Positions 1-64,000 of a DNA stretch of 64,000 nucleotides are shown piece by piece (positions within the stretch are counted from its first letter, which is position 1; every line of letters begins with the position of its first letter). The stretch lies in the NCBI GenBank assembly GCA_977020255.1, contig CDROCS010004653.1, forward strand, positions 62,001 to 126,000. The letters are read 5' to 3'. The position numbers were made by a program, and so were the translations under genes. Source of the stretch: Obrimoposthia wandeli. Lineage: Eukaryota. The notes under the pieces were generated by a model. That model did not search any database, was not told the origin of the DNA, and saw only the letters and a list, made by a program, of their open reading frames with translations.

Positions 1-390
1 ATTTCAGGGTGTACTGTCACTTTTATTAGATACATTGGTGACACTTTTCCAAACAGGTAGTTTATTTATGTCTGTCTTTGAATATTTATGTAGCTTTGTA
101 AATCAACTGATTTAAGACTCCTCGATATACTCTTGTATTACGCACTTTTTTAAATATTTTTATTAGCCATCTCACATCATAACAATTCATAATATTACCC
201 TTTCGATGCGAACAAAGCATATCGTCTCATTTTCTATACAAATAATCTCAATTAAACGCAGCTTTATTTACATTTCGTGCCGCCTGCTTGATGATAAGCC
301 CAGTCAGCTACAACGACTAAATTAATTTTCAACTTACCTGCCAGCGGCTAGCAAACTAGCACAGAGCTAAAATATTGATAGGTGAATAAT

Positions 391-900
391 ATGTCTAAAA
401 TTACAGCTAAAAAATTCTTAAAGAACAGCGGTATTACAACAGTGGCACTATTAGCATCACTGTCACTTCCCAATTTAGCCTCTGCAGCCGATGAGCACAA
501 CGTGGCACCTGGTTTAACAGCAGTAGGTGCCCCTTTAGGATTGCATGGTGCCGACCCTGTTGCAGCGATTACCCGTGGAGAAGCAAGCGAAGGATTGTCA
601 CAATTCACATCTAAACATGATGGCGTGGCTTATTATTTTAGTGATGCTGTCAGCCAGAGTGAATTTGAGAAAAATCCTGCACAATACATCCCTCAAAATG
701 GTGGATTTTGCACCTTTGGTGTCTCTGTTGGTAAGAAATTTGACGGTGATCCAAACTTCGCCAGCATCATTAAAGGTAAGCTTTACGTCTTTCTGAACGA
801 AGAGATTTACAACCTATATCTTAAAGATGAGGCAGGCGTTATCGCTAAAGCTGACACTCAATGGCAGAAAATTCAACACACTGCCGCAGCTTCGCTTTAA
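391..900 (+). CDS. Secreted YHS-domain protein (YHS-domain (seleno)protein family, Cys form)
   Basis: Signal peptide ending ASA-A; motifs GADPVA, YYFSD, NPAQYIPQNGGFCTFGVS, GDP, GKLYVF. AGGTGA RBS at 380-385 favours the ATG at 391 over the GTG at 382. Confidence 0.8.
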   Translation: MSKITAKKFLKNSGITTVALLASLSLPNLASAADEHNVAPGLTAVGAPLGLHGADPVAAITRGEASEGLSQFTSKHDGVAYYFSDAVSQSEFEKNPAQYIPQNGGFCTFGVSVGKKFDGDPNFASIIKGKLYVFLNEEIYNLYLKDEAGVIAKADTQWQKIQHTAAASL

Positions 901-1112
901 AACATTAACACTGCATACTTCACAAAGTCGATACTAATGATCTACAGTATCGACATTGTTATATGTAGAAAGCGATTCATGGCATGCTCGAAAGCATCTA
1001 GTATTGAATTATTAAGAATATTATATTTTCCACTACTTACAACTAGAGAAAGATAGAAAGAGCTATTTCTTTGCTGCTCTAGCCTTTTTTATCCTTTGAA
1101 AATTGTTGGTGC

Positions 1113-1150
1113 AAGCAGTAATAGCCGCTCATGAGTGGCTATTACTGCTT
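1113..1150. terminator. 38-bp near-perfect palindrome between convergent genes; probable bidirectional terminator
   Basis: aagcagtaatagccgctcatgagtggctattactgctt is its own reverse complement except for one G.T pair. Confidence 0.55.
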
Positions 1151-1289
1151 ACCTTATCACTCCAATAAAGCAACTTCTCACTTGTATCTTTGAGCGATAT
1201 CTCTCTCGACTCTTTAGTATAAAATATTCACACCTATTGCTGCCTTTGCATACCTAAATCCAATTTATACGCCAGCGTGATAAAGCCCT

Positions 1290-2072
1290 TTAAGCACTTT
1301 TTGACAACAACTGAGCATCAACATAAAGTTGGCCGTGGCGCGTTTGCTCTAAGCTTGTTAATACTTTGTAGCTCTCCCCTAATACCGGCATTGACAAGAC
1401 TTCACTTGCTGGACCACTGACTTGTATTTTACCGTTATTTAAGAGTATTAAACGATCGCAGTATTTAGCGGCTAAGTTAACATCATGCAGCGCTGCAATG
1501 GTAATCAGCCCCTTGCTGATGGTTAAGTTGCGCACCACATCTAAAATCGCCAATTGATGATGCAGATCTAGCGCGCTGGTAGGCTCATCCAACAACACCA
1601 CTTTAGGGTCAACCACTAAAATACGCGCCATTGCCACTAGCTGCTTTTGCCCACCACTGAGTTCGCAGATATCCTTATCTGCCAAGTGATCAATAGCTAA
1701 GGTACTTAATATTTCAGACACTTTAAATAAATCTTGTTGTTTAACCCGCCATTTAGAACGCTGCTTTAAAGCCAGTAACACTGATTCAAACACTGACAAG
1801 GCTAAATTCGTATGAAACTGCTGCGATAAATAAGCAACATTGCCTGCTCTTGCGGTGCGTGATAATTTTGCAAGATTTACACTATTGAGATAAAGCTCCC
1901 CTGCATCACTTTTAATCAATCCTGCTAACGCTTTAAATAAAGTCGATTTACCCGCGGCGTTGGGCCCTAATAAACCGGTAAAACTGCCCGGTTCTAACCC
2001 TTCAACTGATAACTCGGTTAATACTTTATGCTGTGCATAACTGACGCTTAAATTACTTATTTTTAAACTCAT
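1290..2072 (-). CDS. Iron-complex/cobalamin ABC transporter ATP-binding protein (FecE/FhuC-like)
   Basis: Walker A GPNAAGKS, signature LSGGQKQ, Walker B VLLDEPT, H-loop LHD; overlaps the permease stop by 4 bp. Confidence 0.92.
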   Translation of the reverse strand: MSLKISNLSVSYAQHKVLTELSVEGLEPGSFTGLLGPNAAGKSTLFKALAGLIKSDAGELYLNSVNLAKLSRTARAGNVAYLSQQFHTNLALSVFESVLLALKQRSKWRVKQQDLFKVSEILSTLAIDHLADKDICELSGGQKQLVAMARILVVDPKVVLLDEPTSALDLHHQLAILDVVRNLTISKGLITIAALHDVNLAAKYCDRLILLNNGKIQVSGPASEVLSMPVLGESYKVLTSLEQTRHGQLYVDAQLLSKSA

Positions 2073-3184
2073 AACCCACGCTCCTTAGAGTGCCTAATGA
2101 TGATAGCCAAGAAGACAGGCACACCAATTAACGCCGTTATAATCCCGATAGGATAAATAATTCCCGGAGTAATTGTTTTGCTCACAATGGAGGTAACGCT
2201 AAGCATTAGCGCGCCGAGTAATGCGGATAAAGGAATAAAATAGCGTTGATCTTCACCCACTAATAACCTCGCTATGTGCGGCCCTACTAAACCGACAAAA
2301 CCAATAGTGCCCACAAATGCCACCGCGGTAGCCGCCAATAATGAAATGCATATTAGTATTTCAATACGTAGTCGCTTAACATCAACACCCATACTCAATG
2401 CGCTTTCTTCACCTAAGCGCAATGCAGTTAAGCGCCAAGTGCGGGTCATGCAAAAAGGTATTGCAACTAATAGTAATACAACGCCCCAAGCTATCTGTAA
2501 CCAACTTGCACGTCCTAAAGAGCCTAACATCCAAAAAACAATCCGCTGCAACTGCGTTTCAGATGCGCCGTACTCCATCATTGCTAACAACGCATTAAAA
2601 GCAAAAAATATCGCGATGCCAAAGAGAATAATTGACTGGGTTCCCATGCCTTTCATCTGCATTAACATTAACAGCAATCCACAAGTGGCCAGAGCAAAAA
2701 CAAAAGCATTTACCGTCACTAATAACGAACCTACATTTGGCATTAAACCAACGCCAGTTACGATAGCAACCGCGGCACCAAAGCTTGCCGCTGAAGATAC
2801 GCCTAACGTGAATGGCTCTGCCAATGGGTTATTAAGTAATGTTTGCATCAACGCTCCCGCTGCACCTAACATTGCGCCAACTATCACCGCTGTGATGGCA
2901 ATAGGCATTCTATAATCCCAAATAATAACTTCTAATTTGATGCCGTGAGCTGCTTTATCAAGTAATACTTGTATCACTGTGGTGAGTGAGAAATTACCTG
3001 GGCCGATCGATATATCCAATAACACACTACTGATAACTAAAAATAATATGACACTCAACAACCAGAGTTTCTTGCTTGCACGCTGTTGGAAACGCTGCAC
3101 GATTTGCCAATTTTTTTCCAACTCTGTACTTGATGTATTAAAAGTTTGTGAAGCAGTATCAGAAACCTTGCTTATCGTGCTCAT
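2069..3184 (-). CDS. FecCD-family iron-complex ABC permease
   Basis: RMP, NPLAEPFTLGVSS, EESALSMGVDV (EAA loop) and GTIGFVGLVGPHIAR motifs. Start placed at ATG 3184 (AGGA RBS) rather than ORF start 3256. Confidence 0.92.
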   Translation of the reverse strand: MSTISKVSDTASQTFNTSSTELEKNWQIVQRFQQRASKKLWLLSVILFLVISSVLLDISIGPGNFSLTTVIQVLLDKAAHGIKLEVIIWDYRMPIAITAVIVGAMLGAAGALMQTLLNNPLAEPFTLGVSSAASFGAAVAIVTGVGLMPNVGSLLVTVNAFVFALATCGLLLMLMQMKGMGTQSIILFGIAIFFAFNALLAMMEYGASETQLQRIVFWMLGSLGRASWLQIAWGVVLLLVAIPFCMTRTWRLTALRLGEESALSMGVDVKRLRIEILICISLLAATAVAFVGTIGFVGLVGPHIARLLVGEDQRYFIPLSALLGALMLSVTSIVSKTITPGIIYPIGIITALIGVPVFLAIIIRHSKERGL

Positions 3185-3401
3185 TAATTTTCCTAGATCA
3201 GTATATTTAATAGAATTCGTACACTTGCTAAAACAACAAGTGAGAGAGGGGTACATGATAAAAGCTAGCCCGTTACGTTAGGCAGGGATCTCTATAAATG
3301 AGCACCTTAATAACAAAACCTTGTAACAGATAAATAATCAACTAGAACTTGTCGTTTGCATCTGCTCCTAATTTTACAAACAACAATTCTGTTAATTGTT
3401 A

Positions 3402-4541
3402 CTACTTTAGTTTTTGCCAGAAAACACCGCTAAGATCGATAGGTAAGAACTTATCGTGTAACTCCTTAAAGTTCGCCTGCGGATCTAGGTTTTCAAAATC
3501 GCTAGGGTAAAACCATTTCGCAAAGGTTTGCAGTGCAATGAAATGGTATGGGCTATTGTAAAACTGATGATAAATTGAATAGAAGTTCTTCTCTTTAACA
3601 GCCTTAAGCTCAGACCAACCTTTGCGATCCGCTAAACTTTTTAATCTTTGCTGTGCTAGATTTTGTGTTGCTTCATAACCAAACAATACCGCTGCCGTGT
3701 TGGGTTTTGCCTCTGCCCAGTTAGCACCGGTACCAATAATATAAGCTGGATCATCTGTAAAGATCACTTCTGGATTTACCTTACCCGAAAAGCCTGAAAT
3801 TTTACGACTCCCCCAATTAATGCCGCCCGCTTCATCTACTAAACGCCCTAAGTTAGCTGCGCCAAAAGTGCTACAGCATTTATCAGGGTCAAAGCCGGCT
3901 GCTTTTTCAATGAAGACTAAAGGGCGCTCGTTTTGTTTCTTTTGATCAACCACAACACTTACTGCACGCATTTGTGTAAGGTAATAATCAACAAACGTTT
4001 GCGCGGCTTTTTCTTTACCTAAAACTTTACCTAACATCAATAAACTAGGTACCGTATTTTGTGTTGGTCGCTGGCGAAAATCTACGAATACAACTTTAAT
4101 ACCTGCTTTTTCTAACTTAGTTAATAATCCGCTTTCTTGCGCTTTTAACAAATTACCTAAGTTTAAGATGAATAAATCAGTATCTAAGGTAATGATTTTT
4201 TCAAGTGAATATTCACCAGAATAAGGGCTTCCTAAGTTTTCAATATTTTTAATTTCAGGGAATTTTTGTAGATATTTACGATAGGCATCGGGATCATATT
4301 TGATGAGATCGTCTTTCCAACCCACCACTCTTTTCAATGGGTTCTCTTTATCTAAAACGGCCAAGCTATAAGTCAGCCTCCCCTCACCTAATACGATATG
4401 TTTAACTTTATCAGGATCAATGTTTACTTTGCGCCCCGCTATATCTGTTACTTCAATCGCTTGCGCAGCTAAGTTACAAGACATACCCAAAACCAAAGGT
4501 ATCATTACTTTTTTAAGTGATGAAAAATTTACGTTAAACAC
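3402..4541 (-). CDS. Iron-complex ABC periplasmic substrate-binding protein (Peripla_BP_2 type)
   Basis: Signal peptide, VTDIAGRKV, DFRQRP-NT-PS, terminal YNSPYHFIALQ-FAKWFYP; GTG start with AAGG RBS; first gene of the ABC operon. Confidence 0.88.
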   Translation of the reverse strand: MFNVNFSSLKKVMIPLVLGMSCNLAAQAIEVTDIAGRKVNIDPDKVKHIVLGEGRLTYSLAVLDKENPLKRVVGWKDDLIKYDPDAYRKYLQKFPEIKNIENLGSPYSGEYSLEKIITLDTDLFILNLGNLLKAQESGLLTKLEKAGIKVVFVDFRQRPTQNTVPSLLMLGKVLGKEKAAQTFVDYYLTQMRAVSVVVDQKKQNERPLVFIEKAAGFDPDKCCSTFGAANLGRLVDEAGGINWGSRKISGFSGKVNPEVIFTDDPAYIIGTGANWAEAKPNTAAVLFGYEATQNLAQQRLKSLADRKGWSELKAVKEKNFYSIYHQFYNSPYHFIALQTFAKWFYPSDFENLDPQANFKELHDKFLPIDLSGVFWQKLK

Positions 4542-4607
4542 TGCCTTTTCCTTATTTTGATGAAAGAGGGGTGCATCTTATAAGAGCAAAAACAAAAAGT
4601 AAATCTA

Positions 4608-4626
4608 AATCATAATTATTATCATT
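4608..4626. promoter_or_regulatory. Fur box upstream of the iron ABC operon
   Basis: Minus strand reads AATGATAATAATTATGATT, one mismatch from the AATGATAATnATTATCATT Fur consensus, about 67 bp upstream of the SBP start. Confidence 0.8.
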
Positions 4627-4995
4627 TATATTAATAACTTATTGCTTGGCATCTCAAACAGCAATTGCAGGTATTGGTAACATATCAATCAAGAACAAAT
4701 AGTAAATTTAGATACCTACCTGCAACTACTAGGCGTAATTAACAGCTCTAGGCATTTCTTGGTAATTAAATACGTGAAAGAACAGGAGACGTGATCCAAC
4801 ACAGAATGTGCGATTATCAGGTAACTCGCCTAGCCACCTAATGGTATTTAAGCCACAGTTATTTGTAACCCCTTGGATACGTTAATAAAAAACACCTTAA
4901 AAACTTGCTTAATATAGAGACCACTGGCTGTTAATTTGCCAAGCACTGGCCCTAAAAAAATTTACGCTTTACATTTTATACTGTGTTCATGATGT

Positions 4996-5111
4996 CTTGT
5001 CGGGGTTCTCTTTCAAGCTAAGTTTTATAAAATGAATTTAGTTATAAAAGGGACGAGAGGTGAAAACCAACCCGCGAACCTGATCCGGTTAATACCGGCG
5101 TAGGAAACAAG
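4996..5111 (+). ncRNA. TPP riboswitch (THI element) upstream of thiC
   Basis: P1 CTTGT/ACAAG, CGGGGT, (C)GAGA, GGT-GAAA-ACC hairpin, AACCCG, GAACCTGATCCGGTTAATACCGGCGTAGGAA; 200 bp upstream of thiC. Confidence 0.95.
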
Positions 5112-5266
5112 AATTAATGACTATTTCGCAATAAATAGTAGTAATCACTTATTGATTGCTCGTTAATATTTTGACGAGCTAACGGCTTAGTTTTTTACCC
5201 TGCGCGTTGCTAAAAATTTATTGCAGGCTTCGCTATGCAGGGCCTCTAGACACGACATTATTTTAA

Positions 5267-7207
<1,941 letters not shown>

Positions 7208-7252
7208 CCTAGCGAATGAAGCGGCAAAAATTAAGCTTTATTAAAATAGTAA

Positions 7253-7282
7253 AAAGCGCATTGCCTATTATCAATGCGCTTT
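7253..7282. terminator. Bidirectional Rho-independent terminator
   Basis: Stem aaagcgcattg / caatgcgcttt with an 8-nt loop between convergent thiC and QOR. Confidence 0.75.
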
Positions 7283-7341
7283 AGCTGCTATCAAAATTTT
7301 AATTAGCGCTTACGTATAACGCTTGTGCGAACAATGATGCA

Positions 7342-8328
7342 CTAATCGATATCGACAACAACACAACCACAAAAACCGCCTTGCTCTATCTTGTCATTAG
7401 CAGCGGCTATCTCCTCCAGCGGATATTGAGCTGCAATACGATGCTGTAAGCTGCCTTTCTCTAGAGCTTGAGTTATATCGGCAATAGCCTCTTGCTTCGC
7501 GCTTTCTGGCATCGCATAGACAATGACCATACGAATCGTGAGATCCATAAACATCATTTCTCTGAATGGCAATACAGGTTCAGGCACCACGGTAGATGAA
7601 TAAGATGCAATAACACCGCCTACTCGAATTAACGCTAAACTGCTATTGAGGTTGGCACCAAATTCAACATCAATCACCCGATCAACCTTCACGCCATTAG
7701 TGAATTCCAGCACCTGCGATACCATTTGTGGATCAGTATGATTAACCACAAAATCGGCACCTGCTTCTATACACTGCTGTTTTGTTTTTTCACTGCTAGC
7801 GGTGGTGATAACAGTAGCGCCAGCCTGCTTAGCCCACTGAATAGCATAGTGACCAACACGCCCGGCCCCCCCCGTAATAAATAATACCTGCCCTTTCACG
7901 CAGCCGTCGGCAAACACACAACGGTGTGCTGTCATCGCTGGAATGCCTAGACATGCACCCACGGCAAAAGAGGCATTATCTGGCAGTGTTACTGCGCGCG
8001 TCGTCTCAATGGCTACATATTGTGCGGCAGTGCCATGCAAGCGAGCAAACTGCGCTTGATAGATCCACACTCGCTCGCCAATGCGTGAGTGAGGAACGCC
8101 CATACCGACCGCTTCGATCACGCCAGCACCATCACTGTTAGGGATAACCGGCCCGTTATCGAGTAAATTTGGGAAAGCACCTGCGCGCTTTTTTGTATCT
8201 GAAGGATTAACCCCTGATGCATGCAGGCGCACCAATACTTCACCTTGGCCAGGCTTGGGCTTATCAAACTGTGTTACTTGCAAAACATCTGCTGCGGCTC
8301 CAAAACGATTAAACGACGCTGCTTTCAT
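7342..8328 (-). CDS. NADPH:quinone oxidoreductase (zeta-crystallin/MDR family)
   Basis: GEVLVRLHASGVNPSD, DGAGVI, GGAGRVG nucleotide-binding loop, YPLEEIAAA; no catalytic Zn ligands. Confidence 0.9.
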   Translation of the reverse strand: MKAASFNRFGAAADVLQVTQFDKPKPGQGEVLVRLHASGVNPSDTKKRAGAFPNLLDNGPVIPNSDGAGVIEAVGMGVPHSRIGERVWIYQAQFARLHGTAAQYVAIETTRAVTLPDNASFAVGACLGIPAMTAHRCVFADGCVKGQVLFITGGAGRVGHYAIQWAKQAGATVITTASSEKTKQQCIEAGADFVVNHTDPQMVSQVLEFTNGVKVDRVIDVEFGANLNSSLALIRVGGVIASYSSTVVPEPVLPFREMMFMDLTIRMVIVYAMPESAKQEAIADITQALEKGSLQHRIAAQYPLEEIAAANDKIEQGGFCGCVVVDID

Positions 8329-8515
8329 TCTCTGTTCCTTCTCTTATATTTTTAGATGATTAAAGATTATTACCGACACATCTTCTAGCAATACGTACCA
8401 CAAACTCATACTTAAACAAGTGTAACGCCCTTGCAAATCACAATCTGTTTTTATTTTTTTATCTTGTAACTTTCTGCCTTTTAACCCGTAACCCGTAACT
8501 CATATATCCTCCTCT

Positions 8516-9280
8516 TCAAGCTAACAAACCGCCATCAACCACCAGCGTTTGACCCGTGATGTAACTACCACCAACACACAAAAAGAAGATCGCTTCAGCA
8601 TAATCTTCAGGGACGCCTATACGCTTAAGTGGTAGCAACAAAGCGGCTTCTTCTGCCTCTTCACTATCCCAAGTGCAATCCCAACCCGAGCTCTTCACCC
8701 AACCGGGCGCCACAGCATTAACGCGAACATTGGGCCCAAGGCCACGGGCTAGCTCACGGGTCATAGTGATAAGGCCGCCTTTAGTTGATGCGTAAGTCGT
8801 GCTACTGGCACCACCGCCCATCGCCGCAATTGAAGCTACATTTACCACAGCTCCGCCACCTTCTTTAAGGTAAGGTAGGGCTGCGCGAATACAGCGAAAA
8901 GGCCCTATCAAATTGACAGACAACAGTTTGTTCCAAAATGCTTCATCCTGACTTTCAAGATCAGATTCGGGGATCGTTTCACTGGTTCCAGGCGTTGCGG
9001 CGTTATTAACTAAATAGTCCAGCCCACCCATAGCTTCAGCAGCGCCATTTACCATCGCAATCACACTATCAGGATCACTTATATCGCCCTGCGCGGCATA
9101 AACATCTAAACCTAACCCGCGTAAACGCTCAACTTCAGTGCTCAATTTAGCACTACCAGGCAAATCATTTATGGCCACTGTAGCTCCGCAACGCGCTAGC
9201 ATTTCAACTGTAGCAAGCCCAATACCCGACGCACCGCCGGTAACTAAAGCTCGTTTGCCCTTAAGATTAGCGGTAATCAT
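8516..9280 (-). CDS. SDR-family oxidoreductase
   Basis: TGGASGIG, NNA, YASTK catalytic motif, VNAVAPG, ITGQTLVVDGG. Confidence 0.93.
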   Translation of the reverse strand: MITANLKGKRALVTGGASGIGLATVEMLARCGATVAINDLPGSAKLSTEVERLRGLGLDVYAAQGDISDPDSVIAMVNGAAEAMGGLDYLVNNAATPGTSETIPESDLESQDEAFWNKLLSVNLIGPFRCIRAALPYLKEGGGAVVNVASIAAMGGGASSTTYASTKGGLITMTRELARGLGPNVRVNAVAPGWVKSSGWDCTWDSEEAEEAALLLPLKRIGVPEDYAEAIFFLCVGGSYITGQTLVVDGGLLA

Positions 9281-9652
9281 CTTTGTATTCCTCTGTTTCT
9301 TTTTTATTCCAACTTTTTAGATACCAACTTAGCAAATAAAAAAACGCATTACGCAGTGTTTCAAAGCAGGTAAATAGCTAGCTGGCTATTGTGAAATCTC
9401 GAATTTAAAATCGCGTACCCACATTTACCATAAAAAACAAATAATTAGAATATCTATCAAGATGAAACAGAACGACGTTAAGTATTGATCCGTGTTATTT
9501 CACGATTAATGCACATCAATTTCATGCCCTTTTGCAACAGTCGTTATTTAATAGGTTACATAAACTCACATATAGGTGATAACTAATCGCTTTTTTTAGC
9601 ACTGCATCTGAATTAGATTAGCAGCACAAATTGTGTATTTATGGAGAAATAA

Positions 9653-10564
9653 ATGGGTATGTTGATTGCTGGGCAATGGTGTGAACAAGACAAGCTTATT
9701 ATTGATGGTGCCTACCAGCGCAACCTCAGTAATTGTCGTGCAGATATAGAATCAAACGATATCATTAATTTTCCGGGCCGCTTTCACTTAATCGCCTCTT
9801 GGAGTTGCCCTTGGTCTCACAGAACAATGCTAATTCGCCAGTTAAAAGGTTTGGCGCAATACATGCCTTTGCATATCACTGGTGGCAAAAAAGTACAGGG
9901 CTATGCAGCAGATCACGGTAATAGCTGGCAAGTGCCGGGGAGCCAAGTAAACATATTACACCTGCACCAGCTTTATCGATTAAATGATAATAACTATACC
10001 GGTCGATCTACTGTGCCCATTCTTTGGGATAGCCTCAAGCAACAAATTATCAGTAATGAATCAACCCACATCATGCAGATTTTTGATCAGCTTGCAGCAC
10101 CAACAAACTCACACGTTACACAGCAGCCATTAATACCCTTACACTTAAAGGAAGCCATTGAAAAGCTCAATGGCGAGATTTACTCACTGTTGAGCAACGC
10201 TGTTTATCGAGCAGGTTTTGCACAAAGCCAGCAAGCTTATGATGAAGCGGTGCACAGTGTTTTTGCCATGTTAGAAACATTAAATACGAGGCTGGCAACC
10301 TCTCGCTATTTAATGGGTGATGCTGTCACTCAAGCTGATTGGCTGCTGTTTCCTACTTTAGTGAGATTCGATATTGATTATTATTTACACAGCCGCTGTA
10401 CAATGTCGAAACTGACTGATTACAAACATCTTTTCAAGTATGCACGCGAACTATATAACATGCCGGGAATAGCTGATACAGTCAATTTTAGTGCTATCCA
10501 TAAAAGTAATTATCAATATTGCCAAGTTTTACCGGTGATGCCTGAGATCGATTGGAGTAACTAA
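9653..10564 (+). CDS. Glutathione S-transferase, omega/YqjG-like (glutathionyl-hydroquinone reductase family)
   Basis: GRFHLIASWSCPWSHRT, TVPILWD, NES, VYRAGFAQSQQAYDEAV, LFPTLVRFD motifs. Confidence 0.85.
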   Translation: MGMLIAGQWCEQDKLIIDGAYQRNLSNCRADIESNDIINFPGRFHLIASWSCPWSHRTMLIRQLKGLAQYMPLHITGGKKVQGYAADHGNSWQVPGSQVNILHLHQLYRLNDNNYTGRSTVPILWDSLKQQIISNESTHIMQIFDQLAAPTNSHVTQQPLIPLHLKEAIEKLNGEIYSLLSNAVYRAGFAQSQQAYDEAVHSVFAMLETLNTRLATSRYLMGDAVTQADWLLFPTLVRFDIDYYLHSRCTMSKLTDYKHLFKYARELYNMPGIADTVNFSAIHKSNYQYCQVLPVMPEIDWSN

Positions 10565-10630
10565 TTACGAGTTACAGTATGAGAAGCTATTTCCTATAAA
10601 CAACACAAATTTGATTGGGATAAAGATTTA

Positions 10631-11248
10631 ATGGATTCTATCGTAGCAATTATCAGTATCGCATTGCTGGCAATGATAACCCCTGGGCCAAACAATTTTA
10701 TAGTTATGCACTGTGCGGTAAAAGCGGGATTTCGAGCGGCTATACCGCTGATTTTTGCGGTAATATGCGGTGCGCTTTGCATTTCAACTTTTGTATGGAT
10801 GGGGATAGCAACCTTACTTGAAACTGTGCCGTGGTTGCAAAATATGATCACTATAGCAGGCGCCGGCTACCTAGCTTTTTTAGGCGCATCTTTGATGCTA
10901 AAAAAAGTAGTATCTAGCCAATCTGCCAATCAAAATCTATTGCCTAGTACTTTCAAAGGCGTGTTTGTGTTTCAGTTTTTCAACCCTAAATCACTAGTGC
11001 TTATTAGCACCTTAATCAGCGAATTGGCGCGGGTTTATTCCACGCTCACTTCATTGGCTATTTTATTAATACTGATGCTGATGATACCGCTACTTTGCCT
11101 TACTATTTGGGCAGGGTTTGGCCACCTACTCAGCGCTTACCTGCGCCAAGCCAGCGTTGCCAATTTATTCAATAAGATCATGGGATCGCTATTATTGATT
11201 CCAGCTTTGTATGTGCTGTGGCAGAGCTTAGCGACCTATCTGATCTAA
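10631..11248 (+). CDS. LysE/RhtB-family translocator
   Basis: ITPGPNN, GAGYLAFLG, FQFFNPK motifs; six hydrophobic segments. Confidence 0.9.
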   Translation: MDSIVAIISIALLAMITPGPNNFIVMHCAVKAGFRAAIPLIFAVICGALCISTFVWMGIATLLETVPWLQNMITIAGAGYLAFLGASLMLKKVVSSQSANQNLLPSTFKGVFVFQFFNPKSLVLISTLISELARVYSTLTSLAILLILMLMIPLLCLTIWAGFGHLLSAYLRQASVANLFNKIMGSLLLIPALYVLWQSLATYLI

Positions 11249-11253
11249 GCCTC

Positions 11254-11308
11254 TAGCTTGAGATCTATTATCTATTACTTATGGTCTATTACCTATGAAC
11301 TCAAGCTA
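11254..11308. repeat. Hairpin whose loop is five degenerate heptamers
   Basis: tagcttgag...ctcaagcta arms enclosing tctatta tctatta cttatgg tctatta cctatga, between convergent lysE and patB. Confidence 0.55.
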
Positions 11309-11330
11309 CCACAGCTTATTTAAATTATGG

Positions 11331-12554
11331 TCATAACGCTGTAACTGCCGTGGTGATTCTTTTAATCGACTCTTGTACAGTGAAACGGCTACAGCCTAAA
11401 TTCACGCGCATAAAGCCGTGCCCTTCAAGGCCAAATTTCTGCCCTTTATCCAACCATACCCGTGCTTTAGTGAGCATAAATTTGTTTAAGGTTTCTGCAT
11501 CCATCCCTAAACCCCGACAATCCATCCATGCTAGATACAAAGACTCAGTAGGTAGTACTTTAATTTTAGTGGTGGCGTCATTGATACCGCTGGCGAACTG
11601 GGAGTGGTTTTGGCGTACATAGCTGAGCATTTCTTCTAGCCAAATTTCACCGTGAGTGTAAGCTGCTTCGGCTGCCACTGCACCCATCAAATTCACCAGT
11701 GGGAACATATTTCTTTCATATTGACGCGTTAATTCTTCGCGAATGCGGCGGTTGGGAATAAAAACATTAGCACATTGTAACCCTGGCAAATTGAAAGTTT
11801 TACTCGGTGCAGTACAGGTAATACTGTTTTGCGCAAAACTATCGCTAAGTGAAGCAAAAGGAATGTGTTTTTTATCTAAGCTCATAATCAAATCTTGGTG
11901 GATTTCATCACTCACCACCAGTACATCATGTTTGGCGCAGATTTCCCCCATCGATCTTAAATCTTCTTCTGACCAAACGTTACCCGTTGGATTATGCGGA
12001 TTACTGAGGATAAATATTCGGGTGTTATCAGTAATCGCCGCTTCAAACATCGCCTCGTTGAAACGATAGCCAGACTCAGTAAGCTCCAGCGGTGCGCAGG
12101 CTAAGTGGCGACCATTAAGTAGCATATCATCATGGAAATGCGCATAGACAGGCGGCTGAATCAGCACCGAGTCACCCGGTGCTGAAAATGCTTGAGCTAC
12201 TGTTTTAAGTGTGGTGATGATACCAGAAGCTTGCATGAGCCAATCTGGTGATACTTCCCAACCAAAACGTTTTGCCTGCCAATCTGTAATCGCTTTAGTG
12301 TAACTCTTGGTTGGCCCACCGCTATAACCAAATACTCCATGCTGCACCGCTTCGGTCAATGCTGAAATAACCGCAGGTGGCGCTTTAAAATCAGTGTCGG
12401 CGACCCACATCGGTAGCGGGTCTGCAGCACTCTCATCTGGTGTTAATAGCTTGCTAGCGTAATCCCACTTGATGGAATTGGTATTTTTTCGATCAATTAC
12501 TTCATCAAAAACGGAGCAGTCTTGTCTATTGCGGGCTATTACATCTGAATTCAT
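11331..12554 (-). CDS. MalY/PatB-family PLP enzyme (cystathionine beta-lyase-like)
   Basis: NSIKWD, PMWVADTDF, SNPHNPTG, VVSDEIHQDL, APSKTFNLPG. Confidence 0.92.
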   Translation of the reverse strand: MNSDVIARNRQDCSVFDEVIDRKNTNSIKWDYASKLLTPDESAADPLPMWVADTDFKAPPAVISALTEAVQHGVFGYSGGPTKSYTKAITDWQAKRFGWEVSPDWLMQASGIITTLKTVAQAFSAPGDSVLIQPPVYAHFHDDMLLNGRHLACAPLELTESGYRFNEAMFEAAITDNTRIFILSNPHNPTGNVWSEEDLRSMGEICAKHDVLVVSDEIHQDLIMSLDKKHIPFASLSDSFAQNSITCTAPSKTFNLPGLQCANVFIPNRRIREELTRQYERNMFPLVNLMGAVAAEAAYTHGEIWLEEMLSYVRQNHSQFASGINDATTKIKVLPTESLYLAWMDCRGLGMDAETLNKFMLTKARVWLDKGQKFGLEGHGFMRVNLGCSRFTVQESIKRITTAVTAL

Positions 12555-12836
12555 TAAGATTTCCTTAGCTGCTATTATTGGTTATTTTTATAAATATATA
12601 ATTGATACTAAAAGATAAAACTTAACGTTTCAATAGTTTGTACGCTATGTAAAATGCATACAAGTAAACGATAGCCCGTCAGCTATATCCCTTAACTAAG
12701 CTTTTTTTATTATGCGCCTTAAATAACGGGTAGCAATGAAATAGGATATTAAATTGCATCCAAGAGAGATTATTCGAGAACTACGACCGTAGTAAAAACC
12801 AAGTGATTTGAGTCAATTTTTTACGGCTAGTAAGCA

Positions 12837-13430
12837 TTAGTCCGCTAAGCTGGTGATGGCAATCCAAGGTTCTATATCACCCGCTAAACCGAGTGCTTCG
12901 CCCAATTCTATATGCTGTACATAAAACTGAGCATTGGCTAGTAAGTTACATAACTCTATTTGTGAATAGTAGCTATATAAGCGTCCTAATTTATCACGCT
13001 TGGAACCTGTGCCAAGCTTCATCGCTATATGAAACACACCCTTAGCTTTCAATGCTTGACGTAAGTTCGCCAAAATTTTAGGAAACTCTTCAACACTGGC
13101 ATGCAGCAAGCTGAAGTTAGCCCAAATACCGTGGTAGGTGTTAATCGCGTCAATGTCAGCAAAGGTTGCTTGCCTAGCACCTATATCAAAAGTGGAGTTG
13201 GCCAGTTTAACCATTTCCTGGGACGCATCAGTCGCATCCATGCGCAGCCCTTTCTCTCGCATAATGGCCGATGATTGAGCAGGTCCACAGCCTAAATCTA
13301 GTACTAAATCATTACTTTGAAGCCTTGCGATAAAATCTAGTAATATTTTATCGTCTGGCTGTTGTTGAATTGTTTTTGCATATTTTTCAACTTGTTCGTC
13401 ATAAACGCAAATAGTTTCATGGTCTGTCAT
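12837..13430 (-). CDS. Class I SAM-dependent methyltransferase
   Basis: VLDLGCGPA motif I, YHGIWANFSLLH; ATG 13430 has an AGGTG RBS (ORF track starts at GTG 13442). Confidence 0.85.
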   Translation of the reverse strand: MTDHETICVYDEQVEKYAKTIQQQPDDKILLDFIARLQSNDLVLDLGCGPAQSSAIMREKGLRMDATDASQEMVKLANSTFDIGARQATFADIDAINTYHGIWANFSLLHASVEEFPKILANLRQALKAKGVFHIAMKLGTGSKRDKLGRLYSYYSQIELCNLLANAQFYVQHIELGEALGLAGDIEPWIAITSLAD

Positions 13431-13624
13431 ATCTGAAAACACCTTTCGCTATAAATTACTAAGTTTGCAATTATCTAAATATACCTTATTACCTATGATT
13501 AATATCATACCTTTTTCTTTTTGAAAAAAGGTTAATTGCCTTTAAAAACGGCGTCTTGTGTGGCTATATTTCTATCTATTGTCTGTAGTGTACTGGCTAT
13601 TTTAGATTTCTTGAGCCCTTTGCT

Positions 13625-14017
13625 TTAACCCTGCAACGCTATGGTATGTTTGTGAGTAATACACACCAAGTATGCGATGACTATTGTTACTAAGTTTATC
13701 GTGACTGGGTTGAAAGCTTCAATTAATAGGCTTGGCATGATCAACATTACATCTAGTAATAACGCGAATAGCAATGCTATTGCCATATATATTGGGATGA
13801 GTGACTTTTTCAACACAATAATGCTCAGTGCAAGTATGATTTCAAATGCACCTGCAATTGGCGATATAACAGTAGCATCTAAGTGATGGGCATTGGTGAG
13901 CGCAGCTTCAACGGGACTCAGCCATAAAATTTTAGGGACTAAACCGTGATATGCAAAAACAAAAGCCAGTGAAAACCTGGCGATTGTGTTAATTTTTAAG
14001 AGTAATTTACTTTCCAT
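13625..14017 (-). CDS. DoxX-like family membrane protein
   Basis: YHGLVPKIL, AGAFEIILAL, FNPVTIN pattern; overlaps the DCC1 gene stop. Confidence 0.75.
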   Translation of the reverse strand: MESKLLLKINTIARFSLAFVFAYHGLVPKILWLSPVEAALTNAHHLDATVISPIAGAFEIILALSIIVLKKSLIPIYMAIALLFALLLDVMLIMPSLLIEAFNPVTINLVTIVIAYLVCITHKHTIALQG

Positions 14018-14450
14018 CTAAGTATCTTTTCTCGTGATCAGCAGTAGGCAAAGAGCAATAGTTGTATTTTCCAAATAACTTATATCTATTCAACGCAATT
14101 CGATCATACAGCCAGTTTCTTATGACCTTAGGGATAATTTTAAATAGTGTTATAAGCACCCAAGGCAAACCAAGCGTTGTCATAACGTAAAAGAAAGCAT
14201 CACTTTTTTCAAGACATTCACCACCCTTAACCACTAGCATTGTTTCATATACATCTGCTGGGTAGTTAAAGTGTTGTAGTAAGTCTCTACCTTCTTGGGA
14301 CTGGACACTAGCCAGTTTAAATTTGTGGTTTTTATCATGGCGAATAATAAAATTACTCCACGCATTACATAGCTTACAGACACCATCAAATAAGATAACT
14401 TTTTCATTTTCTGCTAAGTGTGGAGCTGACATTTTTATGCTATTTTTCAT
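14007..14450 (-). CDS. DCC1-like thiol-disulfide oxidoreductase (DUF393/YuxK)
   Basis: VILFDGVCKLCN (DxxCxxC), FASVQS-like KLASVQS, WLYDRIALNRYKLFG. Confidence 0.92.
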   Translation of the reverse strand: MKNSIKMSAPHLAENEKVILFDGVCKLCNAWSNFIIRHDKNHKFKLASVQSQEGRDLLQHFNYPADVYETMLVVKGGECLEKSDAFFYVMTTLGLPWVLITLFKIIPKVIRNWLYDRIALNRYKLFGKYNYCSLPTADHEKRYLDGK

Positions 14451-14541
14451 AAGTTAAGTATCGCTCCATGTTTTAAGAATGAGCTTAGCATCACATAATG
14501 TGAATACTCTTCATTGATGAGAGCTAGCAATCGCCAACTGC

Positions 14542-15015
14542 TTAAATAACGGTTTGAGAAACTAATTGTGCCGGCTTTTCAGCTCTTTTCATTGATCGTA
14601 TTTTAATCGCTTCAATCATTAGGAACAACAGTAAGCCCAGCGGCCCAACTAAAAAAGTAAGTAATAAGCATGGCAGTAAAACAATGTGAGGAATGCCAAT
14701 CTTCTTCGCTCTCTCTACTTGCCACGCGCCCAGAAATAGATCGAGTGCAAGAAAGTGTATCCAGCCGGTAAGAAGATGGCCCATATAGGAAAACCCATCG
14801 GCAACCCCTTCAAGAGATGAAAAATCTACTTTGGTCTCATGTCCCCATAAAGAAACTAACAAGTAAGTATAAATTAATGCCAGCACAATACTTATTATAC
14901 GTGCAACTAGAGTTAAAGGCGCGTGGCGCAGCGGAGAGAAAACTAACGCTCCCCAACCAATAAATGACAACACACCCACCGCTGAAAATATAATTTCATA
15001 GCTTATATTAAACAT
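14542..15015 (-). CDS. ABA4-like (DUF4281) membrane protein
   Basis: GWIHFLALDLFLG and CLLLTFLVGPLGLLL motifs; ATG at 15015 (or 15021) overlaps the MarR stop. Confidence 0.8.
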   Translation of the reverse strand: MFNISYEIIFSAVGVLSFIGWGALVFSPLRHAPLTLVARIISIVLALIYTYLLVSLWGHETKVDFSSLEGVADGFSYMGHLLTGWIHFLALDLFLGAWQVERAKKIGIPHIVLLPCLLLTFLVGPLGLLLFLMIEAIKIRSMKRAEKPAQLVSQTVI

Positions 15016-15448
15016 ATACATCTTTACCGATATATTTAAAAACATCTAGCCCATGCGTAAGACTATCTTCACTAACACCTTCTAATAACCGTCGACTTGT
15101 TTGCTTCATACTTAAAGTTGCATCACCAAATATCACCTCACCGGCAGCAGTTAGCTTAACTAAACTTACCCTTGCGTCTCGCAAGTTTCGCTCTTTAATC
15201 ACTAAGCCTATTTTCTCCATCGGAGAAACTAATCGAGTAATACCTGACGCGGTTAAACCTATATTATTGGCTAAATCAATACGCCTCATAGACTTGTTAT
15301 GGCTGTTATTAAGATGAAATAGAATCATATATTCGGTAAAACCTATGCCGTGCACGGCACCTAAACTCGCATCTAATTTTTTGGATATAATTGAATTAAC
15401 ACTCCACATGTTAATTACAAACGACATTTCCTTGGGTATATCTTGCAT
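15008..15448 (-). CDS. MarR-family transcriptional regulator
   Basis: MRRIDLANNIGLTASGITRLVSPMEKIGLV wHTH, DARVSLVKLT. Confidence 0.92.
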   Translation of the reverse strand: MQDIPKEMSFVINMWSVNSIISKKLDASLGAVHGIGFTEYMILFHLNNSHNKSMRRIDLANNIGLTASGITRLVSPMEKIGLVIKERNLRDARVSLVKLTAAGEVIFGDATLSMKQTSRRLLEGVSEDSLTHGLDVFKYIGKDVYV

Positions 15449-15473
15449 GTCACTTCCTCATTTGCTTGATTAT

Positions 15474-15491
15474 TACTTGATAAGTCAAGTA
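15474..15491. promoter_or_regulatory. Probable MarR operator
   Basis: TACTTGA-taag-TCAAGTA palindrome, extendable to 15467-15498 with two mismatches, 25 bp upstream of the marR start. Confidence 0.6.
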
Positions 15492-15631
15492 TTAGTCAAT
15501 CGTATTTGAAAGTCAATAAGTATGAGAAATTATTAATTTCGCCTTCGCACCCCTTCAATAAGATAATTTTATGCTGTTACAGGTATTATGTAGCAATCTA
15601 ATAGGCAAATTTAACAGTGTGTAAATGAAGA

Positions 15632-15910
15632 ATGACGATTGATTTAATAGACATAGCGAGTGAAGTAACCTGCTCAACCTGCAAAGCTAATTGTTGCCGC
15701 TTAGAGGTAATGCTTATTACCGATACGGGAGTACCTGAGAGGTTCATCGAATTCGATCAATGGGGTGGTAGTACTATGGCGCGTTTAGATGACGGCTGGT
15801 GTGCAGCGGTGGATCGAGATACTTTACTTTGCACTATTTATGATAAACGGCCATTGATCTGTCGCGAATTTGAAATGGGCGGCTATGAATGTATTGCAGA
15901 GCGAACTTAA
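15632..15910 (+). CDS. YkgJ-family cysteine-cluster protein (UPF0153, Zn/Fe-chelating)
   Basis: CSTCKANCC, GWCAAVD, LCTIYDKRPLICREFEMG. Confidence 0.9.
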   Translation: MTIDLIDIASEVTCSTCKANCCRLEVMLITDTGVPERFIEFDQWGGSTMARLDDGWCAAVDRDTLLCTIYDKRPLICREFEMGGYECIAERT

Positions 15911-16049
15911 GCTCATATTTAGCAAAAGACTGACTTGCCATCGATATAGGCTTTCATCGTTAAGTGGTTGCTAAGCCACTTTCAGCAAGTGAAAGCGTCG
16001 CTTTTCCTGTGGTTATTGTAAAAGGTCTAAGGGCTCATGATGCTGCTAC

Positions 16050-16859
16050 TCACTTACCTTGTTCTAATAATTTATCAACAACATCAGCAGCTAAGCCTTT
16101 AGCTAATCTTGAAAAATCACCTTCATTGAGTATTTGTGTAGCCGTATCATACATAGATTTTTGAATCTCTCGATAATTCGCTGAACCCAATGATATTCTC
16201 GCAACTCCCGCTGCACCAAATTGTTGAGTATTTAGCTTGGTCATAACACCGGCGGCCAGCACATTGACGGGTATTGAAACTGATTCACATACCCTTTTAA
16301 CTGACTCCAGATCAGGCAGTAAAGGTATGTAAACACAATCAGCCCCAGCCTTTTCGTAGGCTTTGATACGATTAATAGCTTCAGTCAGGTCATACGCGTT
16401 GTTCATTACTCCATCTGCTCTGGCAACTAGCATAAAATCAGTTGAGAGAGTTCGAGCAGTTGATACTGCGGCTTTTATTCGTTCGACGGCCAATTCAAAA
16501 TCATAGGCATCCATGCTTGGCAGCTGGGTATCTTCAATCGAAATACCTGCTAGCCCTATTTCTCCTGCCAGCTTTACCGTTTCACTCACCGTCTCTGGAT
16601 CGTCACCGAAGCCATTTTCGAAATCTCCTGAGACAGGCAGTTTAGTTGCTGAAACGATGTCTTGTGCGTGAGCCAGCATTTGATCTCGGCTAACGTGCCC
16701 CATATCAGGTTCACCCAGCGTGCTAGCAAAAGCGGCAGAAGAAGTGCCGATAGCTTTAGCGCCAAGCGCAGCATACATTCTGGCTGATCCTATATCCCAA
16801 GCATTGAATAAGATAAAGGGCTGCCCCGGATGATGTAATTCACGAAATGTTTTAGTCAT
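16050..16859 (-). CDS. Isocitrate lyase/PEP mutase family protein
   Basis: FRELHHPG, NAWDIGSA, TSSAA, VSGDFENGFG, SIEDT, ARAD, AYEKAGADCVY; ATG 16859 has a GGTG RBS. Confidence 0.9.
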   Translation of the reverse strand: MTKTFRELHHPGQPFILFNAWDIGSARMYAALGAKAIGTSSAAFASTLGEPDMGHVSRDQMLAHAQDIVSATKLPVSGDFENGFGDDPETVSETVKLAGEIGLAGISIEDTQLPSMDAYDFELAVERIKAAVSTARTLSTDFMLVARADGVMNNAYDLTEAINRIKAYEKAGADCVYIPLLPDLESVKRVCESVSIPVNVLAAGVMTKLNTQQFGAAGVARISLGSANYREIQKSMYDTATQILNEGDFSRLAKGLAADVVDKLLEQGK

Positions 16860-16989
16860 TTTATGCACCTTTAAATCAAATTGAATACATTCAGGTCAAC
16901 TGAAAAATCTACATATAGCATGAAGCATGTATTTGAAGATATATGGCGTATCTATTTTTAAAATCTAACAAAAAAGTTAATTCATACTC

Positions 16990-17361
16990 TTATCTAATAT
17001 TGCTCCTATAAACTATAATTATCAAAATGATAATAGGAAAGTTTTTAGTAATAGGTCCAAACGGGTGTAGCCAAAAACTGACATCGATAACCGTTAATAG
17101 CAATGTATAAATGCTAATAGCCAATATCTGTGCAATACAGCATAATCGAGTTTTGAAGCGAAAAAACAACCACAGACCGATAAAGATATCGAGTACGCCA
17201 CCCGCATAGATAAATAACGTTGCCAATTGCCCGGTAATAGCTGCCTTCTCTAATATTTCATAAGCTACTTTAGGGGCAAAAAATATCGATGTTAAACCAG
17301 TAAATACCCATAAAAATACCAAGCTATAAACTGCAAGCTTAATTAACAAAGCATGATTCAT
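16990..17361 (-). CDS. DoxX-like family membrane protein
   Basis: LWVFTGLTS, GGVLDIFIG, FWLHPFGPITKN signature. Confidence 0.8.
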   Translation of the reverse strand: MNHALLIKLAVYSLVFLWVFTGLTSIFFAPKVAYEILEKAAITGQLATLFIYAGGVLDIFIGLWLFFRFKTRLCCIAQILAISIYTLLLTVIDVSFWLHPFGPITKNFPIIILIIIVYRSNIR

Positions 17362-17370
17362 CAGTTTTCC

Positions 17371-17856
17371 TTACATCACTGGAAAAGGCTTAAAAACCAT
17401 TAACCAAAAAATAGCTAAAATTGCAGAAAAGGCTGGAATACCCAGTAACGTCCAGCGCTTCATTAGCAACTTAAATGTTGCACTCACTTCATTATGTGTG
17501 ACGGATTCTTTGGCTAGATCTCGCAGTTTATACTGTATTTTTAAAACGGGGATCCAACATAAACCGATAAAAGTTAACAGCCCCACAACCCAATAAAACC
17601 AAGGCGCAGTAAATGAATAGCCTCTAAGGTTCATCAACAACACTCCCGTTACTATTTGAGTAAGCACCGCTGGTGTTGTAAACAACCAATCACCAAGAAT
17701 AACATGTTCAGTGGTGATGTAGATGGCTTGTGGATTATTAGAGCGATAGGCCATAAACATAAAAAATGCGATGCCTGCACCCGTGCCGGTTACGACGACT
17801 GCCGCCAAAATATGAATTAATTTGATCGCTAAATAATATTCCATGTTTGCTAGCAT
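17371..17856 (-). CDS. DUF2269-family integral membrane protein
   Basis: KLIHILAAVVVTGTGAGIAFFM, DWLFTTPAV, CWIPV, WLMVFKP; alternative start 17844. Confidence 0.85.
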   Translation of the reverse strand: MLANMEYYLAIKLIHILAAVVVTGTGAGIAFFMFMAYRSNNPQAIYITTEHVILGDWLFTTPAVLTQIVTGVLLMNLRGYSFTAPWFYWVVGLLTFIGLCWIPVLKIQYKLRDLAKESVTHNEVSATFKLLMKRWTLLGIPAFSAILAIFWLMVFKPFPVM

Positions 17857-17937
17857 TCCGCATTAATAATTGATCAGTGGTGCTGGTTAAAACAGCCTAA
17901 AAGCTTTGCCTTTAATCCCAATAGCCTGTTATAGCCT

Positions 17938-19074
17938 TCAAGGCTCAAGAGTACCATCCTTAATTTGCTCAGTAGTATAAATACTCAATGCTGAAAAATA
18001 GGGCGAAAAGTCGTTCAGCCTAAGCAAACTAATACAGGGCTTTGCCCCGCTAATTCTAATGTCATCGTTGAGTAGTTTACGCGCTAAAATAATTGTCGAC
18101 AGCGTTGGAATGTAAGGTCCATTGCCATTTGGCGCATATAATGTCCATTTAACGTCATGGCTTTGACCATTACTTTTTAAGCCTGCTACCCGCACTTCCA
18201 TCGCTCCTTTATCTGTACCTAAGGATAAAAAACCGTTACTAGTAGCCATAATAACTTTGGAGAGCGGCGCCCAATTCCTGATCATGCCTTTTTTTGATAA
18301 ATACGCCATACCAACCATTACCCAGTGCAGCAATGACAGCTCTAATCCAGCCTGAAAACGAACGTCTTTTTTTACGTTATAATGTGCAGGAAATAATTCT
18401 AAATCGGGTACATCTACATTTGCCAAATGGCGCTTACCAACAATGCCACCAAAATCATTAGTACGTGAATTCATCCAGCCATAAACATTTTGCCAAGTTC
18501 CGTCTTTAAATACTTTAAGCGGGTGACCTGTATAAGACAGTATAGCTTGCACCGTCGCCAAGCCGCGCTCGGCCTTGTTACCTGGTGCAATGGCAATGTC
18601 GATAGAGCCAATAGTTGTAAACTGTGTTTTATAATGATCAATAATTGCTGACGATAAACCGGGAACTGAACTTGCACCACTCACTAACAGTACACCCTTA
18701 TCTTTAGCTTGCTGGTCAAGTGTTGATATGTCACATACAAAACGACGATCATCCGCTAAATCAATGTAATGGCAGCCACATGCGAGACAAGCCTGCGGCA
18801 CTCGATAATCCTGCCCTTGAAAAGGGCCACTAGTGTGAATCACAAGAAATGGGGATATTTTTTCTAATTGGGCTGAAAACTGCGTAGAAAATATGTCGAG
18901 TATCAATGATTGTAATTGAGCAGCGCAGTTCGAAGCTAATTCATTAATCAACGCCTGCGACTTATCGCCATTCCTGCCCGCTATATAAATAGTAATATTT
19001 GGAATTGTCGCCAAATTTTCAACGATTCGCTTACCAAAGTTTCCATATCCACCTAACACAATGACACTTTTCAC
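17938..19074 (-). CDS. Saccharopine dehydrogenase-like NAD(P)-binding oxidoreductase
   Basis: VIVLGGYGNFG, IHTSGPFQGQDY, HYIDLAD, SGASSVPGLSS; GTG 19074 with AAGGA RBS preferred over ORF start 19167. Confidence 0.85.
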   Translation of the reverse strand: MKSVIVLGGYGNFGKRIVENLATIPNITIYIAGRNGDKSQALINELASNCAAQLQSLILDIFSTQFSAQLEKISPFLVIHTSGPFQGQDYRVPQACLACGCHYIDLADDRRFVCDISTLDQQAKDKGVLLVSGASSVPGLSSAIIDHYKTQFTTIGSIDIAIAPGNKAERGLATVQAILSYTGHPLKVFKDGTWQNVYGWMNSRTNDFGGIVGKRHLANVDVPDLELFPAHYNVKKDVRFQAGLELSLLHWVMVGMAYLSKKGMIRNWAPLSKVIMATSNGFLSLGTDKGAMEVRVAGLKSNGQSHDVKWTLYAPNGNGPYIPTLSTIILARKLLNDDIRISGAKPCISLLRLNDFSPYFSALSIYTTEQIKDGTLEP

Positions 19075-19278
19075 TAAACTTTCCTTTTGTACGTAACTCA
19101 TTGAAAAAGTAGAGTAGAAGAATATATTATTTACTATCAATTTTACACAGTGATTCCAGCGCGGCACCCAGCTGCTACACTAAAACACTAGTGATCAGCC
19201 AAAAAAATAAGCTAGCACCTTGATGCTTCTAGGTTTATTTATACATTCAAAATAGATTTGTAACGATAGTTACCAATT

Positions 19279-19431
19279 CATTAGTGTCCGGTTTAATTTT
19301 TGTTGTTTTCTAACTCATTGATTTTACGCTAGCGACAAATACTATTTAGCTAAAAAACACCTATTTAACCATGATAGAAAACCACAAATCAATGAGTTAG
19401 AGGGCTTACATTTTTTAACCGGACAGCAATG
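19279..19431 (-). mobile_element. 153-bp MITE, copy A (IS4-like ends), with 9-bp target-site duplication
   Basis: TIRs cattagtgtccggtttaa / ttaaccggacagcaatg; flanked by ttaccaatt at 19270-19278 and 19432-19440; homologous to 23290-23441 and 50336-50488 in opposite orientation. Confidence 0.88.
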
Positions 19432-19814
19432 TTACCAATTAGTAGACTGCTTGTGGATAGCAAAGAGCAACTTAAGCTTACCCCTATTTCGCAGGCACGG
19501 ATAAACGAAGTGTTGGAAGTGTTAACGGGGTTGTGCAAGCTTTGATCGCCAGAAAGAAAGCCATCGACGAAATCGATAATTATGCTACTGCTTCGATCTT
19601 AAAGCTAAAAAACTACCATTCATTATAGTAAACGCAAATAATTGGGATCTGGCTTTTCCTTTTTATTTAAAGCAAAAACCAGCCCCTAATTACCATTTAC
19701 TTATGTGCGTATCAATTATTACTTAAAAGTTAACCTAAGCCATTATAAAGCCAAGGCTTGTTGAAAGCAGCGGGGGAAATTTAAGTTATTTCAGATGTTT
19801 TTTATGATCAATAA

Positions 19815-21005
19815 CTAAGCAATTGCGCCATGCGGATCTATTACATATTTTTTCGCCGCTCCACCGTCGAAATCAGCATAACCTTGAGGTGCTTGATCGA
19901 GTGAAATCATCTGCACATTCACTGCATCGGCAATGTTAACCTTATTGAAAAGTATCGCCTGCATGAGCGGACGCTGATAGCGCATCGCTGGGCATTGACC
20001 TGTGTGGAAGGAGTGAGACTTAGCCCAGCCTAAACCAAAACGCATGCTAAGCGCGCCCACTCTAGCGGCTTCATCTTGAGCACCTGGATCTTCTGTTACA
20101 TAAAGCCCTGGGATACCAATTTGGCCGCCAGCACGGGTAATTTGCATCGCCGAGTTAAGCACTGTAGCTGGCGCCTCTACCCCGTGATTACAGCCGCAGC
20201 CGTGTGCTTCAAAACCAACACAATCGACAAAAGCATCTACTTCACGCTCACCGAGGATAACTTCGAGCTTATCTTCCATCTCTCCTTCTTCGCGTAAATC
20301 AATTGTTTCACAGCCAAAACTTTTAGCTTGTGCCAATCGCTCCTCAATCATATCACCCACGATGACACATGCCGCGCCTAGTAACTGAGCCGAAACAGCA
20401 GCCGCGAGACCGACGGGACCTGCTCCTGCTATATAGACAGTGGAACCTGGGCCAACACCTGCTGTTACGCAACCGTGAAATCCTGTCGGGAAGATGTCAG
20501 ACAACAACGTTAAATCGCGAATTTTTTCCATTGCCTGATCTGAATTAGGAAACTTGAGCAAGTTAAAATCGGCATAAGGAACCATCACATATTCTGCTTG
20601 CCCACCTACCCATCCACCCATATCGACATAACCATAGGCTGCGCCTGGACGTGCCGGATTCACATTAAGGCAAATTCCAGTTAAGCCTTCTTTACAATTG
20701 CGGCAGCGTCCACAGGCAATATTAAAAGGTACTGAGACAATATCATCTACATTTAGAAACTCTACATCGCTGCCGCATTCAATGATTTGACCGGTAATTT
20801 CGTGTCCTAATACTAACCCTGGCTCAGCAGTCGTGCGACCGCGTACCATGTGCTGATCTGATCCACATATATTAGTGGTTAATACTTTTAAAATAACACC
20901 GTGATTACACTTGCGATTACCTATTGATAATGTCGGAAACGCTATACTTTCGACTGCTACTTTTCCTGGCCCCTTGAAAACGACTCCACGGTTACTGCTG
21001 CTCAT
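19815..21005 (-). CDS. fdhA: Glutathione-independent formaldehyde dehydrogenase (Pseudomonas FdhA type)
   Basis: NICGSDQHMVRGRT, GHEITG, ACGRCRNC, LSDIFPTGFHG, PGLYVTEDPG, GWAKSHSFHTGQ. Confidence 0.93.
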   Translation of the reverse strand: MSSSNRGVVFKGPGKVAVESIAFPTLSIGNRKCNHGVILKVLTTNICGSDQHMVRGRTTAEPGLVLGHEITGQIIECGSDVEFLNVDDIVSVPFNIACGRCRNCKEGLTGICLNVNPARPGAAYGYVDMGGWVGGQAEYVMVPYADFNLLKFPNSDQAMEKIRDLTLLSDIFPTGFHGCVTAGVGPGSTVYIAGAGPVGLAAAVSAQLLGAACVIVGDMIEERLAQAKSFGCETIDLREEGEMEDKLEVILGEREVDAFVDCVGFEAHGCGCNHGVEAPATVLNSAMQITRAGGQIGIPGLYVTEDPGAQDEAARVGALSMRFGLGWAKSHSFHTGQCPAMRYQRPLMQAILFNKVNIADAVNVQMISLDQAPQGYADFDGGAAKKYVIDPHGAIA

Positions 21006-21247
21006 TCTGGCTTTCCTATTGTTGGTTATACATATCGGGACTGGTAAATTAAAAGATATAGCTGTCTGGCTGACTTAAAGGCTGTATGTTCAACCGAATG
21101 GCATTTTACAATGCTCAGTTTTAGCCAAGTGTCAACGGCACATTCTGATAAAAGTGCGGCGTGCCGTTTCTCGTTATACTCGCTAATTAGATCAAATTTT
21201 TCTCTCTACTCAGTGCCTGTCATCGACGCTTTCGGGTCTGCTTTACC

Positions 21248-21316
21248 CTCAATCTCAATCTCAATCTCAATCTCAATCTCAATCTCAATCTCAATCTCAA
21301 TCTCAATCTCAATCTC
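21248..21316. repeat. Hexanucleotide microsatellite, 11 perfect AATCTC units plus CTC
   Basis: Counted directly: AATCTC x11 from 21251 to 21316; intergenic, about 240 bp upstream of fdhA. Confidence 0.97.
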
Positions 21317-21530
21317 ATCAGGCTAGATCCTCTCCAGCACTTGCTCAAGAATAGGTAATAAAAAAAGATATCGTCGCCAACTCAAGCGTTTATCTACATA
21401 TCCTGTGGCCGCTAACCTAACTATCGCTCGATACGTTATACAGAGGTTTCAATATGGCACTATTTAATGCAATAGTGGGCATATACAAGTAGCACGAAAA
21501 AATCTGTCATATTTCTTTTAGGTATCATTT

Positions 21531-21812
21531 ATGAATTTGGATAAATCAACAAAGCGCATAGCAAAGAGAGTTAAAAAAGGATTCCAAGGTTACCCACAAA
21601 TTTCAATCGCCTATTTTGGCGAAACGACTAGCTGTGCGTCTCTAGTTGTCGTGAGTTTTACAGCGCAAGAAGGTGCGGCTGCAGACGAACAAAAATTATC
21701 AAGTAAAGGCGATGCTAGAAAAGATGAAGCGATTCAAACTATATTATTAAAAATCATTGAGCGCGCAGAGGCCAAAACGGTTTTGGAAATTGAGGGCATT
21801 GCTATTATCTAA
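21531..21812 (+). CDS. Hypothetical protein
   Basis: 93-aa ORF with AGGT RBS and natural-looking composition (KGFQGYPQISIAYFG); family not recognised. Confidence 0.7.
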   Translation: MNLDKSTKRIAKRVKKGFQGYPQISIAYFGETTSCASLVVVSFTAQEGAAADEQKLSSKGDARKDEAIQTILLKIIERAEAKTVLEIEGIAII

Positions 21813-21891
21813 TAATGCAGTGAGCCATTAGCTAAAAAATAAGTACGCAAGGCAAACTAGAGTGGATCCATATTGCAATGATTGAACTACC

Positions 21892-22722
21892 ATGAATAGC
21901 TGGAAACGCCTACCACGAGATTCAAGCGTCGCTAAGTATGTTGAATGTTACTGGCTTCTTGAAAAAGAACATGATGATGTCGCCAGTCTTCATCCTAAAT
22001 TGAATCCGAATGCGAACACTCATTTAATTCTGGCGAGCGATGCTGAAAAGTACCACTTTTCCCAAGGAAAAATACTGCAAACAGGGTATGGAAGTCACTG
22101 GATATTCCCACATAAAAAAACATTTGTGATGGATCACTCACAACCCTTTCTTATACTCGGTATCAAATTTAAAGTAGGTGCGCTCTATTCCCTTAGCTAT
22201 CTGTCCCCTCAGCTTAACCTAGATAACGTTGTTAAAGTTTGCATCAATGATCTGTTGAAGTCAGATTCGTTTAATTTATCGGCTCTACTAGCCCAAGCGG
22301 TTGAATCACCTGAGAAAGCTTGTAATATTCTTGACCAATCACTGCGGCCTTTACTACTCGACAGCCACGAAGATAAACACAGTGCGCTTATATTACGAGC
22401 TCTACCTTTACTTGCTGACTCTCCTATCTGCAACATAGGAGAGCTTTTGCATTGCTCCCAACGCACCATCGAACGGGCTTTTCTACGGGTAACTAAACTT
22501 ACTTTAAAACAGTATAAATCGATGGTTCGACTAGAACAGGTATTGAGCTATCTATACAACCTGCCAGGTGAGAGTATCAATTGGGCACAAGTCGCTAATC
22601 AATTCGAATTTAGCGATCAACCACATTTAATTCGCTATCTAAAGAGCACTATTGGTGCAACGCCCGGTGACTATTTACGACAGCGAGACCTCACGATTGA
22701 TGTCTACGGAGATTTTGAATAA
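21892..22722 (+). CDS. AraC-family transcriptional regulator (DUF6597-type N-terminus)
   Basis: VECYWLLE N-terminus; SQRTIERAF and WAQVANQFEFSDQPHLIRYLK HTH motifs. Confidence 0.9.
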   Translation: MNSWKRLPRDSSVAKYVECYWLLEKEHDDVASLHPKLNPNANTHLILASDAEKYHFSQGKILQTGYGSHWIFPHKKTFVMDHSQPFLILGIKFKVGALYSLSYLSPQLNLDNVVKVCINDLLKSDSFNLSALLAQAVESPEKACNILDQSLRPLLLDSHEDKHSALILRALPLLADSPICNIGELLHCSQRTIERAFLRVTKLTLKQYKSMVRLEQVLSYLYNLPGESINWAQVANQFEFSDQPHLIRYLKSTIGATPGDYLRQRDLTIDVYGDFE

Positions 22723-22820
22723 TACAGGCATACTGTCGTTTTTTTTCAATCAACGCTTGATCGACGCCATTAAGCTTACCACTTGAAATTGAGCTTCTTT
22801 AAAGAACTGTAGAGATAAAC

Positions 22821-23270
22821 ATGAATACAAAAATTAGGCAGTACCAAGTCAATGATCTAATCGATTTAATGGCGACATGGGAAAATGCCAATAATTTAGC
22901 CCACCCTTTTTTGCATGAAGATTTTGTAGCACAAGTAAGAAAAGATATCCCAGCGCTATATTTACCCAATGCTGACACATGGGTTGTAGAAGTTAACCAT
23001 CGCGTTGTTGGATTTATAGCGCTAATTGGGAATGAGGTTGGCGCTATATTTGTTCAACCTGACCATCAAGGTAAGAAATTAGGCAAAATGATGATGGATA
23101 AGGCTCAAGAACTACATGGCGATATCGAACTGGAAGTTTTTAGGAACAATTCTATTGGACGTAAGTTTTACTCAAATTATGGCTTTAAGTTACTTGAAGA
23201 AAAGTCACATGCACCAACGGGTGAAACGGTGTTACGATTGAAGTTTAGTACTAACCAAGAGCCGCTCTAA
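22821..23270 (+). CDS. GNAT-family N-acetyltransferase (YjaB-like)
   Basis: AHPFL, VVGFIAL, IFVQPDHQGKKLG, GRKFYSNYGF. Confidence 0.9.
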   Translation: MNTKIRQYQVNDLIDLMATWENANNLAHPFLHEDFVAQVRKDIPALYLPNADTWVVEVNHRVVGFIALIGNEVGAIFVQPDHQGKKLGKMMMDKAQELHGDIELEVFRNNSIGRKFYSNYGFKLLEEKSHAPTGETVLRLKFSTNQEPL

Positions 23271-23289
23271 CTAATATTATATAATCCAT

Positions 23290-23441
23290 CATCGCTGTCC
23301 AGTTAAAAAATGTAAGCCTTCTAACTCATTGATTTGTGGTTTTCTATCATGGAAAAATAGATTTTTTTTGCTCAGGAGTATTTTCCGTTAACGTAAAATC
23401 AATGAGTTAGAGAACAACAAAAATTAAACCGAACACTAATG
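23290..23441 (+). mobile_element. 152-bp MITE, copy B (no target-site duplication)
   Basis: catcgctgtccagttaa...ttaaaccgaacactaatg, homologous to copies A and C; flanks ataatccat / attactcaa do not match. Confidence 0.85.
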
Positions 23442-23477
23442 ATTACTCAATCCAAGTCGAATATATATAACAGGTGC

Positions 23478-23512
23478 TAATGCTGAACTCTCTACCTGTG
23501 TGTTCAGCATTA
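23478..23512. terminator. Perfect 11-bp stem-loop downstream of GNAT/MITE B; terminator or operator
   Basis: taatgctgaac-N13-gttcagcatta. Confidence 0.45.
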
Positions 23513-23608
23513 ATTCATAACTAGATAGTTATGTTGAGTAATACATTAAATGGTCATATTTTCTGAATAGACTGAGCAATGCTAAAACAACAAATAATAG
23601 GATAGGGA

Positions 23609-24946
23609 ATGTTAAAAGTGAGCAATGCAATCGTATGTGCTGTCGTTAGTTCGACGTTATTGGCCAATCCGATCGACCAAATTCGCCCTGATGCACCAGA
23701 GCTAGCCAAGTTTGGAGAATATTCAGTTGGTGTGCAAACAGTAACTCTCTCTAATAAAAATCAACTTGATGTATTGTCCATTGATAAAGATACAGGAAAA
23801 CAGTCACCTCGTTACGATCGTCCATTAACGTTAGAAGTATGGTATCCAACGTCTACTGAACCCTCGAAAAGAGGGGAATATAAAGATGTTTACCTAAGAG
23901 ATGGTGAAACAAAGGTTACTTTAACCGGCCGCGCTCAACGCGATGCCGCGCCTATTAGAACAACCGATGCTTTCCCTTTAATCATTATTTCTCATGGCTA
24001 TCCGGGGAATCGTTTGTTAATGAGTCACTTGGGGGAAAATTTTGCTTCCAAAGGCTACGTTGTCGCATCGATTGATCATACGGACAGTACTTATGAGAAC
24101 AAACAAGCATTTGGTAGTACTTTAGTGAACAGACCTCTTGATCAAATGTTTGTGTTAAATGAAATGGAGCGCTTTTCTAAAACAGCTGGCCATTTTCTAG
24201 AAGGCATTGTTAATGCGAATCAAACGGGCTTAATTGGCTATTCTATGGGCGGATACGGCGCCGTGATTTCAGCGGGAGCTGGGGTGACGCAACAGAGTAT
24301 TGATTATACTTGGGGCGCTGCCAACGGATCATTAAGTGCTCATAAAGCGGGTAGTAAAACACACAGTGATTTGCTCGATTCAAGACTAAAAGCGGTGGTA
24401 GCCTTTGCTCCTTGGGGAAAAAATCATGATTTTTGGGATAAAAAAGGCCTGGAAGGCATAAAAATTCCAATGATGTACATTGCCGGATCAGATGATGATA
24501 CTTCAGGTTATGACAATGGCGTTAAATCGTTATATGAGGATAGTGTAAATGCAGACCGTTATTTATTAACTTATCATTTTGCTAATCATAATGCAGGCGC
24601 ACCGATGCCTGCACCTAAGGAGTCATGGGAATACAGTGAGGCGATTGGTTTCGCCCCTTTTGAGCATTATGCCGACCCCGTGTGGGACTCAGTAAGAATG
24701 AACAATATTGCTCAACATTTCTCTACCGCATTTATGGACGTTTATTTAAAGGATCTGCAAGAAAAATCGGCCTATTTGGATTTAACGCCACATTCTAAAG
24801 ATGGCGTTTACAGCCTTGATGAGCAGGAAAAACCAACCAAAAAACATACTTATTGGCTTGGTTTCCCTAACGAGAGTGCCAAAGGGTTAAGTTTGGAATT
24901 TAAAGCACGACAACCATCTGGAAAAACGGCGAAGCCGGAAAGTTAA
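23609..24946 (+). CDS. Secreted alpha/beta hydrolase (PAF-acetylhydrolase/dienelactone hydrolase-like)
   Basis: Signal peptide; ISHGYPG oxyanion loop, GYSMGG nucleophile elbow, AGSDDD acid, ANHN histidine. Confidence 0.85.
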   Translation: MLKVSNAIVCAVVSSTLLANPIDQIRPDAPELAKFGEYSVGVQTVTLSNKNQLDVLSIDKDTGKQSPRYDRPLTLEVWYPTSTEPSKRGEYKDVYLRDGETKVTLTGRAQRDAAPIRTTDAFPLIIISHGYPGNRLLMSHLGENFASKGYVVASIDHTDSTYENKQAFGSTLVNRPLDQMFVLNEMERFSKTAGHFLEGIVNANQTGLIGYSMGGYGAVISAGAGVTQQSIDYTWGAANGSLSAHKAGSKTHSDLLDSRLKAVVAFAPWGKNHDFWDKKGLEGIKIPMMYIAGSDDDTSGYDNGVKSLYEDSVNADRYLLTYHFANHNAGAPMPAPKESWEYSEAIGFAPFEHYADPVWDSVRMNNIAQHFSTAFMDVYLKDLQEKSAYLDLTPHSKDGVYSLDEQEKPTKKHTYWLGFPNESAKGLSLEFKARQPSGKTAKPES

Positions 24947-25073
24947 GTATCCATTTTAACCGCCTTTTCGCCAATAACATCACGAAGGTATAGTATTAGG
25001 AATTAATGAAAAACTATCCCTTCGCTGTTTCGTTCAAACTCATATTCAGACTATAGCTAAATGCTGTGCTCCA

Positions 25074-26117
25074 TTAGTCGCGTAATTGCTGATAGTGTTG
25101 GTCCTGTATTGATAAGCCCACTTTTTGACCTAACTGCCACTGTTGGTGTGCTACTTTGTTGCTGCGAACCCGTAGTTTCTCATCCCCCACTGCCACTATT
25201 AATTCGATTGCAGCACCCAAATCTCGAGACAATTCTAAAGTACCTATAGGCATACCCAAAGCTTGATCAGGGGCTACTAAGTCGATGTTTTCAGCGCGTA
25301 GTGCAACTTGCATCTTACTACCTGGTGATTGCTCAATGTCATGTTGTGTTTCTATCCCCAACAGAGCCAACTTACCATCCTTTGTGGCAGAGCCGCGAAT
25401 TAGATTTGCACCGAAAAAATCGGCGACAAAGACATTACTCGGTTCGCGATAAACGGATGCAGGGCTTCCCGCCTGCTGAATCCCTCCCCCGTTTAAAATA
25501 ACCACTTTATCAGCTAACATCATTGCTTCTTGCTGATCGTGGGTAACCAATATCGTGGTTACGCCAAATTTCTGTTGTAGTTGACGCAATTCAATTTGCA
25601 TAGCATCTCGCAACTTTGCATCCAATGCTGACAAAGGTTCATCCAAGAGGAATAGTTTTGGCTGTACAGCGAGTGCTCTAGCGATCGCGACTCGCTGGCG
25701 CTGTCCGCCTGATAGCTCTGCTATCGCTCTATCAGCAACTTGGGGTAGATCAATCATCGCCAGTAGCTCATCTACTCGGTCACGCTGTTTAGCGCCGCTG
25801 ATGCCCCGTAGCTTTAAACCATAGCTAATATTTTGCGCCACACTCATGTGCGGGAAAAGCGCAAGTGATTGAAATACCATACCAAAGTCGCGTTTATTGG
25901 GCGCTATTTGAGAAATATTTTGCCCGTCCAGTAATAGCTGCCCACTACTGGCTTGTTCAAACCCAGCGATAATACGCAACAAAGTGGTTTTCCCACAACC
26001 CGATGGGCCCAAAAGGCACACAAACGAGCCTCGTTCAATTTCTAAATCTATGTTTTGTAGGGCATTAACCACGCCATATTTTTTACTGATATTATCAATC
26101 TTCAGATGAACATCCAT
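25074..26117 (-). CDS. PotA-type ABC transporter ATP-binding protein
   Basis: GPSGCGKT, LSGGQRQRVAIARAL, LLDEPLSALD, TOBE-like C-terminus; ATG 26117 has an AAGGT RBS. Confidence 0.92.
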   Translation of the reverse strand: MDVHLKIDNISKKYGVVNALQNIDLEIERGSFVCLLGPSGCGKTTLLRIIAGFEQASSGQLLLDGQNISQIAPNKRDFGMVFQSLALFPHMSVAQNISYGLKLRGISGAKQRDRVDELLAMIDLPQVADRAIAELSGGQRQRVAIARALAVQPKLFLLDEPLSALDAKLRDAMQIELRQLQQKFGVTTILVTHDQQEAMMLADKVVILNGGGIQQAGSPASVYREPSNVFVADFFGANLIRGSATKDGKLALLGIETQHDIEQSPGSKMQVALRAENIDLVAPDQALGMPIGTLELSRDLGAAIELIVAVGDEKLRVRSNKVAHQQWQLGQKVGLSIQDQHYQQLRD

Positions 26118-26134
26118 ACTTTTTACCTTATCAA

Positions 26135-26980
26135 TCAAAACAGGCTCGAGCGCCCGGCAATGATTTTATCGATTGTAACTATTAAAATAACATCCACTAA
26201 AACGATCAGTACCGATAGTGCCAGAGTCGATGGATCTAAAGAGGAAACTGTTCGGCTGTACATCCAGATAGGCAAAGTACTTACATCAATGGTGTACATG
26301 AAGAAGGTGATGGTGAACTCATTAAAGGAGATAATCAGCGCGAAGATCATACCGGCCAATATACCGGGTTTCATCAGCGGGATTACCACATCTATGGCCG
26401 CTTTGAATGGCGAGGCTCCCAGTGATATCGCCGCTTCTTCTAATTCGCGGTTTATGCCGTTCATGGCACTTAAGCAGTTGCGCAATACAAAGGGGATCAC
26501 CAGTGCTAAGTGAGGAATCACTAGCCGCCAAATGCCCATTTCCCAACGTAAACTCTCTGCTATTAGCAAAAAGGCGATACCCAGTATGACCAGTGGAAAC
26601 ACCAGCGGTAAAGTGAATAACAACTCCATTCCAGCCTTAATTCTACCGGGGCCACTTCTGGCTAAAGCATAGGCTAGTGGTACTGTGACTAAAGCGGATA
26701 TCAGCATCACTAACGCGGCTATTTTCAAGCTAGTAAATAGTGACCCAACGGCTGTATGGGCTGAGGAGCTATCCTCAGTGGTCAGCATTTGAACTACGAC
26801 TTCATACCAGTGTAATGAAAAGTCAGTGGGCGGAAATCGTACACTATCGGTACCAGAAAATGACATTAACGTGATAATTAAAACGGGTAGAACCGCAATC
26901 AACAATCCAATACTCGCTAGCAACATGATGACGAATTTATAACTTCCTCCCCCTTCACTGGGTAACAGTGCGATACGCAT
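26135..26980 (-). CDS. PotC-type ABC permease
   Basis: FPPTDFSLHWY, LEEAAISLGASP EAA loop, SFNEF, TLPIWMY. Confidence 0.9.
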   Translation of the reverse strand: MRIALLPSEGGGSYKFVIMLLASIGLLIAVLPVLIITLMSFSGTDSVRFPPTDFSLHWYEVVVQMLTTEDSSSAHTAVGSLFTSLKIAALVMLISALVTVPLAYALARSGPGRIKAGMELLFTLPLVFPLVILGIAFLLIAESLRWEMGIWRLVIPHLALVIPFVLRNCLSAMNGINRELEEAAISLGASPFKAAIDVVIPLMKPGILAGMIFALIISFNEFTITFFMYTIDVSTLPIWMYSRTVSSLDPSTLALSVLIVLVDVILIVTIDKIIAGRSSLF

Positions 26981-27825
26981 TACGAAACTCCTCTCTTGCT
27001 AACTGTATTAACTAGGCGCAGTGAAAGCAGCATAATGCACAAAGTAACAACAATTAGAACCATGCCTGCAGCTGCAGCACCAGACCAATTGAATAGCGGT
27101 GAAATCATGTCTCTAATAGCGACACCCAACATTTGTACTTTGCGCCCCCCTAATAATAGCGGGATGGCAAAGGCACTGGCGTTATAGGCGAAAACAATGG
27201 TGGCAGCACTGATTAATCCGGGTTTAAGCAGTGGTAAACTCACCTGAAAAAAGCATTGCCAGTGGCTGGCGCCTAAACTACTGGCGGCCTCTAAGTGCTC
27301 AGTTGAAACACCACGCATAGCGCTAAGAATTGGAAATACTGCCAAAGGTAGTGCCGTTTGAATCAACCCCAGCAACACGCCACTCTCGTTGAAAAGTAAC
27401 ATCAGTGGCCGGCTGATAATACCCAACTCTCGCAAGCTAGTATTTAACACTCCGGCTGGGCCGAGCAAAATAATCCAACCGTAAGACTGGATTAGTAAAT
27501 TTAAAATCATCGGCAACAATATCGCGACACTTAAAATGCGACGCACTATTGGGCTTTCGACTGAGGCCAATAATATAGCTAAGGGGATCGCCAGCAATAA
27601 CACGATGACGGTACTAATTGTCGCCAGTTTAAAGGTTACCCAAGCTGAGCGTAGAAAGAAAGGGTCTGCTAATTCAATGTAAGGTTGCAGTGAGAAACCG
27701 CTGATAGAACCACTTTCAGCGGAGATTGAAAATCGAAATATATAGATACAAGCTCCGATAAAAGGGGCTATGGCCAGTAATGCAGGCAAGCAAAGAAGTA
27801 GCATTTTAGGCCTTGAAACGCCCAT
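26980..27825 (-). CDS. PotB-type ABC permease
   Basis: SYGWIILLGPAGVLN, LEAASSLGAS, PLLLGG; ATG 27825 has an AGGAG RBS (ORF track extends to 27885). Confidence 0.9.
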   Translation of the reverse strand: MGVSRPKMLLLCLPALLAIAPFIGACIYIFRFSISAESGSISGFSLQPYIELADPFFLRSAWVTFKLATISTVIVLLLAIPLAILLASVESPIVRRILSVAILLPMILNLLIQSYGWIILLGPAGVLNTSLRELGIISRPLMLLFNESGVLLGLIQTALPLAVFPILSAMRGVSTEHLEAASSLGASHWQCFFQVSLPLLKPGLISAATIVFAYNASAFAIPLLLGGRKVQMLGVAIRDMISPLFNWSGAAAAGMVLIVVTLCIMLLSLRLVNTVSKRGVS

Positions 27826-28179
27826 CAAATATCTCCTATGTAGATAGTTTATATCCAAAAAAACTGACTTTTGAGAACGCTTCAAGCGATCAATTTGTAC
27901 ACCACTAGATAATTACTTGGAAAAACCAAGCGCTCATATCTAACGATACTCATATTGAACCTAAGAATAGCTCTCGTTACAGCCCCATTTAAGGATAAAA
28001 ACTAGAAAGTAAATCGTCGCTTTAACACTAAGGCGACTAAAGAATACTGGACAGCCACAACTATTACCTTGGAAACTAATATCTTTAAGTTATTACCTTA
28101 AAATATGACAAGTAACAAAGTATTAGTAGTGGCTGTTCTGTTAACTCCAATTAAGCAAGCAATTAGACCTGCAATAACA

Positions 28180-29265
28180 TCAGCTCAAAGTGCGGGTATA
28201 TTGCTTAATCCATTGCTCACGAACATCGGCAATGAAGGCTTTATCATGCACAACGGCATTGCTACCAAGCTGTTCAGGCTTGATAATAAATGGGCTTAAC
28301 TGTGCGGCTTTAGACATAACCGCCTCTTGGTTGATTGGGCCATTTAACACAGCTTCAGCCATCACTCCTTGTACTTTGGCATCCAAGGTGAAATTCATGA
28401 AAGCATGTACTACATCGTCTTCACCCGGCTTGGATTTTGGCATGATGGTATACATCAAATCGGCAAAGAAGCCTTCGTCAAGGTTGTAAGTAGCACCCAT
28501 ATTTGAGTTAGGATTCGCCAACTCTTTAGCAAAAAATGCCGGAGCATATACGCCACCTATATCTAATGCATCAGAGCGGAATAGCTCCGATATTTGAGAA
28601 GGATTTTCACCAAAGGTCAGTAATCGTGGGCGTAGTTCAGCAAGCTTATTGAAAGCTGCTTTTGCATCTGTGCCGTCTCCACCGAGCATTTTAGAAGTTG
28701 CAAATACAGTGTCTAGGGCATCTGTCCAAGTGGCTGGCGGCAGGAATATTCGACCATCATACTGCTCGTCCCACATTTGCTTATAGCTAGTTGGTGGTTC
28801 GCTAAAAGTTTTAGTGTTGTATATTAAGCCGCCTGTCCATAGTAAATAACCAATGCCGTGTCCATCTGCACCGGTGCGAAAACGCGGGTCAACTTTTTGC
28901 AGGTTCGGCAATTTATTGAGATCAGGCTTAGCGAGCAATCCATCTTTTGCTAACTCTACCGCACCAACCCCTGCCAAAGTGATGATATCGTACTGTGCTC
29001 GATCCCCTGCGGCACGCAATTTAGCGACCATTTCCGAGGTGCTACCAGTGCGATCAACAATAACTTTAGCGCCCGTAGCCGCTTCGAATGGCTTGGCTAT
29101 ATTTTCTAACACGGCTAAACCAGTGTTATCTGACCACGTTAATAAGCGAATAGTTTTGCCTTGGTATTGTTTTGTACCTGCCGTGACAATAGCGGGCATC
29201 GCCATCGCCGTCGCAAGACCTATTCCTGCTTTTAGTAAATTTCGTTTTGTTATTTTACTAGTCAT
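28180..29265 (-). CDS. PotD-like ABC substrate-binding protein with Tat-like leader
   Basis: TKRNLLK leader, FEAATGAKV, YDII, first gene of the Pot-type transporter block. Confidence 0.85.
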   Translation of the reverse strand: MTSKITKRNLLKAGIGLATAMAMPAIVTAGTKQYQGKTIRLLTWSDNTGLAVLENIAKPFEAATGAKVIVDRTGSTSEMVAKLRAAGDRAQYDIITLAGVGAVELAKDGLLAKPDLNKLPNLQKVDPRFRTGADGHGIGYLLWTGGLIYNTKTFSEPPTSYKQMWDEQYDGRIFLPPATWTDALDTVFATSKMLGGDGTDAKAAFNKLAELRPRLLTFGENPSQISELFRSDALDIGGVYAPAFFAKELANPNSNMGATYNLDEGFFADLMYTIMPKSKPGEDDVVHAFMNFTLDAKVQGVMAEAVLNGPINQEAVMSKAAQLSPFIIKPEQLGSNAVVHDKAFIADVREQWIKQYTRTLS

Positions 29266-29394
29266 TTCAATTCCTCATCTATGGTTTGTAAGTTTAGCGA
29301 TCTATAGGAGTGACTGTTATAGATAACGCTTTACAACTCCTAACAGCTTCAGGCTGAAGGGCTTATTCATCAGTGCTACTTCTAGAACGAACCT

Positions 29395-30237
29395 TTATTC
29401 TCTCGCCATTAACATTGCGTCTTGCAATACAGGGAGCTTTATTCTTATTTTTTCTTGATCCTCTTTGTTCAAAATTGCCAGCACAAAGCCTGGTTGTGAA
29501 CTCAGTATTTCACTTAATACTTTCCCCCAGGGATCAATTATCATGCTGTGACCATAAGTTTCTTTACCATTAGGATGCATGCCCACTTGGGCCGCAGCAA
29601 TTACCCAGCACTGGTTCTCAATCGCTCTAGCCCTTAATAATATTTCCCAATGGGCCGCGCCAGTCGCTTTTGTAAACGCGGCGGGAAGCGAAATCATATC
29701 CATTCGGCCCTCTCGAAATAGCTCAGGAAAGCGCAGGTCATAACAAATAGCCGAGCGCAAAATACCAAAGGGAGTGATAGTGCTAACTACTTCGCTGCCG
29801 GCAGCTAAAGTGTCTTTTTCTAAATAGGTTTCAGCGCCATCTAACAAGTTAAACAAATGGATTTTATCGTAACGACTAACACACGCTCCACTTGGGTCAT
29901 ATAATAAACTGCTGTTGTAAATATGCTTTGCATCGGGGCCTTTCATAGGCAAAGTACCACCTTGTAACCATATCCCTAGTTCTGCCGCCAATGCTGATAA
30001 AAAATACTGCACTTCTCCGTTATTTGGAGCTTCAGCTAGTGCCAATCTATCGCTGTCATGCATGCCCATTAAATAAAAATATTCTGGTAGCAATATATAT
30101 TCAGCACCGGCTTTTGCCGCTTGAGTAACTAATTCTCTGGCGTTATTCAAGTTCTCCTGTAGATTTGAACCGCTGTTCATTTGCACTGCGCCAACTGTCC
30201 ATTGGGCTAACAATGGCTCTTTACTTACAGTTGGCAA
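29395..30237 (-). CDS. Carbon-nitrogen hydrolase, Nit1-like (deaminated-glutathione amidase/omega-amidase family)
   Basis: Catalytic E-K-C in LPEYF, YDKIHLF, ICYDLRFPE; TGAAHWEILLRARAIENQ and GHSMIIDPWG. Confidence 0.9.
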   Translation of the reverse strand: MPTVSKEPLLAQWTVGAVQMNSGSNLQENLNNARELVTQAAKAGAEYILLPEYFYLMGMHDSDRLALAEAPNNGEVQYFLSALAAELGIWLQGGTLPMKGPDAKHIYNSSLLYDPSGACVSRYDKIHLFNLLDGAETYLEKDTLAAGSEVVSTITPFGILRSAICYDLRFPELFREGRMDMISLPAAFTKATGAAHWEILLRARAIENQCWVIAAAQVGMHPNGKETYGHSMIIDPWGKVLSEILSSQPGFVLAILNKEDQEKIRIKLPVLQDAMLMARE

Positions 30238-31382
30238 AGTTTTTCTCCGGCAGTAATCAGTGCTTTATCTTGTTTGGCGAACGATAAACGTATCAACTTA
30301 TTATCGGTCCCATCTGTATAAAAAGAGGACACAGGTACCGTCGCCACACCACATTCACTAATCAGGTATTGCACAAAATCAGTATCTGACATATCAGAAA
30401 TAGCCGAATAGTCAGCAATGATAAAGAACGCGCCATGACAAGGGAGTAGCTTGAACTTTGATCCCGCTAAACTGGAAATTAACAAGTCGCGCTTATTACG
30501 AAACAACTCTGCTTGGCCTAAGTAAGTTTGTGGATCTTGCATATACTTTGCCAATGCATGCTGCATAGGAGTATCAGCGGCAAAGGTTAAATATTGGTGT
30601 ATTTTTCGAATTTCAACACTAATAGCTTCAGGCGCTAAACAATAACCAATGCGCCAACCAGTGACATTGAAAGACTTGCCAAATGAACTAACGATAACGC
30701 TTCGTTCTGCTAATTTCGGATGTCGAGACATACTATGATGGTCTTGATCGAAAACGACGTGCTCATAGACTTCGTCCGATAAAATGACGATATCAGTGTT
30801 CTCAGTTAAGCTAATCAGTGCATCTATGTCTTGTTGGTTAAGTACGTTACCACTGGGATTATGAGGAGAATTTATAATAATCATGCGTGTTTTGGCATTG
30901 ATTTTAGCCGCGACTTCTTGCCAATCAATCGTAAATAAAGGGGACTGTAATTTGATACTAACAGGAACTGCTCCCTGCAAAAGTACGCTGGGGCTATAAC
31001 TATCAAATGAAGGTTCAAAGTAAATCACTTCATCCCCAGGATGCAACAGCGCCGTTATTGCAGCATACAAACCTTCGCTGGCGCTGGCGGTAATCGTCAC
31101 TTCAGTATCTATATCGTAGTCACAGCCATACAAAGACTTAACCTTTTTAGCGACGCCAGCGCGCAGTGTTTCAACACCCGTCATGGGAGCATATTGATTG
31201 AGCCCAGCGCGCATCGCCAGGCAAGCTTCATCGACCAAAGCATTATCACAAGGGAAGTCAGGTGCTCCCTGCGCTAAATTAATCGCACCGTACTGCTCAG
31301 CCAACTGGGCTATTGTTGCAAATATAGTAGTGCCTACACTGGGTAGTCTAGAGGCGGGGGTTATCGCTGATCGCACATTCAA
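30225..31382 (-). CDS. YbdL-like methionine/glutamine aminotransferase (class I/II PLP)
   Basis: SRLPSVGTTIF, AINLAQGAPDF, NQYAPMTG, LSDEVYEH, SSFGKSFNVTGWRIGY. Confidence 0.9.
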   Translation of the reverse strand: MNVRSAITPASRLPSVGTTIFATIAQLAEQYGAINLAQGAPDFPCDNALVDEACLAMRAGLNQYAPMTGVETLRAGVAKKVKSLYGCDYDIDTEVTITASASEGLYAAITALLHPGDEVIYFEPSFDSYSPSVLLQGAVPVSIKLQSPLFTIDWQEVAAKINAKTRMIIINSPHNPSGNVLNQQDIDALISLTENTDIVILSDEVYEHVVFDQDHHSMSRHPKLAERSVIVSSFGKSFNVTGWRIGYCLAPEAISVEIRKIHQYLTFAADTPMQHALAKYMQDPQTYLGQAELFRNKRDLLISSLAGSKFKLLPCHGAFFIIADYSAISDMSDTDFVQYLISECGVATVPVSSFYTDGTDNKLIRLSFAKQDKALITAGEKLCQL

Positions 31383-31491
31383 TCCTCATAGGTATCTGAT
31401 ATTATTAGAGAGAAGACATAACTAAGGTTGTGTTATGCTGACCTTCAATATTTAAGCAGATTCATTCATAGAAAAGTAACGAGTAATAAAC

Positions 31492-32409
31492 ATGGCGCCT
31501 ATGCATATATCACATGGCAAAGATCCTCAATCTCGACTTCCACCGCTAACGCCTTTGCATACATTTGTCGTGACTGCCAGATTTTTAAGCTTTACCGCAG
31601 CAGCCGACTATTTATGCCTGACACAAGGGTCGGTTAGCCGACAGATTGCAACTTTGGAGGATGCGCTAGGATTTATGCTGTTCGAACGGCACTCAAAAGG
31701 CTTGAACCTAAGTGCTAAAGGAGCTGCGCTATTACCTGGAATGCAGCAAGCTTTTGAACTCATAAAAACCAACATTGAGAGCGTTACTAGCGCCAAACCC
31801 GCTCTTAAAATTCACACTCCGACCTGCATTATGCGCTGGTTAATGCCCAAGCTAGTCAGTTTTCGCCGCCATTACCCAAAGCTTGCGATAGAGATTACCA
31901 CCAGCGTCAAACACGATATTGATCTTGCAGATTCACCATTTGACGCCGCCATTACTTATGGCCTACCCAGTGAAGAGTCTGAGCATAATGTATTGCTATT
32001 TCGTGAAAAACTAACCCCCATCTGCCAGCCCGAAGTCTTTAAAAAACAGTTTAACGCGCAGCTTTCTCTTAATGATAACCTGCAAAATTTTAGCTGGCTG
32101 CACGCCACAGAAGATAGAAGTGATTGGCGACTCTGGTTAGCCGCTGCAGGAGGCGAGCAATGGCAACCTTCAGAGCATCAACACTTTCCTACTTTAGATT
32201 TGACCATGACAGCCGCTGCACAAGGATTGGGGATTGCTATGGGTGACAAAACAATAATCATAGATGACTTGCAACAGGGGCAGCTATTGGCACCTTTTTC
32301 ATTGTCGGTCAGTACGGGGGCTTGTTACTTGTTTAACTATTCCAAAAACTCACCTTTACAGGCAGATCTTAGCCTTTTTTCTAAATGGCTGATGGCACCC
32401 GTAAACTAA
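31492..32409 (+). CDS. LysR-family regulator (GcvA-like), divergent from the aminotransferase operon
   Basis: RLPPLTPLHTF, SFTAAADYLCLTQGSVSRQIATLE, AAAQGLGIA. Confidence 0.92.
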   Translation: MAPMHISHGKDPQSRLPPLTPLHTFVVTARFLSFTAAADYLCLTQGSVSRQIATLEDALGFMLFERHSKGLNLSAKGAALLPGMQQAFELIKTNIESVTSAKPALKIHTPTCIMRWLMPKLVSFRRHYPKLAIEITTSVKHDIDLADSPFDAAITYGLPSEESEHNVLLFREKLTPICQPEVFKKQFNAQLSLNDNLQNFSWLHATEDRSDWRLWLAAAGGEQWQPSEHQHFPTLDLTMTAAAQGLGIAMGDKTIIIDDLQQGQLLAPFSLSVSTGACYLFNYSKNSPLQADLSLFSKWLMAPVN

Positions 32410-32656
32410 GTGTTTTCAAGTGCCATTATTGAAAGCGGTACTTGGATGGCGCAGCTTGCTATTAGAATGATTGGAATTCACTCCATTCGCTTTCAAAAAA
32501 CACTCGTCAACCGTTAATATATACAGAACTCGAACACTCATCAATTACCAATTACCATCGATAAAACCACCGCCTTAGTTAAGCTTGACTGCAAACTATA
32601 AATACATATTTTAAAACCAAATAGTTAATTAGAGTTATTAGTAAAATATAGAAGTA

Positions 32657-33073
32657 TTAGAGCTGCGACATATTTAATTGAGTCACTTTAACTACTTGGG
32701 TGAATAACATATCTTTAGGATAATTAATAACTAGTTCAAAAAAATCTGCCTTATTAAATGCTAACTCATAGCGATTTTTCGATAGTTCAGTGACCTCGTT
32801 TAAGAAGTAGCTGTGGTAAAAAGCGTTAAAGCTATGTTTACCAACAACGTTGAAGCGCTTATTGAGAACGACAATTTCGCAGCCTTCTTCAAATGGGCAA
32901 TCCCAATTTGTAAATAGCAGAAAATAGTCAATTAACTCAAACTGCTGGTCTATGACATATCCCAAAACTTTTACACTAATGTCTTCACCACAATAGAATA
33001 ATTGGGATTTTAAAGGTCGGTTTTCATACTCTTCTTCATGCTCTTGTAATGAAAAATCATCGACTAAACGCAC
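32657..33073 (-). CDS. Hypothetical protein
   Basis: 138-aa aromatic-rich ORF with GTG start and AAGG RBS; no family recognised. Confidence 0.65.
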   Translation of the reverse strand: MRLVDDFSLQEHEEEYENRPLKSQLFYCGEDISVKVLGYVIDQQFELIDYFLLFTNWDCPFEEGCEIVVLNKRFNVVGKHSFNAFYHSYFLNEVTELSKNRYELAFNKADFFELVINYPKDMLFTQVVKVTQLNMSQL

Positions 33074-33383
33074 ACGCTTCCTTTATTTGTATAACGCAGT
33101 TCAAGCCGCTATAGCAACTATAATTAATTACTTTGCACTATTTAAAACTATTGCTTGGGAGAAACAAAAATAGGATTAAAGAATCATCCGAGTGTGTTGC
33201 TGAGTATTTTTATATGTCGAAAGATAGTAATTGACAAGGTTTGCAGCTGTAATTCAAGACAGAGAAATTACACCTTCAGTCTTCTGCCAATTTAGCTCGA
33301 CATACATCATACTTTTTCACCTGTTTCACCTGAGGCTTTTCAGCTTCAATAGTGAACTGAACTCGGTTGCAATTTCAAACCAT

Positions 33384-35741
33384 TTAATCATTAAAAACCA
33401 GTGATGATATAGGTACAGGTTTACCCACACCGTATCCTTGCAGGTAGTTAATACCAATACCCTGACAGGCATTAACTAATGCGTCGTTTTCTACATATTC
33501 TGCTATCGTCTCTATCTGCATGACCTTACCAACCTGGTGAATAGCTTGCACCATCGCCAAGTCGATCGGGTCATCCACCATATCGCGTACAAACGAGCCA
33601 TCTATTTTAAGATAGTTAACAGGGAAGCTTTTTAAATAAGCGAACGATGAAAGGCCACTGCCAAAATCATCAAGAGCAAAGCTACAACCTAGTTCTTTTA
33701 GGCTGTTGATGAGTAATAGAGCTTGCGACATGTTGGCAATAGCCGTGGTCTCGGTTATTTCAAAGCAAACCTGACTTCCCTGCACTATTCCATCTGCAAA
33801 ATGATCAGCCACAAACTGGGAGAATGCTGCATCCCCTAAACATGCACCAGATAGATTGATCGCTACTTTGGGAGTGTGAGCGGCGTTGGTTTTTAGCCAG
33901 CTAAATGTTTGGCTAATAACCCATCGATCAATGTTCGACATGATGCCATATCGCTCCGCTGGTGGGATAAATTCATTTGGATATATTATCTGGTTATTGT
34001 CTGACAATAGGCGGATTAAGATTTCATAGTGGTGTACTTTTAAAGACTCAGCATGCACGATAGGTTGGACATGTAGCTCAAATTGATTCTTATCAATGGC
34101 CTCTGTAATCCTGTTTACCCACTCTAACTCAGCTTCTTTGACAGCGCCTTCCTTTGCCTGAAAAATATGGGTGCGGTTTCGGCCTAAAGCTTTGGCTTCG
34201 TAGCAAGCCATATCGGCCTGATGAATGTAATTTTTAACCGAGTCGCTTTCATGAATGGAGACAAATCCAATAGATATGCCAATACGAAATGATTTCTCTT
34301 GCCAGATAAAGCGAAAACTATCTGCTGTCTCCCTCAGTTTTTCAGCAATTTCTAGTCCTACTTCTGTAGAACAATCGTGGAGTAACACACCAAATTCATC
34401 CCCACCTAAGCGCGCTAACAGGTCAACTTTTCGAATATGTTTCCCAAGGGATAACGCCAATTGCCTTAGTAAATCGTCACCGGCGGCATGCCCACAAGTA
34501 TCATTTACAACTTTGAATTGGTCTAAGTCCATAAATAGAATGATATGAGAAACGGTTTCATTATTGTCACTTGGAATAGCGAGCTGTAATCGGCGTTCAA
34601 ATTCACGCCTGTTAGGTAATCGGGTCAGTGAGTCATGGTTAGCGTTCCAATTCAGCTCCTGAATTAATTGCCTAGAGCTAGTTACATCGTGAAACACGAG
34701 AATTGCACCCAGAACTTTCCCATCAACATCAATGATAGGTGCCGCAGAGCCATTAATCGCTTTCTCATTAGCAAATTTACTGATTAATAAAGATTGATCT
34801 CTACAATGCTGGATAGTCCCAGATGAAACTGCAATTTTGACTAAATCAGGGACTATCTCACCCGTTATTTCATGCAAAACCTTAAACACACTGGAAACTG
34901 GTTGGGCAACGGCATCACTGTTTGTCCAGCCAGTTAATGCCTCAGCCACTGGATTAATAAACTCAACCAAACCAGATTCGTCACAGACAATAACCCCGTC
35001 AATGATCGAATTCAAAGTGATATGTGACTTTTCTTTTTCATTAGTTAATTTTTTATACGAATCCCTGGTATTTTGTTGTAACTGATTAAAGGCCGAGGCG
35101 ACTAGATCTAGTTCATCAGGAAGCGAACCAGGTTTCTTACGGCGGTTGAACGTGAGTAGAGTATTATTAGCTTGAGGCCGAAAGCTTTGAAAACTCTCGA
35201 GTAATCGATATAAATGCCGAGTGACCAGATAATGGAAAAATAAGATGATAAACCCGGCCACCAAGAATGTTTTCAGAGCGTTGGTGGCCAATATTAGGAG
35301 CCCCTTATCAAAGAGCTGTTCGTACACTTCATCGAGGTTACCCAATACTCGAAGCGTACCGATATCTAACAAGTTATTCTGATGCCGATACTCCAATGGG
35401 ATGCTGTGCTCTATAGCGTTGGCATTATCCTGGTTACCCGCTTGCCAGCGAACAGCGTCGTCGACCAATATTGCAAGATATTCTATGCCCTGCAGTTTCA
35501 CCAGGCTTTCGAGCTGTGTTTGTATTTGATCGTGATCGACGACCCAAACACTATTAATGATAACCGGCAGGCTGCTTACTTCAATTTCATGCAGGTTTTT
35601 GTTGATCGCTTGCACGGATTGGCGATAGTCGAAATACAACTGTATCGAGGTAGTTAACAGTGTCAGTAATGTACTAAACAGCACAACACCAAAAATTAGG
35701 CGTTTTGCAATAAAATTATCTTTACGCAGTACCTGCTTCAT
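33384..35741 (-). CDS. Membrane sensor PAS-GGDEF-EAL diguanylate cyclase/phosphodiesterase
   Basis: Two TM segments around a periplasmic domain, HAMP-like DELD, PAS, HDSLTRLPNR, RKVD I-site plus GGDEF, EIL, DDFGSGLSS, KIDGSF, AEYVE. Confidence 0.93.
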   Translation of the reverse strand: MKQVLRKDNFIAKRLIFGVVLFSTLLTLLTTSIQLYFDYRQSVQAINKNLHEIEVSSLPVIINSVWVVDHDQIQTQLESLVKLQGIEYLAILVDDAVRWQAGNQDNANAIEHSIPLEYRHQNNLLDIGTLRVLGNLDEVYEQLFDKGLLILATNALKTFLVAGFIILFFHYLVTRHLYRLLESFQSFRPQANNTLLTFNRRKKPGSLPDELDLVASAFNQLQQNTRDSYKKLTNEKEKSHITLNSIIDGVIVCDESGLVEFINPVAEALTGWTNSDAVAQPVSSVFKVLHEITGEIVPDLVKIAVSSGTIQHCRDQSLLISKFANEKAINGSAAPIIDVDGKVLGAILVFHDVTSSRQLIQELNWNANHDSLTRLPNRREFERRLQLAIPSDNNETVSHIILFMDLDQFKVVNDTCGHAAGDDLLRQLALSLGKHIRKVDLLARLGGDEFGVLLHDCSTEVGLEIAEKLRETADSFRFIWQEKSFRIGISIGFVSIHESDSVKNYIHQADMACYEAKALGRNRTHIFQAKEGAVKEAELEWVNRITEAIDKNQFELHVQPIVHAESLKVHHYEILIRLLSDNNQIIYPNEFIPPAERYGIMSNIDRWVISQTFSWLKTNAAHTPKVAINLSGACLGDAAFSQFVADHFADGIVQGSQVCFEITETTAIANMSQALLLINSLKELGCSFALDDFGSGLSSFAYLKSFPVNYLKIDGSFVRDMVDDPIDLAMVQAIHQVGKVMQIETIAEYVENDALVNACQGIGINYLQGYGVGKPVPISSLVFND

Positions 35742-35825
35742 ATTACCCCTTCCATTACCTAAAATATTTGTAACGATTGGCTATTCAGACAGAAAAAGTA
35801 TGTAACCAATGCAAGTGATAGGTGC

Positions 35826-36560
35826 TTATTCAATTTTAAGGTACTTCATCTGAATTTTCTCATACACACCGTTCATCTTTATCATTTTTAAACCATCTTT
35901 AAATGCGCTTACCAATTCTGCATCTGAACCTTGACTAAAAGCCAGATAAAGTTGATCTGATAATTCATCAAGCCGCAAGACCCGTTCGAACAAAGAAGCA
36001 TCTAATCCTTCTTCTTGTAACATATAAACGAACGATGCTTCTTCGTATCCAATTAAATCAATACGATTATTAGCGAGTAAGCGCAGATTATGCACATGTG
36101 TTGAGACAGTTCTGAGTGAGGTAAAATCATGTCTATGTAAGTAAGCGGCCGTCACATCATTGAGTGACACACCAATCTGATACTTTTTAGCTTCGTCAAT
36201 CGAATTAACTTGAATAGACTTGTTAGCTTTGAGTTTATATAGCGATATTTTATAGGGTGCGATTGCACCTACCCAATCAAATAACGCTTCGCGCTCAGGG
36301 ATTCGAGCGATCGAATAAATCAGGGTGTTTTTATCAGTCTGAGCGATTTCATAGGCACGCGTCCAAGGATAGAATTCGATCGGGGCTTCAAGTTTGATTT
36401 GTTGTAACACTGCCTGAATAACTTCGCTAGATAACCCTTTTGCTTCATCACCCACCTGAAAGTTAAAAGGCGCAAATTCTTCAGTTACAATTCTCAACGA
36501 CTGCGCTTGCAACGAACTCACCATTAATAGCAAGAGGAGTAATACAATATGATTTTTCAT
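35826..36560 (-). CDS. Solo periplasmic substrate-binding protein (family 3, amino-acid type)
   Basis: Signal peptide, VTEEFAPFNF, YPWTRAYE, RIPERE, YLAFS; no transporter genes adjacent. Confidence 0.85.
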   Translation of the reverse strand: MKNHIVLLLLLLMVSSLQAQSLRIVTEEFAPFNFQVGDEAKGLSSEVIQAVLQQIKLEAPIEFYPWTRAYEIAQTDKNTLIYSIARIPEREALFDWVGAIAPYKISLYKLKANKSIQVNSIDEAKKYQIGVSLNDVTAAYLHRHDFTSLRTVSTHVHNLRLLANNRIDLIGYEEASFVYMLQEEGLDASLFERVLRLDELSDQLYLAFSQGSDAELVSAFKDGLKMIKMNGVYEKIQMKYLKIE

Positions 36561-36953
36561 AAAAACAAATATACCTCATGAGCTCCTATTTATCAGCAAG
36601 TGAGTATAACATACAGATAAGAAAAGAAAAGTTGGAGGTAATTTGTCGTTTTTCGAACTCTTTTCAAAGCACTGCATCAACTTTATAATGATCGGTCGCA
36701 CTCTGTTTTTGGCTCAAACCCCGATTAAATCTAACTGACAGCGCTTAGCTTCGTGAACAACTTACTCGGGGAGCTACTCTTAATCTAGCTGATAAATATA
36801 CTTTAGAGTTTGCTGCTAGATTGGGCGACAAAACTACAGCAACTCCACACCAAGTCTACCGATTGTGTACTTTCTATGCGTGTATTACCTCAAGGAGCTT
36901 TTTGCTGATTTTTCTCGCTACTAGTAACTGATTTTCTCTCGTCACTTTCCAAT

Positions 36954-37934
36954 CTAATATGGCGGAAAATCTTCTACGCTATAAGCTTCTTGTTTCAACC
37001 AAGGCTCACGCGTAGTGAGTTGAGGCACTAACTGCTGATCAAAAATTTCACGGCAAATCTGCGTCACTTGTAATGGTAATTCACCAAGCTCTTCACGGCG
37101 CGCCAAGACAAAAATATAGCGTGCGTGGCTTCCAGGCTCTATGGGTAAAATACTCATACCTTCAAGTAGTACTGGGTTTTGCATCAAGCTCATAATAGGC
37201 ACAAACGCCCAGCCCTGCCCGCTTTGTACAAAGCGTAACAGTGTAGAGGTGCTATCTAACTCGTAACGCAACACTTGTTCCACACCGATGCGTCTGGCAA
37301 TTAGCTGAGTTAAGCTGCCCAGGCGCATTTGTCGGTTGTAACTGATGCAAGGTAACTGTGTGGTAACGCCCTTCACTGTGCCATCGGTCTGCGCCAACAG
37401 TTCATTAGCTACGATCAACACAAAAGGATCACGCAATACTGGATATACTTCAAGTTCAGGATGCTGCTGCATTTGATCACTGGTGATCAATATATCAATA
37501 TCACGATTGAGCAAAGCATCTTTTAAAGGTGCCATCATCCCTGTGCGCAAGGATAATTTGCGCGCAGAACTTGCCAAACGCTGCATAGTAAGCTGGCCTG
37601 CTACATCGGCAAAGGAATCTATCATTCCTAAACGTAATTGATCTAGCCCACCACTTGACGCGAGCTGCACGGCAGCCACCATTTGCTGATGCTCACCCAA
37701 TAGCGATTTAGCATAACGCAATAACACTTGCCCACTTAAGGTCAGTTGTGTTGGCCTGGATCGGCGTACCACAAGCGGTACTGCTAATTGCTGCTCAAGT
37801 TGCTTTAAAGATTGGGAAACGGCCGATTGCGTGATTTGCAAACGCTCTGCCGCTTGGGTAATTGTTTCAGCTTCAGCAATGGCAATAAAAGTTTTTAAAG
37901 CCGCTAATTCAGTAAATTTTTCGTTTTTTAACAC
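36954..37934 (-). CDS. LysR-family transcriptional regulator
   Basis: TITQAAERLQITQSAVSQSLKQLE, RPTQLTLSG. Confidence 0.92.
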   Translation of the reverse strand: MLKNEKFTELAALKTFIAIAEAETITQAAERLQITQSAVSQSLKQLEQQLAVPLVVRRSRPTQLTLSGQVLLRYAKSLLGEHQQMVAAVQLASSGGLDQLRLGMIDSFADVAGQLTMQRLASSARKLSLRTGMMAPLKDALLNRDIDILITSDQMQQHPELEVYPVLRDPFVLIVANELLAQTDGTVKGVTTQLPCISYNRQMRLGSLTQLIARRIGVEQVLRYELDSTSTLLRFVQSGQGWAFVPIMSLMQNPVLLEGMSILPIEPGSHARYIFVLARREELGELPLQVTQICREIFDQQLVPQLTTREPWLKQEAYSVEDFPPY

Positions 37935-38043
37935 CTGAACCTACTGCTACTCATTTGAATGAAGGCGATAATAACATGAACTTAGCGAACTATTGCGCTA
38001 ATTTTTACACACAACCCTGATAATAAACCTTACAGCACCAGAC

Positions 38044-38075
38044 AAAAAAAACGCCAGACAGATGCCTAGCGTTTT
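38044..38075 (-). terminator. Rho-independent terminator after the oxidase cluster
   Basis: Minus strand aaaacgctag...ctggcgtttttttt stem followed by a U-tract. Confidence 0.65.
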
Positions 38076-38143
38076 AGTTTGTAGCTTCTAGTGCTTATCT
38101 TTTAACTCGCTTCTCGTAACTCACTACTCGAAACTGCCTTTGT

Positions 38144-39484
38144 CTAGCTCCAAGGAAAAGGGCTATTAGAAGTAGGATGTAGCTTACCTTGTGCAAAACG
38201 TGAGAAACGAAACGGCTCTAACAAGCTTGGTTTTTCGCCAACAATTTGCTCAGCGACTAATTTACCCACGCCCAGCATTTTATAGCCGTGGTTTGAATCA
38301 GCCACTACAAAACAGTTTTTACGGAAGGTATCAAATACCGGGAAGCTATCAGGGGTAAAGCAACCAATGCCGCCAGATGCTTCATCCTTGTACTTTGGAA
38401 TAGTCCCTTCAAAACGCTTTTGACAATGCGCCAATGCGGATACCCACATGTGTGCAAAATCAGGGCCTACGATGAATTCTGGTGATTCAGGTCCGTAAGG
38501 ATCTACTTGTACTTTATCCGCTGGCTTATCAACGATAAACGGAGCAGCACCACCTTGTACACCACCGAAATGATAATCAGGCTTGTAGTAAATGCCCCAC
38601 ATCTCGTCGGTAATTAATGATCCATCAACATCAGAATAAAGAGGCGCGTTACTATCTACGTGGATTACGGGCGGCATTTTGCCATCATTGGTTACTTGCA
38701 GGCCTGGATCTACTCCTAGCGTACCCTCTTGAAGTGACCAGTAAACCCACATTGGCACATCAGTAATGATCTTGCCGTTAGGGTTTTTAACATCAATCTG
38801 CTTGGGTAAATCAAGCATTTCCCAGAACGATTTAACCCAAGGGCCTGCGCCAATTACGACGTAATCAGTTTCTATATCACCTTGGTCTGTTTGTACTTTA
38901 GTGATAGCACCATCCGTTGCTTCAACAAAACCTGTCACGGTAACGCCAGTAATAATGCGCACACCTTCTGCTTCTGCTTTAGCCGCTAAGCCATACATCG
39001 CTTTAGTGTTGTTCGCATAACCACCTGGCATTTCGTGCAGTACTGAAGTAATGCCTTGTGCTTGCCAATCATGAAAAATACCCTTCATATAGTTAGAACA
39101 GTCTTTCTCGCCTTCGATAAACTTAGAATCGTAACCTATCGCTTGCTGCTGCTGATAAATAGATGCCACATCGCAGTGCATTGATTCAGGGCTAATCTGC
39201 ATGTAACCAACAGGGTGATAGCTATAAGCTTGTGGATCGCTCTCCCATACTTTTACACTGTGCGCCATTAGCTCACGCATCGCAGGCTGGAAGTAGTTAT
39301 TGCGAATAACACCACAAGCGATGCCGGTAGCACCTGCTGTTATGCCTGATTTATCGAGGATAATAATATCTTCGCCACTACCTTTTCCGCGCTGTTTTAG
39401 TTCTAGTGCGAGATGGTATGCGGTACTCAATCCATGAATGCCTGCACCGACAATCACATAAGGGGAACTCTTTGGAAACGCCAT
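38144..39484 (-). CDS. FAD-dependent oxidoreductase, N-methylglutamate dehydrogenase subunit A (MgdA)-like second beta subunit
   Basis: IVGAGIHG FAD motif; GIACGVIRNNYFQPAMRELMAHS and DSNHGYKM recalled as MgdA-type (not verified by search). Confidence 0.75.
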   Translation of the reverse strand: MAFPKSSPYVIVGAGIHGLSTAYHLALELKQRGKGSGEDIIILDKSGITAGATGIACGVIRNNYFQPAMRELMAHSVKVWESDPQAYSYHPVGYMQISPESMHCDVASIYQQQQAIGYDSKFIEGEKDCSNYMKGIFHDWQAQGITSVLHEMPGGYANNTKAMYGLAAKAEAEGVRIITGVTVTGFVEATDGAITKVQTDQGDIETDYVVIGAGPWVKSFWEMLDLPKQIDVKNPNGKIITDVPMWVYWSLQEGTLGVDPGLQVTNDGKMPPVIHVDSNAPLYSDVDGSLITDEMWGIYYKPDYHFGGVQGGAAPFIVDKPADKVQVDPYGPESPEFIVGPDFAHMWVSALAHCQKRFEGTIPKYKDEASGGIGCFTPDSFPVFDTFRKNCFVVADSNHGYKMLGVGKLVAEQIVGEKPSLLEPFRFSRFAQGKLHPTSNSPFPWS

Positions 39485-39549
39485 GTTATTATTCCTATTA
39501 TTAGCCGTTCTTACTTGTTTATGTATTGTTTAAATACATGCTTTATCTA

Positions 39550-40308
39550 TTACTGTTCGTTAAAAACCGCCGCTAAACCCACCGGTTTACCGTTAAATTC
39601 CATCATCGCATCACATATACTTTCCCACACAAATGCCACTGAGCTTGAATCACACAACAGATGAAAAGCGGGGGTTGTTGTATTAGTAGCATTAGCTGAA
39701 CTACTCTCATCTGATCCATCAACCGTAAGATCATCACGAATCAATATACCGTTGATTCTGGCGATAGAGGTTTGCGCAATGCTTAAGTTAGCAAACTCGG
39801 TCTCTCGCAGATCAATGCCGCATACTTTTGACAACATCGCGCGCACTTCGCACCCTGTGAGATACAGCCAAGCATGGCTATCGTTGCGCGGCAATGAATA
39901 GCAGGCAACATCGCTTTGCATGCTCCAGCTTTGCGGCAATTTAGTAGGTAATGGTGCGCTTATGGCTAAATCACTTAGTATCAAATGCTCTTGCATTGAA
40001 AGACGCGCGACTAAAGAGCCGTCATCTTGCTTCACTGCTTGGTTAGGGATTTCAGGAATATTCACGCCTTGGTCAGTTAACCACTGTGGTGCTTCACACC
40101 CTTTGAACCCTGATCTTGGCAGCGTCGATAAATCGACCATTGCTAATGATTTAAGCTGCGCGCGTTCTTCATCAAGTTGGGTATTATAATGGCGAACAAC
40201 TATTGAGCCTTGATACTGCGCAAACTGTGCACCTAAGGTTGCTTGTACACTACATAACATACTGCGGCGTAGGTTGCTTTGGGGCGTGGTATTTACGAAT
40301 TCACTCAT
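39550..40308 (-). CDS. soxG: Sarcosine oxidase gamma/MgdD-like subunit
   Basis: DLSTLPRSGFKG, MLSKVCGIDLR, AQTSIARI; position after the alpha subunit. Confidence 0.8.
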   Translation of the reverse strand: MSEFVNTTPQSNLRRSMLCSVQATLGAQFAQYQGSIVVRHYNTQLDEERAQLKSLAMVDLSTLPRSGFKGCEAPQWLTDQGVNIPEIPNQAVKQDDGSLVARLSMQEHLILSDLAISAPLPTKLPQSWSMQSDVACYSLPRNDSHAWLYLTGCEVRAMLSKVCGIDLRETEFANLSIAQTSIARINGILIRDDLTVDGSDESSSANATNTTTPAFHLLCDSSSVAFVWESICDAMMEFNGKPVGLAAVFNEQ

Positions 40309-40375
40309 GACTTTTCCTCAGCATCTCTACCTATATTTATCGCAGTTTCTCTCGACATGTTAATCGTCATGTTAC

Positions 40376-43327
40376 TCATAGCGTCTGCCTTTGTGTTTGA
40401 GGATCGTAAAATGGCAGCGCAACAACTTTGGCATTCACCATTACACCACCTGTAGATCTAATCGCTATTTCACTGCCAACTTCAGCTTTGTGCAGTTGTA
40501 CATAAGCCATACCTACCGGCTTGCCTAAAGTAGGCGAATAGTTACAAGAAGTTATTCTTCCGGTCATTTGATCACCTTCAATAATCAAGTGGCTCTCTAA
40601 TGGAATAGGTGCGTCTAGATCATCAACCACAAAGCCAACTAAGGCTCGTAATTGGCCGATAGTATTCAGCTCTTTTATAACGCGCTGACCAACAAAGAAA
40701 GGTTTCTTAGTTGATACCGCCCAACCCATTTGTACTTCTTGTGGAGTCGACATGGCATCGGTATCTTGGCCGATAATGATATGGCCTTTTTCTAAACGCA
40801 GCACACGCTGTGCCTCGATACCAAATGGTTTGATACCTTGCTCAACACCTGCTTCTATTAAGGCATCCCACAGTGCTTCACCACAATGCTGTGGTACATG
40901 GATTTCAAAACCGAGTTCGCCCACAAAACCGACACGAATTAAGCGTGCTTCAACACCAGCAACATGTCCTTCACGCACACCCATATAAGGGAACGCTTCA
41001 CTGCTAAGGTCAACATCGCTACATACTTTTTCCAGTACTTCGCGCGCTTTTGGCCCGGCGATATTTACGGCGCACCAAGCAGAAGTGACATTGGCGATAT
41101 CAACATCTAAGCACCACTGAGCATTCCATTTGAGCATGCTTTGATAAACGCGATCTACACCGCCAGTGGTGGCGGTTACATAAAATAATTGATCGTGAAA
41201 ACGACAGCTCACACCATCGTCAATTACTACACCGGCCTCGTTAGTCATCAATGCATAACGTGCACGGCCAATGGGTTGCTTTAAAAAGCCGAAGGTGTAA
41301 ATACGGTTCATTAATTCAGCTGCATCTGGGCCGCGAATTTCAATGCCACCTAAGGTAGATACATCCACTAAACCCACATTATTACGCACGTTATCAACTT
41401 CTGCATTGATACACGCATCACGCTGCTCGGTTGTGCCATAGTAAGCTGGGCGATACCAAGCACCTGCTTGTAGCATTTGTGCACCGGCCTCTAAATGTCG
41501 CTGATGCATGCTAGTAAAGCGCTCAGGATAAAAACTGCGACCTGCTAAATGCCCTAAACGCTCTGGAGCAAAAGGTGGGCGCGCGGTGGTAACACCTGTT
41601 TGTGCAACGCTTCTGCCGGTCGCCTCTGCAACAATACGCGCAGTAGCTAATGCAGAATGACGCCCTTGTGATGGCCCCATACCACATGTGGAATAGCGCT
41701 TAACTAGCTGTATGTGTTCATAACCATCGCGGGTAGCGTTAACGATATCGGCTATTTGTAAATCTTCATCAAAATCGACAAACTCTTTGCCTTTTGGATG
41801 TGGAAAAATAGGCCAGCTATAATTGGGGCTAGCAGCACTATCATCAGCTAACGGTGCAGGCTCTGCTATGGCGCTAATATGATCGTTATCTTGTGCGAGT
41901 CGATTGCAGGCTAATACAGCCGTACGATAACCATCACCACACACCGCATCTGTTGACCAATTACCATTCACTGAACCAGCTATTTGCAGCGCTTTAGGGA
42001 GTTTTTCTAAGGTAAATAGTGCCGTTTCATCATCGTAGCTTAACTGCCCACCCGCTTGGCAAACCAGCTGATACGTTGGCGTGTAACCTATTGCCATACA
42101 TAGCAAATCACAATCAACAAACTCACCGCTATCTGCACATTTACCACGCCCAATTTGCTTGCGTAGCTCAACTCCCGCCAAATGCTTTTTATCGCTGTTA
42201 GCTTTTGCGGCATACACTGCATGGTTGTTGTATATAGGGACTCCGCGGCCAGCTAGTTCTTGCACAATATCGCTTTGTACTGGCGCATCACGTAGCTCTG
42301 CAACGGCGGCTACTTCAATACCGGCATCTAGCATTTCAAGTGCAACTGCGTATCCGTGATCATTACCCGTCACAACGACAGCGCGTTTGCCTGGGCGCAC
42401 CCCGTAAAGCCTAATCAAGCGTGCTATCGCACTAGACATCATCACGCCGGGTAGGTCATTGTTATGAAAAACAGCTTGCTGCTCTAATGAACCCACCGCC
42501 ATAATCAATTCTTTAGCGCGTACTTTGTACATCCTTGCGCCTTGAATTATCGGCAGCCAGTTATCAGCAAAGTAGCCGTTACATAATGCATCGAGCTTTA
42601 CTTCAATATTATCATTCGCTTCGATATCAGCGATCATAGCCAGGCGTAATGCCTGTGCATTATGACCTTGTGCATCAATTCTGTCGTAGCTTAAGCTGCC
42701 ACCTAATACTGGGTTTTCATCCACCAGTAAAACCTTAGCACCTTGCTCTGCCGCTTGAATCGCAGCCGTCATTCCCGCAGGGCCTGCACCAACGACTACC
42801 AAATCATAAAAGCGGTAAGCTTTGTCGTAGTAACCCGGCTTAAAGTTTTCATCAAGCACGCCTAAACCGGCTTTTTTACGAATCAATGGTGCCCATTTTT
42901 CCCAAGCGCCTTTTGGTTTATAAAAAGCTTTGTAGTAAAAACCGACCGGCATAAAACCGCCCACTTTTTCAATATGACGCCCTAAATCTTTTTCTAAGCT
43001 ACCGCTATAATTTTGCCCATCAACATTCATGCCCTGCACTAGCGGGGTTTTATCGGCTAGCACGTTAGGATCACTTGGCAGCTGTACTAAACTGTTAGCA
43101 TCTTGCCCTGCCATGGTTAATACACCACGTGGGCGATGATATTTAAAAGAGCGGCTAATCAGCCACTGGCCACTGGCTGCCAAGGCACTGGCGATAGAAT
43201 CCCCAGCAAAGCCTTGAAATTGCTTATTGGCAAAAGAGAAATTCAATGTTTGGCTGCGATCTATCAGTAAACCGCCACTGGCCAATCTATTGTTTGCGCC
43301 GTTTGTACTATTATGAGTTATAGCCAT
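40376..43327 (-). CDS. soxA: Sarcosine oxidase alpha/MgdC-like subunit (FAD/NAD domain plus GcvT-like folate domain)
   Basis: SRSFKYHRPRG, VVGAGPAG, KRYSTCGMGPSQG, DVSTLGGIE, RLEKGH. Confidence 0.9.
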   Translation of the reverse strand: MAITHNSTNGANNRLASGGLLIDRSQTLNFSFANKQFQGFAGDSIASALAASGQWLISRSFKYHRPRGVLTMAGQDANSLVQLPSDPNVLADKTPLVQGMNVDGQNYSGSLEKDLGRHIEKVGGFMPVGFYYKAFYKPKGAWEKWAPLIRKKAGLGVLDENFKPGYYDKAYRFYDLVVVGAGPAGMTAAIQAAEQGAKVLLVDENPVLGGSLSYDRIDAQGHNAQALRLAMIADIEANDNIEVKLDALCNGYFADNWLPIIQGARMYKVRAKELIMAVGSLEQQAVFHNNDLPGVMMSSAIARLIRLYGVRPGKRAVVVTGNDHGYAVALEMLDAGIEVAAVAELRDAPVQSDIVQELAGRGVPIYNNHAVYAAKANSDKKHLAGVELRKQIGRGKCADSGEFVDCDLLCMAIGYTPTYQLVCQAGGQLSYDDETALFTLEKLPKALQIAGSVNGNWSTDAVCGDGYRTAVLACNRLAQDNDHISAIAEPAPLADDSAASPNYSWPIFPHPKGKEFVDFDEDLQIADIVNATRDGYEHIQLVKRYSTCGMGPSQGRHSALATARIVAEATGRSVAQTGVTTARPPFAPERLGHLAGRSFYPERFTSMHQRHLEAGAQMLQAGAWYRPAYYGTTEQRDACINAEVDNVRNNVGLVDVSTLGGIEIRGPDAAELMNRIYTFGFLKQPIGRARYALMTNEAGVVIDDGVSCRFHDQLFYVTATTGGVDRVYQSMLKWNAQWCLDVDIANVTSAWCAVNIAGPKAREVLEKVCSDVDLSSEAFPYMGVREGHVAGVEARLIRVGFVGELGFEIHVPQHCGEALWDALIEAGVEQGIKPFGIEAQRVLRLEKGHIIIGQDTDAMSTPQEVQMGWAVSTKKPFFVGQRVIKELNTIGQLRALVGFVVDDLDAPIPLESHLIIEGDQMTGRITSCNYSPTLGKPVGMAYVQLHKAEVGSEIAIRSTGGVMVNAKVVALPFYDPQTQRQTL

Positions 43328-43623
43328 TAGCTTTCTCCTGCGTCAACGGTGAAATCAACGCGCTTGTTAAATATTTTACTGGCGGGGAAAGTTTCAATAA
43401 TTTCATCCGTGATGGTATTACGACGTGCCATAAACCAATAAGAAGTCGCGCTGTGGCACCACCACTCACACACTTCACCTGCGATGTTGTCATGGAAAAA
43501 CACATGTTCAACCCACTCGCGTGTATCGCACTTTTGCGGATCTGGCATGGGGTGATACTCACCGCCATAAATGAATTCTGATATGTTGCGCAGCCCATTC
43601 AACGGGCAATTAATTTGTTTCAT
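43327..43623 (-). CDS. soxD: Sarcosine oxidase delta/MgdB-like subunit
   Basis: INCPLNGLRNISEFIYGGE, EWWCHSATSYWF, RNTITDEI. Confidence 0.9.
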   Translation of the reverse strand: MKQINCPLNGLRNISEFIYGGEYHPMPDPQKCDTREWVEHVFFHDNIAGEVCEWWCHSATSYWFMARRNTITDEIIETFPASKIFNKRVDFTVDAGES

Positions 43624-43644
43624 TGCAGTTTCTCGCTGTAGAGG

Positions 43645-44889
43645 TTAATGGCTAGCGGCAGTAGCACCGGCTTCGTTGATTTGATCAAAGCGGTAAAAAC
43701 GCTCTAACTCAAACGGCTTAATCAAAGCAGGTGGCTTACCGGTGGCGACTAACTCAGCCATCGACTTACCACTGATCGGCGTAGCTTTGAACCCCCAAGT
43801 CCCCCAACCAGCATCTAAATAGTAATTTTCAACTGGGCTTAGACCCATAATTGGGCTGTAATCCGGTGTCATATCTGTGACCCCTGCCCACTGGCGCATC
43901 AAACGCGCTTGCGCTAAAAACGGGAATAGTTCTAACGTTGCAGCGGCTAATGACTCTTTCATATCTAGAGTAGAGCGGGTGTTATAAAGCGGATATGGAT
44001 CAGAGCCTCCACCGATAACAAACTCACCACGTGAGGTTTGGTGTACATAAACATGCACATGCGGCGAGCTAACATGGGGCGTTAACATCGGCTTATAAGG
44101 CTGGGTCACCATCGCCTGTAGCGGAAAGCTGTGTATCGGTAATTTAATACCGGCCATTTTCGCCACCACCGAACTAGTACCAGCCACCGCCTGCACTGCA
44201 CAACCACAAGAAATAGTGCCGCGCGAGGTTTTAATCCCCTTCAGCTTACCGTTCTCAACTAACACATCTTGCACTTCTGTGAGCTGGTGCAATTCAACAC
44301 CACGATCACAAGCCCCTTTCATATAACCCCAAGCGACTGCATCGTGGCGCGCTGTCGCACCATCTGCATGCCAAAGCCCACCCATAATTGGATAGCGCCC
44401 ATCTTCAGGCATATTTAAATTTGGTACTAACTCACGAATCGTTTGACGATCCACCAGCTCTGAGCGTACACCCAAGTGCTGATTCACTTCCGCGCGCCAA
44501 CGAAAACTGCGCACCGCTGCATCGCTGTGAGCTAAAGTCAATTGACCGCGGTTTTCCATCATCACGTTGTAACCAAACTCGTTACTCAAGTTCTGATAAA
44601 GCTCCACTGATTCGCGATAAAAACTAACACCTTGATCAGTTAAATAGTTAGATCGGATAACCGCGGTATTACGCGCCGTATTTCCGCCGCCCAAATAACC
44701 TTTATCTAATACTGCAACATTGGTAATACCGTGGTATTTAGCGAGGTAATAAGCAATAGCAGCTCCATGGCCACCCGCGCCGATAATCACTACATCATAG
44801 TGTTTTTTCAGTTCAGTATTACTGGGGGTAAAGTGCTGCTGAGCCGGATAATCTTTGCTCAAACCATATTTCAATAAGCCGAAAGGCAT
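43645..44889 (-). CDS. soxB: Sarcosine oxidase beta-like FAD subunit
   Basis: YDVVIIGAGGHG, AKYHGITNVAVL, GGGNTARNTAVIRSNY, ARHDAVAWGY, GWGTWGFKATP. Confidence 0.88.
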   Translation of the reverse strand: MPFGLLKYGLSKDYPAQQHFTPSNTELKKHYDVVIIGAGGHGAAIAYYLAKYHGITNVAVLDKGYLGGGNTARNTAVIRSNYLTDQGVSFYRESVELYQNLSNEFGYNVMMENRGQLTLAHSDAAVRSFRWRAEVNQHLGVRSELVDRQTIRELVPNLNMPEDGRYPIMGGLWHADGATARHDAVAWGYMKGACDRGVELHQLTEVQDVLVENGKLKGIKTSRGTISCGCAVQAVAGTSSVVAKMAGIKLPIHSFPLQAMVTQPYKPMLTPHVSSPHVHVYVHQTSRGEFVIGGGSDPYPLYNTRSTLDMKESLAAATLELFPFLAQARLMRQWAGVTDMTPDYSPIMGLSPVENYYLDAGWGTWGFKATPISGKSMAELVATGKPPALIKPFELERFYRFDQINEAGATAASH

Positions 44890-45438
44890 GGTGTTCTCCC
44901 ACCTTTAAATTTAAAAATTTACCCTTTAAAAGCGATGAAAACCTACCTTTAGCTAAACATCAGCAAAGCATATGGATTACACCATTTAACAAACTTCTAT
45001 AAAAGGACAGCCAAGACAAACTTCCTTGGCAAGATGACAACAATATCGCCAATTAAACGCGCGCTTGCAACTATCTACAGCCATTATTAGCAACTCTAAT
45101 AATGGTATAAAGCACGGCTTATTTAGGCGTTGATTTGGGATACTTTAGTTAGCCTGCAAGTTGCAGAAGGTGACGATCTGATACAGCTAAAATGCCTGAG
45201 ATTTTACAAGACAAAAAATTGCGTAATTTCTGGAAATAGTACGTTCATTTGATAGGAAGTGTTTTTTTGTAAAATAGATATTACCTCAGCAAGTTAAGTA
45301 AAGGGTGATCCTCAAAGCAACAAAGAGGAGAATATCTATCGCTGTAAAATTTTGTGACTTACTGAAAACTCAAGGGCTGCATTAAGGGCCCTTGAACCGA
45401 TAGAACGCCCACGTAATTCGTGCGACGCACAAAAACCT

Positions 45439-47103
45439 CTATAGAATTATTTTTCCTATTTGCTCTATGTATTGATGAATCATCGCCATAAATTTACCCG
45501 CGTCTGCACCATTAATCACACGGTGATCAAATGACAAACACAGCGGCAGTTTTTTGCGTGGTTTAAAGCTTTCACCATCCCAAACAGGCCTGATTTCAGC
45601 ACTAGCGACGCCTAAAATTGCGACTTCTGGGCCATTCACTATCGGTGTAAATCCAGTGCCACCCATGGGTCCTAAGCTAGAGACCGTAAAGCAACCTCCT
45701 GTCATTGCATCGACACCCAACTTTCTGTTTTTTGCTTTCACTGCCAAATCGTTAATCTGTAAGCTAAGCTCACTGATTGATAATGTATCGGCATTGCGTA
45801 TAACAGGAACTAATAGCCCAGCAGGAGTGTCGACTGCCACCCCTATATTTACATATTTTTTATAAATGACTTGCTGCCCATTAGAATCTAACGAACTATT
45901 AAACTTAGGGTATTTACGTAAAGCTTTGGCAACGATCATCACTATAAATGGCAGAATTGTCGGCTTTCTTTCTAGCTTAAATTCCGCTGGATCAATACTG
46001 CTGCGAAAAGCTTCTAGTTCAGTAATATCAACTTCATCGTGCAAGGTGACGTGCGGAATGTTCAGCCAACAGCGTGTCATGTGAGCAGCCGTCGCTTTAG
46101 CGATCGCCGACATATCATGCCTTTCTATTTCACCAAACTGACTAAAATCTATACTTGGTAGAGGAGTAATAGCCTGAGAAGTACTAAAATTGACCTCTTT
46201 TTTTGCATGGCCGTTGAGCATTTGACGTTTCACAAAGGATTTTACATCTTCTTTTAAAACCCGGCCACGATAGGCGCTACCGACAACAAGAGACAAATCA
46301 ACTGCCATTTCTCTTGCCAGTTTACGCACCGCAGGGCCCGCCGATGAGCGTCGCTCGAAAATCACCGCATCATTTTCAGTCGCTTCACTCACTTGCGTAT
46401 CACTTACTTCACTTTGGCTATCGGCTGGTAATACTATCGGCTTTATGGCAGAGCCTTGGTTCCCAGTAACGAGCTGATACTCATCAACAGCAGCTGTTTG
46501 TGGCTCACTGATAACACTAACTACCGCTAATTGATTGCCTTGCGAGACGCTGTCACCAATGCCAACTAACCATTTTTTTAGTATTCCGTTGCTAGTTGTC
46601 ACTATATCCATAGCGGCTTTGTCTGATTCTACTACCAAGATTGCCGTACCTTCTACTAATTCATCACCAACCGCCACTGAATACTCAACCACCTCACCCT
46701 CGCCTTCGGCATCTAAACTGATAATAACGTCCCTAGTAATTACAGGACTGCTATTTGTCGGCACCAATTTATTGTCTGCATAGCTAATATCCGTGGTAAC
46801 TTCGACATCCGCTTGCTGATCTGATAGTAATGTGCCGATTGGCGACTGCGATTTCGGCTCTTGCTCTGATTTTGCTGCAGACACTGATGCTAACTCAGCC
46901 TCTTGGGATATATTATCTCCAATATCAACAAGCCACTTTGTCACCACCCCACTCATTGTCGCGGGAATTTCCATCGTCGCCTTGTCGGATTCAACTACCA
47001 ACAGAGAGTCACCTTCGTTAACGGTATCGCCGATCGCTACACAATATTCAACAACCTCTCCTTCACCTTCGGCCTCTAGCTTAATTATTTTTTCACTGTT
47101 CAT
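45439..47103 (-). CDS. aceF: Dihydrolipoyllysine acetyltransferase E2 with two lipoyl domains
   Basis: ESDKATME and ESDKAAMD lipoyl motifs, AGPAVRKLARE E1/E3-binding domain, SFDHRVINGA catalytic motif. Confidence 0.93.
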   Translation of the reverse strand: MNSEKIIKLEAEGEGEVVEYCVAIGDTVNEGDSLLVVESDKATMEIPATMSGVVTKWLVDIGDNISQEAELASVSAAKSEQEPKSQSPIGTLLSDQQADVEVTTDISYADNKLVPTNSSPVITRDVIISLDAEGEGEVVEYSVAVGDELVEGTAILVVESDKAAMDIVTTSNGILKKWLVGIGDSVSQGNQLAVVSVISEPQTAAVDEYQLVTGNQGSAIKPIVLPADSQSEVSDTQVSEATENDAVIFERRSSAGPAVRKLAREMAVDLSLVVGSAYRGRVLKEDVKSFVKRQMLNGHAKKEVNFSTSQAITPLPSIDFSQFGEIERHDMSAIAKATAAHMTRCWLNIPHVTLHDEVDITELEAFRSSIDPAEFKLERKPTILPFIVMIVAKALRKYPKFNSSLDSNGQQVIYKKYVNIGVAVDTPAGLLVPVIRNADTLSISELSLQINDLAVKAKNRKLGVDAMTGGCFTVSSLGPMGGTGFTPIVNGPEVAILGVASAEIRPVWDGESFKPRKKLPLCLSFDHRVINGADAGKFMAMIHQYIEQIGKIIL

Positions 47104-47152
47104 CGATACCTCCTAACGCTGCTTCATACCAAGCAACGTCATCCATCAAATT

Positions 47153-47189
47153 AAAAAAAGCCGCTGTGTATACATCCAAACCAGCGACT
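47153..47189 (-). terminator. Terminator-like hairpin between aceE and aceF
   Basis: Minus strand agtcgctg-N-cagcggct followed by a T7 tract. Confidence 0.55.
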
Positions 47190-47307
47190 AAAAGGGTTGA
47201 TTGGCTATAGCTCTTGGGGAGAACTTCGGCGAAAAACACGCCATAAAACCCCAACAAACCCCTGTGACTCTGATCATTTATTTATTAACCATGATTATCC
47301 GTTTTTA

Positions 47308-49989
47308 TTAAAACAACATAGGATCTGGCTTTTGCGTGGGTATCTTAAGCTTTGCTCTCGCCTGTTCTAAAACAGCATCACAGACTTCTCCTTGGCGATA
47401 TAAACCTGTTAAAGCAGACCAGGCGATATAACGGGCATCTACTTCGAAATGATCACGTAATGTATCTCTACTTTCACTAAGCCCAAAGCCATCTGTACCT
47501 AAGCACATCAAATCAACAGGGAACCATCCGCTAATCGCTTGAGGTAATGACTTCAAATAATCGCTCACCGCGACAAAAGCCCCACTTTCATTCGCCAATA
47601 ATTTCTGAATATAATTTTGTTGTGGATACTGTGGATTAAGCAAATTTTCACGATCAACAGCTTGCGCTTGGCGTAACAGCTGGTTATAACTCGTCACGCT
47701 CCAAATGTCCGTACTACAGCCAAAGCCCTGCAAAATCTGCGCTGCATCTAATACTTCCTGCATCAAGCTGCCGCTACCTAATAAATGTACTTTCATTCCT
47801 TCGTCACTATTCTTAGAGAACCGATACATTCCCTGTAAAATACCACTTTCAGTCTCTTCATCACTTGGCATTGCAGGCATCAAATAGTTTTGATTGTAGA
47901 GCGTGATGTAATAAAAAATCTTCTCGTCTTTTTCATACATCCTCTCGATGCCATCGCGAATAATAACCGCCAACTCATAGGCAAACGCAGGATCATAGCT
48001 ATACATATTTGGCACAGTAGCGGCAACGGCATGTGAGTGACCATCTTGATGCTGTAAACCTTCACCATTAAGAGTGGTCCGTCCTGCCGTTGCACCCAGT
48101 AAAAAACCTTTCGCTAAATTATCAGCACAAGCCCAAATCATGTCGCCAACACGTTGAAAACCGAAAATCGAATAGAATATATAAAAAGGTATGGTCGGCA
48201 CGCCGTAATTAGCATAAGCCGTACCTGCAGCCATGAATGACGCCATCGCTCCTGTTTCACAAATACCCTCTTGTAATAACTGGCCATCAATTTTTTCTTT
48301 ATATGGCAGCAAGCTACTTGAATCCACCGGGTTATATTTTTGTCCGACACTAGAATAAATACCGAACTGGTTAAACAGTGATTCCATTCCAAAAGTGCGT
48401 GCTTCATCCGGGACAATAGGCACGATGAACTTACCAATTTGCTTATCTTTAAGCATATTCGAGAGCATCCGCACAAAAGCCATTGTCGTTGATTGTTCGC
48501 GCTTGGTGCCATCTAATGCCTGTTTGTACAAACTGAGCAACGGCGCTTTAATTTTCGGATAGTCTACTTGTCGGGTCGGTAGATAACCCCCTAATTCGCC
48601 ACGCCTAGCATGTAAGTATTTTAGCAGTGGGCTGTCATCAGCCGGCTTATAGAGCTTCGCTTGTGTTAATTCTTCATCACTTAATGGGATACCGAAGCGC
48701 CGCCCGATTTCAATGCGCTCAGCCGCGTTAAACTGCTTCTTCTGATGACTGGTATTTTGTCCTTCCGCAGAGGAACCTAAGCCATCGCCTTTGACTGTTT
48801 TCATTAATATAACGGTTGGCTTTCCAGTTGTTTTTAGTGCGGCATCAAACGCTGCGAATATTTTTTGCTTGTCTTGGCCACCGCGACGTATACAACGTAT
48901 TTGCTCATCGGATAAGGTTTGCATTAACTCGGCTAGTTTTGGATCATCCTCAGTCCAATGGCTCCTAACCGTCGGTCCATCCGAAACCGTATAAAATTGA
49001 TAATCACCATCAACTGCACGATCCATTCGCGCTTGCAGAACACCCTCGGTATCACGAGACATCAACTCATCCCACTCACTTCCCCAAATAACTTTAATAA
49101 CGTTCCAACCGGCGCCGCGATAACTACTTTCTAACTCTTGTATTATCTTTCCGTTACCCCGTACTGGCCCATCTAAACGTTGCAAATTACAATTGATAAC
49201 CATAACTAAGTTATCTAGATTATCTCTGGTCGCCATATTAACGGTGCCTAACACTTCAGGCTCATCTGACTCACCATCTCCAATAAAGCACCAAATCTTT
49301 CCACCGTCTTTCTGCTTCAATCCTCTGTTTTCTAGGTACTTCATAAAACGAGCTTGGTAGATCGCAGCTGGCGTTGAAAGCCCCATTGACGCTGTAGGTC
49401 CCTGCCAAAAACTAGGCATTCTCCGTGGGTGGGGATAAGAACTTAACCCTCCGCCGGGTTGCAATTCACGTCGAAAGTTTGCCAGTTGAGTTTCATTTAA
49501 ACGCCCCTCAACAAAAGCTCTAGCATACAAACCTGGTGCTGCATGCGCTTGCACAAACAACTGATCACCGCCATAGCTATCTGATTTATTCTTAAATATA
49601 TGATTAAAACCTACCTCAAGCATCGTTGCCGCCGATTGGTACGTGGCGATATGCCCGCCGACACCCGTCCCTTGATCGTTAGCGTTTAATACCAGCGCCA
49701 TCGCATTCCAGCGAATAATATTTTCTATTTTCGTCTCTAGTTCAGGATTATTTGGGTAAGCGCTTTGCTGGCTAATCGAAATCGTATTGCGATACGGTGT
49801 ATTTAGCGTTGCTTGAGCTAGATTAATTTTTTTACTCAGCAAATAGTTTTGTAAATTACGCAGTACATCCAGAGCGCGATTATCCCCCTGCTGATTAATG
49901 ATATCTTGCAGTGCTTCTGTCCACTCTGAATTTTCTAGTACTATATCTGCATCAATAACAGCATCTATGTCAGTATTTGTATCTTTCAT
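47308..49989 (-). CDS. aceE: Homodimeric 2-oxoacid dehydrogenase E1 (AceE/MdeB type)
   Basis: IRWNAMALV, GGHIATY, SSYPHP, GDGESDEPE...NCNLQRLDGPVRGNGKI TPP motif, GEGLQHQDGHS; start put at ATG 49989 (GGA RBS), ORF track extends to 50136. Confidence 0.93.
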   Translation of the reverse strand: MKDTNTDIDAVIDADIVLENSEWTEALQDIINQQGDNRALDVLRNLQNYLLSKKINLAQATLNTPYRNTISISQQSAYPNNPELETKIENIIRWNAMALVLNANDQGTGVGGHIATYQSAATMLEVGFNHIFKNKSDSYGGDQLFVQAHAAPGLYARAFVEGRLNETQLANFRRELQPGGGLSSYPHPRRMPSFWQGPTASMGLSTPAAIYQARFMKYLENRGLKQKDGGKIWCFIGDGESDEPEVLGTVNMATRDNLDNLVMVINCNLQRLDGPVRGNGKIIQELESSYRGAGWNVIKVIWGSEWDELMSRDTEGVLQARMDRAVDGDYQFYTVSDGPTVRSHWTEDDPKLAELMQTLSDEQIRCIRRGGQDKQKIFAAFDAALKTTGKPTVILMKTVKGDGLGSSAEGQNTSHQKKQFNAAERIEIGRRFGIPLSDEELTQAKLYKPADDSPLLKYLHARRGELGGYLPTRQVDYPKIKAPLLSLYKQALDGTKREQSTTMAFVRMLSNMLKDKQIGKFIVPIVPDEARTFGMESLFNQFGIYSSVGQKYNPVDSSSLLPYKEKIDGQLLQEGICETGAMASFMAAGTAYANYGVPTIPFYIFYSIFGFQRVGDMIWACADNLAKGFLLGATAGRTTLNGEGLQHQDGHSHAVAATVPNMYSYDPAFAYELAVIIRDGIERMYEKDEKIFYYITLYNQNYLMPAMPSDEETESGILQGMYRFSKNSDEGMKVHLLGSGSLMQEVLDAAQILQGFGCSTDIWSVTSYNQLLRQAQAVDRENLLNPQYPQQNYIQKLLANESGAFVAVSDYLKSLPQAISGWFPVDLMCLGTDGFGLSESRDTLRDHFEVDARYIAWSALTGLYRQGEVCDAVLEQARAKLKIPTQKPDPMLF

Positions 49990-50335
49990 TACCATTTCCA
50001 AAAATATTAATAAATTTGGCAAGCCTAAAACTTGCCAAAAACAGCTAAAAGAACTGCCTTGAACTTGTAAAGCCCTAGCACAGGGCGATATGTAGTAAAG
50101 AATCAGGCAGTGAAAGTGTTTATCCAGACATTGCATGCAACAACATAGAATTAACGAACAGAATCATATCCAGACTTTCTAGTATTTGATCAACATCAAA
50201 AACAAGAACTCACTGCATAACCCTGCATACCCGTCACGTTAATTCCTTGATGCCGCATCATTTACTCTTAACCTCCTAAACATAGCGAAGTTATCTAGAG
50301 TGCGAGGATGTACTCAGTCTTTTGAACCATATAAC

Positions 50336-50488
50336 CATAGCTGTCCAGTTAAAAAGTGTAAGCCCTCTAACTCGTTGATTTGTGATTTTCTAGCATAGTA
50401 AATTGGATTTATTCAGCCGAAATACACTTGTCGTTAACGCAAAATCAACGAGTTAAAGAACAACAAAAATTAAACCGGACACTAATGC
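50336..50488 (+). mobile_element. 153-bp MITE, copy C, with 9-bp target-site duplication
   Basis: catagctgtccagttaa...ttaaaccggacactaatg flanked by ccatataac at 50327-50335 and 50489-50497. Confidence 0.88.
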
Positions 50489-50700
50489 CATATAACAACT
50501 ATATTTTGTGGATCACACATTACTGAGAAGAACAAACTTCTCCTAGCTGCCAGTACTTTTTAAAGCGCTAATACAACTTTAAACGACTTAATCCTCATAG
50601 CCGCAAACAGCCATTATTTGCTTGGAATAATTCACTGCAGCCGAACATTTATAGCATTTAAACAAGTATCTCCTCATCCTATTAAAAGAATGCGCGGTCC

Positions 50701-51243
50701 TTACTTGTTTATTACTAAATCCCCTTTAACCGGTGTGCTTTGCATAATAGTCATCGCATTCGGACTTTGTTTTAATGCCGTTTGGCGTAACATTTCAAAT
50801 TGTTCGTCAGTGCCATCACCCGTCACTTCGATACAATAATTCAGCTCAGTAAATGGGACTGAGGCATTTGCATCTATCTCCAAAAAGCCGGCTAAGTCGA
50901 GTTCACCTTTGACAGTAACTTGCAATGATTCCAACTGAATTTCAAGAATGGATGCTCCAACAGCGAATCCGACCAAAATACAAGCACCCACTCCTGAAAG
51001 TAAGTATTCCTGTGGATTAGGGGCATGGTTACAACCTAACAACTGTCTTGGCTCGTCTATTTCCCAGCTAAAGTCGCGACTGACCGTTTGTTGACCAATA
51101 CTCATCGGCAGCGTGGTAACTTTAGAGCGAGTGCCACTTTGCCAATCGAGCTGCACTCCATATTTTGCGATACCTTGTGCTGCATCTTCGTTGATCTCAT
51201 TGACAAATTCGCTCAGTCCAGCGACAGAAATTGCATTGCGCAT
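50701..51243 (-). CDS. OsmC/Ohr-family protein (single conserved Cys)
   Basis: DEPRQLLG, APNPQEYLLSGVGAC, V-GELDLAGFL, C-terminal QSPN; ATG 51243 with GGAG RBS. Confidence 0.85.
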   Translation of the reverse strand: MRNAISVAGLSEFVNEINEDAAQGIAKYGVQLDWQSGTRSKVTTLPMSIGQQTVSRDFSWEIDEPRQLLGCNHAPNPQEYLLSGVGACILVGFAVGASILEIQLESLQVTVKGELDLAGFLEIDANASVPFTELNYCIEVTGDGTDEQFEMLRQTALKQSPNAMTIMQSTPVKGDLVINK

Positions 51244-51410
51244 TGTATTCTCCAATTATTTTTTGGTAGATTAACTTCTACCATTTTGTGTTAATTTTTT
51301 TATCTTAAATACGCTATTTAAAGCCCTGTAAACCCATGTTTGCTGAGGTTCATTACCCTTTATTAGGCGGTAAATTAATGCTTTATAGCTTGCGTACATA
51401 TAATGTGCAT

Positions 51411-52715
51411 TTAGGACAAGTGAGCTAAGGCTTGCTCGAAGTCAGCGACTAAATCCTCTGCATCCTCAATACCGACAGATAAACGAATACAACCTGGATT
51501 TATTCCCATATTTGAACGCTGCTTAGCCGTAAAACCTGCGTGTGAGGTGTTATAAGGTAAGCTGATAAGTGATTCAACGCCTCCAAGGCTCGTTGCTTGT
51601 TTAGGAATTTTTAAGTTATCTAACAATCTAAGTGCAGCTTCATCTCCTCCTTTTACCTCAAGGGCAATCATGCCGCCGCCATTATTAAGCACCTCCTTAG
51701 CTAGCGAGTTATCTGGGTGACTCGCCAATAAAGGGTAATAAACAAAATTAATCAGTGGATGAGTTTCTAAATATTCAGCTAATTGCAGAGCACTTTGCTG
51801 GTGAGCTGCCATGCGAATAGCTAATGTTTTTAGCCCTCTCTCAAACAGAAAACAGGCATGCGGATCTAAACTCCCACCGTAGGTTAAAAGTCGTGGCCAA
51901 ATCATATCGACTAATTTTCTGCTACCCATTACCGCACCAGCAATAACATCTGAGTGACCATTAAGGTATTTTGAGGCTGAATGAATAACAACATCCGCAC
52001 CCAAGGCAACAATACGACAACTTATCGGCGTCAAAAAAGTACCATCGATCACTAGACGTAATTGGTGGCGCTTAGCAATGCTTGATAAGCGTTTAATATC
52101 GACCAGTTTTAATAGCGGATTGGTTAACGCTTCGAAATATAAGATCTGAGTATTAGGCTGTATCGCAGCTTCTATAGCATCATAATCACGTGGATCAACA
52201 TAACTGACACTCATATTAAAAGTCGGTAACTCTTGATTAAAAAGGTTATACGTCCCCCCATATAGTTCATTAGACGCAACGATATGTGCCCCTTTGTCTA
52301 CTAACGACAGAACAGTCGCTGTAATGGCAGCCATACCCGAGCTAAAAACTAGGGCTGATTCCACCCCTTCTAGCGCCGCCAATTTAGTTTGTAACGCCCA
52401 CTGGTTAGGGTTGCCATAACGTGTATAAATAAATCTATCGCGAGCGTAACCCTCTTCTACCGAACGGTATTGATCCTCTCCTAGAATAAACGTCGTCGTC
52501 TGGTAGATTGGCGTACCTACAGCCCCCGTAGCTCCATCGTCAATGGTGCCCGCATGAACACCCTTGGTTGAAAACCCAACCTCTGACCAGTTTGTATGCG
52601 ATACACTAGGCCCGGCGTTACGCTCTCGCTGTAAATTCGAAGTCCAGTAAGCATTAGCAGGCAAAGGACTTATTCCAAGAGCGTCCCCTTTAATATTTTT
52701 ATTCTTAATTGTCAT
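51411..52715 (-). CDS. Cys/Met metabolism PLP-dependent gamma-lyase (cystathionine/methionine gamma-lyase family)
   Basis: TPIYQTTTF, YTRYGNP, LAALEG, SSGMAA, SASKYLNGHSD, SLGGVESL, RLSVGIED; ATG 52715 with GAGG RBS. Confidence 0.9.
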   Translation of the reverse strand: MTIKNKNIKGDALGISPLPANAYWTSNLQRERNAGPSVSHTNWSEVGFSTKGVHAGTIDDGATGAVGTPIYQTTTFILGEDQYRSVEEGYARDRFIYTRYGNPNQWALQTKLAALEGVESALVFSSGMAAITATVLSLVDKGAHIVASNELYGGTYNLFNQELPTFNMSVSYVDPRDYDAIEAAIQPNTQILYFEALTNPLLKLVDIKRLSSIAKRHQLRLVIDGTFLTPISCRIVALGADVVIHSASKYLNGHSDVIAGAVMGSRKLVDMIWPRLLTYGGSLDPHACFLFERGLKTLAIRMAAHQQSALQLAEYLETHPLINFVYYPLLASHPDNSLAKEVLNNGGGMIALEVKGGDEAALRLLDNLKIPKQATSLGGVESLISLPYNTSHAGFTAKQRSNMGINPGCIRLSVGIEDAEDLVADFEQALAHLS

Positions 52716-52751
52716 GTATTGCGCCTCATTTATAGTGTCTGGGATATACAA

Positions 52752-52767
52752 TACAAATTTTGTGCCA
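52752..52767 (-). promoter_or_regulatory. Sigma54-like -24/-12 promoter for the lyase gene
   Basis: Minus strand TGGCAC-AAAAT-TTGTA versus consensus TGGCAC-N5-TTGCW (one mismatch at -12), 36 bp upstream of the ATG. Confidence 0.5.
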
Positions 52768-52786
52768 CAATACATTTAGTCTTATA

Positions 52787-52799
52787 AATCAATTTCTTA
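52787..52799 (+). promoter_or_regulatory. IHF-consensus site
   Basis: AATCAA-TTTC-TTA matches WATCAANNNNTTR; lies between the putative promoter and the activator boxes. Confidence 0.5.
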
Positions 52800-52829
52800 T
52801 ACACGATAGCAGAGGTTTCTTTAAACGGC

Positions 52830-52847
52830 TGTCATAAAAAAATTACA
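52830..52847. promoter_or_regulatory. TyrR/PhhR-like box 1
   Basis: TGTCAT-AAAAAA-ATTACA, an 18-bp TGT-N12-ACA box. Confidence 0.65.
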
Positions 52848-52910
52848 CTCCATTTTTTGCCCAAGCTATATATCACGGTACTTTAGCTAAGGTTGCTGCT
52901 CTTGCACTTT

Positions 52911-52947
52911 TGTCACATTTAAATGACAATGTAATAAAAAAATTACA
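52911..52947. promoter_or_regulatory. Tandem TyrR/PhhR-like boxes 2 and 3 separated by 1 bp
   Basis: TGTCACATTTAAATGACA (52911-52928) and TGTAATAAAAAAATTACA (52930-52947), ending 9 bp before the regulator ATG. Confidence 0.7.
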
Positions 52948-52956
52948 GGCTTAATC

Positions 52957-54492
52957 ATGCGCTTTGATATTCGCTCTATAGATAGAATTGGAATCACCCA
53001 AGAGATCCTTAAAGTATTCACTCATCAGAATTGGAATTTAGTGCGCGTTGAAATGTACCTGCACCATACTTTTGTACAGCTAGACCAAAAGGCTGAATTA
53101 GCTGAGCTAATCATTGCCTTGCAAGGTATTGAAGGCGTAATAGAAGTGGTCGAAATTGATTTACTACCAGATGAAAGACGTACTTTGCATCTAGATGCTG
53201 TTCTATCAAAACTACAAGATCCAATATTAGATATTGATAGCACTGGACGAATACTATTAGCCAATAGCGCAGCAACTGTATTACTTGGAAAAACAGAAGC
53301 TGATATACAGGGCGTTTCACTGACCGATTTCATTGATTGCCCATTAGAATCGTTACTTTGTAAGCACGAGAATAGTATTGATATTACCTGCGCGGGGCAG
53401 TCATTCCTTGCCCAGTCAACACCTTTTTATTCACATAACGGTGCACGAGAATCAATTTCTGGTGCAGTCATTTTACTACAGAGCCTAAGTCGTTTAGGTC
53501 AACAAATTTCTGCAGTAAACTACAGCGGTAATGAAACTGATCAATCTTTCATTGGCGTTTGCGAAACAACTCAAACATTACTGAGTACCACAAAACGCTT
53601 CGCCAACTTAGATATGCCCGTCCTCATTCAAGGCGAGACTGGTACGGGCAAAGAACTAGTTGCCCATATCCTCCACGATAGTAGCCTGCGAGCAGGAAAA
53701 CCTTTCATGGCTATTAACTGTGCAGCAGTTCCTGAAAACCTACTCGAAAGCGAACTTTTTGGATACGCGCCCGGAGCATTCTCAAGCGCTAGCAGAAGTG
53801 GGAAACCAGGCTTATTTGAATTAGCTGATGGCGGCTCCATTTTATTGGATGAAATAGGAGAAATGTCCGCTTATTTGCAGGCAAAACTGCTGCGGTTTTT
53901 ACAAGACTTCAGTTTTAGACGCATCGGTGGTGAAAAGGAGATTACGGTCAATGTGCGTATTATTAGTGCGACCCATCGAGATTTACAAACCATGATAGAG
54001 AAAAAAATATTCCGTGAAGATCTATATTACCGTCTCAATGTGTTGAATTTACAAGTGCCTGCATTACGCCAACGCAGAGCTGATATACCAGCACTGACAA
54101 AGCACTTCATCACGCGCGCAGCGGAACAAACAAGACGTCACACTCCAGCGTTATCAAGCTGTGTTTTAGATAAACTTATGTCACACTACTGGCCCGGTAA
54201 CATCAGAGAACTACAGAACGTACTATTTAGAGCCGTCGTCATGTCAGATGGCGAAATGCTAGAACTGCAAGATATCTGTACTGAAATCGATAGTCCAGCC
54301 CAGCCTCTCGCCCAAAAAACAGCCCAACAAAAAGACTCTGTTGAAGACTGGCAAAGCGCGGTTAGTGAATTTGAAAAGGAGTTACTTAGTGTGCTTTACC
54401 CACTCTACCCTTCTTCAAGAAAGCTAGGCCAACGCTTAAAAGTTTCGCACAATACTATTGCCTTAAAACTGAAAAAGTATGGGTTGACTTGA
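52957..54492 (+). CDS. TyrR/PhhR/GcsR-family regulator (ACT-PAS-AAA+-HTH)
   Basis: DRIGITQEIL ACT start, GETGTGKE, ESELFGYAPGAFSSA, LLDEIGE, REDLYYRLNV, WPGNIRELQN, C-terminal YPSSRKLGQRLKVSHNTIALKLKKYG. Confidence 0.9.
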   Translation: MRFDIRSIDRIGITQEILKVFTHQNWNLVRVEMYLHHTFVQLDQKAELAELIIALQGIEGVIEVVEIDLLPDERRTLHLDAVLSKLQDPILDIDSTGRILLANSAATVLLGKTEADIQGVSLTDFIDCPLESLLCKHENSIDITCAGQSFLAQSTPFYSHNGARESISGAVILLQSLSRLGQQISAVNYSGNETDQSFIGVCETTQTLLSTTKRFANLDMPVLIQGETGTGKELVAHILHDSSLRAGKPFMAINCAAVPENLLESELFGYAPGAFSSASRSGKPGLFELADGGSILLDEIGEMSAYLQAKLLRFLQDFSFRRIGGEKEITVNVRIISATHRDLQTMIEKKIFREDLYYRLNVLNLQVPALRQRRADIPALTKHFITRAAEQTRRHTPALSSCVLDKLMSHYWPGNIRELQNVLFRAVVMSDGEMLELQDICTEIDSPAQPLAQKTAQQKDSVEDWQSAVSEFEKELLSVLYPLYPSSRKLGQRLKVSHNTIALKLKKYGLT

Positions 54493-54794
54493 CAACCAAG
54501 TGGCTTCGCTCTTCTTTGTTTCGCGAAGCTCTCATTGAAAAACACTTACTACAGAAGACAACAACAGCACTTAGAAAATTTATAACATAATAACCAAGCT
54601 CATTTAAAAAACTGTAATATTTGAACACTGATAGGACTGGCAAAATCATCATCCTCCAAGCTGCCTTCATATATGGTGCTTGGCGAATGACGAATTAGCC
54701 AGTTCAAGTGCTTTATGTCTAGCTAAGGGAGTTTCAACTTCTTAACAGCTCGTGCCCTAACCCTTAAAAAATTATAGAAACTCACAGCCTACAT

Positions 54795-55556
54795 TTAAAT
54801 TGCCAAATACTTATGCATCAATTCTTTGTCATCCAATACTTCTTGCGCTACCCCATCGAACACCACTTCTCCGGTGTCGATAATGATGGCGCGATCAGCG
54901 AGCCTTAAAGCGGCAATGGCATTTTGTTCGACAATGATTGTGGTTATGCCCAGCTCTTTAATTTCATTCAGGATGTTTTCTATCTCCTTAACAATTATCG
55001 GCGCCAGCCCTTCGTATGGCTCATCTAACAATAATAATTTAATATCACGTGCTAGTGCGCGTGCCACTGCTAACATCTGTTGTTCGCCCCCTGATAAGGT
55101 TGCTCCATCTTGTAAACGCCGCTCTCCTAAACGAGGGAAATGTTTGTAGATCCGTTCTAGTGACCAGCCTATCGGCTCTTCTATTTGCGCCAGCTGGATA
55201 TTCTCTTCTACGGTTAATCCCGGAATGATCCAGCGATCTTCAGGGACTAATGCCACTCCGTTTTTCGCGGCCTCGTGTGATTTCATCAGGTGTAGCGGTT
55301 TATGGTCGAGCCAAATTTCGCCAGAGTTGACCTGTGGGCTACTGGCTCGGGCGATGGAGCGTAAAATAGACGTTTTACCGGCACCGTTCCTCCCCAAAAG
55401 CGCGAGAATTTCTCCCTCTCTAATATCAAAACTGACATTCTGCACTACGAAGCTTTCTCCGTAGTAGCTGTTCATTTCCCACACTGAAAAGAAAGCGGGT
55501 GCACCACCTTTGTTGGTGACAGGCTTTTTTACCGGAGCTATTGGGCTACTGCTCAT
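54795..55556 (-). CDS. LivF-like ABC ATP-binding protein
   Basis: GRNGAGKT, LSGGEQQMLAVARAL, LDEPYEGLAP, VEQN. Confidence 0.92.
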   Translation of the reverse strand: MSSSPIAPVKKPVTNKGGAPAFFSVWEMNSYYGESFVVQNVSFDIREGEILALLGRNGAGKTSILRSIARASSPQVNSGEIWLDHKPLHLMKSHEAAKNGVALVPEDRWIIPGLTVEENIQLAQIEEPIGWSLERIYKHFPRLGERRLQDGATLSGGEQQMLAVARALARDIKLLLLDEPYEGLAPIIVKEIENILNEIKELGITTIIVEQNAIAALRLADRAIIIDTGEVVFDGVAQEVLDDKELMHKYLAI

Positions 55557-56317
55557 ATCACTGCTCCTCCCAGATACGCTTCTTTGACAATTTCACTCTC
55601 GCGAATTTCCTGCGGTGTTCCCTCGGCAATAATAGTGCCTTGTGCGAGTACCGAGACTCTGTCTGCAAGGCTAAACACCACATTCATATCGTGTTCGATA
55701 ATAACTTTAGTCATGCCACTGGCCTTGATTTTCTGTAGTATTTCTATGGTTTGATTGGTATCAGCTCTGGCCATCCCCGCGGTTGGCTCATCCAATAATA
55801 ATAGTTTGGGTTTTTGCACTAGACACATGGCCAGCTCTAATCTGCGCTTATTTCCGCGAGACATTGCACCCGCGCGATCAGATATTTGCTCCATGAGGTG
55901 CATCTCTTCTATGATACTCATCGCCTGTTCTTCAATATCTTTACGCTGATTAATTGCCTTAAATGGATTAAAGGTAAACTCTCCATCTAAGCTTGCCAGT
56001 GCAGGAATCATGATATTTTGTAAGATGGTTAGATCTTCAAATATTTGTGGCGTCTGAAAAACACGTGATATCCCCTGCTGGCTTATCTGATGCGGTAATT
56101 GGCCGGTAATGTTATCACCATTAAATTTGACAGTGCCTGCATCGGGAGTCAGTTGACCGATGCAAACATTAAGCATGGTTGATTTCCCAGCCCCATTGGG
56201 GCCAATGATAGCGTGCACGGTCCCCTCTTCAATGGTTAAATTCAAATCATTTAGTGCCTTTAAACCGCCAAATGTTTTCAGCACACCAGTGACTTCTAAC
56301 AATGCGTTATTCGCCAT
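55553..56317 (-). CDS. LivG-like ABC ATP-binding protein
   Basis: [36 protein letters not shown]. Confidence 0.92.
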
Positions 56318-57455
56318 GCTCTGCTCCTGATTTTAACTTATCGACTGATTTATCAGCGCTCAACATGTGTTTAAGCTTCCTGTAACCAAGTTGCACTCCC
56401 TGCATTACGCCACCGGGCAAAAAAGCCACCACAAACATAAACAATAAACCTAAGGTCATGTGCCATCCCTCTCCAACAAATAGCGATGAAATACTAACTA
56501 AAGCATTTTCTAGCCAGTTTGGTAGCCAGGCATATAAAGCGTGCAAATCTACTTGATTGACTGCCGAGAAGATATTTTCAAAATACTTGATAATAACCAC
56601 TCCCAGTAGTGGACCAAACAAAGTGCCGACTCCGCCAAGAATTGTCATCAAGATTACTTCCCCTGATGCCGTCCACTGCATGCGTTCGGCTCCCGCCAAT
56701 GGATCAGTTGCTGCTAGAAGTCCACCTGCTAGCCCGGCGTACATACCGGAAATAACGAAAGCAGTTAAGAGGTAAGGTTTAGTGTTAAAACCTAAATATC
56801 GCATGCGGTTTTGGTTAGACTTAATCGCCTTGAGCTTTAAGCCAAAGGGAGAGTTAAATATTTTGAGCGAGACGTAAAATACTGCAATCATAATCAACGC
56901 AGAAATATAAAAGCCAGAATAACCGCTGGTTTCAATCCCAAATAGAGTTGTAGAAGGCAAACCTTCACCCGCTTCACTAAACAGCCTATCAATGATACGT
57001 GGATCACTTTTAGCTAATTGCAAACCGGTTTCCCCATTGGTGATTGGGGTCAGAACAGAATAGGCTAGGTTGTAGCACATCTGAGCAAAAGCTAAGGTTA
57101 AAATCGAAAAGTAAATACCCGATCTGCGCAGCGCTACATACCCCATCGCCACCGCAAAAATGCCTGACATCACTACACTGAGTATAATCGCCGGTATAAT
57201 ATTCATCGACAGTAACTTAAACGACCAAACCGCCGTATAAGACCCTATCCCTAGAAAAGCTGCGTGACCAAAAGATAAATAGCCGGTTAAACCGAATAAG
57301 ATATTATAGCCGATGGCGAAAACACCAAAGATAACAAACTTCTGCAGTATATCGGGGTACGCGGCGCCAAACGGTATCATCCACAATGGCATGGTTAATA
57401 CCACTGTCGAAAATAACAGCATGATAAGCCAATTCTTTTTCATTAATTTATTCAT
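56307..57455 (-). CDS. LivM-like branched-chain amino acid ABC permease
   Basis: [39 protein letters not shown]. Confidence 0.92.
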
Positions 57456-57456
57456 A

Positions 57457-58497
57457 TTAATCTTCGAAAACCCCCTTAACGCCCATCAGACCTCGTGGCC
57501 TAACTAACAAGACAACAACAGCGACTAAGTAAATTATGATTTGATCGATACCGGGCAGAATTTCTTTTACTTCATTCATCGCGGCAAAAGATTGCAGAAT
57601 GCCAAGCATAAATCCAGCGGCGACGGCACCGGGCAATGAACCCATCCCCCCCACTACCACTACTACGAAGGTTAGTACCAAAAAGTCCATCCCCAAGTGG
57701 AAATCTGGTGGCACTATTGGCGCATACATCACCCCGGCAACACCCGCCACTACAGCGGACAAACTAAAAACAATAGTGAAACGCCGCTCGATGTTAATAC
57801 CTAACATGCCAACCATTTCACGGTTTTGAATACCTGCCCTGACCACCATGCCAAACGTGGTAAATTTGAGAAACGCAAATACAGCCCCGATAACACTTAA
57901 AGAAAAACCTAGATAAATAAGCCGCCACCAAGGGTAAATGACATTTTCCCCCAGCCCGATGTAGCGTCCAATATCAGCACTACCAGATACAGCTTCAGGC
58001 GCCGAAGTGGGAATAGGGTTAGCACCAAAGAAATGACGAATAATTTCTTGCAGGACGATCGCTAAGCCGAAGGTGAAAAGAATTTGAGAAGCGTGATCAC
58101 GCTTGTAAAAGTATTGAATAAAGCCACGCTCTAAAACCCAGCCAACTAATAGCATTACCGGAATGGCAAAAAGAATAGATAGCGGTACCGAAAAGTCTAT
58201 GATGGTAGCGCCGGTATCTCCCCACCAAATTTCCAAATAAGGCATATCCTTATAAGCATCGAAGAAGGTGATACTTTCGTCTTTTACCGATTTAGAAATA
58301 GTGAGTATTTTGTTGAATGTAACCGCACAAAACGCCCCAAGCATAAATAATGCGCCGTGGGCAAAGTTGACGATTCCTAAAGTTCCAAATGCTAAGGTTA
58401 GACCTAAAGCAATCAACGCGTATGCGCCGCCTTTATCTAAACCGTTTAAAAGCTGTATGAGTATTGCATCCATAAGATAAAACAACATCGCTATCAA
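57457..58497 (-). CDS. LivH-like branched-chain amino acid ABC permease
   Basis: [37 protein letters not shown]; start uncertain (58497, 58488 or 58473). Confidence 0.9.
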
Positions 58498-58876
58498 GAG
58501 AGTTGCAAACTATTAAAATGCTTATTAGATAGTTTTTGCCAACGCTTAGCCAAACCTAAACCAGTGATGCATATACAGTACAGGGCGCTGTCTGTTCACC
58601 GAATGAAGCTATCGCCAATAAGCTTTAAAGGACCTATTATGCGAGACTGAGATCTTAGCGCTAGAATGATTACGTAAACTCTTTTTTTCAATCAATATAC
58701 AAACTGTTTCATTCATCAATATTGAAATTAGAGTTACCAGCAAAAAATGTTAAATAGACAAAGTAAAAGTTTAAACAGACTCTCGGTTATAAAAACCGCC
58801 AACTGACGGCCCGCAGCGGTTCACCACTGAGTTGCTCACTATTGAACACCTCAGCGATGACTGCCAATATAGAGTT

Positions 58877-60229
58877 TTAGCCTTTGTAAGGGCCTAATTC
58901 TCCACCGAAAATTTTGGCATCATATTCAACTTGTGAACGTGGCACTTGCTGCACTATATCCAGTAAATCAAATTGATTTTGCGGATTTTCATTACCTTTC
59001 ACCACTAGCACATCTTTAAAGCACTGGTGATCTTCGGCACGATATTCAGTCGCGCCGTTACCCATGCCATCAAACTTATGTCCTTCAAGTGCTTTAATAA
59101 CTTCTGGCGGATAGAAAGTACCCGCGCGCTCACATGCATCTGCATACAATAAAGTCTGAACATAACAAGTGTGTGCTGCCTGTGAAGGCGGGAAGCCATA
59201 CACTTGGCCGAAGGATTTAACGAAAGCTTGTGAACCCTCATCTTGTAGAGTCCAGTTCCAGTTGGTAGTACCTAAAATTCCTTTGATATTATCGCCTGCT
59301 CCCTGGGCCATTAATCGGGAGAACAGTGGTACAATAATTTGGAAATCCTTACCGTTAACTTGCTTATCACGCAAACCAAACTGCACTGCTTGTGTCAGTG
59401 AGTTGATCATATCTTTGCCGTAATGGTTTAAGATAAGTACATCAGCTCCAGAGTTTAAAACGGGGGTAATATACTGCGAGAAATCTCCGGCGCCGACCGG
59501 GGTTCTAACTGTTTTTGTAGTTTTCCAACCCAGCGCTTCAGTAGTATTTTTAATCGACTCTTCCTGAGTCCAACCCCAAGTATAATCAGCCGTTAAATGA
59601 TATGCTTGGCGTTCAGTACCGTATTCTTTTTCCAATACTGGCCCCAGTGCAGAACCTGACATATGAGCGTTGAAGAAGTGTCTAAAACCATAACGGCGCT
59701 TATCTTTGCCGGTAGTATCATTAGAGTGAGTTAAACCCGCCATAAAGATAATGCCTGCTTCCTGTGCAAAAGACTGCTGCGCGATAGCTACTCCAGAGGA
59801 AGACCCGCCAGAGAACATAATCACTTTGTCTTTTTCTATCATACGCTTAGCTGAAGCACGCGCTGCATCTGATTTGGTTTGGGTATCACCGGTAACAAAA
59901 TTCACCTTCTTGCCTAAGATACCGTTGCCGGTTAATAGTGAAGGTTTCATCGTATTCATCAACCCGCCATCACCTTCACCATTAAGATGCATAACGGCTA
60001 GTTTGAATGCTCGCAGTTCGTCCGCACCTTCATCGGCGTAAGCACCTGATTGAGGTATGTTAAAGCCTAAGGTGACAGCAGAAAGTTTACTGGGATCATT
60101 GGGAAACTGTTTAGCCCAAACATTTTTACTATAAAACATAGGCATAGCACCCGCCAGTGCAAAAGCACCACCAGCGGTTAAGATTCGTCTACGTAACTGG
60201 TTGGTTTGTTCTGTATTTTTGTCGCTCAT
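58877..60229 (-). CDS. Liv-type ABC substrate-binding protein with Tat signal
   Basis: RRRILTAGGAFALAG twin-arginine leader, PQSGAYADEG, GDFSQYI, YRAEDHQ; ATG 60229 with GGAG RBS. Confidence 0.88.
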   Translation of the reverse strand: MSDKNTEQTNQLRRRILTAGGAFALAGAMPMFYSKNVWAKQFPNDPSKLSAVTLGFNIPQSGAYADEGADELRAFKLAVMHLNGEGDGGLMNTMKPSLLTGNGILGKKVNFVTGDTQTKSDAARASAKRMIEKDKVIMFSGGSSSGVAIAQQSFAQEAGIIFMAGLTHSNDTTGKDKRRYGFRHFFNAHMSGSALGPVLEKEYGTERQAYHLTADYTWGWTQEESIKNTTEALGWKTTKTVRTPVGAGDFSQYITPVLNSGADVLILNHYGKDMINSLTQAVQFGLRDKQVNGKDFQIIVPLFSRLMAQGAGDNIKGILGTTNWNWTLQDEGSQAFVKSFGQVYGFPPSQAAHTCYVQTLLYADACERAGTFYPPEVIKALEGHKFDGMGNGATEYRAEDHQCFKDVLVVKGNENPQNQFDLLDIVQQVPRSQVEYDAKIFGGELGPYKG

Positions 60230-60560
60230 TGTTATTATTCTCCATGACATATTTTTAGAAAAAATGCGGCGTCAAGCTCTTCTAAGGCTGATGATTAAAA
60301 AACAACCTAAGACTTAGAAATTAGCACAGCTACCAATAAAAATCTTATAGACTTTAGTCTATGTCATTGGATATAAGCCGTGGACTTTTAACAATCCTGC
60401 CGTTATAGCGGCTTGTTAACGCCCTACAATAATCTAGAAAAATCAATTTAGGACTGAGGGGCTTAGGTGAAATTGCGCAAAAAAAGTAGCTTTGACTAGG
60501 TTGAGGTAAGCTCTTAAAAGATATTTACCACATAGATCACAGTGTAATACGAGGGAGAGG

Positions 60561-60788
60561 ATGCATAAGCGATTAGAAAATAAGACGGCGCTAATAACGG
60601 GAGCAGGCCAAGGTATTGGTCATGCTATATGCCCAGGCGCTACTTTGAACAAGTTAGCAAAAAGACACAAAATGCAGAGGGTTGGCACCGTTGATGAAGT
60701 GGTTGAAGCTGCACTCTACCTTGCTGGAGACAACAGTGGATTCATAAACGGACAAACAATGCTCATCGATGGTGGGATGACGCTGTAG
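60561..60788 (+). pseudogene. Internally deleted SDR oxidoreductase remnant
   Basis: N-terminal TALITGAGQGIGHAI joined directly to C-terminal CPG...RVGTVDEVVEAALYLAGDNSGFINGQTMLIDGG; NNAG and YxxxK core missing. Confidence 0.8.
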
Positions 60789-61128
60789 CTTTTGGAGATG
60801 ATGATATAGGGTCAAAAAAGCTATTCTAAAATGTTATCTTTGATCGACGGACATGACGCAAAATGGATTGATTTTCTTGTTGAGCCGTTTTTTCATAATG
60901 CATTATCGGAAAAATCGGGCTAGATTTAGCCCAGAATTTTCAATAAACATCCTCGGGGCAAGCCCTCTCACTTCGTTCGACTTCACTGTGTGAAGCGGGG
61001 TGTCGTTGTTACTAATATTCGCCCCAAGGAGCTGGAAATTAACCCTCTGATGATTTAGGCTCCGCCTAATTCGTCTCTATTAAACCTAAATGAAAGCTTT
61101 GCACACTAATGCGCGCAAAGCCCTTATG

Positions 61129-62433
61129 CTATTTAAATTCAGCAACACCCACTGACATCATAAAAGTACCATCTTTAAATAAATAAGGTGATCGCTCTGC
61201 ATCATATTTAGTCACGCCATTAACATCAGCTTTGGATGGCTTAAATAACTTTGCTGGTTGCTCTCCGGTTCTTTCTTGAAATTGGCTTTCAAATGTTTTT
61301 TTGTTGGCGTAAGTTTCAACATTGTTAATCGTTACTTGGCCCGCTTCTTGAAAATCAATCAGCGCAAAAGCCACCCAATACGATCTAGGGTCATCATGAT
61401 TTAAATGAGAGATAACCGTTTGCTTATCATTATCTGTCACTTGTACTCTCGCTTTATAAGAGTGAAAACTGCCCAATCCATTACTTACTGCGCTATAGGC
61501 GCATATTAGTGCATATTTAATATTATCAGGTTGTGATATTTCTAACACTTCCTCTCCTGCTACTTGGCTATCACCTAGTAACTTCATAAACGGTGGCTTT
61601 GATAAATCGCCCAAGCGCTTATAGTAAACCTTGTCTTCTGCATCATTTTTATCAACATAAAAGCAGTATAAATCTAGATCAGCTTTAGTATCCCATTTTA
61701 ATTTCGCCGTCAGTTTTTTTCCTTTTTCCAAAGAAATAGTCGCTTTTTCTCCAGCCTTAGAAAGATCTACTTTTGTAATACTAACAGGCACGCTACTTTT
61801 TATGGGAGATACCGATTTTGGTGCTGCTGACACAGTTGGAGATGCTAGAATTGGTGTCGGTTCAACTGGAGGCAGATTACTTGTCGTTGATTTAGCTAAT
61901 TCTGATTGGCTAGATACCGGCTGAGTAGCCTCATCATCAATATCTACGCCATACCCAATGGCAATTGGCGCTAAACCACCAGCATAACCTTGCCCTATGG
62001 CTTTAAACTTCCACTGCCCTTTGTGTCGATATAACTCTGCCAAAATGAGCGAAGTTTCATTCATCTCACTTATATTTGGGCTAAATTCTGCGATACTTTC
62101 TACCCTCACCTTTAAAGATACAGCAAGCTTGAAAGCGACTGGTGTGGTAATTACAAAAGCTATTTTATGGATCTCTTGATCTATTTTAGCAAGATCTATT
62201 TTAAAGGACTGGTTAGTTGATGGAACCGATATCAGGCTTACCGATTTATCTAGTGAACTAAGCTGATTGTAAAAAATAAAATCGTCGTCATTTCTTGTTT
62301 TGTTGTTATCTGAAAGCAAAAAAGCTGAAACATCAATAGAATCGTTACCGCTGTTAGGCAGTTCGCATTCAACAACAATGTTAATCGTTGCGGCGTTTAT
62401 CACTAAGTTTTGCCCATGTGTTATTGCTTGCAT
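61129..62433 (-). CDS. TerD-family stress protein (TerD domain, Pro/Ser linker, second TerD/TerA-like domain)
   Basis: IDVSAFLL, DFIFYNQ, ELYRHKGQWKFKAIGQGYAGGL; second domain KWDTKADLDLYC...GEEVLEI. Confidence 0.85.
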   Translation of the reverse strand: MQAITHGQNLVINAATINIVVECELPNSGNDSIDVSAFLLSDNNKTRNDDDFIFYNQLSSLDKSVSLISVPSTNQSFKIDLAKIDQEIHKIAFVITTPVAFKLAVSLKVRVESIAEFSPNISEMNETSLILAELYRHKGQWKFKAIGQGYAGGLAPIAIGYGVDIDDEATQPVSSQSELAKSTTSNLPPVEPTPILASPTVSAAPKSVSPIKSSVPVSITKVDLSKAGEKATISLEKGKKLTAKLKWDTKADLDLYCFYVDKNDAEDKVYYKRLGDLSKPPFMKLLGDSQVAGEEVLEISQPDNIKYALICAYSAVSNGLGSFHSYKARVQVTDNDKQTVISHLNHDDPRSYWVAFALIDFQEAGQVTINNVETYANKKTFESQFQERTGEQPAKLFKPSKADVNGVTKYDAERSPYLFKDGTFMMSVGVAEFK

Positions 62434-63267
62434 CTCTCATCCTTAAATATTGTTTGAAATTTATCAAAGTCATTCGAATCAATGCTATGTTTTAGGTACT
62501 TCAATGAACCCACTGTTTTAATACCAGACCTCTGCATAATGTCACGAATGAAAATAACACAAAGCAAAAATCGGCGAGACGATACAGTTAGTTTACCCCT
62601 GCCCGTTGGACATTGCTGATGTAAATACACATAGCAAGGCCTCACTTCGATTGACCTTGTTATCAGTATACAATCAGTTAAATTACAATCCAAGAAATGA
62701 CAACTTCCCCCCTCAGTGAAAAACCCTTTTACCACATCCAGCGATAATAAACTAAGGCAGCCAATGCGAATGCAACCGTTTTAGTTAGCCCATAGGGTTT
62801 AGGGGATCTCTACTTATGAGACCTTCCAGTTTTAAGTTTTTCAGCGTGTTCCATCTCTTGGGTATTGAGCCTATTTTGACGCCCCTTCTGAGCGTAATTA
62901 TTATCTTTAGATCATATAATATAAAGCCAAGAACTAGCCTGTTATACCAATCATTTTGATAGCAATGCCCTTGCCTTTTACTGGTAGTTGACGTTTAATA
63001 TTAGCAGTCAATATTTCTAAGAATATCTTTAATTTCATTAGTTAGTGCTCATCCTGAAACGGGGTCGTCGCGAGAGCGTTTCAATGACTCAAGATACGTA
63101 CTACTAGATATAGGCGTTTGGTTATTCCAAATAACTAGATCTTGTAGTAAGTAGATTGAGTTAGTGATGCGTTCGCAGTAGGCATCCGTTTCTGGATGGG
63201 CACTAGTTAGCAGCCTTAAACATACATTCGGCTCTGCACCTTAAAATGTTAAAGCTAGGATTCTGTA

Positions 63268-64000
63268 TTGAAAATTCCTGATACCCACATAGATGAAAGC
63301 TCTCGACTAGACACACTTCAAGCACTTAGTATTATGGATACATTGCCTGAAGAGCGCTTCGATAGATTAACGCGCATAGCAAAACGTATGTTCAATGTTC
63401 CTATAGCGCTGGTTAGTTTGGTCGATGAGAGACGTCAGTGGTTCAAATCTTGTATAGGTTTGAATGTTAGAGAAGCCCACCGAGATTTTTCTTTTTGTGG
63501 CCATGCTATTCTCGATGATAAAGTTTTTATCATCCCTAACACTATTGAAGACCCGCGTTTTGCAGATAATCCATTCGTGGAAAGCGCCCCAAATGTACGC
63601 TTTTATGCTGGGTGCCCACTCCAAGTCAACGGCCACAAATTAGGAACCTTGTGTATCATTGATACTGTTCCAAGAGGTTTTGACGGGGAGGATATTGAAG
63701 CTCTCAAAAATTTAGCATCCATGGTCGAACGTGAGCTCACCGCTATTCAATGGGCAATGCTAGATGAGCTAACTGATATATCAAACCGCAGAGGTTTCAT
63801 AGTACTTGCTCAGCACAGTTTGAACCTGTGTATCCGCCAGGCTATTCCCGCCGCACTGGTTTTTATTGACTTAGATAAATTTAAGCTTATCAACGACAAA
63901 TTTGGTCATGCTGAAGGTGACGCAGTATTAATAGCCTTCGCCAATTTGATGAAAGATGCCTTTCGTAATTCAGATGTTTTTGCCCGCTTGGGCGGCGATG
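63268..64000 (+). CDS. GAF-GGDEF diguanylate cyclase, partial (runs off the window end)
   Basis: Hand translation from TTG 63268 (AGGA RBS): EERFDRLTRIAKRMFNVPIALVSLVD, RQWFKSCIG, FCGHAI, RFYAGCPL, DELTDISNRRGF, DLDKFKLINDKFGHAEGD, ARLGGD. Confidence 0.93.
   Translation, partial: MKIPDTHIDESSRLDTLQALSIMDTLPEERFDRLTRIAKRMFNVPIALVSLVDERRQWFKSCIGLNVREAHRDFSFCGHAILDDKVFIIPNTIEDPRFADNPFVESAPNVRFYAGCPLQVNGHKLGTLCIIDTVPRGFDGEDIEALKNLASMVERELTAIQWAMLDELTDISNRRGFIVLAQHSLNLCIRQAIPAALVFIDLDKFKLINDKFGHAEGDAVLIAFANLMKDAFRNSDVFARLGGD

What the first reader, a model, noticed from the sequence alone, without database searches (positions are those of the whole stretch)
38144..44889. Heterotetrameric sarcosine-oxidase/MGD-like cluster with two different beta (FAD) subunits around one delta-alpha-gamma set
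Seen: order beta1-delta-alpha-gamma-beta2, followed by a terminator and a LysR; the two betas are very divergent (414 and 446 aa). Established: soxBDAG and mgdABCD each carry a single catalytic beta. Beta2 has motifs I recall from MgdA, and alpha has an MgdC-like SRSFKYHRPRGVLTMAGQDAN, both unverified. Inference: swappable catalytic subunits on a shared electron-transfer/folate scaffold, oxidising two different N-methyl or N-alkyl amino acids, or an alpha-beta-beta' complex.
Basis: partly seen in the sequence, partly recalled or inferred. Interest (0 to 1): 0.7.

Follow-up and report, generated by a model that had tools for sequence, protein, structure and literature searches.

The report
Sox-like tetramer operon plus stand-alone flavoenzyme
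The five genes are real and probably co-transcribed, but the "second beta" is most likely a separate enzyme of a very conserved, uncharacterised marine family (the SAR11_1304 "monomeric sarcosine oxidase" family) that works beside a divergent sarcosine-oxidase-like complex in methylated-amine breakdown, not a swappable subunit.

Summary
Observation confirmed. On the minus strand lie beta1 (414 aa), delta, alpha (983 aa), gamma, beta2 (446 aa), one strong terminator, then a LysR gene.

The "two betas on one scaffold" reading is not supported.
- beta1-delta-alpha-gamma is a divergent Sox/Mgd-like lineage ("clade W"). It scores below NCBIfam cut-offs. Its delta lacks two canonical zinc ligands.
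- beta2 is a distant SoxB-fold flavoprotein. It keeps two residues that, by my recollection, are SoxB's substrate Arg and catalytic Lys. It has Asn in place of the covalent-FMN His.
- The beta2 family stays 68-87% identical across phyla. By matching gene order it includes SAR11_1304, which is induced under nitrogen limitation and has no known function.
- About 35 of 80 species loci place beta2 first in a GS-like/GOGAT-like operon ("operon A"). About 16-20 place it beside a Sox-like tetramer of either lineage, at either end. About 11 place it near Rieske oxygenase genes.
- Copies 97% identical to the window's sit on two other contigs of this assembly, with no tetramer genes in the 8.4-8.7 kb read upstream.

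Best reading: two enzymes of one pathway, probably successive N-demethylations. The substrates are unknown.

By-product: among TMAO-demethylase genomes, operon A and DmmA-like dimethylamine monooxygenase genes almost exclude each other.

The parts
43645..44889 (-). beta1: SoxB-type FAD subunit of the heterotetramer (clade W)
   Evidence: Full DAO domain. TIGR01373 soxB 475.8 bits, below the 529 cut-off. 382 bits to PDB 2gag_B. It has a His (H182, in TARHD) aligned to 2gag_B His173; that this His carries the covalent FMN is from my memory of the TSOX literature.
43327..43623 (-). delta: SoxD-family small subunit with an atypical metal site
   Evidence: PF04267 90.8 bits; TIGR01374 63 bits, below the 116.5 cut-off. 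Reads CPLNG and EWWCH-ATS where S-type deltas read CPxCG and H..GC. This is shared by all 13 clade-W deltas aligned.
40376..43327 (-). alpha: SoxA-type large subunit with a folate-binding (GcvT-like) C-terminal half
   Evidence: Fer2_4, Pyr_redox_2, SO_alpha_A3, GCV_T and GCV_T_C domains. TIGR01372 888 bits, below the 1164 cut-off. The quoted motif is at residues 58-78.
39550..40308 (-). gamma: divergent SoxG-position subunit (252 aa)
   Evidence: Weak GCV_T match only, 28.5 bits; no SoxG family match was listed. Found at the same position, 36-40% identical, in clade-W loci L001, L006, L015, L023 and L048.
38144..39484 (-). beta2: stand-alone SoxB-fold FAD oxidoreductase of the SAR11_1304-like family
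   Evidence: DAO N-terminal half only; soxB 76 bits. AF2 model pLDDT 86.4; best fold matches are TSOX beta chains (TM 0.78, about 20% identity). Asn159 sits at the SoxB His173 position; R61 and K402 are conserved. At least 8000 relatives, 68-87% identical across phyla. The ortholog in a SAR11-like genome sits at the SAR11_1304 position.
38048..38075 (-). intrinsic terminator closing the five-gene unit
   Evidence: 12-bp stem, 4-nt loop, T run. It is the strongest terminator-like site in 36800-45500.
36954..37934 (-). LysR-family regulator, probably tied to beta2
   Evidence: HTH_1 plus LysR_substrate domains. Homologs 41-63% identical follow beta2 in L001, L015, L023 and L048. One lies divergent from a tetramer-less beta2 in L009.
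44890..45438 (-). 549-nt upstream intergenic region, presumed promoter/operator of the operon
   Evidence: Only one weak sigma-70-like match, at 45111-45083. This is inferred, not shown.

Best explanation
The operon encodes two separate enzymes of one methylated-amine catabolic route, under a LysR regulator.

(1) A four-subunit (beta1, delta, alpha, gamma), folate-linked enzyme of the sarcosine-oxidase / N-methylglutamate-dehydrogenase type. It belongs to a divergent lineage I call clade W. It would oxidise an N-methyl amino acid and pass the C1 unit to tetrahydrofolate on alpha.

(2) beta2, a soluble FAD enzyme with the SoxB fold. It belongs to the highly conserved SAR11_1304-like family and works without the alpha/gamma/delta scaffold.

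Most likely the two carry out successive oxidative N-demethylations of the same amino-acid skeleton. beta2 would convert the tertiary (N,N-dimethyl) form to the secondary (N-methyl) form. The tetramer would convert the secondary form to the free amino acid. This parallels dimethylglycine dehydrogenase followed by sarcosine oxidase.

My best guess for the skeleton is glutamate (N,N-dimethylglutamate to N-methylglutamate to glutamate). Glycine (dimethylglycine to sarcosine) is the alternative.

Shown: gene content, family placement, residue conservation, synteny and co-occurrence statistics. Inferred: independence of beta2 from alpha, the order of the steps, and the substrates.
For: beta2 differs from a tetramer beta:
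- soxB 76 bits against the 529 cut-off. Asn159 (nearly invariant in GGYANN) sits at the SoxB His173 position, whereas beta1 keeps that His.
- It keeps R61 (IRNNY) and K402 (HGYK), aligned to SoxB Arg69/70 and Lys358/359. I recall these as the substrate-carboxylate and catalytic residues, which would point to an N-alkyl amino acid substrate.

beta2 behaves as a mobile single-gene unit:
- In 80 species loci it heads a GS-like/GATase/GXGXG/FMN-GltS/p143 operon in about 35.
- It is next to a tetramer in about 16-20. Positions vary: after gamma, before beta, or divergent.
- It is near Rieske oxygenase genes in about 11, and near MttB/GMC/aminotransferase genes in 5.
- Copies 97% identical lie on contigs C6212 and C6364 of the same assembly. 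No tetramer genes occur in the 8.4-8.7 kb read upstream. One copy lies downstream of an OpuA-type importer and a CN_hydrolase gene.
- In complete genomes G004 and G411, beta2 lies 1.4 Mb and 0.58 Mb from the clade-W alpha.

No co-divergence with the scaffold:
- beta2 is 68-76% identical to the window's copy beside S-type tetramers and 69-87% beside clade W.
- The cognate subunits differ far more between the two lineages: alpha about 35%, beta about 42-46%.

Functional coupling is nevertheless strong:
- The same five-gene order occurs in L006, L015, L023 and L048 (the last three with LysR following), in L001 with a 4-kb insert, and with S-type tetramers in L064 and L072.
- beta2-first order occurs in L049, L054, L066 and L074 and, by coordinates, in G223 and G378.
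- In a 401-genome gammaproteobacterial sample, all 26 beta2 genomes have a SoxA-type alpha (50 of 401 overall; Fisher p = 2e-27).
- 16 of 19 clade-W genomes have beta2.

The folate-binding domains of alpha are intact.
Against: - No biochemical or expression data exist for this locus or for any member of either family.
- The closest relatives of beta2 with solved structures (TSOX beta, P. horikoshii PDH beta) are all obligate partners of alpha-type subunits.
- beta2 never occurred without some SoxA-type alpha in a genome that was reasonably complete. A complex is therefore not excluded.
- The high conservation of beta2 across contexts implies one substrate. It is hard to name one that fits operon A, both tetramer lineages and the Rieske/MttB contexts.
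- N,N-dimethylglutamate is, to my knowledge, not an established natural metabolite.
- SAR11_1304 is induced by nitrogen limitation while the adjacent operon-A proteins are not (PMC3870248).
- Six operon-A genomes had no beta2.
Confidence: 0.6

Rival explanations
1. One reading: beta2 is a second catalytic beta that docks on the same alpha/gamma/delta scaffold. That would give an alpha-beta2 (or alpha-beta-beta') complex with a different substrate.
For: - The best sequence and fold matches of beta2 are TSOX beta and P. horikoshii PDH beta. Both function only with alpha-type partners.
- It is probably co-transcribed with alpha.
- Co-occurrence with SoxA-type alpha at genome level: 26 of 26 Gammaproteobacteria, and 19 of the 20 other beta2 genomes checked.
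- The five-gene layout arose repeatedly.
Against: - Asn replaces the covalent-FMN His. The GxGxxG motif starts at residue 13, against residue 37 in beta1, so the SoxB-type N-terminal arm is absent.
- Most loci have no delta/alpha/gamma within 10 kb.
- 97%-identical copies sit in other contexts in the same assembly.
- beta2 stays about 70% identical beside alphas that are only 35% identical to each other.
- In G004 and G411 it lies 0.6-1.4 Mb from alpha.
Confidence: 0.1
2. beta2 is a redundant oxidase for the same substrate as the tetramer (sarcosine or N-methylglutamate). It would be used, for example, for nitrogen scavenging at low substrate levels, releasing free formaldehyde instead of methylene-THF.
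For: [quoted passage not shown]
- The SoxB-like Arg and Lys are conserved.
- It heads the operon-A cluster, whose product would be an N-alkylglutamate.
Against: - TIGR01377 (the model named soxA_mon) gives only 41 bits against a 479 cut-off.
- Redundancy does not explain repeated, independent recruitment next to tetramers, or the very strong purifying selection.
Confidence: 0.15
3. beta2 oxidises a small secondary amine directly, such as dimethylamine to methylamine plus formaldehyde. This was speculated for SAR11_1304 by Lidbury et al. 2017.
For: - Tdm (TMAO demethylase, which produces dimethylamine) lies immediately upstream of beta2 in the SAR11-like locus L086 and in G412. The 785-aa family that includes the G412 Tdm lies within 7 kb of beta2 in about 6 of 80 loci.
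- SAR11 lacks dmmDABC (PMC5520151).
Against: - The conserved Arg aligned to SoxB's carboxylate-binding Arg suggests an amino-acid substrate.
- The window, M. jannaschii (G008) and the type-II genomes tested show no operon-A genes, and no Tdm was found in G008, G142, G223, G345, G371 or G378. Methylamine would have no onward route there.
- Exclusion with the DmmA-like gene is sharper for operon A than for beta2.
Confidence: 0.1
4. beta2 is a redox partner of the GOGAT-like proteins of operon A, passing electrons from its FAD to their FMN. Its presence here would be a remnant or a secondary use.
For: - It is the first gene of operon A in about 35 of 80 loci, and even in a 41%-identical relative.
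- By my recollection, SoxB-type betas normally pass electrons to an FMN at a subunit interface.
Against: - No operon-A genes were found in the window. Neither the GS-like gene nor the p143 gene was found in G008, G223, G371 or G378, and the GS-like gene was also not found in G142 or G345.
- beta2 is unlinked from operon A in several genomes.
Confidence: 0.05

Closest known systems
Heterotetrameric sarcosine oxidase SoxBDAG (TSOX; Stenotrophomonas maltophilia 2GAG, Corynebacterium sp. U-96 1VRQ/3AD7)
   Same: - Gene order beta-delta-alpha-gamma.
- beta1 gives 382 bits to 2gag_B and keeps the His aligned to His173.
- alpha has the full domain set, including the GcvT-like folate domains.
   Different: - All three scoreable subunits fall below NCBIfam cut-offs.
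- delta lacks the Cys9 and Cys63 equivalents.
- gamma is long and matches no SoxG model.
- There is no glyA or purU flank as in the canonical operons (PMC3691474).
- A fifth gene, beta2, and a LysR gene follow.
N-methylglutamate dehydrogenase MgdABCD (Methyloversatilis universalis, Methylocella silvestris, Ruegeria pomeroyi SPO1585-1588, Cobetia sp. OBi1)
   Same: - Same four-subunit architecture.
- It can occur as a stand-alone operon in marine Gammaproteobacteria that receive N-methylglutamate from homarine (PMC13236597).
- Clade W often lies beside a paralog of the gmaS-mgsABC genes.
   Different: - Tetramers next to canonical gmaS/mgsABC-type genes (L019, L087) are S-type. Their alphas are 34-36% identical to the window's. 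The L019 beta is about 40% identical to beta1 and scores 662 bits on soxB, above the cut-off.
- No characterised Mgd sequence was available to me, so the placement of clade W relative to true Mgd is untested.
SAR11_1304, 'monomeric sarcosine oxidase' of Ca. Pelagibacter ubique HTCC1062
   Same: - In a 1.3-Mb, low-GC alphaproteobacterial genome, a 61%-identical ortholog of beta2 sits in the order Tdm, beta2, GS-like, GATase, GXGXG, FMN-GltS, p143, Amt, then a second, more distant GATase-GXGXG pair.
- This matches the published order SAR11_1303 to 1316 (PMC3160333, PMC3870248).
   Different: - In SAR11 it is not adjacent to a tetramer, and no clade-W alpha was found.
- Its function is unknown. 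It is the second most induced protein under nitrogen limitation.
- The identity with SAR11_1304 is inferred from gene order, not from the published sequence.
Dimethylglycine oxidase / dehydrogenase (Arthrobacter DMGO 1PJ5, mammalian DMGDH)
   Same: - Same flavoprotein fold (Foldseek E about 1e-23).
- It has the proposed role: the tertiary-to-secondary amine demethylation that precedes a sarcosine-oxidase-type step.
   Different: - beta2 has no fused folate (GcvT) domain.
- By my reading of the alignment against motifs I recall, it has no His for covalent FAD; the flavin-site loop resembles SoxB.
- About 18-20% identity only.
Beta subunit of the L-proline dehydrogenase complex of Pyrococcus horikoshii (PDB 1Y56_B)
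   Same: - Best PDB sequence hit of beta2 (E = 3.5e-12), and among the best fold hits.
- It also has no His at the SoxB FMN position.
   Different: - 1Y56_B works in a complex with an alpha subunit.
- beta2 is about 65-70 residues longer, with extra strands in the substrate domain.
- About 21% identity.

Membership tests
Heterotetrameric sarcosine oxidase family (beta1-delta-alpha-gamma) | Four genes in the order beta-delta-alpha-gamma | tested here: met
Heterotetrameric sarcosine oxidase family (beta1-delta-alpha-gamma) | beta has a histidine that carries covalent FMN (His173 in 2GAG numbering; role recalled from the literature) | tested here: met
   beta1 H182 aligns to 2gag_B H173.
Heterotetrameric sarcosine oxidase family (beta1-delta-alpha-gamma) | alpha has a dinucleotide-binding half and a GcvT-like folate-binding half | tested here: met
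   Fer2_4, Pyr_redox_2, SO_alpha_A3, GCV_T (249 bits) and GCV_T_C.
Heterotetrameric sarcosine oxidase family (beta1-delta-alpha-gamma) | delta has a Cys3His zinc site (Cys6, Cys9, His59, Cys63; recalled from the 2GAG paper) | tested here: not met
   CPLNG replaces CPxCG, and there is no GC after the His. This holds for all 13 clade-W deltas. S-type deltas such as L049, L066 and L074 keep CxxC...H..GC.
Heterotetrameric sarcosine oxidase family (beta1-delta-alpha-gamma) | Scores above the curated NCBIfam cut-offs (TIGR01373, TIGR01374, TIGR01372) | tested here: not met
   475.8 against 529; 63 against 116.5; 888 against 1164. All nine S-type betas tested score 570-719.
Heterotetrameric sarcosine oxidase family (beta1-delta-alpha-gamma) | Sarcosine as substrate | not testable with these tools
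   No glyA or purU was noted beside the cluster.
N-methylglutamate dehydrogenase MgdABCD | Linked to gmaS and mgsABC, or shown to be needed for growth on N-methylglutamate | tested here: inconclusive
   No gmaS/mgs-like gene was found in the window. Nothing closer than 41% over part of the GS-like query was found in the whole mixed assembly. In other genomes clade W is often linked to the paralogous operon A.
TSOX beta subunit (for beta2) | soxB family score, covalent-FMN His, and a gene directly before delta | tested here: not met
   76 bits against 529. Asn159 replaces the His. The gene follows gamma.
Monomeric sarcosine oxidase, MSOX (for beta2) | Score on TIGR01377, the NCBIfam model named soxA_mon | tested here: not met
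   41.3 bits against a cut-off of 479.65. About 16% identity in the fold alignment.
SAR11_1304-like flavoprotein family (for beta2) | Full-length orthology (over 55% identity, about 446 aa) and the conserved position ahead of GS-like/GATase/GXGXG/FMN-GltS/p143 | tested here: met
   61% identity to the ortholog in the SAR11-like locus L086, with the matching gene order. The operon-A position itself is not present in the window.

The most novel reading that the evidence does not exclude
The beta2 family, operon A (GS-like ligase, split GOGAT-like trio and a 140-aa protein) and Sox/Mgd-like tetramers together form an undescribed glutamate-mediated route for dimethylamine.
- It would replace dimethylamine monooxygenase in SAR11 and many other marine and soil bacteria.
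- The route would run: dimethylamine, gamma-glutamyl-dimethylamide, N,N-dimethylglutamate, then N-methylglutamate (by beta2), then glutamate (by the tetramer).
- The window would carry only the two lower steps.
- If true, this would remove the proposed "dimethylamine bottleneck" of the marine methylated-amine cycle and assign a function to SAR11_1304.
Probability: 0.2. Interest if true: 0.8.

Novelty: new variant of a known kind. Interest (0 to 1): 0.5.

Why it matters
Methylated amines and betaines are major marine nitrogen and C1 sources.

Two things here have no described function. One is a divergent lineage of sarcosine-oxidase-like tetramers. The other is a flavoprotein family that stays 68-87% identical from Gammaproteobacteria to Acidobacteriota.
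- The flavoprotein was found in about 6-11% of sampled proteobacterial species.
- Its SAR11 member is one of the proteins most induced under nitrogen limitation.

The two are repeatedly placed in one operon. That gives a concrete, testable hypothesis of successive demethylation. It also offers cultured organisms, such as Marinobacterium jannaschii DSM 6295, in which to test it.

The near-exclusive pattern of operon A against DmmA-like dimethylamine monooxygenase genes bears on an open question: how SAR11 and other Dmm-less bacteria dispose of dimethylamine.

Tried and rejected
1. Rejected on context: the tetramers next to canonical gmaS/mgsABC-type genes are S-type. Where the beta was in hand (L019) it scores 662 bits on soxB, while beta2 scores 76.

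2. beta2 needs either clade W or operon A. This held for 26 of 26 Gammaproteobacteria. It failed in Alphaproteobacteria: G006, G009 and G010 had neither.

3. The Rieske genes near beta2 as true GbcA. Only the L060 protein is GbcA-like (526 bits against a 670 cut-off). The others give about 105-114 bits.

4. The 140-aa operon-A protein (p143) as a partner of beta2. It was not found in four type-II genomes, and no family matched it.

5. Absence claims from the window's own genome. G000 is a 1.35-Gb, 6912-contig mixed assembly, so only contig-level statements are safe.

6. RNA evidence for co-transcription. No RNA run holds the locus.

7. Distant relatives P0124 and P0127. Their contigs were too short to be informative. 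P0131 has the same operon-A context, but its sequence looks degraded.

8. Literature searches for a described five-gene layout, for SAR11_1304 follow-up work, or for dimethylglutamate. Nothing beyond the papers cited was found.

9. Placement of clade W against experimentally verified Mgd sequences.

Full report
**What is in the window**

Six co-directional genes lie on the minus strand:
- beta1, 44889..43645
- delta, 43623..43327
- alpha, 43327..40376
- gamma, 40308..39550
- beta2, 39484..38144
- a LysR-family gene, 37934..36954

Gaps between genes are at most 67 nt. The only strong terminator-like hairpin is at 38075-38048, directly after beta2.

Family scans:
- beta1: full DAO domain; soxB 475.8 bits (cut-off 529).
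- delta: SoxD; 63 bits (cut-off 116.5).
- alpha: Fer2_4, Pyr_redox_2, SO_alpha_A3, GCV_T and GCV_T_C; soxA 888 bits (cut-off 1164).
- gamma: a weak GCV_T match only.
- beta2: the DAO profile matches residues 9-230 only; soxB 76 bits.

The upstream genes are aceE- and aceF-like and belong to another module. Downstream of LysR lie a solute-binding-protein gene and a CHASE5-PAS-GGDEF-EAL gene.

**The tetramer is a divergent lineage ("clade W")**

- beta1 gives 382 bits to S. maltophilia SoxB. It has a His aligned to His173 of that chain (H182). I recall that residue as the covalent-FMN site.
- All nine beta subunits I tested from other Sox-like tetramers ("S-type") score 570-719 bits on soxB. One of them (L019) lies beside canonical gmaS/mgsABC-type genes. 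Clade-W betas (window, L001, L043) score 474-498.
- Window alpha is 50-67% identical to clade-W alphas, but 32-39% to S-type alphas.
- All 13 clade-W deltas read CPLNG...EWWCH. They lack two of the four canonical zinc ligands that S-type deltas keep.
- No characterised Mgd sequence was available by reference. I cannot say whether clade W equals the published Mgd clade.
- The tetramers next to canonical gmaS/mgsABC-type genes in L019 and L087 are S-type.

**What beta2 is**

- The two betas share only two short local alignments.
- The best PDB sequence hits of beta2 are P. horikoshii PDH beta and TSOX beta, at E = 1e-11 to 1e-12, over the N-terminal half.
- An AF2 model (pLDDT 86.4) matches TSOX beta best (E = 7e-26, TM 0.78, about 20% identity). 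DMGO, DMGDH, L-amino-acid deaminase and MSOX follow closely.
- In a 20-sequence family alignment, R61 (IRNNY) and K402 (HGYK) are nearly invariant and invariant respectively. They align to SoxB Arg69/70 and Lys358/359, which I recall as the substrate-carboxylate and catalytic residues.
- The His173 position is a nearly invariant Asn.
- The GxGxxG motif starts at residue 13, so the N-terminal arm seen in SoxB and beta1 is missing.
- beta2 is thus a SoxB-related amine-oxidising flavoprotein without the diflavin hallmark.

**A tight, widespread family**

- The word search returned at least 8000 relatives. The top 120 clusters are 76-85% identical.
- The genome scan found at least 599 species loci. 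The best 80 are 68-87% identical. They span Gamma- and Alphaproteobacteria, Acidobacteriota, Latescibacterota, Gemmatimonadota, Vulcanimicrobiota and a Bacteroidota MAG.
- In the exhaustive representative search, essentially one 50%-identity cluster holds the family. A few 41-45% outliers exist.
- It is single-copy in 26 of 401 sampled Gammaproteobacteria and present in 44 of 401 Alphaproteobacteria.

**Genomic contexts (80 loci)**

(A) About 35 loci have a divergent GntR gene, then beta2, a GS-like ligase (about 490 aa; TIGR03105 309 bits against a 469 cut-off), a GATase, a GXGXG protein, an FMN-GltS protein and a 140-aa protein. An Amt gene often follows. I call this "operon A". It is a paralog of gmaS-mgsABC. 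The same arrangement is kept by a 41%-identical relative.

(B) About 16-20 loci have a Sox-like tetramer beside beta2.
- Clade W followed directly by beta2, as in the window: L006, L015, L023 and L048, with LysR following in the last three. L001 has the same order, and LysR, with a 4-kb insert.
- S-type tetramer followed by beta2: L064, L072.
- beta2 first: L049, L054, L066 and L074; also G223 and G378 by coordinates.
- Divergent orientation: L018, L019, L041, L050.

(C) About 11 loci have a Rieske oxygenase gene, only distantly GbcA-like, with a GcvA-type regulator.

(D) Five loci have MttB-family, GMC oxidoreductase, aminotransferase and GbdR-like genes.

A CN_hydrolase gene with an OpuA-type importer recurs (L082, L089).

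**Link to SAR11_1304**

A 1.3-Mb alphaproteobacterial genome (G804; local GC 33%) carries this order:
- Tdm (1084 bits on the TMAO demethylase model)
- a beta2 ortholog (61% identical)
- the GS-like, GATase, GXGXG, FMN-GltS and p143 genes
- Amt
- a second, more distant GATase-GXGXG pair

 This matches the published order SAR11_1303 (GcvT-like), 1304 ("monomeric sarcosine oxidase"), 1305 glnT, 1308 gltB2, 1310 amt and 1313-1316 glxBCD-glnT (PMC3160333, PMC3870248).
- SAR11_1304 was the second most induced protein under nitrogen limitation, and its function "remains uncertain" (PMC3870248).
- Lidbury et al. noted it as a possible, unconfirmed dimethylamine oxidase in a clade that lacks dmmDABC (PMC5520151).
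- I found no later characterisation.

**Is beta2 a subunit or a separate enzyme?**

For a complex:
- Its nearest structural relatives are partners of alpha-type subunits.
- All 26 beta2-positive Gammaproteobacteria carry a SoxA-type alpha, against 50 of 401 overall (p = 2e-27).
- 16 of 19 clade-W genomes carry beta2.
- Nineteen of the 20 other beta2 genomes checked also have an alpha.

Against a complex:
- The FMN histidine and the N-terminal arm are missing.
- Most loci have no delta-alpha-gamma nearby.
- In complete genomes G004 and G411, beta2 is 1.4 Mb and 0.58 Mb from alpha.
- beta2 remains 68-76% identical to the window's copy beside S-type tetramers. Their alpha (about 35%) and own beta (about 42-46%) are far more diverged. 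Context labels are scattered over a beta2 tree that broadly follows taxonomy.
- Copies 97% identical to the window's beta2 lie on contigs C6212 and C6364 of the same assembly. No tetramer genes occur in the 8.4-8.7 kb read upstream. A clade-W tetramer on C5599 has no beta2 in the 2.5 kb read downstream.
- The LysR gene travels with beta2, as in L009.

I conclude that beta2 is a separate enzyme, functionally coupled to Sox-like tetramers. My confidence in this whole reading is about 0.6, and about 0.1 for the scaffold model.

**Mechanism proposed**

- The tetramer removes an N-methyl group and hands the C1 unit to folate on alpha. This is inferred from intact domains.
- beta2 has no folate module but keeps the SoxB-like Arg and Lys. 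It most plausibly performs the preceding tertiary-to-secondary demethylation of the same amino acid. This is inference.
- Clade W and beta2 are both tied to operon A. Glutamate is therefore my first guess for the skeleton, and glycine the alternative.
- The window itself has no operon-A genes. M. jannaschii (G008) has neither the GS-like nor the p143 gene, and no Tdm. There the substrate would have to come from outside or from another pathway. N-methylglutamate from homarine is one possible source (PMC13236597).

**By-product: operon A against Dmm**

Among Tdm-carrying genomes, the operon-A GS-like gene and a DmmA-like gene (PF11927) almost exclude each other.

| Sample | Both | Operon A only | DmmA-like only | Neither |
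|---|---|---|---|---|
| Alphaproteobacteria | 1 | 23 | 6 | 3 |
| Gammaproteobacteria and others | 0 | 13 | 3 | 0 |

- The pooled Fisher p is 1e-6. It is not corrected for phylogeny or MAG incompleteness.
- Tdm is often adjacent to operon A.
- This supports operon A as an alternative dimethylamine route, but does not prove it. It underlies the novel case.

**Limits**

- No expression or biochemical data exist.
- G000 is a 1.35-Gb mixed assembly, so absence in "own" is weak evidence.
- PF11927 is a family, not a DmmA equivalog.
- The identity with SAR11_1304 rests on gene order.
- Residue roles in SoxB are from my recollection of the TSOX structural literature.
- One DNA run labelled ice metagenome holds part of the locus, which suggests a cold marine host.

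Noticed in passing
L081:10001-16600, L085:8001-15388, L086:9463-17500 (other genomes; not in the window): A conserved operon in many phyla: beta2-family flavoprotein, a 490-aa GS-like ligase, GATase, GXGXG protein, FMN-GltS protein and a 140-aa protein with no family match. An Amt gene is often next to it. Its proteins are 62-79% identical between a Rhodospirillaceae isolate and a SAR11-like genome. It is a paralog of gmaS-mgsABC with no described function.
   Followed up: partly
genomes G007-G806: Among 49 genomes with TMAO demethylase, the operon-A GS-like gene and a DmmA-like (PF11927) gene are nearly mutually exclusive. Counts: 36 with operon A only, 9 with DmmA-like only, 1 with both, 3 with neither. 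Tdm is often adjacent to operon A.
   Followed up: partly
window 43327-43623; deltas in L001, L006, L015, L018, L023, L024, L037, L043, L047, L048, L076, L080: Clade-W delta subunits read CPLNG...EWWCH. They lack two canonical SoxD zinc ligands. A third delta type, in L019 and L054, has no Cys at either motif (HPLLG...HEQGD).
   Followed up: partly
G000:C6212:21721-23058 and G000:C6364:11392-12729 (L088, L089); G000:C5599:98562-103500 (L090): The same assembly holds two more beta2 genes, 97% identical to the window's. No tetramer genes lie in the 8.4-8.7 kb read upstream of either. One lies downstream of an OpuA-type ABC importer and a CN_hydrolase gene. A second clade-W tetramer (beta 72% identical) has no beta2 in the 2.5 kb read downstream. 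Related strains or paralogs.
   Followed up: partly
window 33384-36560: A CHASE5-PAS-GGDEF-EAL signalling protein (785 aa) and a family-3 solute-binding protein lie just downstream of the LysR gene. A GGDEF gene was also noted beside the Colwellia glyA-soxBDAG-purU cassette (PMC3691474).
   Followed up: no
P0131 / L085:8001-9365: This 41%-identical beta2 relative has a degenerate dinucleotide-binding motif and many odd substitutions, yet keeps the operon-A position. It may be a decaying gene or carry long-read assembly errors.
   Followed up: no
window 37900-43800: A public run labelled ice metagenome holds about 18% of the sampled words of this stretch. No RNA run holds it.
   Followed up: no

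Follow-up and report, generated by a model that had tools for sequence, protein, structure and literature searches.

A Widely Conserved Lyase-OsmC Gene Pair Adjoining a 2-Oxoacid Dehydrogenase in a Marine Bacterium, a Putative Variant of the mde-Type System

Closest Described Systems and Gene Content of the Locus

The closest described systems are the mde operon of Pseudomonas putida, the pyruvate dehydrogenase (PDH) AceE-AceF(-Lpd) of E. coli, the regulators TyrR (E. coli) and PhhR (Pseudomonas), and the Ohr/OsmC thiol peroxidases. The mde operon is arranged as mdeR/mdeA-mdeB; MdeA is a methionine gamma-lyase, and MdeB is an AceE-like E1 specific for 2-oxobutyrate, a function cited in bioRxiv 10.1101/2022.07.13.499613. 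OsmC/Ohr peroxidases contain two catalytic cysteines that are approximately 60 residues apart (PMC5384416).

The window analyzed here (the whole 64-kb stretch of DNA) belongs to a marine bacterium and contained the five genes of the module in the order and on the strands given by the first-pass annotation, namely an E2, an E1, an OsmC-like gene, and a lyase on the minus strand, followed by a regulator on the plus strand. The features of the locus are as follows.

52957-54492, plus strand: TyrR/PhhR-like sigma-54 enhancer-binding protein, divergent from the lyase (Pfam, NCBIfam)
52830-52847, 52911-52928, and 52930-52947: three TyrR-type boxes (motif TGTMAT-N6-ATKACA; cross-locus alignment)
52752-52767, minus strand: candidate sigma-54-type -24/-12 element upstream of the lyase (TGGCAC-N5-TTGTA)
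51411-52715, minus strand: PLP-dependent Cys/Met-family lyase, 434 aa (PF01053)
50701-51243, minus strand: one-cysteine OsmC-like protein, 180 aa (PF02566)
50330-50490 (ends approximate), no strand assigned: MITE in the OsmC-E1 spacer (assembler depth, contig breaks)
50015-50039, minus strand: E1-leader hairpin of 11 bp with a T-rich run after it, 25 nt ahead of the E1 start codon
47308-49989, minus strand: AceE-type homodimeric 2-oxoacid dehydrogenase E1, 893 aa (TIGR00759, trees)
45439-47103, minus strand: E2 dihydrolipoyl acyltransferase with two lipoyl domains, 554 aa (domain profiles)

Three of the starts were revised. The lyase starts at ATG 52715 (a further ATG upstream of it, at 52775, runs into the candidate promoter), and the OsmC-like protein starts at ATG 51243. 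The listed E1 reading frame (47308-50136) was overlong; the true start, ATG 49989, gives a protein that matches its relatives in length.

The evidence largely favors the interpretation of the module as a new form of the mde-type system. As in the mde operon, a PLP-dependent lyase of the gamma family lies beside a homodimeric E1, which would remove the keto acid. The kinship with mdeAB that had been proposed was borne out by Amphritea and related loci, in which the module is located between mdeR/mdeA and E1-E2; a genuine mdeR/mdeA pair adjoins the module in Amphritea, L084, L090, and Sulfitobacter. Both of the neighboring mdeA-type lyases that were tested, from A. opalescens (L087) and Sulfitobacter (L085), proved to be genuine methionine gamma-lyases (594 and 605 bits, respectively, against a cut-off of 550), and A. 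opalescens has the layout mdeR/mdeA-E1-E2 with an E1 that is 73% identical to that of the window. In contrast, mdeR and mdeA were absent from the 64-kb window, neither the lyase nor the E1 passed the model of its mde counterpart, and the module has its own E2, a constant OsmC-like partner, and a sigma-54/TyrR-type instead of an Lrp-type regulator, the last three being the differences from mdeAB that had been pointed out at the outset.

Conservation of the Module

The comparison set consisted of 13 distinct loci of the lyase subfamily (56-91% identity) in Gammaproteobacteria, Alphaproteobacteria, and Flavobacteriia, sampled from Nitrincolaceae, Colwellia, Aliikangiella, Sulfitobacter, Sedimentimonas, a Roseobacter MAG, a Sphingopyxis MAG, Psychroserpens, and Lacinutrix. 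A one-cysteine OsmC-like gene was located directly 3' of the lyase in every one of these loci (13/13), and 10 of them had a 2-oxoacid dehydrogenase next to the pair. No E1 was found within 10 kb of the pair in the other three (two flavobacterial loci and the Sphingopyxis MAG). The adjoining dehydrogenases belonged to three unrelated E1 types. A marine AceE-like E1 with an E2 was present in the window, L081/L170, L084, L088, and L090, and a short E1 (785-795 aa, 24% identical) occurred in Colwellia (with E2-E3), Aliikangiella (with E2), and Sulfitobacter and Sedimentimonas (alone), whereas a canonical-like AceE-E2-E3 formed one operon with the pair in the Roseobacter MAG. Most of the module loci contained E1 and E2 without E3. 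The lyase-OsmC and dehydrogenase gene set is widely conserved, and has hitherto been undescribed.

The arrangement is not due to chance, as the same five genes were found again in Osedax-symbiont and Amphritea loci with wholly different flanks. In the Aliikangiella operon, a TyrR-like gene is followed by lyase-OsmC-E1-E2-prpB-prpC-prpD; the reading frames of OsmC and E1 share 14 nt, and prpB, prpC, and prpD all scored above their equivalog cut-offs. This is the single prpBCD linkage that was observed. Some of the module operons also contained amino-acid importers (a SBP_bac_3 ABC system and a Na+/alanine symporter). An FMO/ArsO-like flavoprotein gene precedes the pair in Psychroserpens.

The spacing from lyase to E1 was tight in Aliikangiella, Colwellia, and Sulfitobacter, whereas OsmC and E1 of the window were separated by approximately 710 bp bearing the MITE. 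The MITE region is high-copy, as indicated by an assembler depth of 326-1833 compared to approximately 20 in the flanks, and contigs were broken with loose ends at 50371-50488 within it. The four minus-strand genes of the window therefore do not form a tight operon and, given the additional hairpin and T-run, OsmC and E1 of the window may not be co-transcribed.

Regulator and Lyase Promoter

The regulator had the ACT-PAS-AAA+-HTH_50 architecture (Pfam, NCBIfam) that is known from TyrR and PhhR; in L081, L084, L088, L170, and L172, its orthologues are likewise transcribed away from the lyase. On the other hand, it scored 427 bits on the TyrR equivalog model NF008085, under the cut-off of 576, and the module regulators contained a GAFSSA (window, L081) or GAFSGA (L084, L088) loop instead of GAFTGA. 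Its predicted target, a Cys/Met-family lyase, also differs from the aromatic amino-acid genes of TyrR/PhhR.

The three box matches, palindromes (TGTAAT-N6-ATTACA) close to the TyrR box, were the only ones in the 64-kb window. All of them were located before the lyase, and the alignment indicated that they were kept in register across five loci. The candidate sigma-54 promoter is reminiscent of that used by PhhR. Its TTGG-N8/9-TTTGC spacing was kept in L081, L084, L088, and L090; relatives retained the -24 GG and the -12 TTGC, whereas the window reads TTGT (T for C at -12). Neither a TyrR box nor a sigma-54 element lies ahead of E1. Control of all four minus-strand genes by the TyrR-family regulator, as originally suggested, was not supported, since the boxes and the sigma-54 element precede only the lyase and E1-E2 have their own leader. 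Judging from these motifs, the boxes and the candidate promoter serve only lyase-OsmC. The E1-E2 leader was conserved whatever gene stood upstream, and hairpins of other sequence were located at the same position before E1 in L081/L170, L086, and L084/L090/L124. The module thus probably comprises two transcription units, lyase-OsmC and E1-E2.

A Distinct Subfamily of Cys/Met Lyases

The lyase matched PF01053 with an E-value of 2e-130 (435 bits) over model positions 1-380 of 381, retained the PLP-binding lysine of the SxSK motif, and carried a conserved N-terminal extension of approximately 45 aa. Homologues across Gammaproteobacteria and Alphaproteobacteria were 65-91% identical. The lyase scored below every NCBIfam cut-off, including those of all biosynthetic equivalog models. 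Its identity as a methionine gamma-lyase was rejected on the basis of TIGR01328, the best-scoring of these models (387 bits; cut-off 549.7). The methionine gamma-lyases of C. freundii and P. putida have specific residues at two sites, the cysteine of their YGC motif (Cys115/116) and a Lys-Asp pair (Lys239-Asp240). Alignment to the C. freundii enzyme (6egr) revealed that YGG replaces YGC and that Leu/Thr-Tyr replace the Lys-Asp pair, whereas the gamma-family residues Tyr58, Arg60, Tyr113, Lys210, Ser339, and Arg374 were kept. By profile and alignment, the lyase is a member of a distinct Cys/Met PLP subfamily. Automatic annotation names it cystathionine beta-lyase/gamma-synthase.

Proposed Pathway

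Taken as a whole, the module is best explained as a catabolic one, and probably one in which lyase-OsmC would make 2-oxobutyrate and E1-E2 would convert it to propionyl-CoA. The TyrR/PhhR-like activator would bind the three boxes and drive the sigma-54 promoter for lyase and OsmC. The lyase would then catalyze the alpha,gamma-elimination of an imported amino acid to ammonia, 2-oxobutyrate, and a leaving group. Its substrate is presumed to be a sulfur amino acid, most probably of the homocysteine or methionine type with an oxidized or otherwise reactive gamma group. The single cysteine of the OsmC-like protein might handle the reactive sulfur leaving group, which could be a sulfenic acid, a thiosulfinate, or a persulfide. 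E1-E2, expressed from their own leader, together with the E3 of the cell, would convert 2-oxobutyrate to propionyl-CoA.

The first-pass annotation had suggested a dedicated route from lyase to acyl-CoA, and this was supported in part. Lyase and 2-oxoacid dehydrogenase are co-conserved across phyla with three E1 types. The Aliikangiella operon runs into prpBCD, which points to propionyl-CoA and hence to 2-oxobutyrate as the most likely shared intermediate. However, no sequence feature of E1 demonstrates a preference for 2-oxobutyrate.

The E1-E2 Pair and the Main Pyruvate Dehydrogenase Alternative

The E1 passed the aceE model (TIGR00759; 1215 bits, cut-off 860) and retained 18 of the 20 active-site residues of E. 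coli AceE, with the changes S109T and V192A. It was rejected as a member of the MdeB family, as it reached 1090 bits on TIGR03186 ('AKGDH_not_PDH'; cut-off 1408); the 18 other clade members that were tested were also all under this cut-off. In the E2, the two lipoyl domains carry DKA motifs (K41 and K162), and an E3-binding domain is present along with a catalytic domain that contains DHRVING; it scored 516 bits on TIGR01348 (cut-off 552). Both proteins look functional, with intact catalytic motifs. Despite these similarities to E. coli AceE-AceF(-Lpd), the E1 is only 50% identical to E. coli AceE, and pdhR, lpdA, and E3 were not found in the 64-kb window. In trees, its clade was split from canonical AceE (E. 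coli, aceEF-lpdA loci) with a support of 100/100. On phylogeny and profile scores, the E1 belongs to a marine clade that is apart from both canonical AceE and MdeB.

E1-E2 may instead be the ordinary main PDH of a marine AceE type that is normally Lrp-regulated, with lyase-OsmC merely placed alongside, as mdeA is in relatives, and 2-oxobutyrate converted as a side activity. We regard this as a serious possibility, although not as the probable one. Members of the E1 clade occur widely among Nitrincolaceae (three Neptunomonas species, Amphritea, Neptuniibacter, and Marinobacterium), where this E1 may simply belong to the main PDH, and the clade looks vertically inherited there, with gradually falling identity and one match per named genome. 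Its sister clade is mostly Lrp/E1-E2 (Halieaceae, Spongiibacteraceae, Porticoccaceae, and Cycloclasticus), and the conserved leader of E1 also fits a main PDH. Furthermore, V192A is universal in the clade and not confined to its lyase-linked members, and a residue comparison revealed no fixed active-site change in E1 relative to the paralogue E1b or the Lrp-linked E1s. E1b is a second AceE-type E1 in the assembly of a close relative, the Osedax symbiont Rs2. It lacks an E2, and its nearest relatives are mdeR/mdeA-E1 loci without E2, a MdeB-like layout; the only E2 seen in the Rs2 assembly is that of the lyase cluster.

The main PDH explanation is weakened by the branch itself and by scores on the aceE model that are approximately 250 bits lower for the clade than for canonical AceE. 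The clade is also persistently linked to amino-acid regulators and lyases, its neighbors being Lrp/TyrR-type regulators and lyases that include genuine methionine gamma-lyases, and several of its members are orphan E1s that are unable to form a complete PDH. Codon bias is not raised in E1 and E2 (ENC of 52 and 56, respectively, middle-to-low for the window). In Colwellia, Aliikangiella, and Roseobacter, where the main PDH is certainly a different one, a separate E1 and E2 come with the pair.

The OsmC-Like Protein and the Detoxification Alternative

Cys88 of the OsmC-like protein occupies the peroxidatic position, in alignment with Cys59 of E. coli OsmC, and the Glu of NPxE was kept, as in Ohr/OsmC thiol peroxidases of the same fold; its gene is also near that of a lipoyl-bearing E2. 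However, Cys125 of E. coli OsmC, the resolving cysteine, was replaced by Ser155, with serine in all module orthologues, and the protein therefore lacks the paired catalytic cysteines that define the OsmC/Ohr peroxidase subfamilies. It also differs from them in an N-terminal extension of approximately 40 aa and in its constant pairing with a PLP-dependent lyase. The protein scored 62 bits on the OsmC-related (seleno)protein model (cut-off 95), and the nearest solved structure was 2opl. By analogy with Ohr/OsmC, our guess is that the single cysteine traps or reduces a reactive sulfur leaving group, maybe spending dihydrolipoyl groups. Precedents for this guess are the TusA fusions in a structurally close OsmC cluster, a ThiF-rhodanese gene that adjoins one distant lyase-OsmC locus, and the lipoylated reductants and tolerance clusters of Ohr/OsmC described below.

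Alternatively, lyase-OsmC might mainly detoxify a toxic oxidized sulfur or selenium amino acid (for example, methionine sulfoxide, S-alkylcysteine sulfoxides, homocystine, or selenomethionine) rather than serve nutrition, with the dehydrogenase chiefly supplying dihydrolipoyl reductant to OsmC. This appears unlikely, although it would accommodate the lone conserved cysteine at the peroxidatic position with its Glu, the presence of E1 and E2 without E3 in most loci, and the flavoprotein of Psychroserpens. The physiological reductants of Ohr/OsmC are lipoylated proteins (PMC5384416), and osmC genes are present in allicin/thiosulfinate tolerance clusters, but the role of OsmC within these clusters was itself never demonstrated (PMC7119367). 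The amino-acid importers in the operons also argue against detoxification, and the prpBCD linkage favors carbon use.

A doubtful extension, to which we give still less credence, is that the module works as a redox-balanced machine. The lyase would split an S-oxidized or disulfide-type homocysteine or methionine derivative to 2-oxobutyrate and a sulfenic acid or persulfide, E1-E2 would oxidize the 2-oxobutyrate to propionyl-CoA and thereby reduce the E2 lipoyl arms, and OsmC would use these arms, instead of E3/NAD+, to turn the reactive leaving group into a harmless thiol. If true, both an OsmC-family protein and a 2-oxoacid dehydrogenase E2 would have a new role in physiology, and the absence of E3 from most clusters would be explained.

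In a last reading, the lyase would act in biosynthesis, by transsulfuration or sulfhydrylation, OsmC would serve general stress, and the neighborhood would have no functional meaning. The automatic names and the biosynthetic-looking clusters of farther homologues would fit this reading, but it is highly improbable given the constant pairing, the dehydrogenase linkage with three E1 types, the prpBCD, mdeA, and importers in context, the scores under every biosynthetic equivalog cut-off, and the predicted sigma-54/TyrR-type inducible control of the lyase. These farther homologues (51-52% identity) occur in clusters with ThiF-rhodanese or NRPS genes.

Gene content of the module and its coupling to 2-oxoacid dehydrogenases

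All five genes that the first-pass annotation had claimed for the module were present, with the E2, E1, OsmC-like gene and lyase on the minus strand and the regulator divergent from them. Three start sites were corrected.

Genes of the module in the window
45439-47103, minus strand: E2, 554 aa, with two lipoyl domains, an E3-binding domain and a catalytic domain containing DHRVING
Start corrected to ATG 49989, minus strand: AceE-type E1, 893 aa, 1215 bits on model TIGR00759
Start corrected to ATG 51243, minus strand: OsmC-like gene, 180 aa
Start corrected to ATG 52715, minus strand: Cys/Met PLP lyase, 434 aa, a length that matches its homologues (a longer ORF overlaps the promoter)
52957-54492, divergent from the minus-strand lyase: ACT-PAS-AAA+-HTH regulator

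The 64-kb window contained no lpdA, pdhR, mdeR, mdeA or prpCD. The OsmC-like gene was located directly 3' of the lyase in 13 of 13 distinct readable loci of the lyase subfamily, which ranged from window-like loci to those with 56% identity (Flavobacteriia). A dehydrogenase E1 adjoined this pair in 10 of the 13 and belonged to three unrelated kinds of complex, so the proposed co-conservation of lyase and dehydrogenase held in the synteny survey. Psychroserpens, Lacinutrix and a Sphingopyxis MAG were the three with no E1 at the pair locus.

Dehydrogenase genes found beside the lyase-OsmC pair
Marine AceE-like E1 with E2: the window; the Osedax-symbiont loci L081, L089 and L170; and L084, L088 (Amphritea) and L090, in which an SBP_bac_3 ABC importer lies between OsmC and E1
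Short E1 (785-795 aa, approximately 24% identical to AceE): Colwellia (with E2-E3 and a Na+/alanine symporter), Aliikangiella (with E2), Sulfitobacter and Sedimentimonas (both alone)
Canonical-like AceE-E2-E3 (lipoyl-Lpd) in a single operon with the pair: a Roseobacter MAG

The short E1 (L083 11952-14333, L085 11907-14291, L172 11848-14205 and L001 11909-14296) scored 210 bits on the aceE model and represents an uncharacterised homodimeric-type family that is tightly coupled to the pair. The most telling of the dehydrogenase-linked loci was that of Aliikangiella, in which a TyrR-like regulator was divergent from lyase-OsmC-E1-E2-prpB-prpC-prpD, the OsmC and E1 genes overlapped by 14 nt, and prpB, prpC and prpD were all above their equivalog cut-offs. 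Because the methylcitrate cycle, to which the prp genes belong, consumes propionyl-CoA, 2-oxobutyrate is the most likely keto acid and gamma-elimination the most likely reaction of the lyase. Genuine methionine gamma-lyases (MGLs) and the Lrp-type MdeR adjoined the module in five loci of relatives. Two Amphritea loci (L087 13410-15176; L088 13579-15327) carried, after E2 and with no small-subunit gene, a homologue of the ilvI-like acetolactate synthase III large subunit (1003 bits against a cut-off of 951), which is another 2-oxobutyrate-using enzyme. These neighbours further support 2-oxobutyrate. The supported core of the route would comprise an inducible lyase that yields 2-oxobutyrate, which E1/E2 would convert into propionyl-CoA.

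The lyase is distinct from methionine gamma-lyase

The lyase reached the cut-off of no NCBIfam model of its family; its highest score was that for MGL (387 bits against 550), and its closest solved structures were MGLs (approximately 329 bits). Aligned to the MGL of C. freundii, it retained the general gamma-family residues Tyr58, Arg60, Tyr113, Lys210, Ser339 and Arg374. We take the MGL-specific residues to be the Cys of the YGC motif and the Lys239-Asp240 pair; the lyase had YGG in place of YGC and lacked Lys239-Asp240. Model score and residues together ruled out its identification as an MGL. A conserved N-terminal extension of approximately 45 residues contained invariant Trp24, Arg30 and Arg32, and it may be speculated that the two arginines would accommodate a substrate carrying a negative charge at its far end.

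Homologues with 65-91% identity were present in Nitrincolaceae, Osedax symbionts, Colwellia, Aliikangiella, Flocculibacter and many Rhodobacterales, and a profile search of contigs with the lyase alignment recovered at least seven subfamily loci among the matches listed, besides generic PLP-motif matches. Identity of the lyase-OsmC unit between Alpha- and Gammaproteobacteria was 65-90%, and values this high between classes indicate one conserved function and lateral spread of the lyase. The pair is a sharply conserved two-gene unit that has spread among phyla of marine bacteria. In remoter homologues (51-52% identity; loci L005 7951-12469 and L007 9704-12348), the next gene encoded a tandem double OsmC domain; a ThiF-rhodanese with small ORFs, a CoA-transferase, an acyl-CoA ligase and a dehydrogenase were located near one of these, and very large ORFs of NRPS/PKS size (judged by size alone) near the other.

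The OsmC-like partner and a possible sulfur leaving group

A single Cys was invariant in all OsmC-like orthologues and aligned with the peroxidatic Cys59 of E. coli OsmC. The glutamate of NPxE was retained, and the position of the second catalytic cysteine (Cys125 in E. coli OsmC) was occupied by Ser in all orthologues. Ohr, OsmC and Ohr-like peroxidases are defined by a two-cysteine pair (PMC5384416); because this pair is absent, the one-cysteine partner has an OsmC fold but lies outside these peroxidase subfamilies. Its nearest solved structure was the uncharacterised 2opl.

A reactive sulfur leaving group is the best guess, given the obligatory pairing, the single redox-type Cys and several circumstantial clues. 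The E2, which bears lipoyl domains, is close to the OsmC-like gene; Ohr/OsmC proteins are known to receive their reducing equivalents from lipoyl proteins (PMC5384416). Thiosulfinate tolerance clusters include osmC (PMC7119367), TusA fusions were present in an OsmC cluster structurally near the one-cysteine protein, and the ThiF-rhodanese adjoined a remoter tandem-OsmC locus. If the substrate is a sulfoxide, the group released might be a sulfenic acid or thiosulfinate; a disulfide substrate might instead release a persulfide. In Psychroserpens (L004 8848-11789), an FMO/ArsO-like flavin monooxygenase under an AsnC-type regulator preceded the pair, with no E1 nearby; this neighbour raises the possibility that a heteroatom of the substrate is oxygenated.

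Lineage of the E1

Although the E1 passed the aceE model (TIGR00759), it scored 1090 bits on the MdeB model TIGR03186, below the cut-off of 1408, which ruled out MdeB, and its identity to E. coli AceE was 50%. A tree of 53 E1 sequences placed it in a marine clade that 100/100 support set apart from the E. coli enzyme and the E1s of aceE-aceF-lpdA loci, and it did not group with canonical AceE. The members of the marine clade that were tested scored 1130-1250 bits on the aceE model, versus 1466 for a canonical enzyme (approximately 250 lower), and 49 of 49 had Ala at the position of E. coli Val192. A search from a GC-rich clade member returned only marine Cellvibrionales-type organisms and no Pseudomonas reference.

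Within this clade, the window E1 fell in a 13-row clade (100/100) whose only contexts were TyrR divergent from lyase-OsmC(-ABC)-E1-E2, mdeR divergent from mdeA-E1(-E2), Lrp divergent from E1-E2, and GntR divergent from E1. The sister clade mostly showed Lrp divergent from E1-E2; it also included several loci with an inserted mdeA and several orphan E1s. A divergent Lrp/AsnC regulator with E1-E2 was likewise the usual layout of the marine clade in the census of loci L086-L168 (for example, L096 9332-14046 and L099 9362-14004). Genes for MGL have entered the interval between regulator and E1 on several independent occasions. These scores, the tree and the contexts indicate that the E1 is neither a canonical AceE nor MdeB, and that its lineage is persistently tied to amino-acid regulators and gamma-lyases. 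An altered substrate pocket peculiar to the lyase-linked E1 was dropped as an explanation, since no fixed residue difference was found, and the missing lpdA was set aside as a mark of a special complex, as lpdA was absent from many of the aceEF loci surveyed in the census.

Regulation of the two parts of the module

The spacer between tyrR and the lyase contained three TGTMAT-N6-ATKACA boxes, the sole three matches in the 64 kb, and a TGGCAC-N5-TTGTA element. The boxes, their spacing and the -24/-12 element were kept in five loci, and the activator loop read GAFSSA in the window regulator and GAFSGA in its relatives. Ahead of E1, no TyrR boxes or -24/-12 element comparable to the lyase promoter were found. 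Instead, the E1 had a 5' leader of 200-300 nt that shared with relatives blocks such as GGTGCTAAATTATTT and CACAAGACTGATG and, just ahead of the ribosome-binding site, two consecutive hairpins.

Conserved E1 leader
49990-50330 in the window
12066-12325 in L081 (Osedax symbiont)
8741-9000 in L086
14515-14774 in L084

The leader was kept regardless of whether the upstream gene encoded OsmC, an ABC ATPase or a divergent Lrp-type regulator. A T-run often came after the second hairpin; the window leader had an 11-bp hairpin and T-run that ended 25 nt upstream of the start codon. The leader may function as an attenuator, and Rfam matched no known RNA in it. The first-pass annotation had placed the whole module under the TyrR-type regulator; such control is well supported for lyase-OsmC only, and E1-E2 is predicted to be an at least partly independent unit. 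Public runs containing the window had a flat, DNA-like depth without expression signal.

Dedicated complex or main pyruvate dehydrogenase

The nearest relative was approximately 75% identical in DNA. The nearest assembly, that of Osedax symbiont Rs2 (IMG 3300001092), contained a contig with TyrR divergent from lyase-OsmC-E1-E2, the E1 of which (E1a) was 87% identical to that of the window. On a second Rs2 contig, a GntR-type regulator adjoined a second E1 (E1b; 73% identical to the window E1), and the lyase-linked E1 is therefore not the sole AceE-type E1 in Rs2. E1b lay alongside a divergent GntR/FCD regulator in Rs2 (L171 48-3577) and in a related metagenome contig (L091 9056-12652); this regulator was rejected as PdhR because it had no PdhR match. 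No E2 was adjacent to E1b at either locus, nor was a second E2 seen in the Rs2 assembly, and relatives of E1b included mdeR divergent from mdeA-E1 without E2, an MdeB-like layout.

E1-E2 is probably a dedicated or secondary complex; that it is the main pyruvate dehydrogenase, co-opted by the pathway, is a less favoured but serious possibility. E1a-E2 could be the main complex and E1b an accessory, and the occurrence of the E1 clade in three Neptunomonas species, Amphritea, Neptuniibacter, Marinobacterium and others fits vertical inheritance (a cluster-member lookup also placed it in Neptunomonas and Osedax symbionts). Nevertheless, the codon bias of E1 and E2 was not raised, and, in organisms with a certainly different main pyruvate dehydrogenase, the pair was accompanied by a dedicated E1 and E2. 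Whether the complex is dedicated or co-opted, the predicted functional coupling of the lyase to it stands.

Comparison with the mde operon and significance

The module works in a manner similar to the mde operon of P. putida, to which it had been likened, and its evolution in relatives is interleaved with that of mde genes. Four features set it apart: its lyase subfamily, its constant OsmC partner, its E1 lineage with an E2 of its own, and its sigma-54/TyrR-type activator. The literature searched contained no description or assigned function of the lyase-OsmC pair, and nothing related on 2-oxobutyrate dehydrogenase with methylcitrate. Through this pair, marine heterotrophs, among them relatives of Osedax-type symbionts, probably consume an abundant amino acid, the candidate substrate most likely being an organosulfur amino acid. 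If this substrate were identified, the marine sulfur and carbon cycle would gain a step, and the one-cysteine OsmC branch its first physiological role. The analysis also defined a large marine AceE-like E1 clade with Val192 replaced by Ala, tied to Lrp-type regulators and MGLs, as well as the uncharacterised short E1 family and an evolutionary series for the assembly of mde-type operons.

Genomic surroundings

The module was flanked by a sarcosine-oxidase-like cluster, in which two genes encode beta subunits, and by a Liv/Urt-type ABC transporter (window 38144-44889 and 54795-60250). Both were rejected as parts of the module and are probably unrelated to it, because they were absent from its flanks in the Osedax-symbiont loci L081 and L170. 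The OsmC-E1 spacing of approximately 710 bp included a MITE. Assembler depth over the MITE region (window 50252-50645) was 326-1833, versus approximately 20 over the flanking genes, and contigs broke at the MITE with many differing loose ends, which indicates that roughly tens of copies were present in the sample.
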